From IMG/VR virus record IMGVR_UViG_3300042445_002545: a DNA stretch of 64,000 nt. One strand, 5' to 3'. Origin of the DNA: an uncultured virus (IMG/VR IMGVR_UViG_3300042445_002545). Lineage: Duplodnaviria; Heunggongvirae; Uroviricota; Caudoviricetes. Positions 1-64,000 of this stretch are shown piece by piece. Positions within the stretch are counted from its first letter, which is position 1; each line of letters begins with the position of its first letter. The position numbers and the translations under genes are program-made. The notes beneath the pieces were generated by a model. That model had not been told where the DNA came from. It made no database searches and saw nothing but the letters and a program-made list of their open reading frames with translations.

Positions 1-139
1 ACAAGTGTTTGGCAAAAAAGCGGTTTTGGTTATTAATTTAAAGTTTGTTTTTTATTATCGTGTTCTTGGCTTCGGGAAAACGATAGTTTTTATTTATCCG
101 CTTCTTCGCCAAGCACTCGAACGTTATAAGCAATAAAAA

Positions 140-373
140 TTACTTAGTTAGCTCTTCACACCAACATCCCCATCCTGTAAATTCACCTTTCTTTCGGTAT
201 GCTTCCAAGTCATCATTGTAAAACCGCTTTCCCCAATCAGGGCAATCCATGTGATGCCATTTCCACATTGCTTCTGCCATGTCAACTGCTTTTATAATAA
301 CAGGTTCTTTTAATGATAATTGCCCTTCCGTTTCCATTCCTTTGTAAGCATACCAACAAATAAATCTTTTCAT
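140..373 (-). CDS. Cassette-borne hypothetical protein (77 aa)
   Basis: ORF fills the space between two attC-like sites. Confidence 0.7.
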   Translation of the reverse strand: MKRFICWYAYKGMETEGQLSLKEPVIIKAVDMAEAMWKWHHMDCPDWGKRFYNDDLEAYRKKGEFTGWGCWCEELTK

Positions 374-484
374 AAATCGTAATTTTTACAGCTTATAACA
401 GCACCTAACAAAAATGGCTGCTACAAGCATTTGTTTTTAATTCAGAAGTTATTACAAGCAGCCACTTCTGTTAGCTGCAAAACG

Positions 485-706
485 TTATATGCAATGCTCC
501 GACCGCACATAACCATTATCACATTTACATTGAACTTGCACTTGCACAGGGTTAGGAACTCCGCAACATCCATATTCCTTGTAGTTGCCACAGCACTCCG
601 CTTCAATTTCAATCGTGTAACCATACCCACCACAAGCACTGCATATAACATCACCTTGCAAAAATGAGGGGTTATGTGGTTCATTAATGTTTTGTTCTTC
701 GCTCAT
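485..706 (-). CDS. Cassette-borne Cys-rich putative zinc-binding protein (73 aa), copy 1
   Basis: CSACGGYG, CC, CKCDNG motifs; near-identical copy at 13301-13522 with mostly synonymous changes. Confidence 0.7.
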   Translation of the reverse strand: MSEEQNINEPHNPSFLQGDVICSACGGYGYTIEIEAECCGNYKEYGCCGVPNPVQVQVQCKCDNGYVRSEHCI

Positions 707-785
707 AATTTTGTTGTTAAAATGAAAATTTGTTCTTCGTATTCCCGCACTTCTGCAAGCTGCAAAAAGTTATGTGTAATAAAAA

Positions 786-1040
786 TTAAATCCACTTAAT
801 ACTATCTTCACCTTTTAACCAGTTATTAAATTCGGACACACTAACCAAACAAATTTTTTCAGTTTTATTTAACATATTATTTATCGGTATTGATGTATCT
901 GGTACTTGTAACAAACACCTAACAATATAGTGTTCATTTATTATACCGTAGTCATCATCGGTGTTTTTCAATTTAACATCTATAACTTTTAATAAGTTAG
1001 GTGTTTTTCTTTTAACGAAGTCAAAAATTTGTTTTTCCAT
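786..1040 (-). CDS. Hypothetical protein
   Basis: ORF on the dominant coding strand, right after the last GTT crossover of array 1. Confidence 0.6.
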   Translation of the reverse strand: MEKQIFDFVKRKTPNLLKVIDVKLKNTDDDYGIINEHYIVRCLLQVPDTSIPINNMLNKTEKICLVSVSEFNNWLKGEDSIKWI

Positions 1041-1285
1041 ATTTATTTTTGGATTTTACAAAGCCCGTCCAAGGCATTATTTATAATATAAATTTTTAGG
1101 TTTATTCTTTTAGTTTTTAAAGGTTTCTTGAATATTCTTTTTCTACTTCTTCAAATGTTTCAAATTGTAAATGCTTTCCATCTATCCAATCAATTATCAA
1201 TCCTTTCATAACACATCTATTTTAAATTATTTTATATATACAAAGATAGTAATAATATTTTACTTATGCAACTTTATTTTTTAAA

Positions 1286-3003
1286 TTAATTATTTCCCAT
1301 GTATACATTTGTGTATAACTGATACATATCTGGAGCCAAAGCATTTATAAATTCTTTATATGCATATGATATTAACTCTTCATTATTAGGATGGTATTCC
1401 AATGTTTTAAAGTATACGTTTTGTATTGCTTTAAATTTGGCATCACTTATATTAAATAATTTATTATTTTGAAAATAATTGTTAATCTCTTTCTTAAGTA
1501 TTTGGTTATATAAGGCTTGATTTTCTTTCTTAATTATGTTCATTATTTTTACCTTTATTATTTTTACCTTTATTATTTTTACCTTTATTATTCTTCCAAC
1601 GCTTTTCCACAACTTTTACAATGTGTTTTGTATCTATTATTAACAGAACCACATGAGCAATGTTGTGATTGTGTATCTTCCCAACTTTTTGTCTTGTCAT
1701 GGTATATTTTATGTTTTGCTACTGATGGGGATAAACATTCATATCTCCCTGTTCTTTTGTTTCTAATCCACATAATAATCAACTTATATAATTACAATTT
1801 ATTCGATTTTTTTTTAGATTTAATTGTTAAATTTAATTTTAGTTGTTCGGCATTGCTATTTATTCCATTCATTAAAATTATTAAATCTCTAATGGAAATA
1901 CCTCCTACAATTGTAATTCTTGTGAGGATTTTGTAATCTTCATTAGCCTTATCAATTATTGACTGTTTATTTACAGTTTCTGACCGAGTAATTAAATTTT
2001 GCATTGCTGTTTGTTTTTTCATAATATTAATTTATATGTTTATTTTTATTTATGTAAAGATAGTTATAATATTTTAATCTACCAAATATTTTTTGTATTT
2101 TTTTATAAATTCTTCCATTTCTTCAACTTCATTATTAGTTAAATAAATGGTTTTATCTAATTTATAATAATAACCCTTAGATGATTTAAAAATACCTTTA
2201 GGTCTTATTTGAACACTATCGTTATCACTTACAATTGGGAAATCATCATCTTCTTTCCAATCACGAGTAACTTCAATTAAAGCACAACATAAATATTTAA
2301 CTGAAGTTAAACTATCTGAATTCCTAAAGTATTCTTCTTCTCGTTGTAATATTAACACTCTATCACCATTAGTATAACTTATTGTCCTATTTGCTGCAAA
2401 CTTCATCTTGTGAATATTTAATTAATTAACTCATAACTGTCACTTGAATTATTTATATCACTAGCTATACTTTTTAAGTGGACCCATTCATCTCTCACCA
2501 TATTCAAATCATCCCTATCTGCATAGATTGGTATTATTACAGCTTTGTGTAAATTATCTTGACCTATAATATGTTTAGCAGCTTCATTAGCTGAAGCTTC
2601 TGTTAAATATATTTTATGTCTCCAATGTACTTCTGGAGCACTTGATTGAAATTGCCATGTTTTACCCTTATCTGAACTAGTTTTATAAGTCCAAATGTCA
2701 TATATAATATACCCAACTAATTTCTGTTCTTCTTTACTCATGAACTTCTTTTATTTTATAAGAATCAAAAATTAGCATCACCTCGTCTTCATTTGGGCTC
2801 AATACTGGATAACAATTATGTAAAATACCTGAATCACATATTTTACAATATTCGATACTTTCAGCGAAGTATGGTTTTTCATTATGTTTATTTCCCCATT
2901 TGTAAAAAAACTTTACATCTACTTCTCCATACAATGGTATGATAAATTTTCCTTCATCATTAAATCTACCCTCAAACCATTTTTCATTAATTTTTACTTT
3001 CAT
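1286..3003 (-). other. Run of small hypothetical phage genes (1286-1612, 1588-1782, 1792-2022, 2074-2406, 2418-2741, 2734-3003)
   Basis: Tightly packed co-oriented ORFs with no recognisable domains. Confidence 0.6.
1542..1592. repeat. 15-bp tandem repeat (ATTATTTTTACCTTT x3.4)
   Basis: Directly visible; reads as IIKVK x3 upstream of MNIIKK in ORF 1286-1612. Confidence 0.85.
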
Positions 3004-3174
3004 AACTTTATATTATTTATTGATAAACTTTCAGTGATAATTCTTAATCTATACATCCATTCTCCAAAATCTTCAACAACCTCTTTGTTATTTATAAAAA
3101 GTTTCTCACCATTAAAATGAGCTGATTTAATCGTTTGTTTTTTGATTTCTAGTTTACTCATTTTGGTTTGTATT

Positions 3175-3822
3175 TTATTTCCATTTAATAACTTTCATTA
3201 TACAAGTAATTGCAACTCTATAATCATCTGACAAATTTGGTGATGAAAAATGCATACAATTCTTGTCGTGTATCAAAATCTGACCTTTAGTCATTGGGAC
3301 TTTAATAAATTCTGAATTCTTATAGTAATCAGAATACAAAGAGAATCCACTTTTACCAGTTCTGGTTCTAACATTAGTCCCTATTACTTTATGAGGTAAC
3401 AAACCATGTTTATGACTTCCTGGTACATAAAACATACAAGAGTTTAGGATATTCACATCTTGCAGTGGAATCCAAAATGTAAACACATCATCATTACTAT
3501 CAAAATAAGCATTATCCTGATGAGCTGATGTCATTTTATAATTTGGTGGCTTACAGAAGTATTGGTTGTTTAAAACTATATATGATTCAGCACCAATAAG
3601 CTGCGCTAACATAGTATTTAAGCGTTTAAAATCTAAATTCTGAATCTGTTTTATGTCACCTAATTTAGTTCTAAATACATCTTCATGTTTTGAATTATTT
3701 GATACCTCATTTAAGTCAGTTGAAAAGGTACTAATCACTTTAGATATTGCTTCATCATTAAAAACTTGGAACCCTTGCTCTTTTAGTGTTTCATTACCTC
3801 TGTAATTTTTGAATTCTATCAT
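3175..3822 (-). CDS. Phytanoyl-CoA dioxygenase (PhyH)-family 2OG-Fe(II) oxygenase
   Basis: HQD iron motif, WIPLQD, VPGSHK, distal H (MHFSSPN) and R (YRVA). Confidence 0.85.
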   Translation of the reverse strand: MIEFKNYRGNETLKEQGFQVFNDEAISKVISTFSTDLNEVSNNSKHEDVFRTKLGDIKQIQNLDFKRLNTMLAQLIGAESYIVLNNQYFCKPPNYKMTSAHQDNAYFDSNDDVFTFWIPLQDVNILNSCMFYVPGSHKHGLLPHKVIGTNVRTRTGKSGFSLYSDYYKNSEFIKVPMTKGQILIHDKNCMHFSSPNLSDDYRVAITCIMKVIKWK

Positions 3823-3943
3823 TCAACATTATTATTATCACCATCTTCTTGTTCAGGTTCGATTTCGATAATAATTGTTTCTGGGAATAATTGGTTCATA
3901 CCAACACCCAAAGATACTTCTATTTTTACTGTTTCTTTCATAT

Positions 3944-6512
3944 TTAAATTATTTTATCTTCACCTAAAAATTTATTCACAATTCTACTAGCTGTAATATA
4001 CCAACATATACCCATAAAATATATTAATAGTTTGATATACAATTCACCCCAAAAACTGTAAACATTCATATCAATACCTTCGTGAATTGGTTGAATGTAA
4101 AATAATGGAATAAGTGGTAAAAATGTTAATACTAGTGTTAACACAAATCTAATTGTAAAATCTTTCATATTTCTTTATTTTTGGACTATAACTGCTATTA
4201 ATAAAAATACTAATAAAACTATTAAAATGAATGCTATTGGTATCCATAAGGGTGCAGTTACCCACCACCATGACCAATTGGCAACCTCACCAATCTTTGC
4301 TAATTTCATAACCAAAAAGATTAAGAAGATAATTGTACCTATACCTAATGAGGTATTTTTTGTTTTGTTTTCTGTCATAATTTATTTATTAAATTCAATT
4401 TTACAAACTGCTTCACCATTTTCATTATAATAAAGTGTAACTTTAAACCCACCGCTGGATACACCATTCCCAACCCAATCAAAATTATTTTCTGGAATTA
4501 GAGTAATAACACAATCTTTCAATTCTTTAATTGTTGGTGATATCTTATTATCACTCCAAAACCAATTAACTGATTTCATATACGATGAAACACTTTCCCA
4601 ATCAACGCTACCAAATTCAACCATAAAAGCATTTAATAGATGTGGGTGTTTTGTTAATAGTCTAATCTTATATGCTTGGTGTTGATTACGACAATATATA
4701 GAATACCATTTATTAAATAATTCCCTATCAAACCCAACCTTAGATTTTTTATCTATTTTATAATCAATATATTCAACCTCTGGTTTTGGTTGGTTGTCAT
4801 ATTCGGCAATTGCTAATGTTAAATCAGAAATAAGTTTATGATAATCAGTAGCCCTATCTTCAATTTCACGATAATTTGATAGTGTGGTCAACCCAAACCA
4901 ATTTAGAATTTTAATTTTCATTAATCTTACTTTTTAATTTATTAATAATTTTTTTGTGACCAAATCTAAGTACTGAGAATCTAGTTATAAATAACCCAAT
5001 ATAATCATCACGTTCAATACTATTTGTTCCAGAGTCTAAAGTGAATTTTTCATTATTATCACCATCATACCATAACCAAATACTGTATGTTACATCATCA
5101 ACCGTATATTCAAATATGCTAATTTTATCACCAGCTATATTTTCAGTTGAGAGATAAACTAATTCACCTTCATCTTTTTTAAACATACGATATAATTTAA
5201 TTCTATTAACCCAATAATGGTTATCAAAAAATAATTCATAAAAAAATATGAATGGTGTAAGTAATAAAATTACTGATAATATAATACCAATCACTTCGTG
5301 GTTTCGACTTTCTCCTTCAGATACAAAATGTTTCATTTTTATTTTAGTTTTTACAAATATAGTGATTATATTCTAATATAACAAATAATTTGTTATATTA
5401 TTTTAAATTAAACCAAAGACTATCTTTATCTTCAGTATTTTTATAAAGTTGTATATATTTTTCAGATTCAACATCATTGATTGGAATCAATATTGAAGTT
5501 GCCACCATATCTGGATATGCACAACTACATGGTTCAGTTTCATAACCATTTTCAAATCTAACATGGTGTGAATACGATGAGCCGTGAGCAAATGAATGTA
5601 AATCAGAATATGAATCAGTAACTACAGCATGTAAACCAATTAAATCAGAATATTTTTCAAGTTCAAATTCATTCATAACTGATTCATCTAACTTAACTAA
5701 CTCACCTTTAGCAAAGTAATATCCGAAATCTCTTGAGTTCCTAATATCTTCAACATTTAATGGGTCACCAATTTTAATATTACCCTTTTGGTATTCAACC
5801 CATTGGTCATAATTTAATCTAACTACCCATTTATGTCTTGATAATTCTTTGACCCTTTCATTCGTATCTTCTATAGTTCGTTTAACATTTTCTATATAAG
5901 ATTCGTAAGTACCTTTATTTAGATTTTTACCCATTTTTGTAATTTTTTCTAATTTCTAACAATATACCATTTAAATCACCACGCTTGAATGCATCATAAT
6001 CAATTTGATTATCATATGGTTTCGCATATAGATATGTTTTATTAACTTCATCCATAGGATACAACCACATATCTTTTTTGATTTTCTTTTTAATCTTTCT
6101 AGGTATTCTAAATTTACTCATCTTTTTCATCTAACATTTTTTTATATGTAAGACTGAATTCAAGTAATCCATTCATATATTGCCACCTAGGTGCTGAATT
6201 TGGATAATGACCAAACAATTCAACCAATTTAGTTTCTTGTGTTTCCCTTTCGGTTGGTATTGGTGATAACCATTCACCCTCAATATTATCTTTAGGTATA
6301 AATGTTGGTGTTACCAACATGGGATTTTTTTCAAGTATCGTGCATATAGCATCAACTATTTCTTCAGGACCAAATGATGTTTTCCAATCACATTCGTCAG
6401 ATACTTCATAAACCCAGTCCATGTACCTTTTATATAAATCTTCTCTATTAATTTCCATAACTATTTTGTTAAATAATGACCAGCAAAAAATGTTAGAACT
6501 ATTGCTAACCAA
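3944..6512 (-). other. Run of small hypothetical and membrane-protein genes (3944-4168, 4175-4378, 4382-4921, 4911-5336, 5398-5934, 5927-6130, 6114-6512)
   Basis: Co-oriented ORFs; 4175-4378 has two TM segments with WSWWWVTAPLW. Confidence 0.6.
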
Positions 6513-6635
6513 TAAAAAATACTCTTAATCTTAAATGTCTTAGCATTATCACCATCATGTAATATCTTAGATGATGTGGCAAACCATGCTGACATTAATA
6601 TAAATGCCCAAACTATTGTAAATATTATAAACATA

Positions 6636-7637
6636 TTAAAATGATAATTTTTGTTTTTCTGATGGTAAGAAAAGTATAATAGTGTCTTCTAATTTCATAG
6701 TTATATTTTTACCTTCTCTGGTTGCTTCCCAATCTGCTGATGTTATTTTGATTTCATCCCATTCTTTTGTGCTAGTATTGTAGAATTCAACAAACATATC
6801 TATAATTCTAAGTGGGTGTGTTTTGGTTGATGTGGTACCAACTTTAACACCATCGATTATAATAACAACACTATATTGTGAATCTTCAGGTCTAATGTTC
6901 AAGTATTTGATAGCTTCTTTAGCACCCTCATTGTAACTATTCATCTCACTGATAAGACCAACTAACACATCCATACTAACTATCCCTAATACATCTAAAA
7001 CTGATAATAAATCTTCAGTTTGTGCTTTATCAACTAATGTATCTTCAATAACTTCAGTGATAACAGTCTCATCTAATGAATCATATTCAGCTAGATAACG
7101 AATTCTACCAGGTCTATTTAACATATATTGGTTAATTCGGTCCTTCATGTTTGATGTGAAGATAAATAATTTCTTACCTTCAAATATACCATCAAGTAAT
7201 GATAATAATGATTGTTGTGAATCATTTTCGACATAAACTTTTTCAAATTCATCTATGAATACAACAACTTCTTGTTTAATACTATTTAAAAAACTTTTAA
7301 ATTCTTCACCTGTAAATTCTTCAGTAATTAAAATAACTGGGATATTTGATTTTAAAGCAGTTAGTTTTGCTGTTAATGATTTACCCGTACCTTTTAACCC
7401 AGTAAGTAATATCCCCATATTTTTACTACCTTCAGTAAATGTCTTAACATATCTATTAGATAGCATATCAGAATTACCATAAAGTTTATTAGGTGTGGTA
7501 AAATCTTCAGTTAACTCAAGAAAATAACAATTGTTAGGTGCATCAAACTTAGTTAAGTAAGTTCCTTTGGGTAATAAATCGAATGATTCTACATTTGAAT
7601 CGGTTAATCGTATTTGTCGATTTGTTTTTATGTACAT
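6636..7637 (-). CDS. AAA+ ATPase
   Basis: Walker A GLKGTGKS, Walker B VVFIDEFEK, TSN sensor, RPGRI arginine finger. Confidence 0.9.
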   Translation of the reverse strand: MYIKTNRQIRLTDSNVESFDLLPKGTYLTKFDAPNNCYFLELTEDFTTPNKLYGNSDMLSNRYVKTFTEGSKNMGILLTGLKGTGKSLTAKLTALKSNIPVILITEEFTGEEFKSFLNSIKQEVVVFIDEFEKVYVENDSQQSLLSLLDGIFEGKKLFIFTSNMKDRINQYMLNRPGRIRYLAEYDSLDETVITEVIEDTLVDKAQTEDLLSVLDVLGIVSMDVLVGLISEMNSYNEGAKEAIKYLNIRPEDSQYSVVIIIDGVKVGTTSTKTHPLRIIDMFVEFYNTSTKEWDEIKITSADWEATREGKNITMKLEDTIILFLPSEKQKLSF

Positions 7638-7648
7638 ATTATTTTTTA

Positions 7649-8365
7649 TTATAAAAATTTGCTATTAAGTTGAGCATCACCATCATCTGGAATTAATATC
7701 TCCAAATACTCACCATGTTCAATACAATCTATAATTACATAACCTCGGTTATTTTCAATTTTTGTTCTAATGTTTCTACCAGCCGTATGACCAACGATAT
7801 GAATATAATCCAACCCGTCCTCAAATAATGACTTTTCTCTAACCCAAAGTGGTCCTTGAGTTATATCATCGCCATATGCACTGTGGTTTTTACCACTTCT
7901 AAAATTAAATGTGTTTGGTTTAAATATCAAATACTCGTTTAAACTACGAACCAAATTATCAGTATCTATTTTTTGTTCTTCACAGAATGTTTTTGTAACA
8001 CCAGCATGAGTAAATAATAAATTATTAATTTGATGAGCAACTAATAATATATTATTTCGTATTAATTCATCTAACTCTAATCTCATATTGAATAGTGTAC
8101 TGTGGTTAAAACCACTATATGAACCTATACAAGCACTTGTATAATGAAAATCATGATTTCCAATCAAAGTAATTACCTTGTCAGGGTTTTCATTTTTAAA
8201 ATTAATAATTTCCCTGAAATTATGCATCTGAGTTAATATATCAATATCAAATGAATCAAAATAATCACCGATAAATATAAATAAATCAGCATCTGGATTG
8301 GCTTCAACTATTTTTTTCCAAATATCTCTTCCGTGCGTGTCACCTAATACTATTACTTTTTTCAT
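7649..8365 (-). CDS. Calcineurin-like metallophosphoesterase
   Basis: GDTHG, GDYFD, GNHD, THAG, GHT motifs. Confidence 0.9.
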   Translation of the reverse strand: MKKVIVLGDTHGRDIWKKIVEANPDADLFIFIGDYFDSFDIDILTQMHNFREIINFKNENPDKVITLIGNHDFHYTSACIGSYSGFNHSTLFNMRLELDELIRNNILLVAHQINNLLFTHAGVTKTFCEEQKIDTDNLVRSLNEYLIFKPNTFNFRSGKNHSAYGDDITQGPLWVREKSLFEDGLDYIHIVGHTAGRNIRTKIENNRGYVIIDCIEHGEYLEILIPDDGDAQLNSKFL

Positions 8366-8795
8366 AATACAAATATACTAAATACTTTTTATTTAAACAA
8401 CTTTGTTTCCTATTAATTTTTTCTTTTAATAATTAATTCAACTAAATCAAAAACTGACATATCATCATAATCTTCATCATCATATCCTTCAATTTCAAAT
8501 CTAAGCGCTGAATAATCAAATGGGTTATAACCATTCTCTAGTCGTAGCTCTTCAATTATTTTAATCGCTTCTGGATTATCAGAAACTAATGTAATATCAG
8601 ATTCATTTAATAAACCATATACTTCACTATGTTTACCTAATACTTCACCCCAATAAACCTCAATGTTATTTTCAATCAATACTTTAACATGTTCTTTGTT
8701 CGCAATAAAGATTCCACTTAATTCACCCATTCTACCGAAATCAACATTTAATCGGTATATTCCTTTTTCATTTCCCATAATTTATATTTATTTAT

Positions 8796-9143
8796 TTAAA
8801 ATTCCAAATCATCATCTAATTTAGGTTCCTTTTTTTCTTTTTTTGTTTTGCTTTTAATTTTTTTGGTTTCACCAGCAACGACTTTTTCTCCAATCGCAAT
8901 ACCTCTAAGATTGGTATAGTACTTACCTTGATATTGATTACCTGTTAATGTAAATGCTACCATAACTTCTTCACCATTAATAAATAAATCTAACTTTTCA
9001 CAGTTATCATTTACAAACTCAATTTTAATATCTTGAATAAACTCATCTTCATTTCTGATTATGATTTCTCGCTTTTTAAAGCCACTAGCATATTTTTCAA
9101 TAGAACCAATTTCTAGTATAATACCTTCTAATACATAATGCAT
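8796..9143 (-). CDS. DUF3127-like OB-fold protein (Bacteroidota SSB-like)
   Basis: GFKKREIII, F..D.C..LD, G.EV.V.F.L.G, KYYTNL and acidic tail DDDLEF. Confidence 0.7.
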   Translation of the reverse strand: MHYVLEGIILEIGSIEKYASGFKKREIIIRNEDEFIQDIKIEFVNDNCEKLDLFINGEEVMVAFTLTGNQYQGKYYTNLRGIAIGEKVVAGETKKIKSKTKKEKKEPKLDDDLEF

Positions 9144-9158
9144 ATCAATTGTTTTATT

Positions 9159-9536
9159 TTATAAATTGTAATACTTATCAGTATTGATATATTCAACCTC
9201 AATACCATGTTTAATTGCAATTTCAATTTCTTCCTTAACACCAACTGAGTTTTCCCAACCTGGCATTTGACATACAACTATTTTATCACATTTTAACAAA
9301 AATGTTACACAGAAATTAAACCAAAATTCCCAGTCAGTTGGCATGTCTTTAAATGATATTAGATTATGACCATAAGATATTGGTGAGAAGGCTACATCAC
9401 CATTAAAAACCATATCTGCCGCAATATTGGATACAACAATATAATTATCTTCTCTTATTTTATCATCAGGGTTACCATACGGTGATGCTAAATATATTAA
9501 CTTTGATTTTTTAACTTGCTCAATTTTATTCTCCAT
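9159..9536 (-). CDS. DUF1937 / nucleoside 2-deoxyribosyltransferase-like protein
   Basis: IYLASPY, FSPI..GH, GWENSVGVKEEI. Confidence 0.75.
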   Translation of the reverse strand: MENKIEQVKKSKLIYLASPYGNPDDKIREDNYIVVSNIAADMVFNGDVAFSPISYGHNLISFKDMPTDWEFWFNFCVTFLLKCDKIVVCQMPGWENSVGVKEEIEIAIKHGIEVEYINTDKYYNL

Positions 9537-11615
9537 GTTTTATGTTATTTATTTTGTTCTTTATAATCTATAAAAAACCCAATAGCGACAATTGTATTCA
9601 TACCAACTGAGGCTAATACTTCCATAATATCTTCATATACTGTAGTCATTAAATGAATATGCCCAACCATCCAAAATGGAATTGCTAGATTTTGTGATAT
9701 CCAAACAATTAGGAATTTTAAAAATTTCATTTTAATAATTGATTTCTAAGTTTATCTAAGATTTCATTATTTGACTTAAGTAAATTATCAATTATTTTTA
9801 ATGGGTCTTCACCATCAAGTAATGAATATATTATAGTATGAAATAGTGGGTCGGTTCTAAATCTATCTTCACCGTTTGTAAATTTTGATATTAAATCTTC
9901 TTTATTCATAATTACAATGTAATAATTAATGCAAATACTAACCAACCCCAACCAAGTGTTCCTTGTGAAGCTAAATAAACAATACCAATTATAAGTGCTA
10001 TCTGCACAATACTTAAATTATCAAATTTTTCTTTCATATTTTATTTTGTTAAGGGGAAATTTCTATCAAACCATTCAACTACTGATGTGTCTGAATTATA
10101 GTTATCATTACTCATAACTGCAAATCTATTTTTAACTTCTATTAATAAGTTTTTAACAGTTTCTCTATCAAATGTTTCATTGATTGGATTAGAGTTTGGT
10201 ACTATTGATGAAATTTTAGCTACTTCAACTTCAATATTTTCGTAGTTTAAACAGTCGTTTATACCCGATTTAACAAAGAACTCACATTTATCATAATCAT
10301 CAATACTACAATGACAAAGTGATTTATGGTCATTCTCAGTTGATAGTTCAAATATGACATTAGCACCAATGTATAATTGATTTTTATACATTATTTTATT
10401 AAACCTGGATAATGGTATCGATTTAGTAAATGAAAGCCCATATGGGTCTTCTAATCTATAACGTACTATCCAATCGTTTCCCTTAATTAAATCTAAAATT
10501 CCTTCCATAATACAAAGATAGTTATAATATTTAAATTATTCAAATAATTACATAGAATTATTTAATTAACAAATATTTAAATTTATTTTTATTTTTGATA
10601 ATTGTATCACTTAAGAAATATCTCAAATAATACGTATTAATTTTGTCAAATGTCATTGGGTCATACATACTTAGACCTTCAAAATATAAATCATCAGAAC
10701 AATAACATGGGAAGATATTAATATCACTATCTGGATAATTTTCTAATATTTTTTCAATGTCACCAATAAATGCTTTATGATGCACGGTAGACATACATTT
10801 TGAACTAGATTCATGAAATACAATCCCATGTGGAACTCCTAGAATATTAATTCTTTTATTTTTTTCAGCATCTTTAATTTTTATAATCATTTTTTAACAT
10901 AAAACTTTGATTGTTATATAATTTATATTCATTATTTTCAGTTTTAAAATGAACAAAATTATTGGTTTCTTCAATTATTTCAGTAACTGAAGTGGTCATC
11001 CAAGTAAAAGAATCATTAAATGGGCTCATCATTAAGCTATAACCAATTTGTGGCTTTTCATGCATACTTTTACCTCTACCATTTTCAAACTCAATCCAAC
11101 GTATATCAGCTGAATGTTTTTCAAATAGCTCATCACCAATTTTAATTAAGGTACAAAACCCATTCATCTTTGAACACTTTGTACATACCATAGCGCCACC
11201 CATTATTGCTGATAGCTTAGGTGTATGCTTAATTACTTTATTGCAGCCAGTACAATATAATTTATTGTTCGTTTTCATTAACAATAGCTTTAGTCAATAG
11301 ATTAATTAATCCAAGCACCTTACTCATATCGTAAAACCTAACGGGTATTTCAGTATTAAAAAATTCAACAAACCATTTATCATCAATAATTTCATTGTTA
11401 CTATTACTGATAAGTTCCAAACCTGGAACAACAGTATGTGTGTAGTAGTAAAATGGTTCATCACCACTTTCTTCTGCGGATACATCAATTTTAGTAAATC
11501 TAAGTAACTCTAATTCTCTTTCTGTCATAACTTATTTATTTGATTATTAATTCACTAAACTAGATATTGCTACAGTAATCATCTATAGTTTATTGTAGCA
11601 AATTCTTGTTTATTA

Positions 11616-12023
11616 TTATTTTATCCAACCTGTTCTAATTAATTCATCTCGCATTATAACCCAATCAATGAATGGTCTGTTAGAATAAGTTGGGTCATAT
11701 TTTAACGGAGCAAATGCCGCAGCATCATCAATGATTAATTGACCGTAAGCTTTTGGTGAATCAGTCCATTCATGTTGTGTTGGATTAGTTTGAATACCAA
11801 ATAATGGTATATCATTTTCTTTATACCAATTTACTGCATCAGTTAAACCACTTTTAAATTTACCACTCTTAACTCCCATGTCACTTCTCATGGTGAATAA
11901 AATTAGCTGATGACCATTAGCCACTAATTCTTTTAAAACTGGAACTGAACCAATATCTTTACCCATCATTGGGTACTCATGTGTAACAACACTTCCATCA
12001 AAATCAACTACTATATAACCCAT
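11616..12023 (-). CDS. HAD-superfamily hydrolase (BT0820-like)
   Basis: VDFDGS motif I, LFTMR, K...IIDD. Confidence 0.8.
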   Translation of the reverse strand: MGYIVVDFDGSVVTHEYPMMGKDIGSVPVLKELVANGHQLILFTMRSDMGVKSGKFKSGLTDAVNWYKENDIPLFGIQTNPTQHEWTDSPKAYGQLIIDDAAAFAPLKYDPTYSNRPFIDWVIMRDELIRTGWIK

Positions 12024-12071
12024 TATAAATCTATTTTTAGCAAATATACTATTTAATCATTTAAATAGCCA

Positions 12072-12479
12072 CTAATTTTGTTGTTTTTTAAATGATTTTA
12101 ATAATCCATTTATATTTTCATAACCAGATGGGTTTGCTGAATGAACAATAAAGTCTGGTAGTTTTAAATCATTATCAATACAATAATCAACTAACCATTT
12201 TGCTGAATCCATTCCAGTATATTCTCGGTTATTGTCAATATCAAACCATTCCTCAATTGGTAGAACCCCCTTTAAGTTTGTATCATCACCCAAGTCATGG
12301 TCAAATGAAATTAAATCAGGTAATCCATTTTTTTCAATCCATTTAACGAATTGACCATGTGACCTAACAATATCCCATTCTTCATAGTATATGTTTAAAT
12401 CAGAAACCCTATAACCCATGTAATGGATTTTAGGACAATTTAATGGTACTCTTAAGTCATCCAAAAATAATCTTTTCAT
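12072..12479 (-). CDS. Cyclic-phosphate-processing receiver-domain protein
   Basis: LFLDDLR, ISFDHDLG, TGMD, VHSANP signature. Confidence 0.75.
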   Translation of the reverse strand: MKRLFLDDLRVPLNCPKIHYMGYRVSDLNIYYEEWDIVRSHGQFVKWIEKNGLPDLISFDHDLGDDTNLKGVLPIEEWFDIDNNREYTGMDSAKWLVDYCIDNDLKLPDFIVHSANPSGYENINGLLKSFKKQQN

Positions 12480-13043
12480 TAGTTTTCATTTTGGTAATAC
12501 TCAGCACCTGAACCTTCAACATACTTAACTGAATTACCTATCTGTGCAAACATTGGTTTTTCAGTATGTGAACAAATATGTATTTCTCTAGTATTAATCT
12601 TCATTTTCAATATAGGTATTCTAACATCATTTATTAATGTTAGTTCTAAACCTTCTAAATCAATATTATCATCAATTAGAATATGAACACAATGTTCAGT
12701 ATCAGCACTAACTGACCAGCCTTTTTGTAGCATATTATTCATTTATAATTTCCGTAATTAAAACCCATTCATCACATGTTGGTGAACTCTCTTGAAAGTC
12801 AGCATCAAAATGTCTTATTAAATATTCTGGCTCTAAACCGTAGTCACCAAATAAAAACTGAACAACCGCAATGTATTGACCATCACCACCATCAACAAGT
12901 GTTTCATAGACTTCTTGGTCTTCAGTATATTTCTTACTAACTTGCCAGTCTTCATGCGGGTCAAGAATATTAGCAATTCTGATTAATTTATCATCAGAAA
13001 TATTTTTAATCATTTCTCTTGTTAAGTTCATATATTAATTTTT

Positions 13044-13253
13044 TTAAAATGGACAATTAGTTTTTTTAATCTTTATTAAATGGGTTCTAAGGGTTTTTAA
13101 AGAATAAAATTTACCCTTAATATTGTATCCAACTGTATATCCATGAAGACATTGTTTTATTTGTTTACCCGTTAATAAATTGAAACATCTACCCTCTTTT
13201 GTGAAGACATAATTTTCAGCAAAATCTATATACCAAATATAACTATAACTCAT
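13044..13253 (-). CDS. Small basic hypothetical protein next to the head of cassette array 2
   Basis: 69-aa ORF reading away from the array, starting 47 bp from the first GTT. Confidence 0.65.
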   Translation of the reverse strand: MSYSYIWYIDFAENYVFTKEGRCFNLLTGKQIKQCLHGYTVGYNIKGKFYSLKTLRTHLIKIKKTNCPF

Positions 13254-13300
13254 TGATTATTAATTTATTTTAGTGATGTGTTATGAGGGTTAGCCATTAG

Positions 13301-13522
13301 TTATATGCAATGCTCCGACCGCACATAACCATTATCACATTTACATTGAACTTGCACTTGCACAGGGTTAGGCACTCCGCAACATCCGTATTCTTTGTAG
13401 TTACCACAGCACTCCGCTTCGATTTCAATCGTGTAACCATTTCCACCACAAGCACTGCATATAACAGCACCTTGCAAAAATGCGGGGTCTTGTGGTTCAT
13501 TGATGTTTTGTTCTTCGCTCAT
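13301..13522 (-). CDS. Cassette-borne Cys-rich putative zinc-binding protein, copy 2
   Basis: Paralog of 485-706. Confidence 0.7.
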   Translation of the reverse strand: MSEEQNINEPQDPAFLQGAVICSACGGNGYTIEIEAECCGNYKEYGCCGVPNPVQVQVQCKCDNGYVRSEHCI

Positions 13523-13591
13523 AATTTTGTTGTTAAATTGAAAATTTGTTCTCCGTAATCCCGCACTTCTGCAAGCTGCCTTCCGTTATCT

Positions 13592-13873
13592 TCAATTGTC
13601 ACTTATACTCGGTTCGACCTCAATAAATAAACTATTAATAACTTCTTCGTCATAAAAGAATGACTGACTTTCTCCAATAATTTTAAAAGATACACCTTCA
13701 TAGTCAGCTGAATTAATTTCAATTAACATTTGTTGACCATTAATAAGAGAAAGTAATCCTTTAGTTCCTTTTTCTATTTCATCCCAATCGGAACTATCTA
13801 CTTCTTGAATAAACATTTTTTGAATTGAACCGTTACCCAATTCCATTTCTACTTCTAAAATTTCATTTTCCAT
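13592..13873 (-). CDS. Cassette-borne acidic hypothetical protein
   Basis: ORF fills cassette B. Confidence 0.7.
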   Translation of the reverse strand: MENEILEVEMELGNGSIQKMFIQEVDSSDWDEIEKGTKGLLSLINGQQMLIEINSADYEGVSFKIIGESQSFFYDEEVINSLFIEVEPSISDN

Positions 13874-13998
13874 TTTTATACTATTTATTAAATTATACTT
13901 AAAAACAACTAAAGATAACAGTGGTTACAATCAAACGGCTGAATCAACCATTATGCTCAAGCCGTCTGCTCGTAGCCACAAAACGTTATAAGAAATAG

Positions 13999-14193
13999 CT
14001 ACGATTCTTTTTCATAAGCAACTATTTCCTCTAAAAAAATGCAATCCGTAGGGTATTCATCAATATTGTAAGATTGACCTACTAATTTACAACTTACACA
14101 ATTTGCCCCCATATCAAAAGACCATTCAATATATTCAGGGCAATTTTTACTTTTACAAAATTCGTTAAAGCATTTTTTTTCATTCGTTTCCAT
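13999..14193 (-). CDS. Cassette-borne Cys-rich hypothetical protein
   Basis: ORF fills cassette C. Confidence 0.65.
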   Translation of the reverse strand: METNEKKCFNEFCKSKNCPEYIEWSFDMGANCVSCKLVGQSYNIDEYPTDCIFLEEIVAYEKES

Positions 14194-14358
14194 AATTACG
14201 TTTGTTTAATGAACCGCTACTTCTTATAACAAGTGTTTGGCAAAAAAGCGGTTTTGGTTATTAATTTAAAGTTTGTTTTTTATTATCGTGTTCTTGGCTT
14301 CGGGAAAACGATAGTTTTTATTTATCCGCTTCTTCGCCAAGCACTCGAACGTTATGCG

Positions 14359-14643
14359 TCATTGCAATCCATCCCACAATGCCAGTGCCGACATCGTTGC
14401 AAATAATAATTGTCGTGGATACCATAAATACCATCTGCAATTAACCATCTTTATTCCGCAAGGCACTGTCAACCACAACGCCATCACACACCCATACACA
14501 ATACTACTGCACCAAGCACCTGTTATTATCTGTAATAACAATATCGGAAGTGCAGCGTATTTTCGCCAAGCCACAACCACGCTATGCAACGAACGCATAA
14601 CACGGGTTTGGCAAAATGGCTGTTCGGTAATTCTATCAATCAT
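14359..14643 (-). CDS. Cassette-borne membrane protein
   Basis: Hydrophobic ORF starting inside the attC-like site of cassette D. Confidence 0.55.
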   Translation of the reverse strand: MIDRITEQPFCQTRVMRSLHSVVVAWRKYAALPILLLQIITGAWCSSIVYGCVMALWLTVPCGIKMVNCRWYLWYPRQLLFATMSALALWDGLQ

Positions 14644-14737
14644 TTGTTTTTAATTTTAAGTTCAGTAATTCTATCAAACATTCGGTTCAGCCACTTCGCC
14701 AAGCCCGATAACGTTAGGTTCAATTAAAAACATACAA

Positions 14738-14923
14738 TCATCTCCAATTAAGTGTTTTTAATAAGTCTTTACCATCTATAATATAGAATAATTTTTTATA
14801 GGTCTCAAGTAAATCCATACTAAAAGAACCACACAAACCATATTCGGTTTTATAACCTATCATTGTTCCATTGAAGGAACTACTCCTTTCCTCTCTTATC
14901 CAAAGAATATTTATATTTTCCAT
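14738..14923 (-). CDS. Cassette-borne hypothetical protein
   Basis: ORF fills cassette E. Confidence 0.65.
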   Translation of the reverse strand: MENINILWIREERSSSFNGTMIGYKTEYGLCGSFSMDLLETYKKLFYIIDGKDLLKTLNWR

Positions 14924-15008
14924 TAATATTTTAAATTTATTTCTAAATGTTTTTAACTAAACCTAACAAATGATAAACAACATTAAAACGATTGTTTATC
15001 ATCAGACG

Positions 15009-15257
15009 TTAGCAAACATTAAAGAAAGCCTTTGCATTATCAACACTACCGTTTTTAACATAATTTGGATACACAACATCGTTAAAATGTTTTAACTGTT
15101 CTTTGTACCAATTGCCACTTTCTCTATTTAACACAGACATTGCAGTAGTTCCGTCAAAATCTTCATTGTCTGTGTATCTCATTTTTTCATCAAGATGTTC
15201 ATCAGCATAACAAGTAGCTATCCACCTTGCAAATAAAAACATTTTAACTTCATCCAT
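15009..15257 (-). CDS. Cassette-borne hypothetical protein
   Basis: ORF fills cassette F; its stop codon is the TAA of the crossover GTTA. Confidence 0.7.
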   Translation of the reverse strand: MDEVKMFLFARWIATCYADEHLDEKMRYTDNEDFDGTTAMSVLNRESGNWYKEQLKHFNDVVYPNYVKNGSVDNAKAFFNVC

Positions 15258-15520
15258 AATAATAAACGTTTGCTAACAAGGTATATACGCAATACCCTAT
15301 TAAGGTTTGTACTAAATTTAAAATTTCTCCATCGGGTACTGCGTATATACCCAATCGTTATGTAACATTAAAACGCTTACATAACATCAAGTATAAGAAA
15401 TTGGGGGTTATGAGTCTATTGAGAACTTCGGCTTCTATAACTGACCCGATTCGATGAACCCACGCCAACTTTTTCAAGTCCCCAACTTTTTATACTTGCG
15501 ATACGTTAGGTCCAATTAAA

Positions 15521-15718
15521 TTATTGTTTTGAGTTTATTTCTTTAATAAAGAGTTCGTAAGCCTCTTCTTGTACCTTATTACTCATACTCCAAAAATCAT
15601 CTAAAACTTGTTGATTGCTCACCCACTTAGCAAATTCTATTGCGAGTGATTTTGGATTTATATATATTTCTACATCGCCCTTTGCTGATATACCTGGTGA
15701 TTCAAATTTATTTTCCAT
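15521..15718 (-). CDS. Cassette-borne hypothetical protein
   Basis: ORF fills cassette H. Confidence 0.65.
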   Translation of the reverse strand: MENKFESPGISAKGDVEIYINPKSLAIEFAKWVSNQQVLDDFWSMSNKVQEEAYELFIKEINSKQ

Positions 15719-15813
15719 ATTTTCTATTTTTTTAATCGGTAAAACAATAATTTAACTAAACCTAACAAATGATAAACAACATTAAAACGATTGTTTATCA
15801 TCGGACGTTATGC

Positions 15814-16026
15814 TCAAGTGCTTTCAATTTCTATAACCTTTAACTCGTAGCGTTTTCCACCTAAAGAAAACTGAAACCGCTCGTCTGTCTTTAATAAGTT
15901 TTCAGCAACACTAGCAACAGCATCTTCAGTTACATCATGCTTTTCTCCAATCCACATTCCTTTTTTAACTTTACCTACGTAAATTCTACTCGTTAAAGGT
16001 GAGCAACCTATTTTAAAATCTGACAT
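15814..16026 (-). CDS. Cassette-borne small phage protein
   Basis: ORF fills cassette I (GCSPLTSRIYVGK..K.DVT). Confidence 0.7.
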   Translation of the reverse strand: MSDFKIGCSPLTSRIYVGKVKKGMWIGEKHDVTEDAVASVAENLLKTDERFQFSLGGKRYELKVIEIEST

Positions 16027-16130
16027 TTCTGTTAATTTATAAAGTTTATTTTTCTATCTCGCACCTAAGCATAACAGCATCTTAGCGCAACTTTCAGTAT
16101 GCGCTAAGTTGCCTACCGTTATAAACCATA

Positions 16131-16337
16131 TTAAAAGATGAACCATCCAAAGAACTTTTCTAAATATGGAAGTATTCCTAACCACATTATTAGCTTAAAT
16201 AACCCTATACCAATCCATTTACCAACATTCGCTGATACTACCACAATCAATAAACCAAAGAAAATACGGCTTATAACAGCACCTATATTCAATTGCGGTT
16301 TTTGTGGTTCATTCAAGTTTTCATTTTCTAATTTCAT
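16131..16337 (-). CDS. Cassette-borne membrane protein
   Basis: Hydrophobic ORF starting inside the attC-like site of cassette J. Confidence 0.6.
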   Translation of the reverse strand: MKLENENLNEPQKPQLNIGAVISRIFFGLLIVVVSANVGKWIGIGLFKLIMWLGILPYLEKFFGWFIF

Positions 16338-16509
16338 TTTATCTTAATTTAAAGTTTTCGTTTTCAAAGTTCGCAACTAAATATAGCTGCAAAACGTTAT
16401 AAGTAATAAAATAAAAATTATGAGTTTTTTATTTGTTCACCTCTGTCTTTTATAACCAAATCAAATTTACGTTCAACACCATGGTTTGTTTTTTCCATAA
16501 TTTTATTTT

Positions 16510-17043
16510 TTAATCCCACCATCTATTGATTTTTTTGGACATGATTCTAAATACTAAATCCTTAGCTTTTTCTTGTCTTAAGTCACCCATAATCATAGCA
16601 ACTAATTTTTTATCATTATGGTCAGTAGTAAATCTTTTTTGATTTTCTTTAATAAAGATAATTGCTCGTTTATGCCACGTTGGAAACTTTCTAAAATACG
16701 AATCAAAATCTTCACTGATAGTATTAATATTTATTTCACTATAACCTGGTTTATCTTCAATATCTGTAAATATCATTTCACTTTCATGGTAATCAGTATA
16801 TTCTGAATCGTAATAAGAGTCTTTAACTTTATTAATTAAATCAGCACAAATTAACATATCTTTAGCATCTTCTTGTGCCCTGGTATGTCTATCCTTACTA
16901 CCGATATAATTAGATTGTCTCCTTAATTTAAATTCAATAATCTGATATATAAACCAAGAGTCCCAATCCCTATCTTTCCAAATTATAGGTAACCAAGCCC
17001 ATAGATTACTAATTCCTATTTTTAAGGTTCTAAATATTCTCAT
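16510..17043 (-). CDS. Hypothetical phage protein
   Basis: 177-aa ORF with WLPIIWKDRDWD and C-terminal WWD. Confidence 0.7.
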   Translation of the reverse strand: MRIFRTLKIGISNLWAWLPIIWKDRDWDSWFIYQIIEFKLRRQSNYIGSKDRHTRAQEDAKDMLICADLINKVKDSYYDSEYTDYHESEMIFTDIEDKPGYSEININTISEDFDSYFRKFPTWHKRAIIFIKENQKRFTTDHNDKKLVAMIMGDLRQEKAKDLVFRIMSKKINRWWD

Positions 17044-17823
17044 TTAATTATTATTTCTATGGTAATCTTTTATTTTATCAAGTAATGCTTGATTGAAATT
17101 TGTAAACCATTTTGGGTTACACTCTTTTGGTGTTATATGTGCTAATTCACCAGATTTATAAGTGGAACGAATACCACCTTTATAGTATCTAATAGAACCA
17201 TCAGCTTCAATAATTTGAGTTGGTTCATCTTTGTGTTCAAAACCCATTACTGAATCGAAAACTAAAAAACTGCTTCTTGACATTTTTACTTAATTTTAAA
17301 TTTAATATTATCGAATCCTGAGAATCCGTTTAACTTATCATGTGTTGTTGACATAAACATACCAATTAGTTGAGATATGGCAACGCAAAGCATCTCATTG
17401 GTGTATTCGGTTGGTGGGTATATTAAAACCTCGTTAGATAGGTCCGTAGTGTATTCAAATGTAAAACCATTGAATTCATCAAGTACCCTTTGTTTTCTTT
17501 CAACCTCTGTTAAATATTTCATAATACAAATATACTAATAAATTATTAGTTAACCAAATTTTATTGAAACATTTTCTTCAATTCAGCTAAATCAGCATCT
17601 CTACCTTGTACATTACCGTAGTAAAGATATGATGAACAGTCTTCATCAAACTCAATAGAGTTACCACTGATTCTACCTTTAGTTGGTTCCCAACCTTTCG
17701 CTACCAATTTGCTAGCTTCTTTTCTCAATTCTAAATTTACAAACGTATACATAACTAATTGTTTTATTGTTTATACAAATATAATGATTATTTTTCAATT
17801 AACCAAATTTAATAAGAATATTT

Positions 17824-18513
17824 TTAATCTCGACCAATATATTCATCATCGTTAGGTTGTTGGTAATTGTAATTACCTCTACCATGTTCATGTTTTTCAA
17901 TCTCGTCATCTAAATCCATCATTTCTTCTTGATTCGGGTCCTCAACACTTTCTACGTCATCCATCACACCATCACCAGGTTTTGGAATATATTGTGTTGT
18001 TATCGCTGGACTCAATGATTTACCTATTGGTATCAATATTTTATTTGATAAAAATAAAATAAAAGCAAATGCGGCTAATCTAATAATACCATGTTGTATT
18101 TCATTGAACAATCTATTACCAAAAAACATTAGGAGAATATTCAATATAACTAACGCTGTATTAATATAACATAATTTATCAACAAACTCAGCACCAAACA
18201 TTTTATAAAAGAATAACCAACCAACAAATCCGAAGTGGTAATCAATCATAAAATATACATAACCAGCAATTGCGAATATGTTAACTCTAACTCGGTCCAA
18301 TTGCATTTGTTCCCAATTACCAAATAAAAGTAAAAATGCATATACAAATAGCATTATTATTGGGAATATAGATGCTAGCACACCCAATAATAATATCATA
18401 ACAATCAAGGTGCCACCCTTTACCATTATTAAATCACTAAACGTTAATTTGTTTACCCCTATAGTACCACCGAATCCGAATACTTGGTAAAATTTGATTC
18501 CATCATTTTCCAT
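17824..18513 (-). CDS. Multi-pass membrane protein with acidic tail
   Basis: Several hydrophobic segments; own promoter at 18533-18564. Confidence 0.7.
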   Translation of the reverse strand: MENDGIKFYQVFGFGGTIGVNKLTFSDLIMVKGGTLIVMILLLGVLASIFPIIMLFVYAFLLLFGNWEQMQLDRVRVNIFAIAGYVYFMIDYHFGFVGWLFFYKMFGAEFVDKLCYINTALVILNILLMFFGNRLFNEIQHGIIRLAAFAFILFLSNKILIPIGKSLSPAITTQYIPKPGDGVMDDVESVEDPNQEEMMDLDDEIEKHEHGRGNYNYQQPNDDEYIGRD

Positions 18514-18607
18514 ATCTCTTATTTTTATAAAACAAAGATAGGGTAAATAAATAACATTTCCAAATATTATGACAAAAAAAAATCCACTTTCGTGGATTTA
18601 TTAATTT

Positions 18608-19183
18608 TTAACCTACTTTACCCCCGCCAGGATATTTAGATAATACTGTTCTAACTCTATCTACTTCATCTTTTGTGAATCGATAAGTACCACCTTCTTC
18701 ATTTTGTTCTTGATTTAATTTTTTGTATGGTAATCTAGTGTAAATTTCTTTTTCACTGAATCCAGCTTCTCTGAATATACCAACTTGTTTGATTGAATCG
18801 TGTTTTTTAAAGAAGTTTATAATATCATCATATTCAACTTTAGTTTCACCATCACCTTCTTTATCATCGTTGGTATCATCACGTTTGATTTTAGGTTCTT
18901 CTTTATTATCTTCGAATAAACCATTCAATGATTCTCTTAACATTTTTTTAATATCAGACTCACCCAGATTTTTAAGGGCCTTTTCTTTTGTTACCCAACC
19001 ATGACCCTCTTTTTCATCAAGAATGTATTTTAATACATCTATTATTTCTTCTTTACTTGAAATTGAATCTCTAATAACTGACTTTAAATCGTTATATAAT
19101 TTATTATTTTGAATATCTTCTTTAATAATTTTTTGTGCCGATTTATCCAAGTCTTGTTTATTAAGTTTGATTATGTTTTTCAT
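18608..19183 (-). CDS. Hypothetical protein
   Basis: 191-aa ORF with TATTTATT motif upstream and terminator 18574-18599 downstream. Confidence 0.65.
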   Translation of the reverse strand: MKNIIKLNKQDLDKSAQKIIKEDIQNNKLYNDLKSVIRDSISSKEEIIDVLKYILDEKEGHGWVTKEKALKNLGESDIKKMLRESLNGLFEDNKEEPKIKRDDTNDDKEGDGETKVEYDDIINFFKKHDSIKQVGIFREAGFSEKEIYTRLPYKKLNQEQNEEGGTYRFTKDEVDRVRTVLSKYPGGGKVG

Positions 19184-19261
19184 AATTAGTGTATTATTTT
19201 ATTAATAAATATCTATAAGTTACTAAAAACACAAATAAAAAAACCCCATAAGGGGTTTTAA

Positions 19262-20149
19262 TTAATTCTGAAATAATTCCATTTTGATGCCTCTTCGATT
19301 CATATTTATTTTCATGATTTTTAAAGCTTTCTTTCTAACTTGTCTTACACCTTCTCGACTCATGTCAACTTTATGACCAATTTCAACTAAACTTAATGGT
19401 TCATAACCATTTAATCCATAAGTTAGTGTTATAATTTCTTTTTGTCTACAATCAAGAGTTGTCATGATTGAATCTAATACTGATTGTAAATCATTATTGT
19501 TAACTAAATGGTCAGCACTTAATGAATTACCGTTTTCAAGTACATCAATCATTGAACCACTATCCGAATCACTAGTGAATGGTGTGTCTAATGACATAAC
19601 TGACATAGTATCTAAACTTAATAACATATTAATGTTATCAAAATTCAAATCAGAACCTTCAAGTCCAACCAAATCTTGAGCAGCTGTTGGTCTTTGGTTG
19701 ATTTGTTCTAGACCAGACATTTCTCTCTTAAGTTTATTCAACTCAGTAATTCTATTTATTGGAATTCTAACAGTTCTAGAATACTTGTTCATGTAATCTG
19801 TCACATTTTTTCTTATATACCAAACAGCATAAGATATGAATTTGAAACCACGACTTGGGTCGAACTTTTGAGCAGCTTCAATTAAGCCATAGTTGCCCTC
19901 ATTAACCAATTCTTCAAGTGGTGATTTAGCATTGGTATATTGTTTAGCCACACTAATTACAAACTTTAAATTTCTCTCAATCAATTCATTTAAAGCATCA
20001 CTATCCCCATTGAAAGCTTTAATCGCACATTGATATTCTTCATCTGCGGTTTCAAATGATTTGATTGCTCTAACATCCATTAAGTATTGAGCGAATGCTT
20101 TTGATGATGTTCTGTCTGTAATTTTTTGGCTAATTTTTAATTGTCTCAT
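19262..20149 (-). CDS. RNA polymerase sigma-70 factor, RpoD/SigA-like (Bacteroidota type, no region 1.1)
   Basis: MRQLKI..IT start, NLKFVISVAKQY, EGNYGLIEAAQKFDPSRGFKFISYAVWYIR, region 4 SREGVRQ. Confidence 0.92.
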   Translation of the reverse strand: MRQLKISQKITDRTSSKAFAQYLMDVRAIKSFETADEEYQCAIKAFNGDSDALNELIERNLKFVISVAKQYTNAKSPLEELVNEGNYGLIEAAQKFDPSRGFKFISYAVWYIRKNVTDYMNKYSRTVRIPINRITELNKLKREMSGLEQINQRPTAAQDLVGLEGSDLNFDNINMLLSLDTMSVMSLDTPFTSDSDSGSMIDVLENGNSLSADHLVNNNDLQSVLDSIMTTLDCRQKEIITLTYGLNGYEPLSLVEIGHKVDMSREGVRQVRKKALKIMKINMNRRGIKMELFQN

Positions 20150-20158
20150 ATATTTATT

Positions 20159-20599
20159 TTAAATTTTTACGTTAAGTTCTCGTTCTAAATCACGTTTTTT
20201 AATTGTATCACGTTTATCGTGAAGCTTTTTACCTCTACATAGTGCTATTTCAATTTTTATTAAACCTTTGTCGGTAATAATAACACTAATTGGTACTATT
20301 GTCAACCCTTTTTGCTCTACATTTTCATTTAATTTTATTATTTCTTTTTTGTTCAACAATAATTTCCTTAACCTGGTTGGTTCATGATTCGTATGAATAC
20401 CACTTTGTTTATATTCAGATATATTCATACCTTTAATAAACAGTTCGTCATTTTTAATATAACAATAACCCTCAGATATTGACACCTTATGATTACGTAT
20501 TGATTTTACTTCACTACCAATTAGTTTGATACCAGCTGTTAGTTTATAAATAAACTCATATTCAAATGAAGCTTTTTTATTTCGTGTTATAACTTCCAT
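20159..20599 (-). CDS. smpB: SsrA-binding protein SmpB
   Basis: NKKASFEY, AGIKLIGSEVKSIR, RKLLLNKKEI, GKKLHDKR; start moved to ATG 20599, downstream of promoter 20612-20643. Confidence 0.95.
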   Translation of the reverse strand: MEVITRNKKASFEYEFIYKLTAGIKLIGSEVKSIRNHKVSISEGYCYIKNDELFIKGMNISEYKQSGIHTNHEPTRLRKLLLNKKEIIKLNENVEQKGLTIVPISVIITDKGLIKIEIALCRGKKLHDKRDTIKKRDLERELNVKI

Positions 20600-21553
20600 A
20601 ATTAATTTTGACAAAGGTAAGGATAATAAAGACATTATCCAAATATTTTTAATGTTTTTTTTATTTAAAATGTAATGTGGATGTTTCGGTAATCCTAATC
20701 ATCTCATTTTCATACCAATCAATGATAATTCTTTCGATGAATTCGTTTTCATATTTTTGTTTAAAACATGTGATTATATCACATTCATTTACTATTTTAC
20801 CATTCAATTTTGAAATTACCCAAGATGTTGGACCTAATGTTACTTTATATTTGTATTTTATATAATCCAAAATATCAGATTTAGCCTCTATCTGTTTATT
20901 TTTAAACCAGCTTAATAAGTAATTATTTAATGATTCACCATCTAATATGTCAATACTAATAGATTTTTTAACTTTATCACAAAAAGAATTAAAATTAATA
21001 CTATGGTTATCATGTTGATATTTATATCTCATAGTTAAACCATTAAATAGGTAATGTTTATTAACATACCATAAAACAAATTCAGATTCGGTCATAAACC
21101 TTTAAGTATGTTATTAATTTCTATACAAGTTTCGTAATCTTCAATGCGTTCAAAATAAGCAATTGAAAAGTTTAAGTGTGATGACCAATCTGATTTTTCA
21201 ACGTTTATAGTAATGACATCATCATTAACCATTAGGTTGGCAACATTGGCTATTTTTTCATTATTTTTTATTGAGTTTTTAATTTCATTTAGAGTTTCAG
21301 TAAATAATAAATCCTTTTCATTTTGAATGAAATTAATAATTTCTCTATAACTTTCAAATTCAAGATTTATAGCCACTAATTTAAATTAAAATCAACCCCG
21401 TTATCATCACCATCATCATTTGATATGTAAACCCCTTCAATTTCATCACCAAATTCATCTAATACACTAACATCTATCTTACCATCACCATAATACGTGA
21501 TGTGTACGATGTATTCGCCAAAATCAAATTCTTTGGTAATAGGTTTGTTCATA

Positions 21554-21937
21554 TTAATAAATATCTAGCACACTCATGTTAATTTCTTTTTTTTCTAAAT
21601 CTACTGTCTTAATAATAATTTTTATTTCATCACCTAATCTCATTTTTCTACCAGTTATTTCTTCAATAAAACAATGGTTTTTAACATCAGGTGTCCAAGT
21701 TCTATAACCTATATCTGATGATTTAACTAACCCCTCACAACCATTTTCTGGTATTTCAACGAATATACCATAGTCTTGAACTGAAGTTATTACACCAGTA
21801 TATATTTTACCTAATTTATCCATCAAGTATTGACATTGCTTATACTTAATGCTATCTCTACTAGCTTTTTGTGCTACCCTTTCTCTTTGAGAAAGATGTG
21901 CTGCCATTTTTTCTAATTCATCAGATTTATACTTCAT
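21554..21937 (-). CDS. rnr: RNase R C-terminal part (last RNB helix plus S1 domain)
   Basis: SQRERVAQKASRDSIKYKQ, GVITSVQDYGIFVEI, CEGLV, LGDEIKI. Confidence 0.85.
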   Translation of the reverse strand: MKYKSDELEKMAAHLSQRERVAQKASRDSIKYKQCQYLMDKLGKIYTGVITSVQDYGIFVEIPENGCEGLVKSSDIGYRTWTPDVKNHCFIEEITGRKMRLGDEIKIIIKTVDLEKKEINMSVLDIY

Positions 21938-22002
21938 TTTGCAAATATACTAATTTAAAATCAAATTATCAATATTTTTAATATAAAAAAAGATATTTAT
22001 AA

Positions 22003-23046
22003 ATGATGAGAATTATGACATTTGAGAATATCAATAGATTAAGTAGTATGTACTACTTAAATAAAGCAATTAATGAATCTAAATTGCTTGTCGAATCATA
22101 CCCAAATGTTAATTCTTTATTATTAGAAGCTGATGATGATTCAGCATCTTATGAATGGGATTTTGTTAATAATAAATTCTATGATAGAGTAAATAATATT
22201 GAAACTGATATTAAAAAATCAGCATCATATGTTAGAACAGCTGAACAAGGTATAGATTTCATTAAGACATTAGTTGCTAAAGTTGCTGAATTACCAGATA
22301 AATTAAAATCTCGTGTTGTTAAGGTAGCAATAGCATCAATGGCATTAACAATGGGTTATAATCAATTGGTTGATGTTGATAGCAAAGTAGATGCTTTACC
22401 TAAAAACAATGTAGTAACGATGGTTGGTGACCTATTAGATAATGCTATAACTAAAAAAGAAGTACCACAAAAAGCCGAAAAACCTGTAGTAAAAGAAAAG
22501 TTTTCAAATAAAATAATTGATTTATTAAAAACTCATGAAGGTATTGGTGGTAAACCAGTACTTACCGCTTATAATATTGGTGACGGTGCATATACAATTG
22601 GATACGGTCACGCTGTATTTAAGGATATTTCTAGAGGTGATAATAGTAGTAGTTATGATTTCTTAGTATCATACGATGAGTATGAAAAAATGAAACAAAG
22701 AGGTGAAAAGGTAACCATAACACCAGAACAAGCTGAACAATTATTAAAAGATGATGTTAAAATAGCGGCTGAAGGTTTAGATAGATTGTTGAATGAATGG
22801 AAAGCTGATGGTGTTAACCCTAAAATAACTCAACCTATGTATGATGCTATGGTTTCAATGATTTATAATATGGGTGTTACCACATTTAGAAAAAGTGAAT
22901 TTATTCAATTAGTAAAACGTGGTAAATTTAAACAAGCTGCTGAAGCAATTAAAAGCACCAGCAGCCAAATGTTTAGAAAATATCCAGGATTAATAGTTAG
23001 AAGAGGTGATGAGTCTCAAACATTCACAGGTAATTACCCAACGTAA
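22003..23046 (+). CDS. GH24 lysozyme-domain protein with long N-terminal extension
   Basis: HEG...AYNIGDGAYTIGYGH, YDAMVSMIYNMG, GLIVRR. Confidence 0.85.
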   Translation: MMRIMTFENINRLSSMYYLNKAINESKLLVESYPNVNSLLLEADDDSASYEWDFVNNKFYDRVNNIETDIKKSASYVRTAEQGIDFIKTLVAKVAELPDKLKSRVVKVAIASMALTMGYNQLVDVDSKVDALPKNNVVTMVGDLLDNAITKKEVPQKAEKPVVKEKFSNKIIDLLKTHEGIGGKPVLTAYNIGDGAYTIGYGHAVFKDISRGDNSSSYDFLVSYDEYEKMKQRGEKVTITPEQAEQLLKDDVKIAAEGLDRLLNEWKADGVNPKITQPMYDAMVSMIYNMGVTTFRKSEFIQLVKRGKFKQAAEAIKSTSSQMFRKYPGLIVRRGDESQTFTGNYPT

Positions 23047-24575
23047 CCATCGTTACCCAATACACCACTAATTATTCTATGGAATATTAAATCAGGATAT
23101 CTTCTGATTGGGCTAGTTGTATGCATATAAAACTTAACACCTAAACCATAATGTCCTATATTTTTAGTTTGATAATTAGCTTTGGTCATGCATCTAACTA
23201 CTAAATTATTAATTATATTTTCTTCTGGTGTATCTTTAACTTCCTTAAGTAACCCATTTAGTTTATCCTTAATCTTATTATCATCAGATAAGTCTAATTT
23301 ATAACCAATCAATTCTATAAATGTTTTTAGTGATTCTAATCTAGTTGGGTCTGGTTCATCATGTGTTCTATGCAATGTCACAACACCTTTTTTTGTTACG
23401 TATTCACAAACTTGTCTGTTTGTTAAAACCATAAATTCCTCAATCAACCAATTTGATTCTTTTTGCTCAGTAAAATAAACGCCAAGTGGGTTTCCATTTA
23501 AATCTAAATCAAACTTAACTTCAGAACCTCTAAATTTTAATGAATTTTTATCACTTCTAATTTTTCTTATTTTACTTGCGTATCGATTCAAATCTAATAT
23601 AGCTCTTTTTAACTCTTTATTATAGATGTCACCACCTTCAATTACTTTTTGAACTTCAGTATATGTTAATCGGTAATTTGAATTGATTATACCACGACAA
23701 AACTTTTCTTTAATTACTTTACCATTTTGGTCAAGTGTGAATATAAATGAATAAACTAATTTATCAGTATGTGGGTTAAGTGAGCAAAGATTATTACTTA
23801 ATTTTTCTGGTAACATCGGTACAACTCTATCAACTAAATAAACCGATGTACCACGTTTATATGCCTCATCATCTATAGCTGTATTTGGTTTTACATAATA
23901 AGATACATCCGCAATATGAACAGCAACTTCAATATTACCATCAACCCATTGTACTGATAAGGCATCATCTAAATCTTTAGCTGTTTCACCATCAATAGTA
24001 AAAGTTAATATGTCACGCATATCTAATCTTTTAGCTATTTCTTTTTCTGAAATAACATCTGATATTAATTCAGACTCATTAATTACATTTTGTTTAAATT
24101 CATATGGTAGATTATATTCTTCCAATATACTATGAATTTCAACATCATTATTACCTGATTGACCTAATACTCTAATTACTTCACCATTAGGGTTTTTCTG
24201 ATTATCACCCCAAGTTGTCATTTTCACAACAACCTTTTCACCATTAGATGCACCCATTGTTTTATTTAATGGGATGAATATATCAATATTCATTCGTTTA
24301 TTATCTGGTATTAGAAAAGCATGCTTTAATGATATTTGCATAGTACCAACGAACTCAGTCTTGAATCGTTCTACAATCTCAATTACCTTACCTTCAAATT
24401 GACCATTATCAGTTTTGGTTAATTCAACTTTAACTATATCTAAATGCAATGCTTTGTTTACACTACCTTTATTGATATGTATACCCTTTTTTATATCTTG
24501 GTTTGTAACATAACCTGAACCGAATCCCGTAAGACCAATTTCACCAGTTACAATATCTCCTTTTTTAAACATCAA
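23034..24575 (-). CDS. rnr: RNase R N-terminal part (cold-shock domains plus RNB catalytic domain)
   Basis: TIDGETAKDLDDALS, HIADVS, RGTSVYL, PMLPEKLSNNLCSL, HTTSPIRRYPDL. Confidence 0.92.
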   Translation of the reverse strand: MMFKKGDIVTGEIGLTGFGSGYVTNQDIKKGIHINKGSVNKALHLDIVKVELTKTDNGQFEGKVIEIVERFKTEFVGTMQISLKHAFLIPDNKRMNIDIFIPLNKTMGASNGEKVVVKMTTWGDNQKNPNGEVIRVLGQSGNNDVEIHSILEEYNLPYEFKQNVINESELISDVISEKEIAKRLDMRDILTFTIDGETAKDLDDALSVQWVDGNIEVAVHIADVSYYVKPNTAIDDEAYKRGTSVYLVDRVVPMLPEKLSNNLCSLNPHTDKLVYSFIFTLDQNGKVIKEKFCRGIINSNYRLTYTEVQKVIEGGDIYNKELKRAILDLNRYASKIRKIRSDKNSLKFRGSEVKFDLDLNGNPLGVYFTEQKESNWLIEEFMVLTNRQVCEYVTKKGVVTLHRTHDEPDPTRLESLKTFIELIGYKLDLSDDNKIKDKLNGLLKEVKDTPEENIINNLVVRCMTKANYQTKNIGHYGLGVKFYMHTTSPIRRYPDLIFHRIISGVLGNDGYVG

Positions 24576-24610
24576 TTTTTATTTTTTTACAAATATACCA
24601 ACAATAAATG

Positions 24611-24636
24611 AAAAAAGCCACACTAGGTGGCTTTTT
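24611..24636. terminator. Intrinsic terminator
   Basis: AAAAAAGCCAC-ACTAG-GTGGCTTTTT hairpin with A/T tails. Confidence 0.75.
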
Positions 24637-24638
24637 AT

Positions 24639-25238
24639 TTAAATTATATCAGTACTTTCTAGTAACGTATATGAGAATTTGTTTCCATGAATTTTTGCAG
24701 CTTTCTTACATATTTTCATAAATTCATCAAAATCTTTTACTCGTTTAAACACTTGACAACCTTCGCTCCAATTTTCTACCCATGTTGAATCTTGACCAGC
24801 TTTATGAATGTTAATCCCAAACATACCTGTATCAACTATAGCTTCAGAGAATACATTATTCTTATCACCATCACGATAAACCTTTACGTTACCATTTCTT
24901 TGACAAAGTGCTTCGTATTTACCTTGATGTTTATCAATTGTCCAAACAGAACGATATTGTCCAGGTACTAACCTAGCAACACCTTTAGAATTATGGAATT
25001 GTTCAACCCCTTTTTTACCTGGGTCTGTTGTATTATTCCAGATATAGAATTTCCAAACACCATTTTCTTTAAAAGATAGTGTAATGAAATCATCAAATAC
25101 ATTTGTTACCTTATCAGCAACAGATGGTGCATTATTTCTTACCCCTACGATGTTTACATCATAGTCTTTAGCTCCTTCAAACCAAGTATAACCTTTAGAT
25201 TTGACAGCCTTTTCAATTTGTTCTTTAGTATAGCTCAT
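24639..25238 (-). CDS. Putative L,D-transpeptidase/YkuD-like cell-wall enzyme
   Basis: INIHKAG...WSEGCQV His/Cys motif; next to lysozyme. Confidence 0.55.
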   Translation of the reverse strand: MSYTKEQIEKAVKSKGYTWFEGAKDYDVNIVGVRNNAPSVADKVTNVFDDFITLSFKENGVWKFYIWNNTTDPGKKGVEQFHNSKGVARLVPGQYRSVWTIDKHQGKYEALCQRNGNVKVYRDGDKNNVFSEAIVDTGMFGINIHKAGQDSTWVENWSEGCQVFKRVKDFDEFMKICKKAAKIHGNKFSYTLLESTDII

Positions 25239-25245
25239 TTTTTTA

Positions 25246-25704
25246 TTATTTATTAAAGTATAATTTAACTTCAGCTTCTCTTCTTCTAACTAAACCTTTA
25301 AGTGTTTTACCACCAGCTTTAGTCCATTTCATAAATTCAGCTTCAATCGTTATGTCATTTGGGTTTGTATTAACTTTTTTAAGAAGTGTACTAGATTTCA
25401 AATTAGATGGTCCTAGATTATAACAAAATGAAACTAATGCATCAAATTGACTTTGAGTAACCGTATCAATACAATATGAATCAACATATTGCTCAAACTT
25501 AATCAACATGCTTTTTAATAACTCAATAGCTTTTTCTTCTGTGATTGGTGAATCTTTCATTGTAACTTTTTTACCGTTTGGGTAAAATGTGGCACCATAT
25601 CCAATTGTTGGAATTTTTGCTGGACATAAATAAGGTTTTGAACTAAAGCCTTCGAATGATTTAATTAAATCAATACCTTTACTTGTAATCTTTGTAACTT
25701 TCAT
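25246..25704 (-). CDS. Phage lysozyme (GH24 endolysin)
   Basis: LIKSFEG, PTIGYG, QFDALVSFCYNLG, GLVRRREAE. Confidence 0.93.
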   Translation of the reverse strand: MKVTKITSKGIDLIKSFEGFSSKPYLCPAKIPTIGYGATFYPNGKKVTMKDSPITEEKAIELLKSMLIKFEQYVDSYCIDTVTQSQFDALVSFCYNLGPSNLKSSTLLKKVNTNPNDITIEAEFMKWTKAGGKTLKGLVRRREAEVKLYFNK

Positions 25705-25765
25705 TTTAAGCGTTTATTATAAATATTACTTAAAATGAAAAAGGGAACCTATTGGCTCCATTTTT

Positions 25766-26380
25766 TTACTTTGTTGCATCCGTTATATGATGAACAATTA
25801 CTTTTATTTTTTGTTTACTGGCCCAGTCTTGGAATACTGGTAAATGGTCATCCCTATCTTCCCAGATTTCAATTTCTTCTAGGCTTGGGTTGTTATTAAC
25901 TAATTTATTCAATACTTCTATTTTAAAGTCAGCAGTATCTAAATTACCAGTTTTATAGATATAATCGTTAAACTTTAATCCCTTACTGTTTAATATATCA
26001 GTAACCAATTTACCAACACCAGCATGTCTACCAGTTAATAATAATACCATAGTATCTGGTCTACTAGATTGTTCTTTATAAGCTGATAATGTTTTTGGTA
26101 TTGGGTTATTATCAAAAATATTTCGTTTAAGACCAATTTCCTTTAAACCTGGTGCTAATTTAGTGTCTTTTTGAAAATAAATTCTACTATCTAGACTTTC
26201 AGGTCTACCCCACCAACCTTTAAATGGCCATTCAAATCCAAATTCTTTTTGCCACAAAGGTTTACCACTTTCTGGTGTATCAGTATCAATTAATGTTCCG
26301 TCAAAATCAAATATAGCTACTCGTTTGATAGTTTCATCAATAACACCTTCCCTTAATATCATTCTAATTTTATCTTTCAT
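25766..26380 (-). CDS. HAD-family phosphatase (RNA-repair HAD-like)
   Basis: FDFDGTL, LLTGR, K, IWEDR. Confidence 0.75.
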   Translation of the reverse strand: MKDKIRMILREGVIDETIKRVAIFDFDGTLIDTDTPESGKPLWQKEFGFEWPFKGWWGRPESLDSRIYFQKDTKLAPGLKEIGLKRNIFDNNPIPKTLSAYKEQSSRPDTMVLLLTGRHAGVGKLVTDILNSKGLKFNDYIYKTGNLDTADFKIEVLNKLVNNNPSLEEIEIWEDRDDHLPVFQDWASKQKIKVIVHHITDATK

Positions 26381-26403
26381 TTTACAAATATACAAATAAA
26401 TAT

Positions 26404-26973
26404 TTAATTTTCAAAAGGATACTCCTTTTTTGTTCCATCAGCCATTGAATAAACCACTTTAGTTACAACAACCTCAACTGGTTCAATGTCTTTAAATTTA
26501 TCAACATATTTATCAATTTTATCTGGTTTGATATAGGCAATCGTTGCGTGTGGGTGGTAATCTGGGTATGATGTGGTATGTGGGAATTTAGTAAACTTTT
26601 TATTTTCACTATGTAAATCTTCACTTTCCACGTCAAATTTTAATACACCAAATTTTGGATTATTAAATGATGATACTTTTTGCATCTTCAATTCTGGTTT
26701 TTTTAAACCATTAATAACCTTTTCAATATCTTCTAATGGTATATCACTATGTAATCCATATAACACTGTAACATGTGGTTCAGTTTCAAACCCATATCCT
26801 CTATCACCATCTTCACCAAGATATAAATCATCTTTATCAATCATTGATTCAAGATTATCCCAATCTTCTTTATTCACATCTAAAAATACCATAACACAAC
26901 CGTATTCAAACTTATCGCTGTGTTTACCTTCATTTAATTTTTTTCTAAATATACTTTTAATAAAATCTTTCAT
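26404..26973 (-). CDS. 2H phosphoesterase (LigT / Acb1-like)
   Basis: Two HxT motifs, PHVTV and PHATI. Confidence 0.8.
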   Translation of the reverse strand: MKDFIKSIFRKKLNEGKHSDKFEYGCVMVFLDVNKEDWDNLESMIDKDDLYLGEDGDRGYGFETEPHVTVLYGLHSDIPLEDIEKVINGLKKPELKMQKVSSFNNPKFGVLKFDVESEDLHSENKKFTKFPHTTSYPDYHPHATIAYIKPDKIDKYVDKFKDIEPVEVVVTKVVYSMADGTKKEYPFEN

Positions 26974-27322
26974 ATTAATAATAATACTATTAATGAACCA
27001 ACTATTAACCCCCAAATAAAACTATTGAAATTTGATTTAGTTTTTGGTTTTGATTCTTTGTTTGTTATTAGTGCACCAGAAATCCTTTTTGTAGCACTAC
27101 CTATTAGTTTCATATCAATAGGTCCGTGAGCATTTATTGTTTGTCTTAAAGCACCTTTTATTCTATTTCGCTCAACTACTCTTTCTTTATTTAACTTCTC
27201 AATAGATTTAATATTAATGTCCTCATATTTCATGAAGACATTAATAATTTCATCGCTAGTAATTGTTTTATTTTTTAATAATTCCTGAACTTCAAGGTCA
27301 ATTTTTTTTACTCTCCTACTCA

Positions 27323-28909
27323 TTAGTTTAAGGTTGTAAATTCTCCATTTATGAAGTTTATGTGTTGAGCTCTACCGTCTGTATGTATTATAATATGTGA
27401 TTGTAACCATGTACTTGCACCTTTATTATAACCAACTCTTAATTTAGTTGATGTTCCAACTGCGATTGCACCATCTTTTCTACCTGGACTATGATAATGA
27501 CCAACAACAATTTTAGTATTCAATCTACGGAATTGTAATAATGAACCACGACTACCATTAGAACCGATATCACCATGTTGTCCAAGTTCCCAATCCTTAA
27601 CTCTATAAGATTCACTTCTACCTAACGTTTTAAATTTAGGGAATCTCTCATTTATAATTGATGGGATAACACCTTTAACACTATATGGGTCTCTACCATA
27701 CTGCTCAAGTAATAAGTCACTATATCGCATATATAATCTTGAGTTCTTGAAAGTTGGTTGTTTCTTCCAGTCTTCATTCTTCAACCATCGGTCTAAGAAA
27801 TCATCATGGTTACTTCTAACAACTACAACATTATCATATTTTTCAAATGCTTGTAACCCAGTTAACATATTTTCAACCTCTTTTTCCAAATCATTAGTAC
27901 CAGCAATTTCTTTACCGTATTGAATAAATGGGTCTTTCATTTCGTGATGTGATATTGAATTACCATCAAATACATCATGTAAAATAACATGTTTAGGTAC
28001 TAGTTTATCCATTAGTACCATAGTTGAATCAAGTACTACTTGGTCATGATGACCATAGTGAATATCACCCAATACTATAGCTGAAACTTTATCCAATTCT
28101 TTAATTAACCCATTTTCAACTCTAAAGTATAAATCACTAAAGTTACCAGTTTTGTCATCAGCAGTTACTTGTCTAGTAAAGAAAATTTCATCATCTTTTA
28201 TTTCAACAATAACAAACCCAAAGGTATGGTGGAAATCACCAGTTTTACCAGCTTTAGAGTCAGTATAGTTCTTTTTAGTAATAGAACCAGTAGTTAGCAT
28301 CATTTTTGGTCTACAACCTTCTAAAACTGGTATCATTTCTAATTGTACTTTTGGACTACCAAAGACACATGAATTAACACCACTCAAAGCCTGTAAACCA
28401 GTCATTGGATTTACCGCTGTTGGTTGAATTTTAATATCTGATAATATTGATACAAACTCATGGATATCATGTCTATTAGCATCTAAATACTTAATGACTT
28501 TACTGTCCCAATTTTCCTCTTGTTCTTGGTTTTGTGACCATATTGATGTTGGATTTTTATATCTACCAGCAATAACGTGAATATCAGCGTTGATATAATC
28601 AGCATATGCTTCAATATTCTTAAGGAATCCAGAATGTACTGGAGTGTTATTTTGAGCCCATGTGATGATAAATCTTTTTTTGTTTTCATCATGTACTCTA
28701 GCTTTGGCTTTTACATACTGTTCTGGTTCAATATCAACCTTTTCTTTTAATGATAATCTTTCAGAACACCATTTACGTATTGTTCGTTCACTAACACCGA
28801 ATTCATCACCAAGCATTGCTGCTCGTTTTTCCCATGATGTGGAGTCTTTGTCATTGTAAACTTCACGTATACGGTCCTTCTGACTTTCAGTTAAATTTTT
28901 AAATTTCAT
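27323..28909 (-). CDS. HTH plus metallophosphoesterase-fold protein, resembling the T5 A1 family
   Basis: N-terminal HTH (FGVSERTIRKW), ITWAQNNT, GDIH, HD, SNHD, QHGD, GHYHS. Confidence 0.6.
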   Translation of the reverse strand: MKFKNLTESQKDRIREVYNDKDSTSWEKRAAMLGDEFGVSERTIRKWCSERLSLKEKVDIEPEQYVKAKARVHDENKKRFIITWAQNNTPVHSGFLKNIEAYADYINADIHVIAGRYKNPTSIWSQNQEQEENWDSKVIKYLDANRHDIHEFVSILSDIKIQPTAVNPMTGLQALSGVNSCVFGSPKVQLEMIPVLEGCRPKMMLTTGSITKKNYTDSKAGKTGDFHHTFGFVIVEIKDDEIFFTRQVTADDKTGNFSDLYFRVENGLIKELDKVSAIVLGDIHYGHHDQVVLDSTMVLMDKLVPKHVILHDVFDGNSISHHEMKDPFIQYGKEIAGTNDLEKEVENMLTGLQAFEKYDNVVVVRSNHDDFLDRWLKNEDWKKQPTFKNSRLYMRYSDLLLEQYGRDPYSVKGVIPSIINERFPKFKTLGRSESYRVKDWELGQHGDIGSNGSRGSLLQFRRLNTKIVVGHYHSPGRKDGAIAVGTSTKLRVGYNKGASTWLQSHIIIHTDGRAQHINFINGEFTTLN

Positions 28910-28914
28910 AATTT

Positions 28915-29502
28915 TTAATTAAAACTATTGTTATAATGCTGAAGTAGTTTAGAAAGCTTTAATTTAGCTTTAAGTAAGTTAGTTTTTGATGTACTAACAT
29001 TAATACCGAGTTTATCAGCAATTTCATTGTGACTATAATTTTCAATATAGTATAATTGGAATACTTTTTTTTGTTTTGGACTTAGGTTTGATATCGCAAC
29101 ATTTATATCGTTAGACATAATTTCTTCAAAATTATCAATTACATCTGTATTTATAAAATATGAATTGAGGTTATTCAATTTATCTTCAGAAATATCAGTG
29201 GTATCTCGTCTTTTTCGTATAGAATCTATAACACTATTTTTACTAACCATCTTAACCCATGCGGAAAATTGTGCTGGTGATTTACCTTTAAATGTGTCTA
29301 ACTTATTCATTAACTTTAAGAATATATCTTGCGTTAAATCTTCAGCTTCATGTAAATTACTAATATATTTTTTACAAACATTTAAAACAGTGTAATAGTA
29401 TTTTATATATAATGCCGATTGGTAAGATTTATCATTATTTTTACAACCATCTATGATTTCAAAAATATCAGTTTTGTTATTAACAAGTAATTCTCGAACC
29501 AT
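28915..29502 (-). CDS. ECF-type sigma factor
   Basis: AEDLTQDIFLK, FSAW, region 4 LSPKQKKVF..YSHNEIADKLGI. Confidence 0.9.
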   Translation of the reverse strand: MVRELLVNNKTDIFEIIDGCKNNDKSYQSALYIKYYYTVLNVCKKYISNLHEAEDLTQDIFLKLMNKLDTFKGKSPAQFSAWVKMVSKNSVIDSIRKRRDTTDISEDKLNNLNSYFINTDVIDNFEEIMSNDINVAISNLSPKQKKVFQLYYIENYSHNEIADKLGINVSTSKTNLLKAKLKLSKLLQHYNNSFN

Positions 29503-29956
29503 ATATGTCTTTTAACATTTCACAAGCTTCTTCTTCTGTTTGTGGGTTTCTTTTAATAACACTTAGTGCTGCGCTTAATATTGAACACGCTGATTTAAGA
29601 CCAGCTCTATCATCTAAGAATATATTATAAAATAATTTACCACTACCACCATGTAATTCAATTATGTTTTCATTTATTGTATCAAATGGTATATTGTTTG
29701 AATTTAAATATTCACCCATTTCACCATATCTACTGACTGGTGAGCAACTATATACTATAAATTTAGCACCATATTTTTTAGATTCTGTCAATAAATCAAT
29801 AACAAAATCAAACTCATATCCAAGATTATGATAATCAAATACTGTATTATCATAATCATATGCTATGATTAATGATTTATGGTTAACCCATTCTTTAACT
29901 AATCTTTGTATTGCTACTATATCAGCAACATATGGGTCTTTATTTTTATTTCGCAT
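29480..29956 (-). CDS. HAD-like hydrolase
   Basis: YDYDNT, K...FLDDRAG. Confidence 0.7.
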   Translation of the reverse strand: MRNKNKDPYVADIVAIQRLVKEWVNHKSLIIAYDYDNTVFDYHNLGYEFDFVIDLLTESKKYGAKFIVYSCSPVSRYGEMGEYLNSNNIPFDTINENIIELHGGSGKLFYNIFLDDRAGLKSACSILSAALSVIKRNPQTEEEACEMLKDIYGSRITC

Positions 29957-30557
29957 TTTTGATTCTATCTAAATTTTGTATAGTAATAATTTCTTTCACT
30001 TCTTGATATGAGATTGGTCTAAAACCATTTGAATCAACACCAATGTCCATTTGATTTGGTGACAATCTTTTGTCACCATCTAACATACCATGAACATGGC
30101 CAAATAATTGCCATGAACCTCTATGTGATTTATTCCAAGATAACATTGGGTAGTGACATAATATGATATCTTGAAAACCATCTGACACTTCTTCATCTAA
30201 TACCCTGATTTCTAATAAATCATAAATACCAGCATCAAAGTATTCTTTAGCTTCCTTACTACCAAGCACAGCTTTTTCGTGATTACCTTTAATTAATATT
30301 TTATAACCATTCAATCGATTTAATATCATAATAGCATTATTTGAACTACCAAGTGAAAAATCACCATCACAAATAATCAAATCATCTTCAGCTACCACCA
30401 TGTTCCAATTATCAATCAAAGTTTGATTCATCTCTTCAACATCTTCAAATGGTCTTTTACAATATTTGATGATGTTGCTATGATTAAAATGTGTATCAGA
30501 TGTAAACCAAATCTTATTAAATGGTATACTTTTTAAATCAAAATGTGTTCGATTCAT
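29946..30557 (-). CDS. Calcineurin-like phosphoesterase
   Basis: SDTHFNH, GDF, GNHE, CHYP, GHVH, DIGVD. Confidence 0.9.
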   Translation of the reverse strand: MNRTHFDLKSIPFNKIWFTSDTHFNHSNIIKYCKRPFEDVEEMNQTLIDNWNMVVAEDDLIICDGDFSLGSSNNAIMILNRLNGYKILIKGNHEKAVLGSKEAKEYFDAGIYDLLEIRVLDEEVSDGFQDIILCHYPMLSWNKSHRGSWQLFGHVHGMLDGDKRLSPNQMDIGVDSNGFRPISYQEVKEIITIQNLDRIKNAK

Positions 30558-31495
30558 ATTTAAACTTTTTTTACGTAATATACCCAACCATTCTCAGAAT
30601 TATTCTCAAATAAATCAGCAACACTTTGTGCTTTTTCTTCAGTATCAAATTCTAATATCTCATTATGACTATTCACTAAGAATATGTGTTGCGGTTTTCC
30701 ACCTTTTTTTGTTAAAACTTTAACAATAATGTAAGCATCTTTAAATTCACTCATACTAATTTCACTTTTGGTTCAAATTTAACCCAATTTCTATCATACC
30801 ATTTAGATTTATAGTGACCAGGTTCAAATTTAGTTGTGTATAATATAATATCTAATGCTGTTGGTAATTCATCAAATAATATTTGCATATCAACTATTTG
30901 AGATTCTGTTAGTATAATATTTTCATCATTTAATGGGTCGAAGTTCTCTGGTTTACCATTTAATATAGTATTCATATCTTCAAATAAATCATCACCACCG
31001 AATGGTGAATCACCATGTTCTTCATTATCATTACCCCTAGATAATATCTGATTATCTGTAGTCATTGACCATTTTAAATGCTTTATAAGCTTAATGTGGT
31101 CTTCTTTTAATTCAAATTTTATTAATGCCATACTGCAAATATATTATTTATATTTTATAAAAGCACACTTTTCTTGAAAAATATTACAAAAATCTAATTT
31201 TTTCATAGAAAAGTAACTATCACCCACTTTAAAGAAAACAGTTTCACCAAAGAATGATAATTTTTCTGGGTCCCATTTTTCCACAACAGCTAGTGGCATA
31301 TTTTGTTGACCCTCGTTTGCAACTGCAACTAAAACAGATTTACTCATTATTGATTATTTTCTTCGTTTGTTAGTTCATCAAGTTGTTGATGAAGTTTTTT
31401 AACGTATAATTCTAATTGAGGAGTTGTCTGTGCTAACCCCTCATAGAACTTTATAAGATTTTTAATATCTTCAATTAATCTTTCGTTACTATCCA

Positions 31496-31924
31496 TTACG
31501 CAATAGAGTCAGTATTTGTTAGTAAGTCTTTAACCATTTGAGATAATACTTTACCATCATATTGACCAGCAAAATTTTGATTAAAATATGCCATAATTTT
31601 ACCCATATCTTTTGGTGAGTTATACCCTTGTAGACTTCTAAGTAATGAAAATTGAAAATACATATCATCAAAACTCATTTGTTTTGGCATATACTTTTCA
31701 AGTACAGCAACTTCTAATTGGTCACCACCTGTTTCAATAATACCATCAATTGATTTTTTAACTAATTTAACAATATCCGCATCTGATAACTCAATCTTAC
31801 CATTTGAAGATTGCTCACCCCTTTGGATTTCACCTTTTAATACTCTTAAGACTTTTAATGTAATTGTGTCTTTCGCTTTCATTGCAGTAACTAAATCTGC
31901 ACTGATTTGTGATTGTAATCCCAT
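31496..31924 (-). CDS. GatB/YqeY-domain protein
   Basis: AMKAKD...LRVLK, LEKYMPKQMS, KDMGKIM, DGKVLS. Confidence 0.85.
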   Translation of the reverse strand: MGLQSQISADLVTAMKAKDTITLKVLRVLKGEIQRGEQSSNGKIELSDADIVKLVKKSIDGIIETGGDQLEVAVLEKYMPKQMSFDDMYFQFSLLRSLQGYNSPKDMGKIMAYFNQNFAGQYDGKVLSQMVKDLLTNTDSIA

Positions 31925-32774
31925 ATAACTATTTTTTAATTTTTAAATAGTATTGATACCCATTATCGTTATCAATACCGTAAAACATCCATTTAAGTAA
32001 CCCTTGTTTAACTTTTTCAGTTATCTCAGCCCTTTTTACTAAATCACCAAAAGCTTTGTGCCTTTCAAACCTATTGTCAGTTGTTGATTTTCTTTCATCA
32101 ATTTTCTTTTCAATAGGTTTAATTTCAGCTTCAATTTTTTTAGTTGTTTGTTTAACAACAGGTCTAAGTTTTGGTTGCTCTTCAATAGGTTGAATGAGCT
32201 CAGCTTGAACTTTAACTCGTTTTTTTGCCATTATCTAACTAGTTCATTCAACCTAGTTTCTAAAATAAACAATCTTTTATCAATATCTGCAATTGACATT
32301 TCAGTCTCTTTTGACATGTTTATTCCAGCGTTTTCAGCTTTTAATTTAGATTTTTCTCTGTTCAATCTGTCTCCTTCTGAAACGATTGCCTCATACATCA
32401 CTGCTTTCTCCTGATTTGTCATACTTTTCTTTTAATAATTTACCAATGACATTATCTAATATCACCGATTTATCCCAAAAACCTAATTTATGGGCTTCAC
32501 CAATTAATTTAATTAAACCATCTGTTAATAAATCAACATCTAAATTTAACATTTCCACCTCAATTACTTTATCAGTTGGTGCTTCTTGGTTTGGTTTACC
32601 AATTCTTATTTCATTACCATCCCTATCCGAATCGTAATCTAAAAATATTATGTTTTTCATAATTACAAATATACAATTAAAAAAACAAAAAATCAACCCT
32701 TCAGTTGATTAATATTTTATTATAAATATCGTATTTAATATTTGTCTTATATATTTATTTGTAAAATTATAGTT

Positions 32775-32921
32775 ATGGCAAAAGCAACTAAATCTAGTAA
32801 CGCATCATCTTCATTAAGAAAGGTTACTAAAAAGAGACCAGGTATTCATTCGACTTCTAAGTACTCTAAACTTAAAAGTTCTAAACATTATAAAAAATTA
32901 AATAAAGGTCAAGGAAGATAA
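32775..32921 (+). CDS. Small very basic protein (48 aa, MAKATKSS...KKRPGIHS...YKKLNKGQGR); not in the ORF track
   Basis: Translated by hand; TATTTAT motif upstream; its C-terminus is duplicated at 33841-33900. Confidence 0.7.
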   Translation: MAKATKSSNASSSLRKVTKKRPGIHSTSKYSKLKSSKHYKKLNKGQGR

Positions 32922-32987
32922 TTTTTTTCAATTATTAATCTTTTAATAATTTTGTACATATTTATTGTAAAGCAAAAAATTTACAAT

Positions 32988-33143
32988 ATGGAAGAAAAAG
33001 AAAAAAAAGTTTTAATTAATATCAGAATTGAAAAGGATGTAATTAAAAATTATAAAATACATTGTGATAAAAATGGGTATTCATTATCTAAAAGAATAAG
33101 AACACTAATAAATAAAGATTTAGAAAATGGCATACGTTTATAA
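32988..33143 (+). CDS. Small ribbon-helix-helix-like DNA-binding protein
   Basis: LINIRIEK beta strand followed by helices (YSLSKRIRTLI); directly upstream of the endonuclease. Confidence 0.55.
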   Translation: MEEKEKKVLINIRIEKDVIKNYKIHCDKNGYSLSKRIRTLINKDLENGIRL

Positions 33144-33900
33144 ACATATTAGATTAGACACAAATGACGTATTTTACATTGGTGTTGGTTCTGATAAATA
33201 CTATAGTAGAGCAAATTCTAAACATTCAAGAAATAAACATTGGTTAAATGTAGTTAATAAAGTTGGTTACAAAGTTGAAATAATTATAGATAATATCAGT
33301 TTTGATTTAGCTTTGAAGAAAGAAATTGAATTGATATCAGGGTATAAATTAATTTCAGAAGGTGGGTGTTTAGTAAATTATACTAAAGGTGGTCAAGGTC
33401 GATTAGGTTTCACACCATCACATGCAAAAAAAATATTTAGTCAAAATATTTTAACTGAAGAAATAATTGAATTTAATTCAATATTAGAAGCTTCTGAAAC
33501 TTTAAAAATCGCTAGAGCGAATATTTTAGCTGTTTTAAATAATAAAAATAGATATGCTAAAAATTTTATTTTTAATTATGATAAAACAAAATTAAACATT
33601 AATATAAGAAACACTAAAAATAATAATAAAGGTTGGTTACCCGAAACACCAATTTATATCACTAAAATAGATGAATACAAGCCACAATATTTTAAAAGTA
33701 TTTCAGAATGTATTAAAACAACGGTTTTTAATTTTTCTAGTAGTAAATTATCTAGAGTTAAAAATGGTTTACAAAAAAAACATAAAAACCATATAGTAGC
33801 AAATACATTACATGAGTTAAAAGAAAAATTTTTAAACATTACATCTAAAAGTAAAAACTCAAAGAACTATAAGAAAGAATACGCATCTCAAGGTAGGTAA
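33127..33900 (+). CDS. GIY-YIG-like homing endonuclease with NUMOD1-type repeats
   Basis: YVYKH...FYIGVG..R, E..LI, N.TKGG; FNSILEAS and FKSISEC repeats. Confidence 0.8.
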   Translation: MAYVYKHIRLDTNDVFYIGVGSDKYYSRANSKHSRNKHWLNVVNKVGYKVEIIIDNISFDLALKKEIELISGYKLISEGGCLVNYTKGGQGRLGFTPSHAKKIFSQNILTEEIIEFNSILEASETLKIARANILAVLNNKNRYAKNFIFNYDKTKLNINIRNTKNNNKGWLPETPIYITKIDEYKPQYFKSISECIKTTVFNFSSSKLSRVKNGLQKKHKNHIVANTLHELKEKFLNITSKSKNSKNYKKEYASQGR

Positions 33901-34149
33901 TTAACCGCCTTTATATCTTTCAATATTTACCCATATGTACTCCTTTGGACCATCTGGGGTAGATATTCTTTGACATACTTCAGCCCTTATTACATTAAAC
34001 ATTGGGTAATCAATTAAGAATCTATCAAAACATTCTCTAGGTATAATTCTATTTGAATGATAATCTACTAAACCATCATCACCAACAATAAATTGATGTG
34101 ACTGTGCACGATGTTGGGTGTGTAAAAATAATACTGTTAGATTTTCCAT
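33901..34149 (-). CDS. Hypothetical protein at the end of tRNA operon 1
   Basis: Start moved to ATG 34149 because the longer call overlaps tRNA-Lys. Confidence 0.6.
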   Translation of the reverse strand: MENLTVLFLHTQHRAQSHQFIVGDDGLVDYHSNRIIPRECFDRFLIDYPMFNVIRAEVCQRISTPDGPKEYIWVNIERYKGG

Positions 34150-34163
34150 TATAAATAATTTAG

Positions 34164-34236
34164 TGCACCTGGAGGGCCTCGAACCCTCTACCTTCCCGTT
34201 AAAAGCGGGAAGCCCGTCCACATGAGCTTCAGGCGC
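34164..34236 (-). tRNA. tRNA-Lys(TTT)
   Basis: Cloverleaf; anticodon arm TCCCG-CTTTTAA-CGGGA. Confidence 0.9.
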
Positions 34237-34271
34237 ATAACATAGCCATTTATTGTGTCTATGTGTCTATG

Positions 34272-34344
34272 TGCGCCCGACAGGGTTCGAACCTGTGACT
34301 CGTAAATTAAAAGTTTACTACTCTACCAACTGAGTTACGAGCGC
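34272..34344 (-). tRNA. tRNA-Lys(TTT)
   Basis: Cloverleaf; GTAAA-CTTTTAA-TTTAC. Confidence 0.92.
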
Positions 34345-34387
34345 ATATTTCTTCTTATGACACTCGTAACTTTTACAGCCGAGTGCC

Positions 34388-34432
34388 CTAACGTTTCTTC
34401 TTCTTTTTTGAAATGATTGTTAAGTTTTTCAT
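34388..34432 (-). CDS. Poly-Lys leader peptide MKNLTIISKKKKKR
   Basis: Five consecutive Lys codons; ORF ends 43 nt upstream of tRNA-Lys and is followed by alternative pairings. Confidence 0.75.
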   Translation of the reverse strand: MKNLTIISKKKKKR

Positions 34433-34466
34433 AATGTTTAATTTTTATTGTTTTATATTATTTTAG

Positions 34467-34617
34467 TGGGGCTGGGGGGAATCGAACCTAGGTTACCCTA
34501 TCTACTTCGCTTCAATGATTTGTTTGTCGACCAACGCCTCATATTCACTTTTTGACCTTAGCTGCTATAGCACCGCCTTATCGTGGCGGGTCGGTTCACC
34601 TCACCGCAAGCAACCCC
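34467..34617 (-). ncRNA. 151-nt tRNA-like RNA
   Basis: GGGGTTG/CAGCCCC-A terminal stem, TTCGATT loop, internal GC hairpins, no anticodon arm. Confidence 0.5.
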
Positions 34618-34622
34618 ATGTG

Positions 34623-34694
34623 AGCAGACGGCCAGAATCGAACTGGCATCCTCGATTTGGTAAACCGATGCACTAACCGTTGTGCTACGCCCGC
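34623..34694 (-). tRNA. tRNA-Gly(ACC), unusual A34
   Basis: TCGGT-TTACCAA-ATCGA; acceptor GCGGGCG/CGTCTGC, U73. Confidence 0.85.
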
Positions 34695-34741
34695 ATTCTA
34701 TTTTTTACCTCTATCATAAGAGCTTAAAATATAACAGCCCG

Positions 34742-34818
34742 TGGAGCGGGTGGTGGGGCTCAAACCCACAACCCCCAGCTTGGAAGGCTAGTGCTCTAAT
34801 CAATTGAGCTACACCCGC
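34742..34818 (-). tRNA. tRNA-Gly(TCC), CCA encoded
   Basis: CTAGC-CTTCCAA-GCTGG. Confidence 0.92.
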
Positions 34819-35047
34819 AATTTGTGCCTCTCTCTGCACCCGTCATACCCCTTTGTATTCTGTTAATCTCCTAAAGCCTCAGCCCTTATAAGGATTTTCC
34901 TAACGGTAAAGCGGTATCAAAAACCAGTATTCATTTAATAACGTCAGTAGGACTTAACTGGAACCTCTCATTTATATCCAATCATCAACGGGTAATTAAC
35001 CCATAAGGCGTAATCCATACATTGCTGCACGTCTATCCTACCTATTG

Positions 35048-35119
35048 AGCACTCTCCCAGAATCGAACTGAGTTATCTGATTTACAAGACCAGTGCATCA
35101 CCGAGTATGCTTAGAGTGC
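35048..35119 (-). tRNA. tRNA-Thr(TGT)
   Basis: CTGGT-CTTGTAA-ATCAG. Confidence 0.9.
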
Positions 35120-35187
35120 AAAATGATTTTTATTTCCCCCTTGAAAAGCCAAGTACAAGTCAAAAATCTAAAATTTACCCTAGCGAG

Positions 35188-35268
35188 TCGGAGCGGAGGG
35201 ATTCGAACCCCCATGCCGTTAGGACTTGATTTACAGTCAAGCGAGCCAGCCAATTGCTCAACACTCCG
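35188..35268 (-). tRNA. tRNA-Tyr(GTA)
   Basis: CTTGA-CTGTAAA-TCAAG, long variable region. Confidence 0.9.
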
Positions 35269-35335
35269 AAATACAGGATGGTACACTGTTCCAAATTAAA
35301 AGTTTGATAGTATATATTGCTGTAACCATCCTTTG

Positions 35336-35409
35336 TTATCCGAGAGGGCTTCGAACCCCCAGATTCTCCCTTCAAAGGGGAGTGACTTTGCCAGTTTGTC
35401 TATCGGACA
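35336..35409 (-). tRNA. tRNA-Gln(TTG)
   Basis: CTCCC-CTTTGAA-GGGAG. Confidence 0.9.
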
Positions 35410-35458
35410 ATAACTTCCCATAACTTATTTTTTTAATGGCTTATGGAAACCATATCAG

Positions 35459-35532
35459 TCGAGATTGGAGGAATTTAACCTACCATTCAACACCCCCCAT
35501 GAGTGTGGTCTTAAACAATAGACGAAATCTCG
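35459..35532 (-). tRNA. Degenerate tRNA-Pro-like gene
   Basis: Acceptor CGAGATT/AATCTCG-A; loop CATGGGG lacks U33; T-loop TTAAATT. Confidence 0.5.
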
Positions 35533-35535
35533 TTG

Positions 35536-35609
35536 TCGAATAGGCTGGATTCGAACCAGCGTGCTCGGCATTCCAAATGCCGCTAGATAAACCGCTCCTA
35601 TACTACTCG
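35536..35609 (-). tRNA. tRNA-Pro(TGG)
   Basis: CGGCA-TTTGGAA-TGCCG. Confidence 0.9.
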
Positions 35610-35711
35610 TTAAATTACATTCCTACTAGAGTTTATGTATAACTTAATTACCCAACATGTCAAAGAACATATAAACTTTATTTTTTGTCCCGTTTATAAA
35701 ATTATGGACAT

Positions 35712-35747
35712 AAAAAAACCCGAACTGCAATTAGCGATTCGGGTTTT
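35712..35747 (-). terminator. Attenuator terminator of tRNA operon 1
   Basis: AAAACCCGAATCGC-TAATT-GCAGTTCGGGTTTTTTT on minus strand. Confidence 0.85.
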
Positions 35748-35770
35748 AAATATCTTGTTAAGTTTAATGC

Positions 35771-35875
35771 TTAAATAAGCTTATCACTTTCAACTTGATA
35801 TGACACACCCGTCACACTAGGCTTCCCGCCTTGCGTATACTGTTTCGGTTGATATGTCGTACCTGTTGTTTTCAT
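35771..35875 (-). CDS. Leader peptide 1 MKTTGTTYQPKQYTQGGKPSVTGVSYQVESDKLI
   Basis: Lies between promoter and terminator; residues 2-19 are only K/T/G/Y/Q/P. Confidence 0.85.
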   Translation of the reverse strand: MKTTGTTYQPKQYTQGGKPSVTGVSYQVESDKLI

Positions 35876-35907
35876 TTTATTTTTTTTAATTATTTTTTAC
35901 TGTTTCT

Positions 35908-35950
35908 ATTAAATATATGCAAATATACTAAAAGTTTATAATATATGCAA
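35908..35950 (-). promoter_or_regulatory. tRNA operon 1 promoter (30-bp repeat, copy 1)
   Basis: TTG-N20-TATATTTG; ATTAAATATATGCAAATATACTAAAAGTTT is identical at 48300 and 50546. Confidence 0.85.
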
Positions 35951-35974
35951 CTTTTTTTAAATTATTTTTTTTAG

Positions 35975-36045
35975 AAGCGGATTCAGGACTCGAACCTGGC
36001 TATGGGGTTATGAGCCCCTTGTGCTACCAATTACACCAAACCGCA
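35975..36045 (-). tRNA. tRNA-Met(CAT), initiator-like
   Basis: GGGG-CTCATAA-CCCC anticodon arm, 1:72 mismatch. Confidence 0.8.
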
Positions 36046-36050
36046 ATATG

Positions 36051-36123
36051 TTCACCATAAGGGACTTCAACCCTCATCTCCACTCCCAAACGGAATGGTG
36101 CACTTACTTTGTGCTAATGGTAA
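36051..36123 (-). tRNA. Atypical tRNA-like gene, anticodon unresolved
   Basis: Acceptor, D and T arms present; anticodon arm CCATTCC-GTTTG-GGAGTGG abnormal. Confidence 0.5.
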
Positions 36124-36679
36124 ATAATGTTAGCCAGAATCATCTTTTTTTCCATAAACGAATTTTTGAATTTGCTGAACTGATTCTTATGCTAATTTTT
36201 TGAGACTGTCCAGATTTAATACTTACCTTATTCCCCTTAAATATGCGGTGATTAAATAGTTTATTCACCGCAAGGTTGTTGTGGCAGTGTAACCCTGTCT
36301 CGTAATATCTTTATCCCAAAATGATTTTTTGTGTTTTTCATCCCAGCGGATTAACCCGTTTTACGTCTTCGGCTTTGCTTTGGCGAGAGTCTACTGTTAT
36401 TCGACTGCATCCTACTTGCACCTGTTGGGGTGGTCTGACGTTTAACCTTTTTTTTATATGGAAGTCTTACCATTGTTATTAATTCCGTAGTTCCAATGAT
36501 ACAAGTACCATCTTTCCTTACCAATTAACATCTCATGTAGTTTGTCTGTTTGGTTGCAGAACTCATTTTTTTGGATAAATGTTTTATAATAAATTAAAGA
36601 ACGTTTTCTTATTTGTTTTACAAAGATAGTAACTATTTTTTGATTTGTCAACTACTTTATGAAAATATTTTAATATTTT

Positions 36680-37090
36680 TTAAAAATTCCACTCATTATT
36701 TGGTTTAACATCTTGATTATCAGTTAAATCAGTAATAAAAGTTTTTTTATTAATATCATCTCTAATTCTAGCTGCATCTTCATATCTTTCTTCAGTAACG
36801 GCTAACTCAAGTTGTTTTTGTAATGGTAATTCTTTTTTGACACCAGAAGTTTCAAGTGGTGAACCCACCATTTCAATTTTAACTATAGTACCATGTTCAT
36901 TTTCCCATTCAGTTCTTTCAAATGTGTAACCACCATCTTCATACCTAGATACCGATTTAGGTTCACCTAATTCACTTTCATCATCATTTTTTAATGATTC
37001 TCTCATATTCATTAAAGTTTTAATGAATTTTTGTAATTTCTCATTTTTCTTATTCCCATTATTAAAGGATTCGTCAAAATTATCAAACAT
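36680..37090 (-). CDS. UvrB/UvrC-motif protein
   Basis: LQKQLELAVTEERYEDAARIRDDI. Confidence 0.75.
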   Translation of the reverse strand: MFDNFDESFNNGNKKNEKLQKFIKTLMNMRESLKNDDESELGEPKSVSRYEDGGYTFERTEWENEHGTIVKIEMVGSPLETSGVKKELPLQKQLELAVTEERYEDAARIRDDINKKTFITDLTDNQDVKPNNEWNF

Positions 37091-37700
37091 AACTATTTTT
37101 TATTTATTGATTTATTATAATTTATATTGTCAAGTAAAATGCCAAATAATATTTAGTGACATTTAGTCATTAAATATCTATTTTTAAAAAATCTTAACTG
37201 ACAATTAGTCAGGTATTAATTTTTCTTAACTTTTTTAATTAGGTGTTTAATAGGGTTTACCTTAGAAAAGTGAAAATAAAGACCAAAGCAAAATGCTGAT
37301 AATAGGTAAAAAATAAATGTGGTAATTCCATAAGAACCTGTTAGTTGAAATATCATGTAAAATAGTATATCGAAACCCATCGGATTGAAGAACATTCCTA
37401 GCATTAGCATTATTATCGATATTTTTCTGTTTACTGGGGTCACTGTCCATAATTGTTTTAATTTTTTAATATTATAAAAACCGCTACATATAAATATATA
37501 GCGGTTTTGGTTTATTTAAGTTATTTTTTAATACCAACAAGTTATCATAGATACTCCTGGTACTAAACCAATAGCGTGAATTATTTCCTCTTTCCAAACT
37601 GGACCTTCAAAGTCACAATTTAATAATTTCACGATGTTTACAATCCAAGCTATTAAAACGTAAGCCCAAATTAAAAATGGTATTAAAGCTAATTTTCTCA

Positions 37701-38249
37701 TTATTCAAGTGTAAAAGTTAAGTTAGATTTTCTGATTCTAAGTGGTCTTTCAGAAATATGTAAGTATGTCCCACCACTTGGGTAATATTGATGATAGTTG
37801 TCTTGTGCATCAAACCAGAATAAATAATTTCCAGATTCACCATATGCACCACCATCATCTAATACTTCATCTGTTGTATATTGTGTACCACCAATGTATA
37901 CATAATTTGAATTACCTGGACTTTCATATCCATCACCATTTACAGTTTTAGGACTTAAACGTTTGCCACCTGAGGTAACTTTACCTTTAACTGTTGAGTA
38001 TTCTAATACGTCACCAGAATAAGATGAAATAACATACAAGTGTTTTACTTCACCAATTTGGTTGTCTCGCTGCAAACGTTCAATAATGTTTGTTTGTTCA
38101 ACTGTATGCCCTTCAGCATCAGTTTTAATGTGGGTTGTTGCTTTAATAGCACCAGAATCAGATTTTTGCTGTTTCCCATCTCCACAACCTGAAGACATAA
38201 GTACCAATGCAATCATTGATACACTCATTAATTTAAATAATTTTTTCAT
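37701..38249 (-). CDS. Putative lipoprotein
   Basis: Signal peptide ending SSG-C. Confidence 0.7.
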   Translation of the reverse strand: MKKLFKLMSVSMIALVLMSSGCGDGKQQKSDSGAIKATTHIKTDAEGHTVEQTNIIERLQRDNQIGEVKHLYVISSYSGDVLEYSTVKGKVTSGGKRLSPKTVNGDGYESPGNSNYVYIGGTQYTTDEVLDDGGAYGESGNYLFWFDAQDNYHQYYPSGGTYLHISERPLRIRKSNLTFTLE

Positions 38250-38260
38250 TTTTATTTTTT

Positions 38261-38677
38261 TTAATTAATTGATAAAATATATGGTTTAATCTCTCTAGGT
38301 AGAGGTTCTAGATTCGAAGCTGGTAAATCACCTTTATTACAAAAGGCATAGTTAAATTTACTCATTGCTGAGTTATATTCAGAACACAATGAATTGTGCA
38401 TTGAAATTAGACCCATCATTTCAGCTTGTGATTGTTGAAACTGAAAACTTTCCTGGTCTTTAATTGTTGATATTTGCGTTTTGTAAACATCAATGTTTGC
38501 TCTTTTCTCATCAATTGCTGCTGACACATCTTTGAAGTATTCATACTTCTTCAACATTGCTGATGGTGAGTACTCTTTTTGAATTACGTTTGATGCATCT
38601 CCACACATGTTTAATACAAATACCGTTGGTACGATTAAAAACATAATGACTGCAACTACTTTTAAATAAATGTTCAT
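38261..38677 (-). CDS. Membrane-anchored coiled-coil protein
   Basis: N-terminal TM segment followed by helical region. Confidence 0.65.
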   Translation of the reverse strand: MNIYLKVVAVIMFLIVPTVFVLNMCGDASNVIQKEYSPSAMLKKYEYFKDVSAAIDEKRANIDVYKTQISTIKDQESFQFQQSQAEMMGLISMHNSLCSEYNSAMSKFNYAFCNKGDLPASNLEPLPREIKPYILSIN

Positions 38678-38888
38678 ACTTTTTCTATTTTGTTTTTACA
38701 AATATATGTATAATTTTTTAATTAAACAAATAAAAAATGATTTATTTTTTAAGGTGAAAACAGGACTCGAACCTGTGGGTACCAACGATGTGATAAATCA
38801 CAACAATTTCACCCTAAAAAATTATCCTCTATTATCTGGACCATTCATGATTATATAGAAAAATATAAGAATAATAATGATTGCCATA

Positions 38889-39707
38889 TTATGAATTTAT
38901 TAAATCATTTTTAATTTCATTAACTAGATTTAAATGTTCTGTACCAAATTTTTCCCAAGCTAAGCCCATTTGTTTCAAATCGTAATGTTTAACTACCGTA
39001 CTATAATCTTTAATACCATCTTTATGACCAATCACATAGATACTATCAGCCAATTCAACAGCCAGGTTAATATCATGTGTTGAGAATATGATAGTATTCA
39101 ATTCATGACTCTCTTGAATTAATTTAAATGCTGATTTAACATTCTCAATGTTACCAACATCTAAACCACTGAACGGTTCATCAAATACCATAAAATGACC
39201 TGATGATAACAGTTGTTCAATAATCGCAGTTCTTTGTCTTTGACCACCAGATAATTCACATGGGTATTTATCCTTATGTTCAAATAATCCCCAATCAGTT
39301 AGATACTTATCAATCAATGTTGATTTCTCATCTTTAGTGATACCTTTCTTTCTCAATGCATAATTACAGATTTGTGTAATTGTTTTGTGTCTAAACAATG
39401 TATACTTTTGGTCAACAAACCCAACATCACCTTCACCTACTAATTTAGCATCATCTTTATTAACACTACCTATATCAGTAATCAACACTCTACCTGTTGT
39501 TGGTTTAATCAAACCAGTCAAAGCTTTGAATAATGTTGATTTACCTCTACCAGAACGACCAACTACTGCGATTGTCTGACCAACTACAGAACCTTCCGAA
39601 ATAACATCGTGTTCAGTAATATTAATATCTTTAATAATTGTTTTACCATCATATGCGACACTAATGTTGTCAAGACATAAAATTGTTTCTTTAATTTCGT
39701 ATTTCAT
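38889..39707 (-). CDS. ABC transporter ATP-binding protein (NitT/TauT type)
   Basis: GRSGRGKST, LSGGQRQR, VFDEPFSGLD, STHD. Confidence 0.93.
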   Translation of the reverse strand: MKYEIKETILCLDNISVAYDGKTIIKDINITEHDVISEGSVVGQTIAVVGRSGRGKSTLFKALTGLIKPTTGRVLITDIGSVNKDDAKLVGEGDVGFVDQKYTLFRHKTITQICNYALRKKGITKDEKSTLIDKYLTDWGLFEHKDKYPCELSGGQRQRTAIIEQLLSSGHFMVFDEPFSGLDVGNIENVKSAFKLIQESHELNTIIFSTHDINLAVELADSIYVIGHKDGIKDYSTVVKHYDLKQMGLAWEKFGTEHLNLVNEIKNDLINS

Positions 39708-39709
39708 AA

Positions 39710-40477
39710 TTAGATTTTTGAATATCTGAATAAACGTTTTCTGATGAATGTTAATGTGAAGTCCATAAATAGACCAACTAACAAGATGATTAACTGCAAT
39801 GCAATGATTCGACCATGATTCATGAACTTATCAGAATTTTTAATAAGAAATCCTAAACCACCAGCAGCCGCTAATATTGATTCAACCGTTACTAACATCA
39901 TCCACACAATTGCTAGATTTTGTCTAACTACTTCAATAACGTAGTCCACACGACCTTTAATTACAACTTCCCATAGAATCTCCCATCTATTGCAACCAAG
40001 TGCTCTAGCGTGGTCAAAATCCTCTTGTGGGATATCTTTTAGCATTGCTAATAATGATGTTGTTAAATAAGTTGTCATAAATGTTACCAACACCCAAACT
40101 TGAATTGCTCTACCATCAGTTAATAATATTGATATGTAAAATGAAATTCCAGTTAAAGGTAGGTATCTAAATTTACTTAAAATATTAGATATCGGTGATA
40201 TTACTGGTAGTGTTGATAGATACGCAAATACCAAGGATATTGATATTGCAATTAATACAGCTTTACCACATAGTGCTAATGAACTAAATATGTGAACAAT
40301 TAATCCCTCTTTATAAAGTTCAGATACACCACTAAATACTTGGCCTGGTGTTGGGAACATATGTGTAGTCCCAAGACTAGATAAAACCCAAAGTGTTATA
40401 ATGGTTAACAACCAACCTAATCCTATAAAAAGTTTAGTTTTTTGGGTTATATTCTCGAAAGGTTTAAAAATATTCAT
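39710..40477 (-). CDS. ABC transporter permease (NitT/TauT type)
   Basis: Multiple TMs, EAA-like loop DHARALGCNRW, GGLGFLI. Confidence 0.9.
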   Translation of the reverse strand: MNIFKPFENITQKTKLFIGLGWLLTIITLWVLSSLGTTHMFPTPGQVFSGVSELYKEGLIVHIFSSLALCGKAVLIAISISLVFAYLSTLPVISPISNILSKFRYLPLTGISFYISILLTDGRAIQVWVLVTFMTTYLTTSLLAMLKDIPQEDFDHARALGCNRWEILWEVVIKGRVDYVIEVVRQNLAIVWMMLVTVESILAAAGGLGFLIKNSDKFMNHGRIIALQLIILLVGLFMDFTLTFIRKRLFRYSKI

Positions 40478-40482
40478 ACTGA

Positions 40483-40986
40483 TTAGAAATTGTAAGTAAG
40501 TCCTGTACTGATATAATCAATACCATCCCAGTTGCTTGATTGAATAAAAATACCGTATTTTTTGATACTTACTGACATCCCAACACCATATTCAATGAAT
40601 AATTGTTTTGTTGAAATATAATTACCAATACCAAATATACCATAGACACTAATTGGTCCAATTGGTTGATTAAATGATGTTTTAACTTCATACCAGTAGT
40701 TTTGAATTGCATCACCATGGAAATCTAAATTACCTCTACCAGCAACTAAACCTAAACCAAAGTTGTCATACATACCACCAAATTCAATTGATGGGTAAGA
40801 TGTTTTACCAAATGTTGATGAACCAGTGTTTGAAATTGAGATACCAGCTGATAAGTAATAACAAACTTTAGCTGAGTCAGAACCTTTTAATTCTGAATTA
40901 TCAAAGTCAGTTGTAGTCCCTAATTTAATTTGATTGAATGATGTTAATGACACTAATAATGATAATACTAATAATAAATTTTTCAT
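40483..40986 (-). CDS. Secreted / outer-membrane beta-strand protein
   Basis: Signal peptide, alternating beta strands, C-terminal YNF. Confidence 0.55.
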   Translation of the reverse strand: MKNLLLVLSLLVSLTSFNQIKLGTTTDFDNSELKGSDSAKVCYYLSAGISISNTGSSTFGKTSYPSIEFGGMYDNFGLGLVAGRGNLDFHGDAIQNYWYEVKTSFNQPIGPISVYGIFGIGNYISTKQLFIEYGVGMSVSIKKYGIFIQSSNWDGIDYISTGLTYNF

Positions 40987-41056
40987 TTTGTTTTTTTTAA
41001 GGTTAAAAAATGGGGTAAACCTTAGATTTACCCCATTTTAATGTTTAATTTTAAGA

Positions 41057-42883
41057 TTACTGTAGTAATGTGATTTCTACTCGTCTATTCTTAGCTTTAC
41101 CTTGCGCCGTTGAGTTATCAGCAACTGGTCTAGAATCACCTTTACCATCTACCTCTTGAATACGTGATTTAGGAATCCCACGATTTTCAAGGTATTCAAC
41201 TACCGCATTTGCTCTACCTTTAGATAAGGTCATGTTGCTTGATGGGTTACCAACGTTATCAGTGTGACCTACAATTCTTAATTTAGAATCTTCCGCTTGC
41301 ATTAACAAGTTATAGATTTTCTCTAAATCTTTATTTGATACTTGTTGAATTGTAGTACTTCCAGTTGCAAAGTTAATATTCCAGTTACCACTAGCCATAA
41401 CGTGTGTTTTGTTTTTTGAGTAATCAGATTTTTCGACCATACCTACATCAATATCATCAATGTTTTTCAAGTAACGTAAGTTTACAGCTTCATCGTAAGG
41501 TACAATTCTATCAACTGATTGCATAAATCCGTAAGGATTCAATTCACTTAAGTACGTTGATACTTGGTTATATACTGACTCATAACGATTGATACCATCA
41601 CTGATACCGTAGTATTGCATAGCATCACCATAGTTAAGTACTCTTGACCCACCCATGTTGTATACAAGTCCGTTTTTATTACCTTTCGTACCTTTGAACA
41701 TTGTGTACCAGTATTCAGGTGTTTCCATATCAAATGTCTTTGCAACACATTCAGATGCTTTTACTCTCCATGAATCATATTGTTTCATTTGGTTAGATGC
41801 GGTCAATGCTGATTTAAGGATATTACTTACGATTTTAGGGTGTTTTGCCGCCCATTCTTTAACACCGATTAAAGTAGTTGCCATTTGATTTCTAAATTCA
41901 TGTGTTGATACAACATCAGTAAATCCAGTCAATGCATCAAATACAATCTTATCACCAGGTGTCCATGTAGCACAACCATCAATTTTCTTATTGATTGTCT
42001 TACCAGTCAATTTACCATCTTTAACCTCTTTCAATTCAACAGTGAAACCATTCTTTTGAGATTTGATTAATTCTTTTGCAGAGTTAATATAGTCATCATC
42101 TTCAGATGGGTAAAAGTTTACAGCTTCAGGGTCATATGTTGTTACATCAGGATTAACTTTCAATCCATTAGCAAAAACGTAGTTTAATGAAGTTACCCAG
42201 TCACCATCACCAATAACAGTTGAGATAAGAGCACCTTTCATTGATTGTGGGTCTGTTTTCCATTCTTTAGGTCCGATTAATTTATCTTCACCATCTGACA
42301 TACCGAAACAACCTTGAACCTCTACGTGATATTTACCTTCACCAAATTTATCATCTAATGCTGATTGCATAGTAGAGATGTAATATGGTGCACCATCACC
42401 CATTATAATAACACCATAAGCTGATTTATTAGATTTAGGATATTCAACACCACGGTCCATTTCCTCAATAAACTTCAACTGCATATTCTTTAATTCGGTA
42501 ACCCAGTCTTGTCTGATGATTTCCAAATTAACACCGTTTGCCTCCATAAGGGAACCTTCAGTTGTTTTTGGACCACCATTTGCTACGATGATACCAGATT
42601 GGCCATTCCAAGCGTATCCAGCAATTCGTACTACTGATTTATCAGACATTTCACTTGATAACTCATCAGATGGTAAATCAATCAAAGTACTTCTCATACT
42701 GTTATCGATATTATCATCACTCAATTCCATTCCGTCTAGTGTTTTAGATTCATCTACACGAAGTCCAGGTGCTAAGAAATACACACCAGTTAAAACGATG
42801 GCTAAACCAGCCGCTAAAATAAAAATTTCAAATCCTGTAGTCAAACCTTGATTTGGATTTTTTCTGTTAAAAATTCTTCCCAT
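41057..42883 (-). CDS. Substrate-binding-like protein fused to a C-terminal OmpA peptidoglycan-binding domain
   Basis: N-terminal TM; FATGS, GHTDNVG, LSKGRANAV, NRRVEI. Confidence 0.85.
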   Translation of the reverse strand: MGRIFNRKNPNQGLTTGFEIFILAAGLAIVLTGVYFLAPGLRVDESKTLDGMELSDDNIDNSMRSTLIDLPSDELSSEMSDKSVVRIAGYAWNGQSGIIVANGGPKTTEGSLMEANGVNLEIIRQDWVTELKNMQLKFIEEMDRGVEYPKSNKSAYGVIIMGDGAPYYISTMQSALDDKFGEGKYHVEVQGCFGMSDGEDKLIGPKEWKTDPQSMKGALISTVIGDGDWVTSLNYVFANGLKVNPDVTTYDPEAVNFYPSEDDDYINSAKELIKSQKNGFTVELKEVKDGKLTGKTINKKIDGCATWTPGDKIVFDALTGFTDVVSTHEFRNQMATTLIGVKEWAAKHPKIVSNILKSALTASNQMKQYDSWRVKASECVAKTFDMETPEYWYTMFKGTKGNKNGLVYNMGGSRVLNYGDAMQYYGISDGINRYESVYNQVSTYLSELNPYGFMQSVDRIVPYDEAVNLRYLKNIDDIDVGMVEKSDYSKNKTHVMASGNWNINFATGSTTIQQVSNKDLEKIYNLLMQAEDSKLRIVGHTDNVGNPSSNMTLSKGRANAVVEYLENRGIPKSRIQEVDGKGDSRPVADNSTAQGKAKNRRVEITLLQ

Positions 42884-42990
42884 TTTTTTTCTTTTTTTTT
42901 TGTTATTAATAATTGTTTTTAAATTTTACCTTACAAAGATAAGGATAACTTTTCAATTATCCAAATCTTTTTTGATTTTTTTTTGATTAA

Positions 42991-44094
42991 TTAAAATAAT
43001 TCACCAAATCCACCACTTTTCAACTTATCATCACCCGTTAATTTGTATTCTGGGTTGTTATAAGCTTTAGCTGAAGGTACAGTTTCAGTACCGATTCTAA
43101 TTTGATTAGCTAATGTATCTAGATTTGTATATAGTTCATCACTATCCAATGAATATTTACTTGTTAAAGTATCAATATCATTTAAGTTACCAGCTGTGAT
43201 TGCAATATCTTCAGCAATTGTACTTGTTACAACATCTAATGCGTAATCAAGTTCCCAGCTCTTAGTAAACAACATTGCTGATTTTGCACTTTCTGTAGCT
43301 TCTCTAGATTTTTGAGCAAATGCATAATCTTTCTTCAAGATTTCAATTGTTGCATCAAAGTCTAATACTTTAATATCCATACTTGTCTCAACCATTATCA
43401 ATTTTTGACCGAATTTCTTCATGATATTGGCTCTTGTACCATATTTAGTAACAAAATCTTTAGATTGTACCATTTGGTGACCTACACGTTGCGCTTCAGA
43501 TAGTAACTTCATCAATTCAGCGTTACCATTTACATAGTCGTCAGAACCTCTAGCAGCCGCACCATCCTTAGCAACCATTTCATCTAATTCAGCTTTTAAT
43601 TTCTGAGCTTTACTTTGTAATGAAATAATACGGTTTTGCATTTCTTTAGCATCTTTCTCCGATTTATCAGCTTCAACTTCCATATCTTGTCTAAGATTTG
43701 AAATTTTACCTTTAGATAATCTAAAATTTTGCTGATTAGCAATCATTAATTGTCTTTGTTTTTCCAACTCCATAAAAGGGTCATGTTTTATAATTGCCTT
43801 ATGTAAGTTTCGTGTTAAAACTCGAATACCTTTCAATATAACTGGCATAGCAATCACTAAACCAACCAATAGTATTCCAGTTGCAGCAACTGCTAAAAAT
43901 TGACCAATAGCTAAGAACAATGGTGGTAATACATATACCCATGTTAAATACCCCAATCCGATTAATGCTCCTAATTTCAAGAACCAGAATAATCCTTTTT
44001 CACCTTTTCTGAACTTGTCGATTTTGTTTGAAATCTCACCTTCAGAGAAGTGTTTCATAATAGGGAGATTCATGTACGTGTTTTGTGTTTCCAT
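42991..44094 (-). CDS. Membrane coiled-coil protein (PspA/IM30-like)
   Basis: Two TMs followed by a long coiled coil. Confidence 0.55.
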   Translation of the reverse strand: METQNTYMNLPIMKHFSEGEISNKIDKFRKGEKGLFWFLKLGALIGLGYLTWVYVLPPLFLAIGQFLAVAATGILLVGLVIAMPVILKGIRVLTRNLHKAIIKHDPFMELEKQRQLMIANQQNFRLSKGKISNLRQDMEVEADKSEKDAKEMQNRIISLQSKAQKLKAELDEMVAKDGAAARGSDDYVNGNAELMKLLSEAQRVGHQMVQSKDFVTKYGTRANIMKKFGQKLIMVETSMDIKVLDFDATIEILKKDYAFAQKSREATESAKSAMLFTKSWELDYALDVVTSTIAEDIAITAGNLNDIDTLTSKYSLDSDELYTNLDTLANQIRIGTETVPSAKAYNNPEYKLTGDDKLKSGGFGELF

Positions 44095-44096
44095 TT

Positions 44097-44792
44097 TTAC
44101 TTTAAATTATTAGTTAAACCTTGTTTTACTGCGTTAATTGATGACAGTATTTTATCTTTAGCTACATCATTAGCCATTAATTTGCAATCTACTTCAGTTA
44201 ATTCGTTTGCATATTTATTATCAATTTCCGAAAGTGATGATTGTTTTGATACAATTTGATTGCTGATTGCTTCCATTTGCATTTTCAAACCATCAAGTTC
44301 ACTAGACAATTGACTTCTTTCGTTTTCTTTAGTACTTAACAACTGATTTTTCTTAGTTGTACCGTTATCAACGTAACTTTTATGAACTTTCATAATCTCA
44401 TCAAAATAGTATTGAGATTGAGATAATAATGATTCTTTAGATACATTACCATCCATAGCTTTACCCATACTTAAGGCCATAGCATAAACTTGTGGATTAT
44501 CAATACCACCACTAACCACAGCTTTATAGAATTCATAGAAATCATAACCAGCTTGATTCAAACCATCAAAACCAGATTCATATAACTGAATGATTTTTTC
44601 TAAATGTGGTTGACATGAAGGGTTATTAATAGATGCAACTGTTGGTGTTACATTTGGAAATGTAGTGGGTGGTATCATATTCGAAGTTTCGTTTACCCCT
44701 GGAAACTTAACTGCTTCTGTTACGATAGGTGCAACAGTTTCTGGTTTTTTTTCTTCCTCATTGTTAATAAAGAACAAATCTTTTAATCCCAT
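44097..44792 (-). CDS. Coiled-coil hypothetical protein, first gene of the ABC/OmpA cluster
   Basis: Promoter at about 44834; GYDFYEF motif, C-terminal coiled coil. Confidence 0.65.
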   Translation of the reverse strand: MGLKDLFFINNEEEKKPETVAPIVTEAVKFPGVNETSNMIPPTTFPNVTPTVASINNPSCQPHLEKIIQLYESGFDGLNQAGYDFYEFYKAVVSGGIDNPQVYAMALSMGKAMDGNVSKESLLSQSQYYFDEIMKVHKSYVDNGTTKKNQLLSTKENERSQLSSELDGLKMQMEAISNQIVSKQSSLSEIDNKYANELTEVDCKLMANDVAKDKILSSINAVKQGLTNNLK

Positions 44793-45241
44793 TTTTTTTC
44801 TTTTTTTCGTTAATAATATTTTTAATTACCTGACAAAGATATGTATAATATTTCAATTAAACAAATATTTTTTAATTTTTTTTGATTTTTGTTGAGTGAA
44901 GAGGAATTGAACCTCAAGCATCTAGTATAAGAGACTGCCGTCCCCGCCTCGTCCAGAGCACCCAATGGTTTAAATTAAACTTTTTCCCAATAAGTTTTAG
45001 TTATCACCTTCTCTTTCTTTTCAACCCTATTAAGTTCTGTGATATCACTATCCTCTCTACCATAATCAGAATCAAAAACATAAGTATTAGTTTCCCAATA
45101 ACCATCTAATTCTCTAGGTAATTCTGGGAAATATTTTTCAGATATTTCAGTTATTGACCTGGTAAAGAAGTTAGAACCCCTTCTATGTTCTTCATAACTA
45201 TCTTCTTGAAAGTCTTCAATTAAGATATCAAAATCAATACC

Positions 45242-45322
45242 TAATTCTTTTGCGATTTGTCTTGTTATTTTATTAATCATAATTCTTTTGCGATTTGTCT
45301 TGTTATTTTATTAATCATAATT
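45242..45322. repeat. 38-bp direct tandem duplication covering a gene start
   Basis: TAATTCTTTTGCGATTTGTCTTGTTATTTTATTAATCA x2. Confidence 0.9.
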
Positions 45323-46851
45323 TTAATAGGTTGATTGGAATTTACTTTCTTCTAAAAAAGAACCTACTGTTTCCTTACTTTGCATTATTAAATCTTTAGC
45401 TATCTTTTCAGATATTACTTTATAGATAACATTTAAAATAGCATCCTGATGTGAACCATCTTCAAAATACTCTTTAAACTTTGTTTTAATACCAAATAAA
45501 TCAATAGTATCTTTCACATGAAACTCTTTACCATTTAATACAAACTTACAATGCATAATTATAGTATTTTCGAAGTGAGTTCCATAAGAAGTATTTATAA
45601 AAAACCCTTCAGCTGTTATAATGTTATCATTTAATTTAAAATGATGCATTATATTTTCAATTGCTTTTTCTTGAAACTCATTTAATAATTCTACACTTTT
45701 ATCTGTTGGTGCTTTATGCTCATGTACAGTTTTTTCGTAAGGTACTAAACGTTCTGTATAAGTGTGTGTATTTTTACTCATATTTTAATTTTTATCTACT
45801 TCTTTAGCTCTTTTAGTACCTAATGATATCGGTAATAAGGCCCAACCAAATACCCATGCTACTAAAAACCCTTGTAGATTAATTCCAGCTTTTTGATACA
45901 TGTCCATACCTATGACATATAAAGTACTGAAAACCCAGTATAAAAATAATAAATTATCCATAATTTTTAATTGTTAATAAGAACAAACATTCTTTTTTTA
46001 TTTGATGGTTTTTTAAATAAATCAGCAAATCTATCATTGAAACTATCTAATTCAGAATAATCTATTACTGCAACTGAATGATTAACGTAATCATCTTCAT
46101 CTACTACATCTAAATCTTTAATTGGTGTTAAATAGCAATCATAATCGGCTATTTCAGTAAAAATAAAACAATCACCTTTATGCTGATATTTCCATTCACC
46201 AATTTGACTATTCAAACCCTTACCTATTGGTATTGCAGCAGTATCGAAATCAATATCATGTTCACTTAAATCTGGTAATACTAATAACATATCACATTCA
46301 AGCATTGGTTTATGGGAATAAGACCCACCTTTAAATTCAACTAACTCAATATCAAATTTAGAAAGTCTAACCCTGACGGCCATTAGGTCATCAGGGTTTA
46401 CCTTATTAGATTTGGCTAAATATATCTTAGTTTTCATTTTCAGATACGAACCATTCGTTTTTAATTTCATTGGCAACTTCCAATTCAATAGCTTTCAACT
46501 TAATTTCCATCTTAGTGTCGTGCAATTCATTCATCCATCTTGATGCATCAAAATCTTTGCTACCTGGACGTAAACTGTATGTGTTGTCTGGTGCCAAATC
46601 AGTTAAACTAGTTAACTTATTGTTTAATTTTGAAAGCTCACGTTTCAATGTATTGATAAATGTATCAACTTCCAAGATTGTGTCTTCAGCTAATTGTTTA
46701 GCTCTTGTTTCTTTAATTGTATTATCAGAAGCTGATAACATGTTTACAAATTTACTCATAGTTTATTATTTTAATTATTAATTAATCAGGATGCAAATAT
46801 AATATCTTTTTTTTAATTACGCAACTTTTTTTAAACTTTTTTTGATTTTAG

Positions 46852-46924
46852 TTGAGATAAGGGGTTTCGAACCCCGTGTTTCCACCCGTCTAGGTGGCGT
46901 TCTAACCAATTAAACTATATCCCA
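46852..46924 (-). tRNA. Atypical tRNA with a 6-nt anticodon loop and G3.U70
   Basis: Good acceptor, D and T arms; CCACC-TAGACG-GGTGG. Confidence 0.55.
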
Positions 46925-46929
46925 ATTTG

Positions 46930-47058
46930 TCGATGTTAAGGGACTCGAACCCATGAGCGGATGCCTCCTATTGTGTTACCTATTATTTAACGTGGACTCG
47001 AACCACACAGCCACCAAGACCAAATCCGAATCGAACGGAATACTCGCCAACAACACCG
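46930..47058 (-). ncRNA. tRNA-like RNA with three T-loop hairpins
   Basis: CGGTGTT/AACATCG-A closing stem; TTCGATT, TTCGAGT, TTCGAGT loops. Confidence 0.55.
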
Positions 47059-47061
47059 TTG

Positions 47062-47204
47062 TGGAGGATACAGGACTCGAACCTGTGGCCATGGGGTTAT
47101 CCCCACATCTATTTATCAGGCTAATTCATTGTACTTCTGAATCTCAAACACCCTATCTTCAATGGTAACTATAGTTACTACTCTACCAACTGAGCTAATC
47201 CCCC
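47062..47204 (-). ncRNA. 143-nt Ala-acceptor tRNA-like RNA with the anticodon arm replaced by a long insert
   Basis: GGGGGAT/ATCCTCC-A (G3.U70), canonical D arm and T arm. Confidence 0.7.
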
Positions 47205-47248
47205 AAATAAGATTTTTGTAATTACCTGGAATCTTGTAACCAGTTATG

Positions 47249-47322
47249 TGGAGCTAGGGGTGTATGATACCCCATCTCCGCATTGCAAGTGCGGTGTGTT
47301 AGCCAGTTGTCACCATAGCCCC
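47249..47322 (-). tRNA. tRNA-Ala(TGC)
   Basis: CCGCA-CTTGCAA-TGCGG, G3.U70; atypical T-loop ATCATAC. Confidence 0.85.
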
Positions 47323-47456
47323 AAATTAAGCTAAATAAATAAGTCTTCGTCTCTCCTAGCTGGCCCACTTGAAGATTTAATCTTCGTGCCCGACTCGAAC
47401 GGGAATGCTAGCGACTCAATCCAGCTTGCCCATAAATGGGTACTTATTTAACTTAG

Positions 47457-47528
47457 CGGTCCCACGGGTAATCGAAACCCGAACTCTGCCGTGACAGGGC
47501 AGCATTATTGCCGTTTAACTACAGGACC
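47457..47528 (-). tRNA. tRNA-Asp(GTC)
   Basis: CTGCC-CTGTCAC-GGCAG, G73. Confidence 0.92.
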
Positions 47529-47594
47529 AAAGTTACTTTTTCTTTCTCAGCTATTCAGCGTCTAGGAAATATAAAAGTATAAAACCCTACATCG

Positions 47595-47664
47595 TATTGG
47601 GTATGGGACTCGAACCCATATCAACCGCTCACTGCGGCCATCCTGACCATTAGACGAACCCAAA
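47595..47664 (-). tRNA. Degenerate tRNA (Glu/Asp-type D arm, anticodon unresolved)
   Basis: T arm ATGGG-TTCGAGT-CCCAT; anticodon arm GCCGC-AGTGA-GCGGT. Confidence 0.5.
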
Positions 47665-47735
47665 AAACCAACTTTATCTGACTGCAATCATCAATCATTG
47701 GCTCTCTTGCAAGTATTGCAGTACTTGCTTGATAG

Positions 47736-47807
47736 TCACCCATACGGTAGTCGAAACCGTGTTTTTAGGTTGAAAACCTAACGTCCTAACCACTAGACGA
47801 ATGGGCG
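47736..47807 (-). tRNA. tRNA-Glu(TTC)
   Basis: TTAGG-TTTTCAA-CCTAA. Confidence 0.9.
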
Positions 47808-47943
47808 TGTTAAATGTACTAATTCCTTATAGGTGACTAGATTTATCCTTTCGGACTAGATGGGTAGCCTAGCGACTTATCGACACAATTATCGATGTCC
47901 TTTTTCTAATACTTCATATCACGTTTACCTTCAATACATTTTG

Positions 47944-48017
47944 TGGTACCAGTGGGACTCGAACCCACGACACCTAGAGCTTCAATCTAGTGCTACTACC
48001 AACTGAGCTACAGTACC
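47944..48017 (-). tRNA. tRNA-Phe(GAA)
   Basis: CTAGA-TTGAAGC-TCTAG. Confidence 0.9.
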
Positions 48018-48029
48018 ATTATTGTTTTA

Positions 48030-48061
48030 CAAAGATATGAATAATTTTTTAATTATCCAAA
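48030..48061 (-). promoter_or_regulatory. Internal Bacteroidota-type promoter just upstream of tRNA-Phe
   Basis: TTTG-N20-TATCTTTG. Confidence 0.7.
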
Positions 48062-48131
48062 TTTTTTATATTTTTTTTTAATTTAATATTTCAAAGAACG
48101 TGAAACCGATGTTTCTGTTATTGTTATAAAC

Positions 48132-48164
48132 AAAAAAAGCTCTGATTTTTAGGTCAGAGCTTTT
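48132..48164 (-). terminator. Attenuator terminator of tRNA operon 2
   Basis: AAAAGCTCTGA-CCTAAAAA-TCAGAGCTTTTTTT on minus strand. Confidence 0.85.
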
Positions 48165-48187
48165 ATCAATTATGTTAAACGATTACG

Positions 48188-48277
48188 TTAACTTATGACA
48201 ATAGTTGACCTTCCCAAGCTTTCATCCGCCTCGGCTGCAAAAAATGCAAAATCAAATATGTTAGTTAATGTTCTCAT
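48188..48277 (-). CDS. Leader peptide 2 MRTLTNIFDFAFFAAEADESLGRSTIVIS
   Basis: Residues 8-19 are only F/D/A/E. Confidence 0.85.
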   Translation of the reverse strand: MRTLTNIFDFAFFAAEADESLGRSTIVIS

Positions 48278-48299
48278 TGTGTTTTTTATTCGTGTTCTA

Positions 48300-48342
48300 A
48301 TTAAATATATGCAAATATACTAAAAGTTTTTTTATTTGTCAA
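48300..48342 (-). promoter_or_regulatory. tRNA operon 2 promoter (30-bp repeat, copy 2)
   Basis: TTG-N20-TATATTTG, identical 30-mer. Confidence 0.85.
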
Positions 48343-48361
48343 GTTTTTTTAAAACTTTTTT

Positions 48362-49012
48362 TTATTTTCTTATTTTACCTAGGAAATCCTTAGTATTATT
48401 AATACCTATAGCGTTTACTATTTGTCTTAAAAAAGTTTGTCTACTTTCAGTATTACTTTCTTTATACTGATTTATAAGATTAACAACTTCTTGCTCTTTA
48501 TCTCTAGATAATTTTGTTTTATAATCAGCAACATCTAATATACTCATGTAATAGTAACCATCAATTAATTCAGCACTATCTAAAATTTCATTTGTTGACC
48601 TAACTCTTACATCAGCATATGAACCTCCAGCTTTTGATGGGTCCCAAATAGTAAAAGCTTCAATTGAACCGTCTGATGTTGGTCTATATATACCACCATT
48701 TTTTAATTCTTCCTGTAGTCCAGCATTTATCCAAAGTTGCTCATCTGGTATCACTATATCTAAATCACCAATAGTACCACTTAATCCAAATGCGTCTCTT
48801 AATTTGGGGTACAAATACAATCTAGCTGACCCACCAATGAAGTACGATTTATTATTGGGTACTATACCAAATTTTTTAAAAATTAATTCATCAGCTCTAC
48901 TTAATAATGTATTTAAACCACTAGTGTCAACTTCATTTACTAAATCCTCACTTACGTTTTTCCAAAATTCTTTTAAAAAAAATTCGTTTATATAAATCTC
49001 ACTTAATCTCAT
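48362..49012 (-). CDS. Nucleotidyltransferase-fold protein
   Basis: FIGGSA...GDLDI motif; K..LSRDK. Confidence 0.6.
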   Translation of the reverse strand: MRLSEIYINEFFLKEFWKNVSEDLVNEVDTSGLNTLLSRADELIFKKFGIVPNNKSYFIGGSARLYLYPKLRDAFGLSGTIGDLDIVIPDEQLWINAGLQEELKNGGIYRPTSDGSIEAFTIWDPSKAGGSYADVRVRSTNEILDSAELIDGYYYMSILDVADYKTKLSRDKEQEVVNLINQYKESNTESRQTFLRQIVNAIGINNTKDFLGKIRK

Positions 49013-49514
49013 ATTCTTTTAATCTATCAATTACTTCTTTATTATATTGACATTCAATTGTCAATTTTTTAAATGATAGAAACATACTTAATGGTCTTGG
49101 TCCATTTAGAAATAAGAAATTATAAGCTGACCATTCACTAGTCACATAATAACTTTTTCTATTTTCCATTATATCCAATAAACACATTGGGTGTTTATTG
49201 ACATATTTCCAATCATATTTGTAACAAAGTTTAGATAAATTTTTCATAAATAATCTAAACTCAATAATTCTAGTGATTAATGTTACTAGAACAAACCCTA
49301 AAAGTGTAATTACTATCATATTATAAATATTTAAACTTTATCAAATATAATAACTATTTTTGTACTATCCAAATTTATTTGATTATTTTTTTGATTATTT
49401 AAACCATAAGCATCACATGATGTTTTTGTTGTTGCACAAGATGCTAGTATTATCGCTAGTAATATTAATTTTTTCATATTAATAAATATGTTGATTATTT
49501 TTAAAATAATTAAG

Positions 49515-49594
49515 TACCTCTGGCGGGACTCGAACCCGCAAGAACTCGGTTTCTAAGACCGTTAGCTGTGCCAATTTACATAAGTCACAGAGGC
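49515..49594 (-). tRNA. tRNA-Leu(TAG), short variable loop and enlarged D region
   Basis: CGGT-CTTAGAA-ACCG; A73. Confidence 0.8.
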
Positions 49595-49602
49595 ATATTT
49601 TG

Positions 49603-49685
49603 TACTCCAAGAGGGGCTCGAACCCTCACGCCCTACGGGCACAGCATTTTAAGTGCTGCGTGTCTACCAATTCCACCATCGGAGC
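49603..49685 (-). tRNA. tRNA-Leu(TAA)
   Basis: CAGCA-CTTAAAA-TGCTG, long variable arm. Confidence 0.92.
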
Positions 49686-49731
49686 ATTTTGCACTTCCTA
49701 CCCATCCATATCGTATAGTGCTAACCGCTAG

Positions 49732-49805
49732 TACACCCTGTAGGATTCGAACCTACGACCCTTCGGATGTAAACCGAATGCTCTAACCAACTGAGCTAAA
49801 GGTGC
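49732..49805 (-). tRNA. tRNA-Val(TAC)
   Basis: TTCGG-TTTACAT-CCGAA. Confidence 0.92.
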
Positions 49806-49816
49806 ATGTGGTAGGT

Positions 49817-50146
49817 TTAACCCACCTTTATAAATGTTTCATTCTTTATGGATTTACTAATCCATCTGTTAAGCTCGGAGCCCCTCATTTCACTGTAGAA
49901 AGTAGTTGTTCCAAGGTCTTCAGACAATGTTGTAAACACATCTGACTCCTTAACTTCTGCACCAACTTCTAAAGTTGATACATGATATCTAACCTTTACA
50001 TCAACTGTTGAAATTGGAAACTCGTATATATCACCAAACACTTCAATGTTGTAATACAAGTTACCAGCAATATAGTGACTAAACTTAGCCATTGCTTTTG
50101 ACTTAAATAAGTCTTTTTTTATTTCAGTTTCATTAAACATAACCAT
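49817..50146 (-). CDS. Hypothetical protein embedded in tRNA operon 3
   Basis: 109-aa ORF between tRNA-Cys and tRNA-Val. Confidence 0.7.
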   Translation of the reverse strand: MVMFNETEIKKDLFKSKAMAKFSHYIAGNLYYNIEVFGDIYEFPISTVDVKVRYHVSTLEVGAEVKESDVFTTLSEDLGTTTFYSEMRGSELNRWISKSIKNETFIKVG

Positions 50147-50305
50147 TTTTTTTTCTTCGTTTAAAGAGTAACTTTATAGTATTTAAACTAATCTTATTAT
50201 TTTTATCAGCTCTAACATGTCTAAAATTTTCATATGACCCTTTATATGTTCCCGTTAATACTACTTTCCCCTCATTATCTTTTCTTTCCATAATCTATCT
50301 TTTTG

Positions 50306-50378
50306 AGCTGGGAGAGGGATTTGAACCCCCGTATGTGGATTTGCAATCCACTGCCTAAAGCCACTCGACCATCCCAGC
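50306..50378 (-). tRNA. tRNA-Cys(GCA)
   Basis: GTGGA-TTGCAAA-TCCAC, U73. Confidence 0.92.
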
Positions 50379-50385
50379 ATTAAAC

Positions 50386-50417
50386 AAAAAACCCGAAGTG
50401 ACTAATCGCTTCGGGTT
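50386..50417 (-). terminator. Attenuator terminator of tRNA operon 3
   Basis: AACCCGAAGCGA-TTAG-TCACTTCGGGTTTTTT on minus strand. Confidence 0.85.
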
Positions 50418-50446
50418 GTGAATATTGTTTATTTATTATTAAACTA

Positions 50447-50521
50447 TCAACACAGCCCAAAACTGACTACCACTAAAAGTAGACATAAGTTAAGCACCAA
50501 AATGTTGTTAATTGTTTTCAT
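50447..50521 (-). CDS. Leader peptide 3 MKTINNILVLNLCLLLVVVSFGLC
   Basis: 11 of residues 8-19 are L/V/C. Confidence 0.85.
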   Translation of the reverse strand: MKTINNILVLNLCLLLVVVSFGLC

Positions 50522-50545
50522 CGTATTAATTTTTTAATCGTTTTA

Positions 50546-50588
50546 ATTAAATATATGCAAATATACTAAAAGTTTTTTAATTTGTCAA
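50546..50588 (-). promoter_or_regulatory. tRNA operon 3 promoter (30-bp repeat, copy 3)
   Basis: TTG-N20-TATATTTG, identical 30-mer. Confidence 0.85.
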
Positions 50589-50650
50589 GTTTTTATGTAA
50601 AAATATTTTTTTTATTTACAATTTAATCAAATTTGATTATAATTTACCCG

Positions 50651-50962
50651 ATGGATAAGGTATATTTACTAGCAAATGAAGAATGGACACAATTTAAAAT
50701 TGGTGTCACAAAAAACGTAACTAATAAACGAAAAAGTGATTTACAAACTGGTAATGGTTCTGAAATAATTATTGTTAATACTTTTGAAACTAGATTTTCA
50801 AACAAAGTTGAGAAGTGGTTACATAGAAAATATAATTCAAAGCGATTAGTTGGTGAATGGTTTGCGCTTAATGACAATGATATTACTAATTTCATATCTG
50901 ATTGTCAAAAAGCGCATGATACATTCCAATGTTTAATCGATAGTGAGAATCCTTTTATTTAA
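50651..50962 (+). CDS. T5orf172/MUG113-type GIY-YIG domain protein
   Basis: VYLL..FKIGVT..R..LQTGN..EKWLHRKY..GEWF. Confidence 0.85.
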   Translation: MDKVYLLANEEWTQFKIGVTKNVTNKRKSDLQTGNGSEIIIVNTFETRFSNKVEKWLHRKYNSKRLVGEWFALNDNDITNFISDCQKAHDTFQCLIDSENPFI

Positions 50963-52173
50963 GAATCGAATCTAACTTCTAAAGTTGTATAATCTTGTTT
51001 TATATTATAGAATTCTTTTCTAATATAAATTAATAAAGCATTTACCAAACCTTGGTCAACCTTTTTAGGTAAATCTGAATTATCAAATATACTATCCATT
51101 TCTTCAATAGCCTGGTCAGCCATTGCTATTAAATTTTCCAAATCAACTTCACCACGTCTAATTGCAAGTAACTCTTGAGCATCTTCTCTACGAACATTAA
51201 TACCTTCACCTCTACCAATCTCTTGGGCCATTCTAATAAGTCGGATACAATGCATCATATTCTTACCATCGATGCGTTGACCATGTTCTTGCGTTTCAAC
51301 ATAACGAGTATCATTACGGTTTTCCAACCATTCTTGGTATTCTCTATAATCTTTGCAGTGCACAGTGTAACCGTCTTTGTTGTAGATAATATTACAAATA
51401 GGTGTTTCACCTTTTGGTATGCTTGAAAGACGTAGTTGGTTGGATTCAGCCGCATTTGTACCTTCACCAGACTTGACTAAACCTTTATAACCAAATCCTA
51501 ATGGCAAATTGTTCTTAGTTCTATTTTGTTTTGCAGACTCCCTTACATTTTCAGGAATTGATTCACTAAAACACAAAGTTGCTAACATATCAAAGTAAAC
51601 AGCATAAACGTCTCTTGCATTTGGAACATTTACAACCCCAATAAATTTTTCTTCGTAGTTGTAATCCTCGTTCCAAACTTTCCATGGAATAGATTTTTCA
51701 CCTTCAATAACATAACAGAAATCCAATACATCTTTACGAGTCACTTTGTCTTTCTCCCAGTTTTGTTTCTTATCAAGACCTTTCGCCTTCTTGATTTGTT
51801 GTCTAGCGTAGCCACCGAATGAATCCTTACAAATCTTTGTAATAAACTCATCCTTATGCGCAATTATAACATCAAACAATGGATGTTTAGATACAATGCA
51901 ATCTTCAGGGCTATTAAGTAATTCTAAAACTGTTGGGTTATTGCTACCCATTAGTTCTAGGAAACGTCTAATTTCCCACCCAACGTAATCTTTATTTACG
52001 TTTATTTGTTCAACATACCCAGTACCTAAGATATAATCTTGTGGTAGTATATATACAAATTTTTTGTCTATATCAGATGTTGGTGTCTGCGTTCCATACG
52101 CTTGTGACCCAACTATTGTTTCAAATAGGATTAACCCATTTTCAACTAAAAATTCATGCGTTATTTGTTTCAT
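50959..52173 (-). CDS. Pol-beta-superfamily nucleotidyltransferase (YcgL/RlaP-like)
   Basis: GSQAYGTQTPTSDID, NNPTVLELL, KNMMHCIRL, LLAIRRGE. Confidence 0.85.
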   Translation of the reverse strand: MKQITHEFLVENGLILFETIVGSQAYGTQTPTSDIDKKFVYILPQDYILGTGYVEQINVNKDYVGWEIRRFLELMGSNNPTVLELLNSPEDCIVSKHPLFDVIIAHKDEFITKICKDSFGGYARQQIKKAKGLDKKQNWEKDKVTRKDVLDFCYVIEGEKSIPWKVWNEDYNYEEKFIGVVNVPNARDVYAVYFDMLATLCFSESIPENVRESAKQNRTKNNLPLGFGYKGLVKSGEGTNAAESNQLRLSSIPKGETPICNIIYNKDGYTVHCKDYREYQEWLENRNDTRYVETQEHGQRIDGKNMMHCIRLIRMAQEIGRGEGINVRREDAQELLAIRRGEVDLENLIAMADQAIEEMDSIFDNSDLPKKVDQGLVNALLIYIRKEFYNIKQDYTTLEVRFDS

Positions 52174-52689
52174 AATTCTTTTTTAAATTTAAATTACTAA
52201 TGAGTATTTGTTGAACGTACAATATTTTCATGTTCATCATCACCACCAAACCTTACTTCGATATAATCACAGTAATTATCTTGCTCTGAATCCAACCACT
52301 TACAGAATTGTTCTCTGGCTATATCACCATTTTTAGAAGTGTCCCAACCCTCTTTACTACCATCTGGTGCAATAAAGAAAGAAGATTGTCCATTGGTTAA
52401 ACCAGATATAATTTCACCAATTAATTTACTACCATGACGCTCAATAAGCTCACCGCTAAATTGCTCTTCAAATATTTCAATAGCTTTATTTCGTGCCTCT
52501 AGTACTTTATCTCCTTGCCACCCAGTAACTATAATCGCATTATGTTTAATATACCCCATTTTAATTTACTTTTTTACAAATATACTAATAATTCTTTAAT
52601 ATACCAAAAATTTTGCAAATATAATATAAAAAAAATCAAAATAAATAGTATTTAGTATTATTAAAAAATATTTATAATAAAAGACTATT

Positions 52690-52950
52690 ATGGTGTGGTA
52701 TAAAAAAGTTAGTAACTGGATAACGGGGTTATTTAAAGATGAAAAGGGTAGTCCTTCATCAAAAAGATTTATTGGTATTATATGTGGTTTATCTTTATGT
52801 GTTTCATTATTTATAAACCAATATACAGGTCATAAACCATCTGATGCCTTGGTTGATTCTGTTGCACTATTAGCATTTGGTTGTTTAGGTTTATCTTCAG
52901 TCGATAAAATATGGGCTAAAAGAGATGGTAAAGTAGAAGAAAATAATTAA
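52690..52950 (+). CDS. Small two-TM membrane protein (holin-like)
   Basis: SSKRF followed by two hydrophobic helices; TATTTATA upstream. Confidence 0.5.
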   Translation: MVWYKKVSNWITGLFKDEKGSPSSKRFIGIICGLSLCVSLFINQYTGHKPSDALVDSVALLAFGCLGLSSVDKIWAKRDGKVEENN

Positions 52951-53603
52951 TTATTTTTTTCAGAAGCATATTTAACACCCATTATTGTCCCCACAATACT
53001 AAATGCGTTGGTTAATAATATACCAACGATATTACTCCATGTTGAGCCTACAATTGCTGTATCTCTATTTGTAAGTAAAGAAATAATAAAGACACCTGTG
53101 GTTATAATACCTACGCTGATAATAATCCATAGTGCAACTTTAACAATTGACCCTATCAATTCAAATTGTGACTTCTTCTGTAATAATTCTAAATCATTTT
53201 CAACTGAAGCTCTAGCATTTTCAGCTTCACGTCTAGCTATTTCAGATTCTTCTCTGGCATTTTCAGCTTCTATTTTTAAATGTTCAGCTTCAAATCTAGC
53301 TGATTCAGCTTCATTTTTAGCACATTCATTTTCTTTTAAACTATGAATTAATTCTTCTTGTATTCGAATATTCTCTTCCTTCCAGGTAATTAATTCATTA
53401 TTTTGTTTTTGAATTTGTTTTGTGATTTCCAACCTTTTTTTTCGGGTTGTCATATCTTTGTCAACACAACTTTTGATATATTTTTCAAATAGTTCATCAC
53501 CATCAGTATCAATAACTTTAAGAATATTACCCTCAAGTGAAATCTTTTTAGTTTTATGTAACTGAATTAATAAATCTTTAGTCTTGTTGTCAACTTTAAT
53601 CAT
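52947..53603 (-). CDS. Coiled-coil protein with two C-terminal TMs
   Basis: AENAR-type heptad repeats; overlaps the stop codon of the receiver gene. Confidence 0.7.
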   Translation of the reverse strand: MIKVDNKTKDLLIQLHKTKKISLEGNILKVIDTDGDELFEKYIKSCVDKDMTTRKKRLEITKQIQKQNNELITWKEENIRIQEELIHSLKENECAKNEAESARFEAEHLKIEAENAREESEIARREAENARASVENDLELLQKKSQFELIGSIVKVALWIIISVGIITTGVFIISLLTNRDTAIVGSTWSNIVGILLTNAFSIVGTIMGVKYASEKNN

Positions 53604-54037
53604 TTATATACTTTAAATTTGTTCGTTCTATTCTTATAACCATCATAATCATTTCTAAATTCTTCCAATCTAGGTTCTATTTCATCAGATTTAATAATCC
53701 AGAATTGAGCACCAGCTTGTAACGCTTTTGATTGTTCTTCAGCTTCATCACTTGATGATATTATTCCTATTACAACATGATTACCATATTCGAAGTTTAT
53801 TTTTCTAACTAATTCAATACCATCAAATGATGAACCAATTATATTTAAATCTACAAATACGCATTCTGGTTTGTCATGGATATTATTAGTGTCAAACCAT
53901 TCTTTAAATAGCTTTTCAGCTTCATCTGCACTAGTCAGACTTTCTAATGATAATGTGATATCTAATAAGCTGCAAGCATCTTCAAATACTAAATGGAATA
54001 AATCTTCATCGTCCACTAATAAAATTGAGTTAATCAT
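53600..54037 (-). CDS. Single-domain response regulator (receiver)
   Basis: LLVDDE, FVDLNI, DGIELV, ISSS, IIK. Confidence 0.9.
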   Translation of the reverse strand: MINSILLVDDEDLFHLVFEDACSLLDITLSLESLTSADEAEKLFKEWFDTNNIHDKPECVFVDLNIIGSSFDGIELVRKINFEYGNHVVIGIISSSDEAEEQSKALQAGAQFWIIKSDEIEPRLEEFRNDYDGYKNRTNKFKVYK

Positions 54038-54048
54038 AATTGTTTTTT

Positions 54049-55476
54049 TTATTTAATTTTTATTTTTGTCCCTTGTGACATTTTTTCTACTGTTATACTA
54101 AACCCATGTTCTTTAAGAATTGCTTTACAGATGTTTAAACCTAAACCTGTACCAGTTTCTTTTTGACCTTCTTTTCTTACATACGGTTTTGATAACTCAT
54201 CAAATTCCTTTTGTGTAATACCTCTACCATTGTCCTCAACACAAATATAACCATCTTCTAAGTATATTTTAATAAATCTACTCGGACTGTCATTATATTT
54301 TAAACCATTTCTTATTAGGTTATCTATTGCTGTACAAAATAATGCTTCATTAACTTCAATTGTGGGTAAATTATTATCCAGTAAAACTTGTGATTTATAT
54401 GCTGTTGCTGATAAGTAATCTTGGAGGATGTCTTTGATATTGTATTCACCCTTATTTAAGGTTGAGTCTTTTTTAACTAGGTTTGTGAATTCATATACAC
54501 CTTTATAAACTTTTTGTGTATGCTTTAGTCCCTCTTTAATCATTTTAAGTGGTGCCTCAATTTTAAGGTTATTAATATCTTCTTGTGTTAATCTCCTTTC
54601 TAATGAAGAAAGACCTCTGGGCATATAAGTATTAATACCAGAATGCATATCATGTCTTAAAATTTTAGCAGCATGTTCTAGATATGTGTTTTTCTTTTCA
54701 ATTTCTTCAGATTGTAAAATTTTATCTGTAACATCAATGGCAATTTTCATAATTTTAACCACCTTTCCATTATCATCTAGAATTGGGTTATATGTTGCTT
54801 GTAGCCAAATTATTTCACCACCATGTTTAATTCTAGAAAATCTAGATGATATAAATTCACCTCTACTAAGTTTAACCCAAAATTCTTTATAATCCTCACT
54901 TTTTGAATACTCACTATCAACAAATATACTATGGTGTTTACCGATTAATTCTTCTTGAGAATAACCCATGATATGACAAAAATTATCATTAGCTAATATT
55001 ATATTACCAAATAAATCAAATTCAATAACCGCATTTGATTGGTTAATAGCATTAATTATATTTTTAATCTCTAATTCATTTTTTTTAACTAATGTAACAT
55101 CATGCCTAATTGAAATAAAACCCATTAATTTGCCATTAATATCAAATTCAGCTTTTATATAGGTATCAACATAGTAAAAATCACCGTTTTTAGTTTTATT
55201 TGTAACAACTGAGTTCCAGATACCCTTGTCAACTATAACAGTCTTATACATGTTTGACCAAAAATTTTTATTATGAATCCCAGAATTAACGATATTATGG
55301 TTTTTACCCACAACTTCTTCTAATGACCACCCAGAAACTTCTTCGAATTTTTTATTAACATATGTGATGTTACCTTTAGCATCTGCTTTAGAAATTAAAA
55401 CTGAACTATCAACAAATTGACTAAAGTCATATAATTCTTTATTTAAGTCATTAATTTTATCTAAAGGGTCTTGCAT
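54049..55476 (-). CDS. PAS-PAS sensor histidine kinase
   Basis: Two PAS/PAC domains, LRHDM H-box, DNLIRNGLKY, DNGRG, GTGLGL. Confidence 0.92.
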   Translation of the reverse strand: MQDPLDKINDLNKELYDFSQFVDSSVLISKADAKGNITYVNKKFEEVSGWSLEEVVGKNHNIVNSGIHNKNFWSNMYKTVIVDKGIWNSVVTNKTKNGDFYYVDTYIKAEFDINGKLMGFISIRHDVTLVKKNELEIKNIINAINQSNAVIEFDLFGNIILANDNFCHIMGYSQEELIGKHHSIFVDSEYSKSEDYKEFWVKLSRGEFISSRFSRIKHGGEIIWLQATYNPILDDNGKVVKIMKIAIDVTDKILQSEEIEKKNTYLEHAAKILRHDMHSGINTYMPRGLSSLERRLTQEDINNLKIEAPLKMIKEGLKHTQKVYKGVYEFTNLVKKDSTLNKGEYNIKDILQDYLSATAYKSQVLLDNNLPTIEVNEALFCTAIDNLIRNGLKYNDSPSRFIKIYLEDGYICVEDNGRGITQKEFDELSKPYVRKEGQKETGTGLGLNICKAILKEHGFSITVEKMSQGTKIKIK

Positions 55477-55577
55477 TTAAAAAATGTGTTTAAAACTTAT
55501 TTATAACAAAAAATGCGGACATCTATGTTTAATTATAAATAGTCCGCATTAATTCAAATGTTAATAAATTTTAATAT

Positions 55578-56168
55578 TTATTTTATAAATCCATCTTTAT
55601 ATAAAGTATGTAAATAAATTGAGTGCTCTACGCACATTTCTTTAGCTTTCATAACGCCAATTTCAAAATCGTCTGTTGTATAATCAACAGCTCTACCAAT
55701 CGACATGTGTAATCCAAAATAAGGTTTACCTAACCCCAATTCTGAACGTATCATTTGTAATTCTTCTCTATCCTCATGTGGAATATTAAACCACCAGTGA
55801 TAATCACTATTTGGTTCAGAAGAATCAGTTTTTGGTGATAGGTCTATTATAACCTCAATTTTTTTACCATTCCATTTAGTTTTTATTTCTTCCCATTTAC
55901 CATTCATATCTGAAGCTCTATCATTTATGAATGTTATATGAGCACCTCTTAATGGTTTATGCAACTTTAAATTATATCGCTTCTTAAGAAACCACATATA
56001 GTATTCGCAAACATCACCAGGTATAACAACCATAGCTACTTTCTTCCAAGAAGATTGTTTGCTGTGTTTTAAAGTCTTATCTTCTGGGTCAAAAACTATT
56101 TTACCAGTTAACTTAACAGTATTAGTTTGCCAATTTGAATTTTGGTAAGAATTCTCTAAGGAATGCAT
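55578..56168 (-). CDS. Second 2H-phosphoesterase-like protein (start uncertain)
   Basis: AHITF and LHMSIG motifs. Confidence 0.6.
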   Translation of the reverse strand: MHSLENSYQNSNWQTNTVKLTGKIVFDPEDKTLKHSKQSSWKKVAMVVIPGDVCEYYMWFLKKRYNLKLHKPLRGAHITFINDRASDMNGKWEEIKTKWNGKKIEVIIDLSPKTDSSEPNSDYHWWFNIPHEDREELQMIRSELGLGKPYFGLHMSIGRAVDYTTDDFEIGVMKAKEMCVEHSIYLHTLYKDGFIK

Positions 56169-56898
56169 TTTTTGGTCCACCGATTTTTTCAACCCATTTT
56201 TCATAATTAATTGCGTTTCTTTTTTCTAATTCTTCTATTTTTTTATCACTAGGTCTTGTTCTAGAATATGGTAGCACTTCTTTCTCAAAGTTTGGATAAG
56301 TTTCTTTATTAAACACTCTCTCATCAACCAAGAACACAACAGCTGTTAATGTGTCATTTAAATCTGGTTCATAAAATTCTGAAAATAACACACCGTTCTC
56401 ATATAACGTATCTCTACTTTTTTGTAAGGAACCATACCATCTATCATCCTTTGAATTATTCGTTGTTCCACCATTTAATATAATAAATGTCTTATCTTGT
56501 TTTCTCCATTTATTAAACCCAATCTGATTTGATTTTAACAATGCTTCACCAAAGTTAATACTACGACAAATATGATTACCATCAAACATCAAATTATTAT
56601 ATTCTTGAACAGCATGTCCATATTGAATCGCTGATTGTATAGAACTAATATTATATGGTACTAAACCATACATTCTATATTCCAAATACGATTCACCTTT
56701 TCTAGGTTGTGAATTTGGTTTTACAGTGCATGATGTAATCATTTGTAAAAACTCAACCCTACCAACAAAATACATTTCAAAAAAATGTCTTTCTTTTGAC
56801 CCATAGAATTCTTCTGGCCACTCATTTAAATCAAGTGGTCTTATGTTATATTCAACACACCATTCATATGGTGTTTTAGTTTCTTCTACGTTTTTCAT
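56122..56898 (-). CDS. Peptidyl-tRNA hydrolase 2-like protein
   Basis: AIQYGHA, KTFIIL, FYEPDLNDTLTAV. Confidence 0.5.
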   Translation of the reverse strand: MKNVEETKTPYEWCVEYNIRPLDLNEWPEEFYGSKERHFFEMYFVGRVEFLQMITSCTVKPNSQPRKGESYLEYRMYGLVPYNISSIQSAIQYGHAVQEYNNLMFDGNHICRSINFGEALLKSNQIGFNKWRKQDKTFIILNGGTTNNSKDDRWYGSLQKSRDTLYENGVLFSEFYEPDLNDTLTAVVFLVDERVFNKETYPNFEKEVLPYSRTRPSDKKIEELEKRNAINYEKWVEKIGGPKNAFLREFLPKFKLAN

Positions 56899-57049
56899 AT
56901 AAAATTTTAATTATCAAAGCCAACCCAATTGTTGCCAATATTATAAATAAATAATAAAGTAATTTAAGTGTTATAACCACACATATAAAACTTAAAATTA
57001 TTAGTAATCCCCAGTAAAACCCTTTTTTTAATCTATCAAACATACTTTT

Positions 57050-57448
57050 TTATTTTCTTCCAAAATCAGCTGGAATTTCACCCCATTCTTTAGTCAACCA
57101 TTTATTAATTTTAATATCTTTGGTCTTTAAAAATTTACAAGCTTTATCCATCCTCCCAATTATATCACCAGCAGCTGATGATTTGTGTTTTTTATCCCTA
57201 ACCCAAGCAATGGCAGTTACACTGTCTGACCAAATGTTTGGTTCAATCCCCTTTTTATCACAATAATGAATTGCATGACATATTGCTAAAAATTCAGCAA
57301 CATTGTTGGTTCCAGGTCCCAAATGTTCTTCAAATATGATTTGACCCGTTTCCAAGTCAACACCACGATAAAAACATGGACCTGGATTACCTACAGTACC
57401 ACCGTCAACACATATACCACTTGTTGGTTTAGAATTGTCTTGTGTCAT
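57050..57448 (-). CDS. rnhA: Ribonuclease HI
   Basis: VDGG..GNPG, TNNVAEFLAI, WSDS.TA..WV, WGEIPADFGRK. Confidence 0.9.
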   Translation of the reverse strand: MTQDNSKPTSGICVDGGTVGNPGPCFYRGVDLETGQIIFEEHLGPGTNNVAEFLAICHAIHYCDKKGIEPNIWSDSVTAIAWVRDKKHKSSAAGDIIGRMDKACKFLKTKDIKINKWLTKEWGEIPADFGRK

Positions 57449-57649
57449 CTACAAATAAATTAGGGTTAGCTTCAATCCAATCTATAATTGGTTTTTGAAA
57501 CATCGCTCGAAAACCATGCATGTATAATACATCAGCAACAATGTGGAATTCTTCACCCATTGTGAATGTTAGTGGTTGTGGAACACCATTAAGTGTTACT
57601 TCCATAGCTTTCTTTAATCTGAAAACTTTATTCGAATATTTTACTCTGC

Positions 57650-58708
57650 TCATAATCCTACTAATTCATTTAATTTTATTAAAAACATTTCTCTCGTTTT
57701 AGTTGAAATGTATTTATTTATTTCTTTGGGTTCAAGATTATTCTCAATCATGGTATCCATTTCTTCTTTGATAACATCATTTACAACCCATCTAATTACG
57801 TCACCCATTTTCTTAACATCTAATGGTTCTTCATTAGGGAATACGTTTTCGATTGCTTGGTTAACACGACTTTCGGTAACCGAATATTCTACAAACTCTT
57901 TAATTGAGTTTAATTTTTCAACATCAACAGTTGCTAAGGTTTTAACTTTAGAGGAGCTATGTAATTCACCCTTCACCTTGAACCTATGTACAACATTTTG
58001 AAATTCACAAGACCAAACGATACCTTCACCAATCCCTGAGAAGCCAAATGCTTTCGCTACAGGACATTCTTCCTCAACTGCAATAGTCAACTCGGATAAT
58101 TGATTTTGAATCAACTGAGGCATGTTAAAATCGATATCAATTGAATACGTTTCATAATCATCGATATTGTAAATTTTAACCTCTGGTGCTCTCAAGTATG
58201 TTGAATCAACCCAATAAGCTGGATTAGCTTTTAATTCTTCTTCAGTTTCAGTATGTGGTGTAATTTTAACACCAAATATGAAGAATGATTTAGGTAAGTT
58301 GGAAATACCAACACCTTTTTGAATATTACCACCAGCCCATTCACCATAAATACTAATAGTATTATTGTTTCTATTAATATTTTCTTTTTCAGCAACATGT
58401 AACATTAAACCATAAAAAATATCCTTATTTGATTCCACAAAGAATGCAAATCCAGCGTTATCTTTTTCTGGTGTGATGATATTCTCACGAGATTGTGCCC
58501 ACAAATCATCTTGACTATTATAAGAAACACCAGCATTAGTACCATGTAATTTTATAGTACCTTTAAAGGTTAATACTGGTTTAGGTAAATTTGGGTCATA
58601 AATCGCCTCACCATTTTCATCTAAACCAACAAAATTGTATCGTCTATTAACATTAGAAACAACAGTTCTAAATTGTTCAATAGACGGAAATTTAATCATT
58701 TTTTTCAT
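57650..58708 (-). CDS. RNA ligase, Rnl2-like
   Basis: KLHGTN, QSR, YGEW, FFIFG, EGIVW, FKVK. Confidence 0.85.
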   Translation of the reverse strand: MKKMIKFPSIEQFRTVVSNVNRRYNFVGLDENGEAIYDPNLPKPVLTFKGTIKLHGTNAGVSYNSQDDLWAQSRENIITPEKDNAGFAFFVESNKDIFYGLMLHVAEKENINRNNNTISIYGEWAGGNIQKGVGISNLPKSFFIFGVKITPHTETEEELKANPAYWVDSTYLRAPEVKIYNIDDYETYSIDIDFNMPQLIQNQLSELTIAVEEECPVAKAFGFSGIGEGIVWSCEFQNVVHRFKVKGELHSSSKVKTLATVDVEKLNSIKEFVEYSVTESRVNQAIENVFPNEEPLDVKKMGDVIRWVVNDVIKEEMDTMIENNLEPKEINKYISTKTREMFLIKLNELVGL

Positions 58709-58718
58709 ATTTTTAAAA

Positions 58719-60107
58719 TTAATTTAAACCTTTTGCCATATTTTCAATTGCCATTATTGATTCCAAAGAATCGCACGTATCTTTATCGTCACGTAGTTGT
58801 TTGAACACTGGGTGTAGCAACGCATAGTTACCATTTGAGTCATGTGATAATCCAGAACATTTAACTTCAATAATTGTCCCCATCAAAGATTCTTGGTTTT
58901 CTGTGATATGTTGCATCAAGCTCTCATTCATACCAGTTGGTCTCGTAAATAATTTACCATCAGCTGATTCAGCATTTACAGATGAGATTACATGCTCATT
59001 TTTACCTGTTCCATAGTTAAAACCAACAATACGTAAATCAACATCCATTTCCAACTTCATTTTTATTTGCCAATTTGGTTTACCATCTTTCCATGTACCC
59101 TTTATATCTTTAAGAATAGTACCCTCTTGACCAGTAGCTAGTATATCTTGGAAATGTGACATAGCTTCATCATATGTGTAAACCATAACCGCATCAACTA
59201 TTGAAACCATAGATAACCCTTTAGTGTTAATTAAAATGCCAGCTTTATTAGCTCGGTTCAAATAAGGTACATCTGATTTTTTATCGAAATATTCATCAAC
59301 AGTAATTGTATCCCAAATAGTGTATCTAATCGAGTTCAAAGCTGTTTCAAAGTTACCATGTTTTTCCTCAAAAGCTGCTAATTTTTTACCATTTTCGACT
59401 TCTGTTCTAGAATCTCTCTTACCACAAATATCAATAAGTGATGCAATGATACCATTAGATTCATAACGAGATACATTATCTATAGTTAACTCACCATTAA
59501 ATACACAATCATCCAAAGATGATAATTCATCGATAAATTTAGCTCCAGTAACAATTGTTGGTTCGCCTTGACGACTTTCTAATTCAACTTCACCACCACG
59601 AATGATTGCATTACAATAACGACCATCCATTTTAATTTGTGACACACCAACACCACCATTTTCGAATATTTTACGAGCTTTCTTTTCATCAAAAGATACT
59701 GCACCCATATAAGGTGTATCTTCAATAAGTCCCTTGATTACTTTATTCATGTTTGAAGTACCCATACCGATTTTACAATCTTTCTCAATAATTCGTTCGA
59801 TGATATAAGCATTGTCAGAATCCACACTAGCCAACAAATCACGCAAGAAGTTAAGTGCATCACCACCAGTTACATGTCTATCAATTATGTGTTGTAACTC
59901 ACTAACTGCAAAATCTAATGAATTATTTTGGTTAGCATTCCTAGTATATGTTGGGAGTTGTTTAATATAAAACTTAATTCGTTTTGAATTAGCCAAATAT
60001 AATACACGTTTCAATAATTCGTTGTCAGCGTATTTTCCTAAAATAACCATCTTTTGGTTAGTGCTACTCTCAGCAGCGATTTCATCAAAAATTTGTTTAA
60101 TATTCAT
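58719..60107 (-). CDS. ATP-dependent DNA ligase
   Basis: KMDGR, SRQG, NGEL, EGTILK, KMK, C-terminal OB fold HPVF..LRDDK. Confidence 0.92.
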   Translation of the reverse strand: MNIKQIFDEIAAESSTNQKMVILGKYADNELLKRVLYLANSKRIKFYIKQLPTYTRNANQNNSLDFAVSELQHIIDRHVTGGDALNFLRDLLASVDSDNAYIIERIIEKDCKIGMGTSNMNKVIKGLIEDTPYMGAVSFDEKKARKIFENGGVGVSQIKMDGRYCNAIIRGGEVELESRQGEPTIVTGAKFIDELSSLDDCVFNGELTIDNVSRYESNGIIASLIDICGKRDSRTEVENGKKLAAFEEKHGNFETALNSIRYTIWDTITVDEYFDKKSDVPYLNRANKAGILINTKGLSMVSIVDAVMVYTYDEAMSHFQDILATGQEGTILKDIKGTWKDGKPNWQIKMKLEMDVDLRIVGFNYGTGKNEHVISSVNAESADGKLFTRPTGMNESLMQHITENQESLMGTIIEVKCSGLSHDSNGNYALLHPVFKQLRDDKDTCDSLESIMAIENMAKGLN

Positions 60108-60349
60108 AGCTTATTTTTTTACTGGTGGGTGATACATTTCTCTCATTTTTCTAATTATGAGAATGACATAAGCATCATGTTCAGGTGAATTAATAGATGA
60201 ATATAATGATTCTTTAATTTGAGTCCAATTATCATCATCCTCGTCTATAATTTCCATTTTAGCCTTTTCTTCAGCAGCTTTTCTAATTGCTTCAGTACCT
60301 TCTCTCATAGCAGCTTCAGCTCTTTCATTTTTCCAATCTTCACTCATAA

Positions 60350-60859
60350 TTATACAGTTTCTAATTTATTAATACCTAATAAAGTATCTAAGTGCTCCCA
60401 CATTCTTTTACCATCAGACGGTGTATTCAAATATAGGGCACCTTTGAATTCTTGGTATTCTTTTGCATACATATCAATCTTACCACCATGTTCAATGTTG
60501 GCAATTCTATCAGCCAATTTAAGAATAATTGCATCAGGGTTAGCAGATGTTTTAGGCAATGTTTTAACTTTTTTCTCTTTTCTAGTTCTACCTTGCTCAT
60601 CAGTTACATCATAAACCATCTCAGCAACCTCAATACCAAAATGCTTTTTGATATCGTTGTATGATATACCATCATCCTCTATGCTATCATGCAAATAGCC
60701 AGCAACAATATACTTTCCAGAGAAGCCAAATCTTTTTAAGACATCAACAACATCATCTAAGTGTTTTTCATAAGGAAAAATTTCATCATATGATTGATTA
60801 GAGTGTGCTTTAACCCCAACCATTCTAGCTTCTTTGTAAGTTTTTTCTGTATAGTTCAT
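60350..60859 (-). CDS. HD-domain hydrolase (SpoT/MESH1-like)
   Basis: AH..Q..PY..H, LHDSIED, VTD, LKLADRIAN. Confidence 0.88.
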   Translation of the reverse strand: MNYTEKTYKEARMVGVKAHSNQSYDEIFPYEKHLDDVVDVLKRFGFSGKYIVAGYLHDSIEDDGISYNDIKKHFGIEVAEMVYDVTDEQGRTRKEKKVKTLPKTSANPDAIILKLADRIANIEHGGKIDMYAKEYQEFKGALYLNTPSDGKRMWEHLDTLLGINKLETV

Positions 60860-61397
60860 ATTTAATAATTTGTTTGCATTTTATGAATAATTAATTCACC
60901 TTCTTTATCATTTCTAACATCTAATTTTAGATAAGGTCTGTCAAATTGTAAATCATGGTCATATTCGTCAATAACATTTGTATAAAAATCATCGTGACCC
61001 ATAAGTATTGGTCTACGTCTTCCTTTACCTAAAACACCTTTTTTAGTTAGAAATAAGTTTTCTTCAATAAGTGTTGATAATCTATCTTCTAGATTAAGTA
61101 TATCATTAGCAAATCTTGTCCTTAGATTTGTGAATTCTTCTTCGGTTGGTGCTGCTTCATGTAGTTCTCCCTTTCCACCACTTGTTCTATGGTTATCCAC
61201 ATAATTTTCTCTATTATATGGAATGTTATTAACTTCATTCACTAAAGCCTCTAAATCATATCTTACTGTTATCCCTAATACATTAATTGTTTTCATATTA
61301 CAAATATACGAATAATATTTCAATTTCACAAATAAAATAATAAAATATTTTATTTTTTATTAAACCAAAAGATATTTATTAATAAATCTATCAAAAC

Positions 61398-61718
61398 GTG
61401 AAAGTAAAATATATAATTAACAATTCTGATGAAGTATTAATTGGTCAAACAATAAACGGAAGTTTATCTATTACAAATAACGTAACTGGTAAAACTGTTT
61501 ATTCAGAATACTTTATTGGTGATGGTTCTCAATTGGGTGGGGTAGTTGGTTTAACTTATACTGAAATGGGTTTTACCATAACATCACCAGCACCATCAAC
61601 TATAAATCAAAATGTAGTTTTACCTTATAATTCAACAGTAACATACCCAACACCATTAACTATTGGTAGTGGTTTTAGTGTAGTGGTTTCAAGTGGAACT
61701 ACTTTAACAATAATTTAA
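61398..61718 (+). CDS. Probable virion/tail-associated beta-rich protein
   Basis: FIGDGSQL motif, T/S/V-rich; TATTTATT upstream. Confidence 0.55.
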   Translation: MKVKYIINNSDEVLIGQTINGSLSITNNVTGKTVYSEYFIGDGSQLGGVVGLTYTEMGFTITSPAPSTINQNVVLPYNSTVTYPTPLTIGSGFSVVVSSGTTLTII

Positions 61719-61736
61719 AATTTAAAATTAAAAAAA

Positions 61737-62849
61737 ATGAGTCAAATAAACGTAGACATTATCACACCAAATGTGACAACAAATTTAACATTAACAGCTC
61801 CTGTTCAACAGGGGAACACAACCGCTAGTGGTTCTGATTCATCATCATGGGGTAAAAGTACAGCCGCAATCGGAGATTCCTCTCATGCTGAAGGTAGTCA
61901 AACAACCGCAACTGGTGATGCATCGCATACTGAGGGTAGTTATACAGCTGCTAGTGGTGCTGATTCACACGCTGAAGGTGAAAGTACAACGGCTAGTGGT
62001 AGTGCATCACACGCTGAAGGTTATTTATCAATAGCTAGTGGTAATTATTCACATGCTGAAGGTAGAGCTACAACTGCTAGTAAGTTGTATTCGCATGCTG
62101 AAGGTTATTTATCAATTGCTAGTGGTAACACATCACATGCTGAAGGTAGTAGTACAAGAGCTGGTGGTGATTCATCACATGCTGAAGGTAAAGGTGCAAT
62201 AGCTAATGGTGGTAGTTCGCATGCTGAAGGATTTGTTACAAGTGCACTTGGTGATAATTCTCATGCTGAAGGTAGATTAACATACGCTGGTGGTGATAAT
62301 TCACATGCTGAAGGTGATACAACATATGCTATTTTTGCTAACTCACATGCTGAAGGTTATGCTACAACTGCTGAAGGTGAGGCATCACACGCTGAAGGAT
62401 ATGAAACAATAGCAAGTGGTATTAATTCACACGCTGAAGGTAGTAGAGCAATAGCAAGTGGTGCTAATTCACATGCTGAAGGTAATGGTAGTGATGCTAT
62501 TGGTCTTGCGTCACACGCTGAAGGTCAACAAACAACGGCTAGTGGTGACTATTCACATAGTGAGGGTAATTTAACAATAGCTAGTGGTAGTTTTTCACAT
62601 GCTGGCGGTACAAATTCAACTGCTAGTGGTCTTTCATCATTTGTACATTCATATAGTTCAACAGTTAGTGGTGCTAGAAGTGCAATTATCGGTGGTGCTG
62701 GTATTATTGGTACAGCGGATGATACAGTTTATGTTCCAAGTCTTGAAACTAACGTGGTTGGTGAAGGTGTAATAATGAAAAGTCCAAATGGAACTAGATA
62801 TAAAGTAACTGTTAGTGATGCTGGTGTATTAACTGTAGTTGCAGCTTAA
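61737..62849 (+). CDS. Adhesin/tail-fibre-like protein with 14-aa SHAEG repeats
   Basis: About 18 tandem T.ASG..SHAEG units (42-bp period). Confidence 0.8.
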   Translation: MSQINVDIITPNVTTNLTLTAPVQQGNTTASGSDSSSWGKSTAAIGDSSHAEGSQTTATGDASHTEGSYTAASGADSHAEGESTTASGSASHAEGYLSIASGNYSHAEGRATTASKLYSHAEGYLSIASGNTSHAEGSSTRAGGDSSHAEGKGAIANGGSSHAEGFVTSALGDNSHAEGRLTYAGGDNSHAEGDTTYAIFANSHAEGYATTAEGEASHAEGYETIASGINSHAEGSRAIASGANSHAEGNGSDAIGLASHAEGQQTTASGDYSHSEGNLTIASGSFSHAGGTNSTASGLSSFVHSYSSTVSGARSAIIGGAGIIGTADDTVYVPSLETNVVGEGVIMKSPNGTRYKVTVSDAGVLTVVAA

Positions 62850-62870
62850 ACGTAATAAAAATAAATTAAT

Positions 62871-62900
62871 AAAAACCACAGTTTTCTGTGGTTTTTTTTT
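62871..62900. terminator. Bidirectional intrinsic terminator
   Basis: AAAAACCACAG-TTTT-CTGTGGTTTTTTTTT between convergent genes. Confidence 0.8.
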
Positions 62901-63139
62901 GTTTAATACTTTTTATTCTTTATATCTAAGTTTATTGAGTAAAATTGTTGTTGATGATTCAGGTAACATACTTTCACCACCACGTAAACTTAGTACTTTT
63001 TCACCATTGGTGATGAACATCATTTGACCTTCTAACCCTTTAGTAGTTTTAACCAAAGTATCTCGATTACCATTTATAAGTATTAACTTATGTTTCTGTA
63101 TTAGCTCAGCTAATTCTGTATAAAATTCTCTTGTCATAA

Positions 63140-64000
63140 TTATAACATTTTATATAATGACTTATCGTCATAGTTTAACATATATTCATTTACTGATGGT
63201 ATTTTACCATCAACTAATCCAAAGCACATTCCTGTGAAAGGTTTTAAATCATATTTATCACATAACTCAAATACCTTAGCAGCATATCTCTTTTTTTCAG
63301 ATGCTATTATACTATTAGGTTTATGCAACTTTAATTCTTCCCACAAAAACTTTAATCTATTAACCAAATCATCATAACCTTCTTTTAATCTCAATAATTC
63401 ATCTTTTCTATCTGGGAAAGTTGAAATGAATTCTTCAATTTCATTGGTTTTAACAATCACCATAATATTGTGTTCAGCAGTTTTACCTTTTAAGTGGTGA
63501 ACGGCCAGGTAGGCTGGATTTTTGATTTTAACTCTATTGTCATCAGCATCTCTAACCACATAGCCTTCTTCAGACCATGGCATGTTTTCAAATGTCTTGA
63601 TTAATGTACCAGCATTCTTAGCATTTAAATCATAAGATTTAACCAATGGTATTCCTAATGATACCGAAACCATAAATAAATCATTGTATGGTATTTCTTT
63701 TAATGTTAATCTATTTCTAACAGCCAATAATTTAGATGATGATTCACCATGTGGTGTTACAACAATATTATATGGTGTTGTTAATTCAAAAACATATACA
63801 TGGTCCTTATCTAATAGACAAGTGTTAAATGAATACTTTGAAATAACAGTGTCCCAAAATAATTCATTAAATGTTGTCCCGTATTTGTTATTAACTTCCC
63901 CTTCACCTTCAGCAGTACCCGTAGTTGCCGCAAACCAAATTTCTTTATGCCAATCCCAATAAACTTGAATCATTGTACCATCTTCTTTATTAAGAACATG
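63140..64000 (-). CDS. RNA ligase, T4 Rnl1-like (5' end outside the window)
   Basis: Frame is open to the window edge and includes motif I KEDGT; FELT, EGYVV, VKIKNPAY. Confidence 0.85.
   Translation of the reverse strand, partial: HVLNKEDGTMIQVYWDWHKEIWFAATTGTAEGEGEVNNKYGTTFNELFWDTVISKYSFNTCLLDKDHVYVFELTTPYNIVVTPHGESSSKLLAVRNRLTLKEIPYNDLFMVSVSLGIPLVKSYDLNAKNAGTLIKTFENMPWSEEGYVVRDADDNRVKIKNPAYLAVHHLKGKTAEHNIMVIVKTNEIEEFISTFPDRKDELLRLKEGYDDLVNRLKFLWEELKLHKPNSIIASEKKRYAAKVFELCDKYDLKPFTGMCFGLVDGKIPSVNEYMLNYDDKSLYKML

Follow-up and report, generated by a model that had tools for sequence, protein, structure and literature searches.

A putative leader-peptide transcription attenuator preceding a tRNA operon in an uncultured phage

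Leader attenuators of enterobacteria, among them trpL, hisL, and pheL, include multivalent representatives, namely thrL (Thr, Ile) and ilvL (Ile, Leu, Val), and the pheST (pheM) leader attenuator of E. coli controls phenylalanyl-tRNA synthetase. With regard to phages, it is debated whether their tRNA genes serve codon-usage matching or replace tRNAs lost to host defence or shut-off, and the control of these genes is, to our knowledge, largely unknown. In the openly accessible literature covered, we found no published leader-peptide or attenuation control of tRNA genes; a tRNA operon is mentioned in an unrelated context in one paper (PMC3082878).

The window analysed here is a stretch of 64,000 nt from an uncultured virus (IMG/VR record IMGVR_UViG_3300042445_002545), and the sequencing runs containing it are labelled mostly as lake-water metagenomes. 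An element of about 215 nt with a promoter, a short open reading frame (ORF), and a terminator is followed by a second promoter and by tRNA-Phe, Glu, Asp, and Ala, all on the minus strand (Table 1). Based on its sequence and on folding models, the element is probably a ribosome-mediated (leader-peptide, trp-style) transcription attenuator gating a phage tRNA operon. A preceding sequence-only reading had described residues 8-19 of the leader (FDFAFFAAEADE) as Phe, Asp, Ala, or Glu in 12 of 12 positions, which agreed base for base, and the downstream genes for Phe(GAA), Glu(TTC), Asp(GTC), and Ala(TGC) were confirmed as canonical tRNAs. Rfam matches at gathering score in the window were tRNAs only, and the terminator was the top terminator-like site within 45000-51500. 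Further phage genes encode an RNA ligase, an RlaP-type nucleotidyltransferase, and an RNase II/R.

Table 1. Coordinates of the leader unit, the tRNA cluster behind it, and the paralogous leaders (roles of promoters and RNA elements are predicted)
Feature	Position	Strand	Remarks
Leader promoter	48342-48312	-	TTGACA 48342-48337, 17-nt spacer, TATATT inside TATATTTG 48319-48312; 11/12 consensus matches
27-nt element	48326-48300	-	Overlaps leader promoter; identical in the window's 3 leader units
Leader ORF, 29 codons + stop	48277-48188	-	ATG at 48277, stop 48190-48188; encodes MRTLTNIFDFAFFAAEADESLGRSTIVIS
Sensor codons 8-19	48256-48221	-	UUU GAU UUU GCA UUU UUU GCA GCC GAG GCG GAU GAA = F D F A F F A A E A D E
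Region 1	48261-48248	-	5' strand of 1:2 protector hairpin; overlaps first sensor codons
Region 2	48212-48198	-	Core AGGUCA 48211-48206; partner is region 1 or terminator 5' arm + loop
Antiterminator (2:3), predicted	48211-48151	-	AGGUCA:UGACCU (the latter 48156-48151), UUGUCA:UGAUAA, GUUAACG:CGUUUAAC
Intrinsic terminator (3:4)	48164-48132	-	Stem 48164-48135, 11 pairs: AAAAGCUCUGA / loop CCUAAAAA / UCAGAGCUUUU; T7 run 48138-48132
boxA-like motif GTTCTTTGA(AA)	48099-48091	-	Between terminator and internal promoter; putative function
Internal (bypass) promoter TTTGGATAATTAAAAAATTATTCATATCTTTG	48061-48030	-	TTTG 48061-48058, N20, TATCTTTG 48037-48030; ends 12 nt before tRNA-Phe (48017)
Regulated tRNA cluster	48017-46851	-	Seven tRNA or tRNA-like genes
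tRNA-Phe(GAA)	48017-47943	-	Canonical
tRNA-Glu(UUC)	47807-47735	-	Canonical
His-like 'His(GTG)'	47664-47594	-	U.U first pair; not found by Rfam tRNA model
tRNA-Asp(GUC)	47528-47456	-	Canonical
tRNA-Ala(UGC)	47322-47248	-	Canonical
tRNA-like with 52-nt insert	47204-47061	-	
tRNA-?(ga)	46924-46851	-	6-nt anticodon loop
Unit A leader MKTINNILVLNLCLLLVVVSFGLC	50521-50447		Then Cys, Val, Leu tRNAs
Unit C leader MKTTGTTYQPKQYTQGGKP...	ATG at 35875		Then Pro, Gln, Tyr, Thr, Gly, Gly, Lys, Lys tRNAs
Unit D leader MITNNIHRMSISNWRRNS...			In relatives; then Asn, His, Trp, Ser, Ile, Met, Arg, Arg, Ser tRNAs

A six-frame survey of the window gave 1,562 stop-to-stop frames of at least 20 aa, among which the 12-residue run drawn from the set {A,D,E,F}, a set with a background frequency of 0.223, was the longest, the runner-up reaching 7. 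Every sensor codon specifies an amino acid carried by tRNA-Phe(GAA), Asp(GUC), Ala(UGC), or Glu(UUC) of the cluster, the reading of GCC by tRNA-Ala(UGC) being expected from established wobble rules. The 29-codon frame, its start codon, and its stop position are kept in 16/16 distinct family members, with third-position changes inside the sensor (TTT/TTC, GCA/GCG/GCT, GAG/GAA), and in the C-terminal halves of the leader the amino acids vary and the pairing with the terminator is kept. The 20 nt upstream of the ATG are 65% A and lack a Shine-Dalgarno (SD) core, and the window's 34 long ORFs have on average 55% A upstream and an SD in 0/34, so that the start context of the leader resembles that of real genes. 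The 27-mer overlapping the promoter has three copies in the window and occurred in none of 100 shuffles; all 12 distinct IMG/VR units carrying it are leader units with tRNAs behind. The conserved 5'-UTR element CATATTTAT was considered as a partner of the spacer after the stop codon and was set aside, as no consistent pairing was found by eye.

Using a degenerate form of the peptide as a search pattern, we found 20 loci on 20 IMG/VR contigs, all of which revealed the 29-codon ORF followed by a terminator and by tRNA-Phe(GAA) as the first downstream tRNA; on each of these 20 contigs, the leader precedes a tRNA-Phe/Glu/Asp/Ala cluster. The conservation of residues 8-16 in this 20-locus sample is circular, because the loci were selected by the peptide itself. 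The same pattern resulted in seven unrelated matches in 185,579 cellular genomes, none (0/7) with a tRNA within 1.5 kb. A distant blastn comparison of 47900-49100 with 50,697 phage records yielded no annotated relative, the matches being the tRNA-Phe gene and one short stretch only.

Folding of the leader RNA gave a z-score of -3.09, and 2 of 200 shuffled sequences folded as well as the native one. The sequence-only reading had proposed that AGGUCA pairs with UGACCU in the terminator and that this helix is extended by two further stems; the two core strands are indeed complementary, and ViennaRNA returned the same three-part fold as the minimum-energy structure (-16.1 kcal/mol) for a transcript cut before the terminator 3' arm with a ribosome at codons 8-18; the terminator hairpin has -13.9 kcal/mol. 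This predicted antiterminator spans the last seven codons, the stop codon, and the spacer. As a point against the switch, the version in the window engages no more than 3 nt of the 11-bp stem of the terminator and 3 nt of its loop, and the greater part of the stem is formally free. Without a ribosome, the minimum-energy fold contains the protector of regions 1 and 2; in a growing transcript, the 1:2 hairpin appears at 80-110 nt and the antiterminator at 127-138 nt, and for the full-length transcript, 1:2 plus terminator is favoured (-35.7 vs. -32.9 kcal/mol). At equilibrium, the terminator has a probability of 0.02 when codon 14 is in the A site, compared with 0.92 for a ribosome that has reached the stop codon and masks the inner stems of the antiterminator. 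In silico, the element therefore has an antiterminator that shares bases with the terminator, excludes it, and depends on the ribosome position, together with a 1:2 protector that is predicted to give termination of the untranslated leader.

Across the family, truncated-transcript folds gave an equivalent antiterminator, formed before the terminator 3' arm is made, in 16/16 distinct members. In equilibrium folding, a ribosome on the sensor codons lowered the terminator probability strongly in seven of them, partially in three, and not at all in six. With ribosome masks, equilibrium folding also gave no terminator dip in two paralogous leader units, C and D (Table 1), so that the argument for these units and for the six members rests on the kinetic (truncated-transcript) folds, a weaker and model-dependent kind of argument.

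Comparison of the 16 distinct members showed that region 2 and the terminator co-vary. The core helix of the antiterminator (alignment columns 69-72 with 129-132) is paired in 16/16, its pair 72:129 being AU in 12, GC in two, and GU in two, and column 72 finds a partner both in column 24 (1:2) and in column 129 (2:3) in all 16 sequences; the relative L047, with AAGUCA opposite UGACCU, has a mismatch in the core helix. Pairing across the 16 sequences amounts to 92.3% in the 1:2 helix (columns 17-30 with 66-80) and to 97.3% in the terminator helix (helix 5), of whose 11 pairs five change on both sides. Taken as one structure, 1:2 plus terminator is 86.4% paired and includes seven pairs changed on both sides, a number reached by 2 of 500 shuffles, and its co-variation score of 0.143 compares with 0.106 in shuffles (0/500 as high). 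In cognate combinations, region 2 and the 5' arm of the terminator form duplexes with a mean of -10.2 kcal/mol vs. -8.7 kcal/mol with permuted terminators (1/20,000, or 2/20,000 when limited to the 13 distinct combinations), although such permutation tests overstate independence because related sequences share ancestry. The antiterminator as a whole did not exceed its column-shuffle control (78.1% vs. 77.2% paired; 71/500 shuffles as high), because most of its columns are conserved.

Based on these folds, RNA polymerase would start at the leader promoter and transcribe the 29-codon ORF, of which codons 8-19 demand only Phe, Asp, Ala, and Glu, each served by one of the four canonical tRNAs behind the leader. 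If these codons are read quickly, the ribosome would reach the stop codon and cover the inner stems of the antiterminator, so that the terminator hairpin with its U7 run could form and transcription would end. A ribosome stalled in the sensor, where charged tRNA is short, would hold region 1 and free region 2, which could then pair with the top of the terminator 5' arm and the loop, block the terminator, and allow read-through into tRNA-Phe, Glu, Asp, and Ala. Lacking any ribosome, region 1 would pair with region 2 first and the terminator would form. As the leader is spelled in cognate codons and wired to a terminator, a shortage of these tRNAs at the ribosome probably leads to more of them being made. 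From sequence and folding models, we infer that the ORF is translated, that ribosomes stall on it, that polymerase reads through, and that both promoters are active, as well as what depletes the tRNAs.

The window harbors three paralogous leader units, while relatives carry a fourth, and each leader is written in the amino acids that its own downstream tRNAs carry. The four leaders together cover all 20 amino acids, divided into L/V/C, F/D/A/E, T/G/Y/Q/P/K, and N/I/H/R/M/S/W; in a leader-by-cluster matrix, the fractions for the own set are 0.57, 0.43, 0.70, and 0.71, and all off-diagonal values are at most 0.32. All four units, with an identical amino-acid partition, recur in G004, a diverged relative with a complete genome of 362 kb, whose unit C leader (MTTTTTYQTQYQPKGGKP) keeps the composition and not the residue order. 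Another complete genome of 288 kb (G002) carries units C and D only and is without tRNAs for Phe, Asp, Ala, Glu, Leu, Val, and Cys. The sequence-level expectations of the attenuator reading were all borne out, and the comparative data on specificity, co-variation, and paralogues strengthen it.

Alternatively, the attenuator might read amino-acid starvation or a general slowing of translation and not a particular tRNA shortage, and would then serve timing or global adjustment and not tRNA homeostasis. The sensor includes several synonymous codons (GCA, GCC, and GCG; GAG and GAA), a missing amino acid would stall the ribosome equally well, and classical attenuators such as those of trp and his respond to the charged fraction. 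Yet extra tRNA does not relieve amino-acid starvation, and an exact four-way partition of the 20 amino acids, with each leader gating its own tRNAs, is hard to square with a global signal; the RNA-repair genes of the window may also point to tRNA damage as the relevant stress. We therefore regard this explanation as unlikely, while still giving it some weight.

According to a second alternative, which we hold to be improbable, the short ORF encodes a small protein of independent function and ends at a terminator of its own, the tRNAs are transcribed from the internal promoter only, and the match of amino acids has no regulatory meaning. This would fit the strong terminator, the peptide of unit A, which alone resembles a hydrophobic signal or membrane segment, and the full consensus-like promoter 12 nt before tRNA-Phe, since a strong promoter directly before this gene means that the cluster could be expressed without read-through in this phage. 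The sequence-only reading had placed this second promoter past the terminator and concluded that expression is probably basal plus inducible. Its presence stood, and it is credible, as it is one of 14 gene-strand sites sharing an extended 32-nt consensus and has both boxes of the Bacteroidota-type housekeeping promoter (-33 TTTG, -7 TAnnTTTG) in suitable spacing. The full motif TTTG-N18-21-TAnnTTTG revealed 14 sites on the gene strand of the window and one on the opposite strand, with 1.1 +/- 1.0 in shuffles; only this two-box motif is enriched, as the -7 octamer TAnnTTTG alone is not (126 vs. 118). The promoter is clade-specific: near relatives retain its placement, 12-18 nt ahead of tRNA-Phe, and the full motif is found at the same place in 5/16 distinct members. 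In 6/16 distinct members, tRNA-Phe begins 9-15 nt past the terminator T-run, which leaves no space for a promoter and would therefore make read-through the sole route there. Also at odds with a small-protein gene are the four different leaders that each match their own tRNA set, the C-terminal halves that vary in amino acids yet keep the terminator pairing, and unit C, which shares composition but not sequence with its counterpart in G004. Within the attenuator reading, the second promoter would add attenuator-independent expression in this phage and its nearest relatives, giving basal plus inducible expression of the cluster.

The least probable explanation, that an untranslated leader RNA senses a tRNA or another factor directly (T-box-like or by protein-mediated antitermination) or acts mainly in trans as a terminated small RNA, could draw on alternative folds arising from structure alone and on rnTrpL, for which trans functions of a terminated attenuator RNA are described, but it meets no match to a T-box or other Rfam family, a frame with start and stop kept throughout the family, third-position changes within the sensor, a start context like that of real genes, and a signal of amino-acid identity that is read by translation only.

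If the attenuator reading is true, the leader would close a feedback loop for phage tRNA supply and carry attenuation of the trp type beyond metabolic genes, into the decoding machinery. More tentatively, as something possible rather than probable, we propose a four-channel tRNA homeostat, in which four multi-amino-acid leaders split the 20 amino acids and each gates its own tRNA operon, so that exactly the depleted species would be replaced, e.g., after the action of host anticodon nucleases or shut-off, with the boxA-like signal giving processivity and the RNA ligase and nucleotidyltransferase forming a parallel repair arm. Translation itself would then control tRNA genes according to demand, a logic of which no published example was found in the openly accessible literature covered. 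The boxA-like GTTCTTTGA occurs three times without mismatch in the window, always on the minus strand, and two of these copies lie just past leader terminators (48099 and 35668), while at one mismatch there is no enrichment in the window (25 vs. 25.1 expected). It may render read-through polymerases resistant to termination; the openly accessible literature covered yielded nothing on this 9-mer. With its near-perfect TTGACA-17-TATATT promoter, the element would be expected to function in common reporter assays or in cell-free systems, where the four natural channels with disjoint amino-acid sets would provide built-in specificity controls, and related phages in which this attenuator has or lacks a bypass promoter offer a natural comparison.

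In comparison with described systems, T-box riboswitches of Firmicutes likewise use antitermination to report tRNA status and to control genes of translation supply, but they bind uncharged tRNA directly and need no translation, whereas the element here has a conserved 29-codon ORF; the T-box covariance model gave no match at E values up to 1 in 46000-51000, nor at gathering score across the window. With the rRNA-operon boxA (NusB/NusE), the comparison concerns GTTCTTTGA: of 31 Bacteroidota rRNA leaders sampled, 12 contain the identical 9-mer at 88-220 nt before the 16S 5' end, though the putative motif here follows an attenuator and precedes tRNA genes. The pheM leader likewise senses Phe-tRNA supply through Phe codons in its peptide and thereby controls a part of the translation apparatus; the product there, however, is a synthetase and not a tRNA, and a single amino acid is sensed. 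There is no sequence similarity to the enterobacterial leaders, the best match to the Rfam amino-acid leaders being Thr_leader with 23.2 bits (gathering score 55), which covers the terminator only (48130-48183). The genes regulated here are tRNAs and neither amino-acid biosynthesis enzymes nor aminoacyl-tRNA synthetases, while enterobacterial leader attenuators gate biosynthetic enzymes, and the element is phage-borne and set in an SD-less, Bacteroidota-type expression context. What it shares with the enterobacterial leaders is a short ORF with clustered codons for several amino acids, a 1:2 protector, a 2:3 antiterminator, a 3:4 terminator, and, here in silico, a switch set by the position of the ribosome.

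All parts of unit B, the attenuator studied here, lie on the minus strand of the window (G+C content of 30%). An earlier sequence-only reading had described it as a Phe/Asp/Ala/Glu-sensing attenuator with an internal bypass promoter, and re-reading of the sequence reproduced all of its coordinates and pairings. Residues 8-19 of the leader peptide, the putative sensor, are F, D, A, or E at 12 of 12 positions, and the tRNAs claimed to follow, namely Phe(GAA), Glu, Asp(GUC), and Ala(UGC), are present behind the leader. Among the 1,562 stop-to-stop frames of at least 20 aa in all six frames of the window, with a background frequency of 0.223 for these four residues, this run is the longest (runner-up 7). 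The structure of the leader RNA also exceeded that of shuffled sequences (z = -3.09; 2 of 200 shuffles folded equally well). The spacers of the tRNA cluster contain inserted sequence.

Features of unit B, its sister units, and other genes and promoters in the window
Feature	Coordinates	Strand	Remarks
Leader promoter TTGACA-17-TATATT(TG)	48342-48312	-	11/12 consensus positions
5' UTR		-	A-rich, without Shine-Dalgarno
Leader ORF	48277-48188	-	29 codons, product MRTLTNIFDFAFFAAEADESLGRSTIVIS
Intrinsic terminator	48164-48135	-	seven U
boxA-like motif GTTCTTTGA, unit B	48099-48091	-
Second promoter TTTG-N20-TATCTTTG	48061-48030	-	ends 12 nt ahead of tRNA-Phe
tRNA cluster		-	Phe(GAA), Glu(UUC), His-like, Asp(GUC), Ala(UGC), tRNA-like with 52-nt insert, tRNA with 6-nt anticodon loop
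Gap tRNA-Phe to tRNA-Glu	47942-47808	-	135 nt; 4 nt in relative L032
His(GTG)-like tRNA	47664-47594	-	U.U first pair; missed by Rfam model
Arg(CCT)-like tRNA	47204-47061	-	52-nt insert in anticodon loop; also weak tmRNA match
tRNA with 6-nt anticodon loop	46924-46851	-	ARAGORN call in relative L036: Ser(aga)
Identical 27-nt element	48326-48300, 50572-50546, 35934-35908
Unit A	50588-50385	-	same promoter element, leader MKTINNILVLNLCLLLVVVSFGLC, terminator; tRNA-Cys 8 nt past T-run
Weak tRNA of unit A	49585-49515		Rfam only
Unit C	35950-35690	-	leader MKTTGTTYQPKQYTQGGKPSVTGVSYQVESDKLI, terminator, GTTCTTTGACAT, then its tRNAs
GTTCTTTGA, unit C	35668-35660
TTGACA...TATCTTTG promoter and GTTCTTTAA	36650-36125	-	then about 400 nt, G+C-richer and seemingly structured, then tRNA-Lys, tRNA-Met
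Example two-box promoter sites	42965-42934, 44865-44834, 38730-38699
Sigma-70-family factor	19262-20149
Phage lysozyme			encoded in window
RNA ligase, RlaP-type RNA-repair nucleotidyltransferase, RNase II/R, PAS histidine-kinase-like protein, ABC-transporter ATPase and permease	57650-58708, 50959-52173, 23034-24575, 54049-55476, 38889-40477

A 27-nt promoter/5'-UTR element is identical in units B, A, and C and was absent from 100 of 100 shuffles; behind each of the three copies lie a short ORF, a strong terminator, and a tRNA cluster. In IMG/VR, the element was detected at 19 loci representing 12 distinct units, all 12 followed by same-strand tRNAs. A fourth type, unit D, was found outside the window, on a contig whose units A and B are identical to those of the window. 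The unit A leader MKTINNILVLNLCLLLVVVSFGLC precedes tRNAs for Cys, Val, and Leu (with two small ORFs after tRNA-Cys, then Val, Leu, and a weak tRNA), the unit C leader MKTTGTTYQPKQYTQGGKPSVTG... those for Pro, Gln, Tyr, Thr, Gly, Gly, Lys, and Lys, and the unit D leader MITNNIHRMSISNWRRNS... those for Asn, His, (Trp,) Ser, Ile, Met, Arg, Arg, and Ser. Altogether, the four leaders partition all 20 amino acids (L/V/C, F/D/A/E, T/G/Y/Q/P/K, and N/I/H/R/M/S/W), and the set of each leader is the tRNA set behind it; own-set fractions were 0.57, 0.43, 0.70, and 0.71, with all off-diagonal values at or below 0.32. The unit C leader contains an 18-residue run of its own set (next-longest in the window 8). 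The rule also holds in two large relatives. In the diverged 362-kb relative, all four units show the identical partition, and the unit C leader, MTTTTTYQTQYQPKGGKP, is conserved in composition and not in residue order. The 288-kb relative, with units C and D alone, lacks tRNAs for the amino acids of units A and B. As a separate observation, the G+C-richer stretch within 36650-36125 gave no Rfam match and could represent an RNA of unknown kind or the remains of tRNA-like genes.

Searching IMG/VR with a degenerate DNA pattern for FDFAFFAAE resulted in 20 loci on 20 contigs. The motif occupied codons 8-16 of a 29-codon frame in all 20 (one with an additional in-frame upstream ATG), always followed by a terminator and by tRNA-Phe(GAA) as the first downstream tRNA, after which Glu, Asp, and Ala usually come. 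Conservation of residues 8-16 is circular, since the pattern itself required them; at codon 17, only Ala and Glu occur, two members of the sensor set. Residues 19-29 are freely variable (ESLGRSTIVIS, KSQGRSTIVKS, YSYGRSNTVIS, CSKGGRILSKS, CFSGGSCVANS, FTLGWSDNVKN). Conserved across the family are the length of the frame and the pairing of the RNA. The same pattern matched seven times in 185,579 prokaryote species (one genome each), in frames of 49-474 codons, none of the seven with a tRNA within 1.5 kb. Every family member carries CATAT(A)TTTA(T/A)... in its 5' UTR (48311-48298 in the window) at a varying distance from the promoter, and some add a small co-varying 5'-UTR hairpin (GGGGAAACCC, GUGGAAACCCAC, GGGUUAAAACCC). 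ARAGORN also called tRNAs with UCA ('SeC') and CUA ('Pyl') anticodons in relatives L037/L048 (the tRNA after Phe) and L052 (of the 362-kb relative); they may function as suppressors and, in that case, would suggest that some such phages reassign or suppress stop codons.

Without a ribosome, the full unit B leader folded into a long protector hairpin (1:2), in which the sensor codons pair with GGAAGGUCAA..., plus the terminator (-35.7 kcal/mol). The best fold of the growing transcript was 1:2 at 80-110 nt and the antiterminator (2:3) at 127-138 nt, and at full length the antiterminated state lay just 2.8 kcal/mol above the terminated one. When a ribosome was placed at any codon from 8 to 18, the transcript cut before the terminator 3' arm adopted exactly the antiterminator proposed from sequence (-16.1 kcal/mol). 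A ribosome at the stop codon is predicted to mask the inner stems of this antiterminator. For unit A, placing the ribosome at codons 6-12 lowered the equilibrium terminator probability to about 0; for unit C, no dip was seen with the ribosome placed on the leader.

An equivalent antiterminator was predicted in all 16 distinct family members with differing terminators, the segments being AGGUCA/UGACCU in the window, UGGUCGA/UCGACCA in L041, AGGGUC/GACCCU in L042 and L046, GUGGUCGG/CCGACCAC in L033, and GGUCAAC/GUUGGCC in L030. Four in-register core pairs occur in 16/16; pair 72:129 is AU in 12, GC in two, and GU in two, and column 72 also pairs with its 1:2 partner, column 24, in all 16. The 1:2-plus-terminator structure exceeded 500 of 500 shuffles in percentage paired and co-variation score, and duplexes of region 2 with the cognate terminator averaged -10.2 versus -8.7 kcal/mol for permuted ones (1/20,000 permutations). 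Four results count against an attenuator, however: the whole antiterminator was no better than column shuffles (71/500 as high), relative L047 has a mismatch in the core, of the 16 members, 7 had a strong equilibrium terminator dip at the sensor codons, 3 a partial one, and 6 none, and the window antiterminator directly captures only 3 terminator stem nucleotides.

In regard to the bypass promoter, the TAnnTTTG box by itself showed no enrichment in the window (126 vs 118); the two-box form TTTG-N18-21-TAnnTTTG is present at 14 gene-strand sites and a single site on the opposite strand, compared with 1.1 +/- 1.0 in shuffled sequence. These 14 sites, mostly directly upstream of start codons, share a tightly conserved 32-nt consensus (TTTGGATAATTGAAAAATTAT...TATaTTTG), and since the second promoter of unit B fits it closely, its earlier assignment is credible. 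It belongs to a class distinct from the TTGACA-type leader promoters; together with the phage's own sigma-70-family factor, both may represent two temporal or sigma classes. The bypass is clade-specific: the full motif stands at the same place in 5 of the 16 distinct members, two keep the spacer between terminator and tRNA-Phe without it, and three have an ORF inserted there. In the six others, tRNA-Phe begins 9-15 nt past the T-run, and read-through of the leader terminator is, as far as the sequence reveals, the only visible route to transcription of the cluster, which is the strongest argument that this terminator serves to be read through. The inserted ORFs (25-132 codons; L030/L034, L035, L039) have N-termini that, judged by eye, may resemble those of homing-endonuclease-like phage ORFs.

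In both unit B and unit C, the terminator is followed by GTTCTTTGA. Of 31 rRNA leaders sampled from 27 Bacteroidota genomes, 12 carry the same 9-mer at a distance of 88-220 nt before the 16S 5' end, the position at which boxA is located. As the window has few copies and no enrichment was found at one mismatch, a boxA role is proposed as a hypothesis with roughly even chances. In unit B, the motif is located upstream of the internal promoter; only transcripts past the attenuator would carry it.

With 19 tRNA genes, the window looks like a piece of a very large phage genome. Its nearest virus record is a 40-kb contig (CheckV completeness 11%); the 288-kb relative has direct terminal repeats and the 362-kb relative is classed as linear, both with a CheckV estimate of 100%. 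Public runs containing the stretch mostly carry lake-water metagenome labels. A Shine-Dalgarno core was found in none of 34 long ORFs of the window, whose upstream regions are 55% A (65% before the unit B leader ORF). These A-rich starts without Shine-Dalgarno cores and the promoter type point to a Bacteroidota host, presuming that the consensus sequences hold.

Based on folds, family conservation, and the match of leader and tRNAs, which support the initial interpretation, unit B is probably a trp-style attenuator gating phage tRNA genes, and the best reading for the window phage is that the bypass promoter supplements it. Comparison with Rfam leader families and T-box revealed no similarity, and full-text literature searches turned up no description of leader-peptide attenuation acting on tRNA genes. 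Unit B would work by the mechanism of multivalent leader-peptide attenuators of the thrL and ilvL type, and it displays each of their structural characteristics in silico; their cargo, however, consists of biosynthetic or synthetase genes, which unit B does not have. Leader-peptide attenuation is a known kind of control, of which the gating of tRNA genes is predicted to be a new form.

Follow-up and report, generated by a model that had tools for sequence, protein, structure and literature searches.

A putative leader-peptide transcription attenuator ahead of a Cys/Val/Leu tRNA operon in a large phage

How can a cluster of phage tRNA genes be expressed when an intrinsic terminator stands between its promoter and its first gene? 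The locus that raises this question lies in a 64,000-nucleotide stretch of DNA from an uncultured member of the Caudoviricetes (IMG/VR record IMGVR_UViG_3300042445_002545; "the window" hereafter means the whole of this stretch). On its minus strand, to which all features below belong, positions 50588-50386 hold a Bacteroidota-type promoter, a 24-codon ORF and an intrinsic terminator ahead of tRNA genes, with promoter, leader ORF, terminator and tRNA-Cys following one another within 211 nt. We consider it likely that the unit is a ribosome-mediated (leader-peptide) transcription attenuator that gates the tRNA operon; this reading is built on the layout, the composition of the leader, its sibling units, the terminator, the antiterminator, simulations of ribosome masking, the translation signals and the co-evolution of leader and tRNA cluster.

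The gene following the terminator, tRNA-Cys(GCA) (50305..50378), starts 7 nt past the U run, and the corresponding gap is 7-20 nt in the listed relatives of the same leader class (class 3). A gap of 7 nt is too short to contain a promoter, and the tRNA-Cys precursor must therefore arise by read-through of the terminator. Beyond tRNA-Cys lie two small ORFs without a Pfam family (49817..50291; 52 aa at 50291..50133 and 109 aa at 50146..49817), then tRNA-Val(TAC) (49731..49805) and tRNA-Leu(TAA) (49602..49685), both from ARAGORN/Rfam, and finally tRNA-Leu(TAG) (49515..49585). The last of these scores 30.8 bits with the Rfam tRNA model (gathering score 29) and was missed by ARAGORN in the window but called by it in the near-identical loci L016 and L025; no further tRNA was found between it and the promoter of the next unit at 48342. 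An earlier reading made from the sequence only had given Cys(GCA), Val(TAC), Leu(TAA) and Leu(TAG) as the sole downstream tRNAs, and ARAGORN and Rfam together bear this out.

The promoter comprises a -33/-35-like element (TTGACA, 50583..50588), separated by a 17-nt spacer from TATATT (11/12 matches), and a -7 element TATATTTG (50558..50565) of the Bacteroidota TAnnTTTG type. The -7 element sits inside a 23-nt promoter/5′UTR block, TAGTATATTTGCATATATTTAAT (50546-50568), that is common to all three units of the window (three exact copies, against 0.01 expected by chance), and the promoter type is abundant there (family D1, nine copies). PMC6847099 gives the promoter consensus as TTTG/TANNTTTG with G at -5; in this register transcription would start at 50553, 5 nt after the G of TAnnTTTG, and the leader ORF would begin 32 nt further on. 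The ORF lacks a Shine-Dalgarno (SD) sequence and instead carries A at -3, -6, -12 and -13, positions at which, according to PMC6847099, A is a positive determinant of initiation in Flavobacterium johnsoniae without an SD sequence. The -3 A is invariant in our alignment of relatives (A1, described below). The leader is, like those of attenuators, a short promoter-proximal ORF, with usable initiation signals, and we take it to be translated.

The promoter type and the relatives of the genome point to a large AT-rich phage of a Bacteroidota-type host. Searching a phage collection by blastn with the 221-nt leader returned 16 marginal matches (E 0.02-0.7), and 14 of the 15 listed span the promoter/5′UTR block only, in phages of Polaribacter, Cellulophaga and Chryseobacterium; such weak matches to the block are almost confined to phages of Flavobacteriia. 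The match in Chryseobacterium phage MA9V-1 precedes a hypothetical protein, not tRNAs, no cultured phage with this leader was found in the blastn search of the collection, and positions 49400-51000 matched the collection in tRNA genes only. By tblastn, the nearest proteins belong to uncultured phages of 634-642 kb, Tenacibaculum phage PTm1 and the Lak phages, and one of the related contigs is a complete phage of 287,855 bp that has terminal repeats (G002). A record near-identical to the window's genome (G001) was also used in the analysis. RNA-labelled sequencing was covered by three runs (shares 0.05-0.10), as contigs only, with matches that are 90-95% alike and fall mostly on tRNA-Leu; a contig of 169 nt from run X1 spans 50328-50494 and is flagged as probably DNA.

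The leader ORF, MKTINNILVLNLCLLLVVVSFGLC (50447..50521; 24 codons plus TGA), reads from 50521 to 50447 as ATG AAA ACA ATT AAC AAC ATT TTG GTG CTT AAC TTA (codons 1-12) and TGT CTA CTT TTA GTG GTA GTC AGT TTT GGG CTG TGT TGA (codons 13-25). Its central feature is a run, LVLNLCLLLVVV (codons 8-19; 50465..50500), in which 11 of 12 residues are Leu, Val or Cys. In the 71 window ORFs that reach 100 aa, these three amino acids account for 15.2% of residues and none of 13,879 12-residue stretches contains 11 or more of them. Among the window's 312 short ORFs (20-40 aa, all six frames) this leader is the sole case of a Cys/Val/Leu run of at least 12 residues with at most one miss. In a cross-test against the window's other two tRNA clusters, the longest matching runs in this leader are of two residues or fewer. 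A Pfam search of the 24-aa peptide gave no family. The ORF is intact, at 24-26 codons and with in-frame changes of length, in 13 of 13 distinct class-3 relatives, and the three substitutions that distinguish the closest of them (L016 and L025) are all synonymous.

How far the run matches the cluster depends on the level at which it is read. The codons that the sequence-only reading had assigned to residues 8-19 (TTG/CTT/TTA/CTA, GTG/GTA/GTC and TGT) are exactly those found when LVLNLCLLLVVV is read from the ORF, and its description of a Leu/Val/Cys sensor fits the 11 of 12 codons cognate to the downstream Cys, Val, Leu and Leu tRNAs and does not extend to Asn codon 11, which has no tRNA in the cluster. 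The proposed correspondence of codons and tRNAs stands by amino acid and fails by anticodon: standard wobble would let the phage tRNAs read 8 of the 11 codons, compared with 7.94 expected from the phage's own synonymous codon usage, and matching at the anticodon level, being no better than expectation, was discarded. CTT (used twice) and GTC require extended wobble or host tRNAs. The synonymous codons of the run are rarer than phage usage predicts (48 of 20,000 simulations were as rare) and more varied (nine distinct codons against 6.8 expected; 878 of 20,000 simulations); rare, slowly read codons would raise the sensitivity of a sensor.

Between the leader ORF and the first tRNA stands a stop hairpin, an intrinsic terminator (50386..50417) with a GC-rich 9-bp stem (50417-50409 with 50398-50390) and six U (50391-50386), ΔG -14.9 kcal/mol. 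We collected 13 distinct class-3 leaders from other contigs, of which 12 were aligned (alignment A1) and one, L161, was left out and examined separately. A 9-bp terminator stem followed by at least six U is present in every relative; in A1, 99% of terminator cells are paired and five of the nine pairs show compensatory changes.

The terminator competes with a second helix. As the sequence-only reading had claimed, UUUUGGGCUGUG (50462-50451) pairs at 11 of 12 positions with CACAACCCGAAG (50420-50409), which begins 26 nt after the leader stop codon; two of the pairs are G.U and the odd position is a C/A mismatch. The pairing was thus correctly identified, whereas its extent was underestimated: the full helix, between 50469-50451 and 50420-50403, has 17 bp and includes the terminator loop. 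Its 5′ strand, UAGUC.GUUUUGGG.UGUG (50451..50469), lies in codons 18-24 of the leader, and its 3′ strand, CACA.CCCGAAGCGAUUA (50403..50420), spans the 5′ arm and loop of the terminator, making antiterminator and terminator mutually exclusive. To this we add an ORF-internal 1:2 hairpin (50442..50513), absent from the earlier reading, in which region 1 (50513-50478) pairs with region 2 (50474-50442) as a candidate anti-antiterminator.

Covariation indicates that the antiterminator has been conserved as a structure. In A1, 73.4% of its cells are paired, against 33-47% when the strands are slid, and its covariation score was reached by none of 500 shuffles. The core (columns 76-81:127-132) is paired in 71 of 72 cells and includes three compensatory pairs, of types GU/UA/GC, UA/AU and CG/UA/UG, while the outer parts of the helix are lineage-specific; the 12 aligned leaders represent about four lineages, so that the independent compensatory events are few. 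The 1:2 hairpin is paired in 79.9% of cells, against 28-55% when slid (12 relatives), and because its structure was taken from the window's own fold this supports it only moderately.

Duplex energies give a further view of the same pairing. The window's best duplex between ORF and terminator arm, at -16.5 kcal/mol, compares with -9.96 ± 2.34 for dinucleotide-shuffled ORFs and was matched by 25 of 2000 shuffles (it beats 98.75%), a modest result taken alone. Across six representatives, cognate ORF × terminator duplexes average -13.9 kcal/mol and non-cognate ones -9.5, a separation equaled by 6 of 720 permutations, and the cross matrix resolves into three blocks. In the four leader classes introduced below, 28 of 29 leaders have their best duplex in the same part of the ORF, nt 49-85, beyond the run (the exception is L020). 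The same shuffle test is weak for sibling unit 1 (159 of 2000) and fails for sibling unit 2 (-6.2 against -7.6). A cmscan of 33000-53000 (E ≤ 0.1) placed no Rfam match on 50386-50588, amino-acid-operon leaders and T-box included; it returned 18 matches to tRNA, a weak tmRNA-like one and one to Plastid-ycf2.

We then modeled the ribosome as a mask on the folding RNA. By constraint folding, the window's leader RNA, when free, adopts the terminator together with the ORF-internal hairpin (-38.2 kcal/mol). When a ribosome footprint is centered on codons 10-16, the nascent RNA instead forms the 17-bp antiterminator (-19.9 to -23.2 kcal/mol), and it does so before the 3′ arm of the terminator exists; with the ribosome at the stop codon, pairing of ORF and arm is impossible and the terminator forms. 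Among nine representatives, the free full-length RNA folds into the ORF-internal hairpin and a complete terminator, with zero ORF:arm pairs, in all nine, and once a ribosome sits at codon 9 or 12 the nascent RNA forms 9-15 ORF:arm pairs, again in all nine. A ribosome at the stop removes these pairs fully in three of the nine, partly in three and not at all in three. When the A site is at codon 18 only six ORF:arm pairs form, a ribosome stalled at Val codons 17-19 being close enough to mask region 2, and in these models the three Val codons are too near region 2 to signal. For the window leader with its ribosome at codon 15, the thermodynamic optimum of the full-length RNA keeps the terminator, from which it follows that antitermination must be kinetic. 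With these qualifications, in-silico masking reproduces the logic of trp-type attenuation.

These elements suggest the following scheme. The strong Bacteroidota-type promoter would start an RNA whose first element is the well-initiated 24-codon ORF. Were Leu, Val and Cys codons decoded quickly, the ribosome would reach the stop and cover region 2 (codons 18-24), the terminator would form, and transcription would end 7 nt short of tRNA-Cys. Were charged tRNAs for these codons scarce, the ribosome would linger in codons 8-15, masking region 1 and leaving region 2 free to pair with the terminator 5′ arm as soon as it was made, so that a polymerase coupled to that ribosome would read through to give tRNA-Cys, the two small ORFs, tRNA-Val, tRNA-Leu(TAA) and tRNA-Leu(TAG). 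A leader left untranslated would fold into the 1:2 hairpin and the terminator, a default OFF state. The phage, in short, probably makes its Cys, Val and Leu tRNAs mainly when ribosomes slow on those codons; and since the tRNA products decode the sensor's own codons, the circuit would work by negative feedback, keeping decoding capacity at a set point.

The two sibling units repeat this arrangement with different amino acids. All three copies of the 23-nt block in the window head the same series of short ORF, terminator and tRNA cluster. In the leader of unit 1 (MKTTGTTYQPKQYTQGGKP...) an 18-residue run is drawn exclusively from K, T, G, Y, Q and P, and tRNAs for Pro, Gln, Tyr, Thr, Gly, Gly, Lys and Lys follow; in that of unit 2 (...FDFAFFAAEADE...) a run of 12 residues consists of F, D, A and E, and tRNAs for Phe, Glu, His, Asp and Ala follow. 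The runs of the three units are each cognate to their own cluster only. A motif, GTTCTTTGAMAT, between the terminator and first tRNA of units 1 and 2 was set aside, having four matches in the window, a count equaled in 13 of 100 shuffles.

Two relatives suggest that leader and cluster change together. The terminator of L161 is followed by a decayed tRNA-Cys, with recognizable acceptor and T arms, a T/A-rich stretch in place of the anticodon arm and no ARAGORN call; the only tRNA called in the next 1.5 kb is Leu(TAG), with no tRNA for Val. The leader run of L161, LVLTSLLLLL, has correspondingly lost Cys and most of its Val codons and includes four consecutive CTA codons, while its ORF carries an exact 9-nt copy of the terminator 3′ arm. 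L158 has two Cys codons in its leader run and two tRNA-Cys genes in its cluster. These are single cases that point one way. Behind its tRNA-Cys remnant, L161 also carries a small basic ORF that resembles the small ORFs of the window's operon. Taken with the covariation, the placement of the terminator between promoter and tRNA and the sibling matches, L161 supports the proposal of the sequence-only reading that the unit is an attenuator and sensor.

Other explanations of the locus must be set against this. Residues 7-24 are hydrophobic save for N11 and S20, and the peptide, judged in isolation, could be taken for a transmembrane segment. The unit might then encode a small hydrophobic membrane peptide and end in a terminator of that gene, with leaky read-through supplying the tRNAs and the Leu/Val/Cys run reflecting a transmembrane helix. 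We regard this as very improbable. In five of the 13 relatives (L011, L148, L197, L260 and L094) the hydrophobic run continues for only about ten residues before Asp or Asp-Gln, too short for a conserved segment of transmembrane length, and a small membrane or type I toxin-like peptide was rejected on this ground; the C-terminal third varies in residues yet keeps its RNA pairing; and the three sibling leaders of the same layout are hydrophilic, each cognate to its own tRNA cluster. The run, moreover, avoids Ile, Ala, Phe, Gly and Met, which are common in transmembrane helices, and its codons are unusually rare. Still less credible is a constitutive arrangement, in which the terminator would insulate the tRNAs or set a fixed low level and the ORF would be a chance or vestigial one. 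AT-rich DNA is indeed rich in short ORFs, as the 312 of 20-40 aa in the window attest, but this one stays open in all 13 divergent relatives, its only changes in L016 and L025 are silent, and the composition statistics given above set it apart; a promoter upstream of the terminator would also be pointless were the terminator a mere insulator.

The remaining explanation accepts that the leader is translated and matched to the tRNAs and places the read-out elsewhere than in termination, in the stability or processing of the precursor (the hairpin being a stabilizer or an RNase site) or in a role of the leader as a sink or test substrate for new tRNAs. The match of leader and tRNAs does not by itself fix the read-out, and the thermodynamic folds with a ribosome at codon 15 do keep the hairpin. 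Against it, the hairpin of every relative has all the parts expected of an intrinsic terminator, and a segment of the ORF co-varies with the terminator 5′ arm, which a pure stabilizer would not need. We judge this explanation unlikely, if somewhat less so than the other two, and attenuation of transcription by the leader remains the reading we prefer.

Leader-peptide attenuation is textbook knowledge for amino-acid biosynthesis: the enterobacterial ilvGMEDA, ilvBN and leu leaders are multivalent leader-peptide attenuators, and trp, his, thr and pheA are also leader-controlled. The phage unit shares with the ilvGMEDA, ilvBN and leu leaders a short ORF close to the promoter whose regulatory codons specify more than one amino acid, and with enterobacterial leaders generally an intrinsic terminator and an antiterminator that uses the terminator 5′ arm, to which its candidate 1:2 hairpin would add a further likeness; like the trp type, it would follow 1:2 / 2:3 / 3:4 logic in which slow decoding leads to read-through. 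It differs from them in that it would control tRNAs and two small ORFs, not biosynthetic enzymes, such that the signal of the loop would be decoding capacity instead of amino-acid synthesis; in its predicted sensing of Cys together with Leu and Val; and in its Bacteroidota TAnnTTTG promoter and SD-less initiation. Having no Rfam match, the phage leader is not a member of those sequence families. Attenuation of E. coli pheST (pheM leader) acts on an aminoacyl-tRNA synthetase and responds to a single amino acid; the phage unit resembles it in being a putative leader-peptide attenuator before a gene of the translation apparatus and departs from it in that tRNA genes would be controlled. T-box riboswitches, like the proposed phage attenuator, use transcription antitermination to report on a specific tRNA pool, but they bind uncharged tRNA directly without ribosome or ORF, whereas the phage unit has a codon-run ORF that is predicted to be translated; a T-box identity was dismissed, no T-box model matching 50386-50588. 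A full-text literature search, whose scope was papers outside subscription-only access, returned no account of leader-peptide attenuation of tRNA genes in cells or phages. What is new is the cargo: phage tRNAs that read the sensor's own codons. If the scheme is correct, large phages that carry dozens of tRNAs adjust their amounts to need, one codon family at a time, by feedback from ribosome speed, which would give a handle on why phages carry tRNAs at all (codon supply, or the replacement of degraded or cleaved host tRNAs), and the leaders would be small natural sensors of how fast chosen codons are decoded.

A fourth class of leader, found by scanning viral and metagenome contigs with the promoter block, extends the pattern. 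In a 16-mer scan of viral sequence, 118 loci were recovered, mostly chance AT-rich matches, and only L094 gave a new leader; loci ending at 320 nt (L229, L233 and L260, for example) carry no cluster information. The class-4 leader of G002 (MRTINIHMISISNWRRNSH...) has a run of I, N, H, M, S, W and R and precedes tRNAs for Asn, His, Trp, Ser, Ile, Met, Arg(ACG), Arg(TCT) and Ser(GCT). On one contig (L019, L022 and L023), a class-4 leader lies ~20.4 kb upstream of window-like units whose compared 460 nt are identical to units 3 and 2 of the window, which places class 4 just past this window's end.

It is conceivable, and we put it forward only tentatively, that such jumbo phages possess a four-channel array in which a shared promoter block drives four leaders (TGYQPK / FDAE / LVC / NIHRMSW), each inducing its own replacement tRNAs when decoding slows. 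If so, the four leaders would form a self-regulating, phage-encoded homeostat of decoding capacity, and the array could also answer depletion of host tRNAs or anticodon-nuclease defenses, aided by the adjoining RlaP-type RNA-repair gene. The four leader runs jointly use all 20 amino acids (6 + 4 + 3 + 7), with one imperfection in the correspondence: tRNA-His is in the window's cluster 2, but His is in the class-4 leader.

The proposed attenuator at unit 3 has two siblings in the window, unit 1 (35710-35960, minus strand) and unit 2 (48135-48342, minus strand), each with the 23-nt promoter/5′UTR block common to the sibling units. The unit 1 leader (MKTTGTTYQPKQYTQGGKP...) precedes tRNAs Pro, Gln, Tyr, Thr, Gly, Gly, Lys and Lys, and that of unit 2 (MRTLTNIFDFAFFAAEADE...) lies ahead of Phe, Glu, His, Asp and Ala. 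When the pairing energy between ORF and terminator arm was compared with that of dinucleotide shuffles of the ORF, the antiterminator of unit 1 gave a weak result (159/2000 shuffles equally good) and that of unit 2 failed the test. A further TAnnTTTG-type promoter copy (repeat family D1) lies between the unit 2 terminator and tRNA-Phe (48019-48067, minus strand), where it could allow the attenuator to be bypassed; no corresponding copy is present between the terminator and first tRNA of unit 3.

A fourth leader class (MITNNIHRMSISNWRRNS... / MRTINIHMISISNWRRNSH...) occurs at three loci on related contigs, L019, L013 and L020 (the last being G002:C1:96544, minus strand, in a complete related phage). 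For Arg and for Ser alike, these leaders sample both codon boxes, and they are followed by tRNAs Asn, His, Trp, Ser, Ile, Met, Arg, Arg and Ser; in the lineage of the window, this class is located ~20 kb upstream of unit 3, beyond the window itself.

The upstream neighbour of unit 3 is an RlaP-family RNA-repair nucleotidyltransferase (50959-52173, minus strand; Pfam PF10127, E 3e-24), and it is separated from the leader promoter by an oppositely oriented MUG113/T5orf172-domain ORF (50633-50962, plus strand) that looks like a mobile nuclease gene. Within the attenuated operon, a small basic ORF directly 3′ of tRNA-Cys (50133-50291, minus strand, 52 aa) has no Pfam family and is conserved (47 aa) in L161, a relative with the same leader class, the two sharing the motif ...G(T/S)Y(K/E)GSY(E/D)(N/K)FR.... 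Immediately 3′ of the L161 terminator (about 1700-1790, plus in the unit's orientation) is a decayed tRNA-Cys, and the Cys codon has likewise disappeared from the run in this relative's leader.

A different arrangement is found at 36124-36651 (minus strand), where a promoter (TTGACA, 17-nt spacer, TATCTTTG) and a 13-codon ORF (MSSATKQTNYMRC) are followed by ~400 nt of non-coding sequence before the next tRNA (36123-36050); this region has no Rfam match. At loci L009 and L169, a similar short ORF (MVSAKQTKQIREW) stands ~410 nt before a long tRNA-Met-like gene.

Copies of tRNA 3′-end repeats (families D3, D4, D9 and D10) at 34456-34495, 38742-38775, 46919-46958 and 47052-47089 receive no tRNA call from ARAGORN or Rfam, and may represent unusual, split or decayed tRNAs. 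ARAGORN places a tRNA with a two-letter anticodon at 46851-46924, and a weak tmRNA-like match (15.5 bits) spans 47059-47204. Separately, a 38-nt perfect tandem duplication (repeat family D18) is present at 45242-45317.
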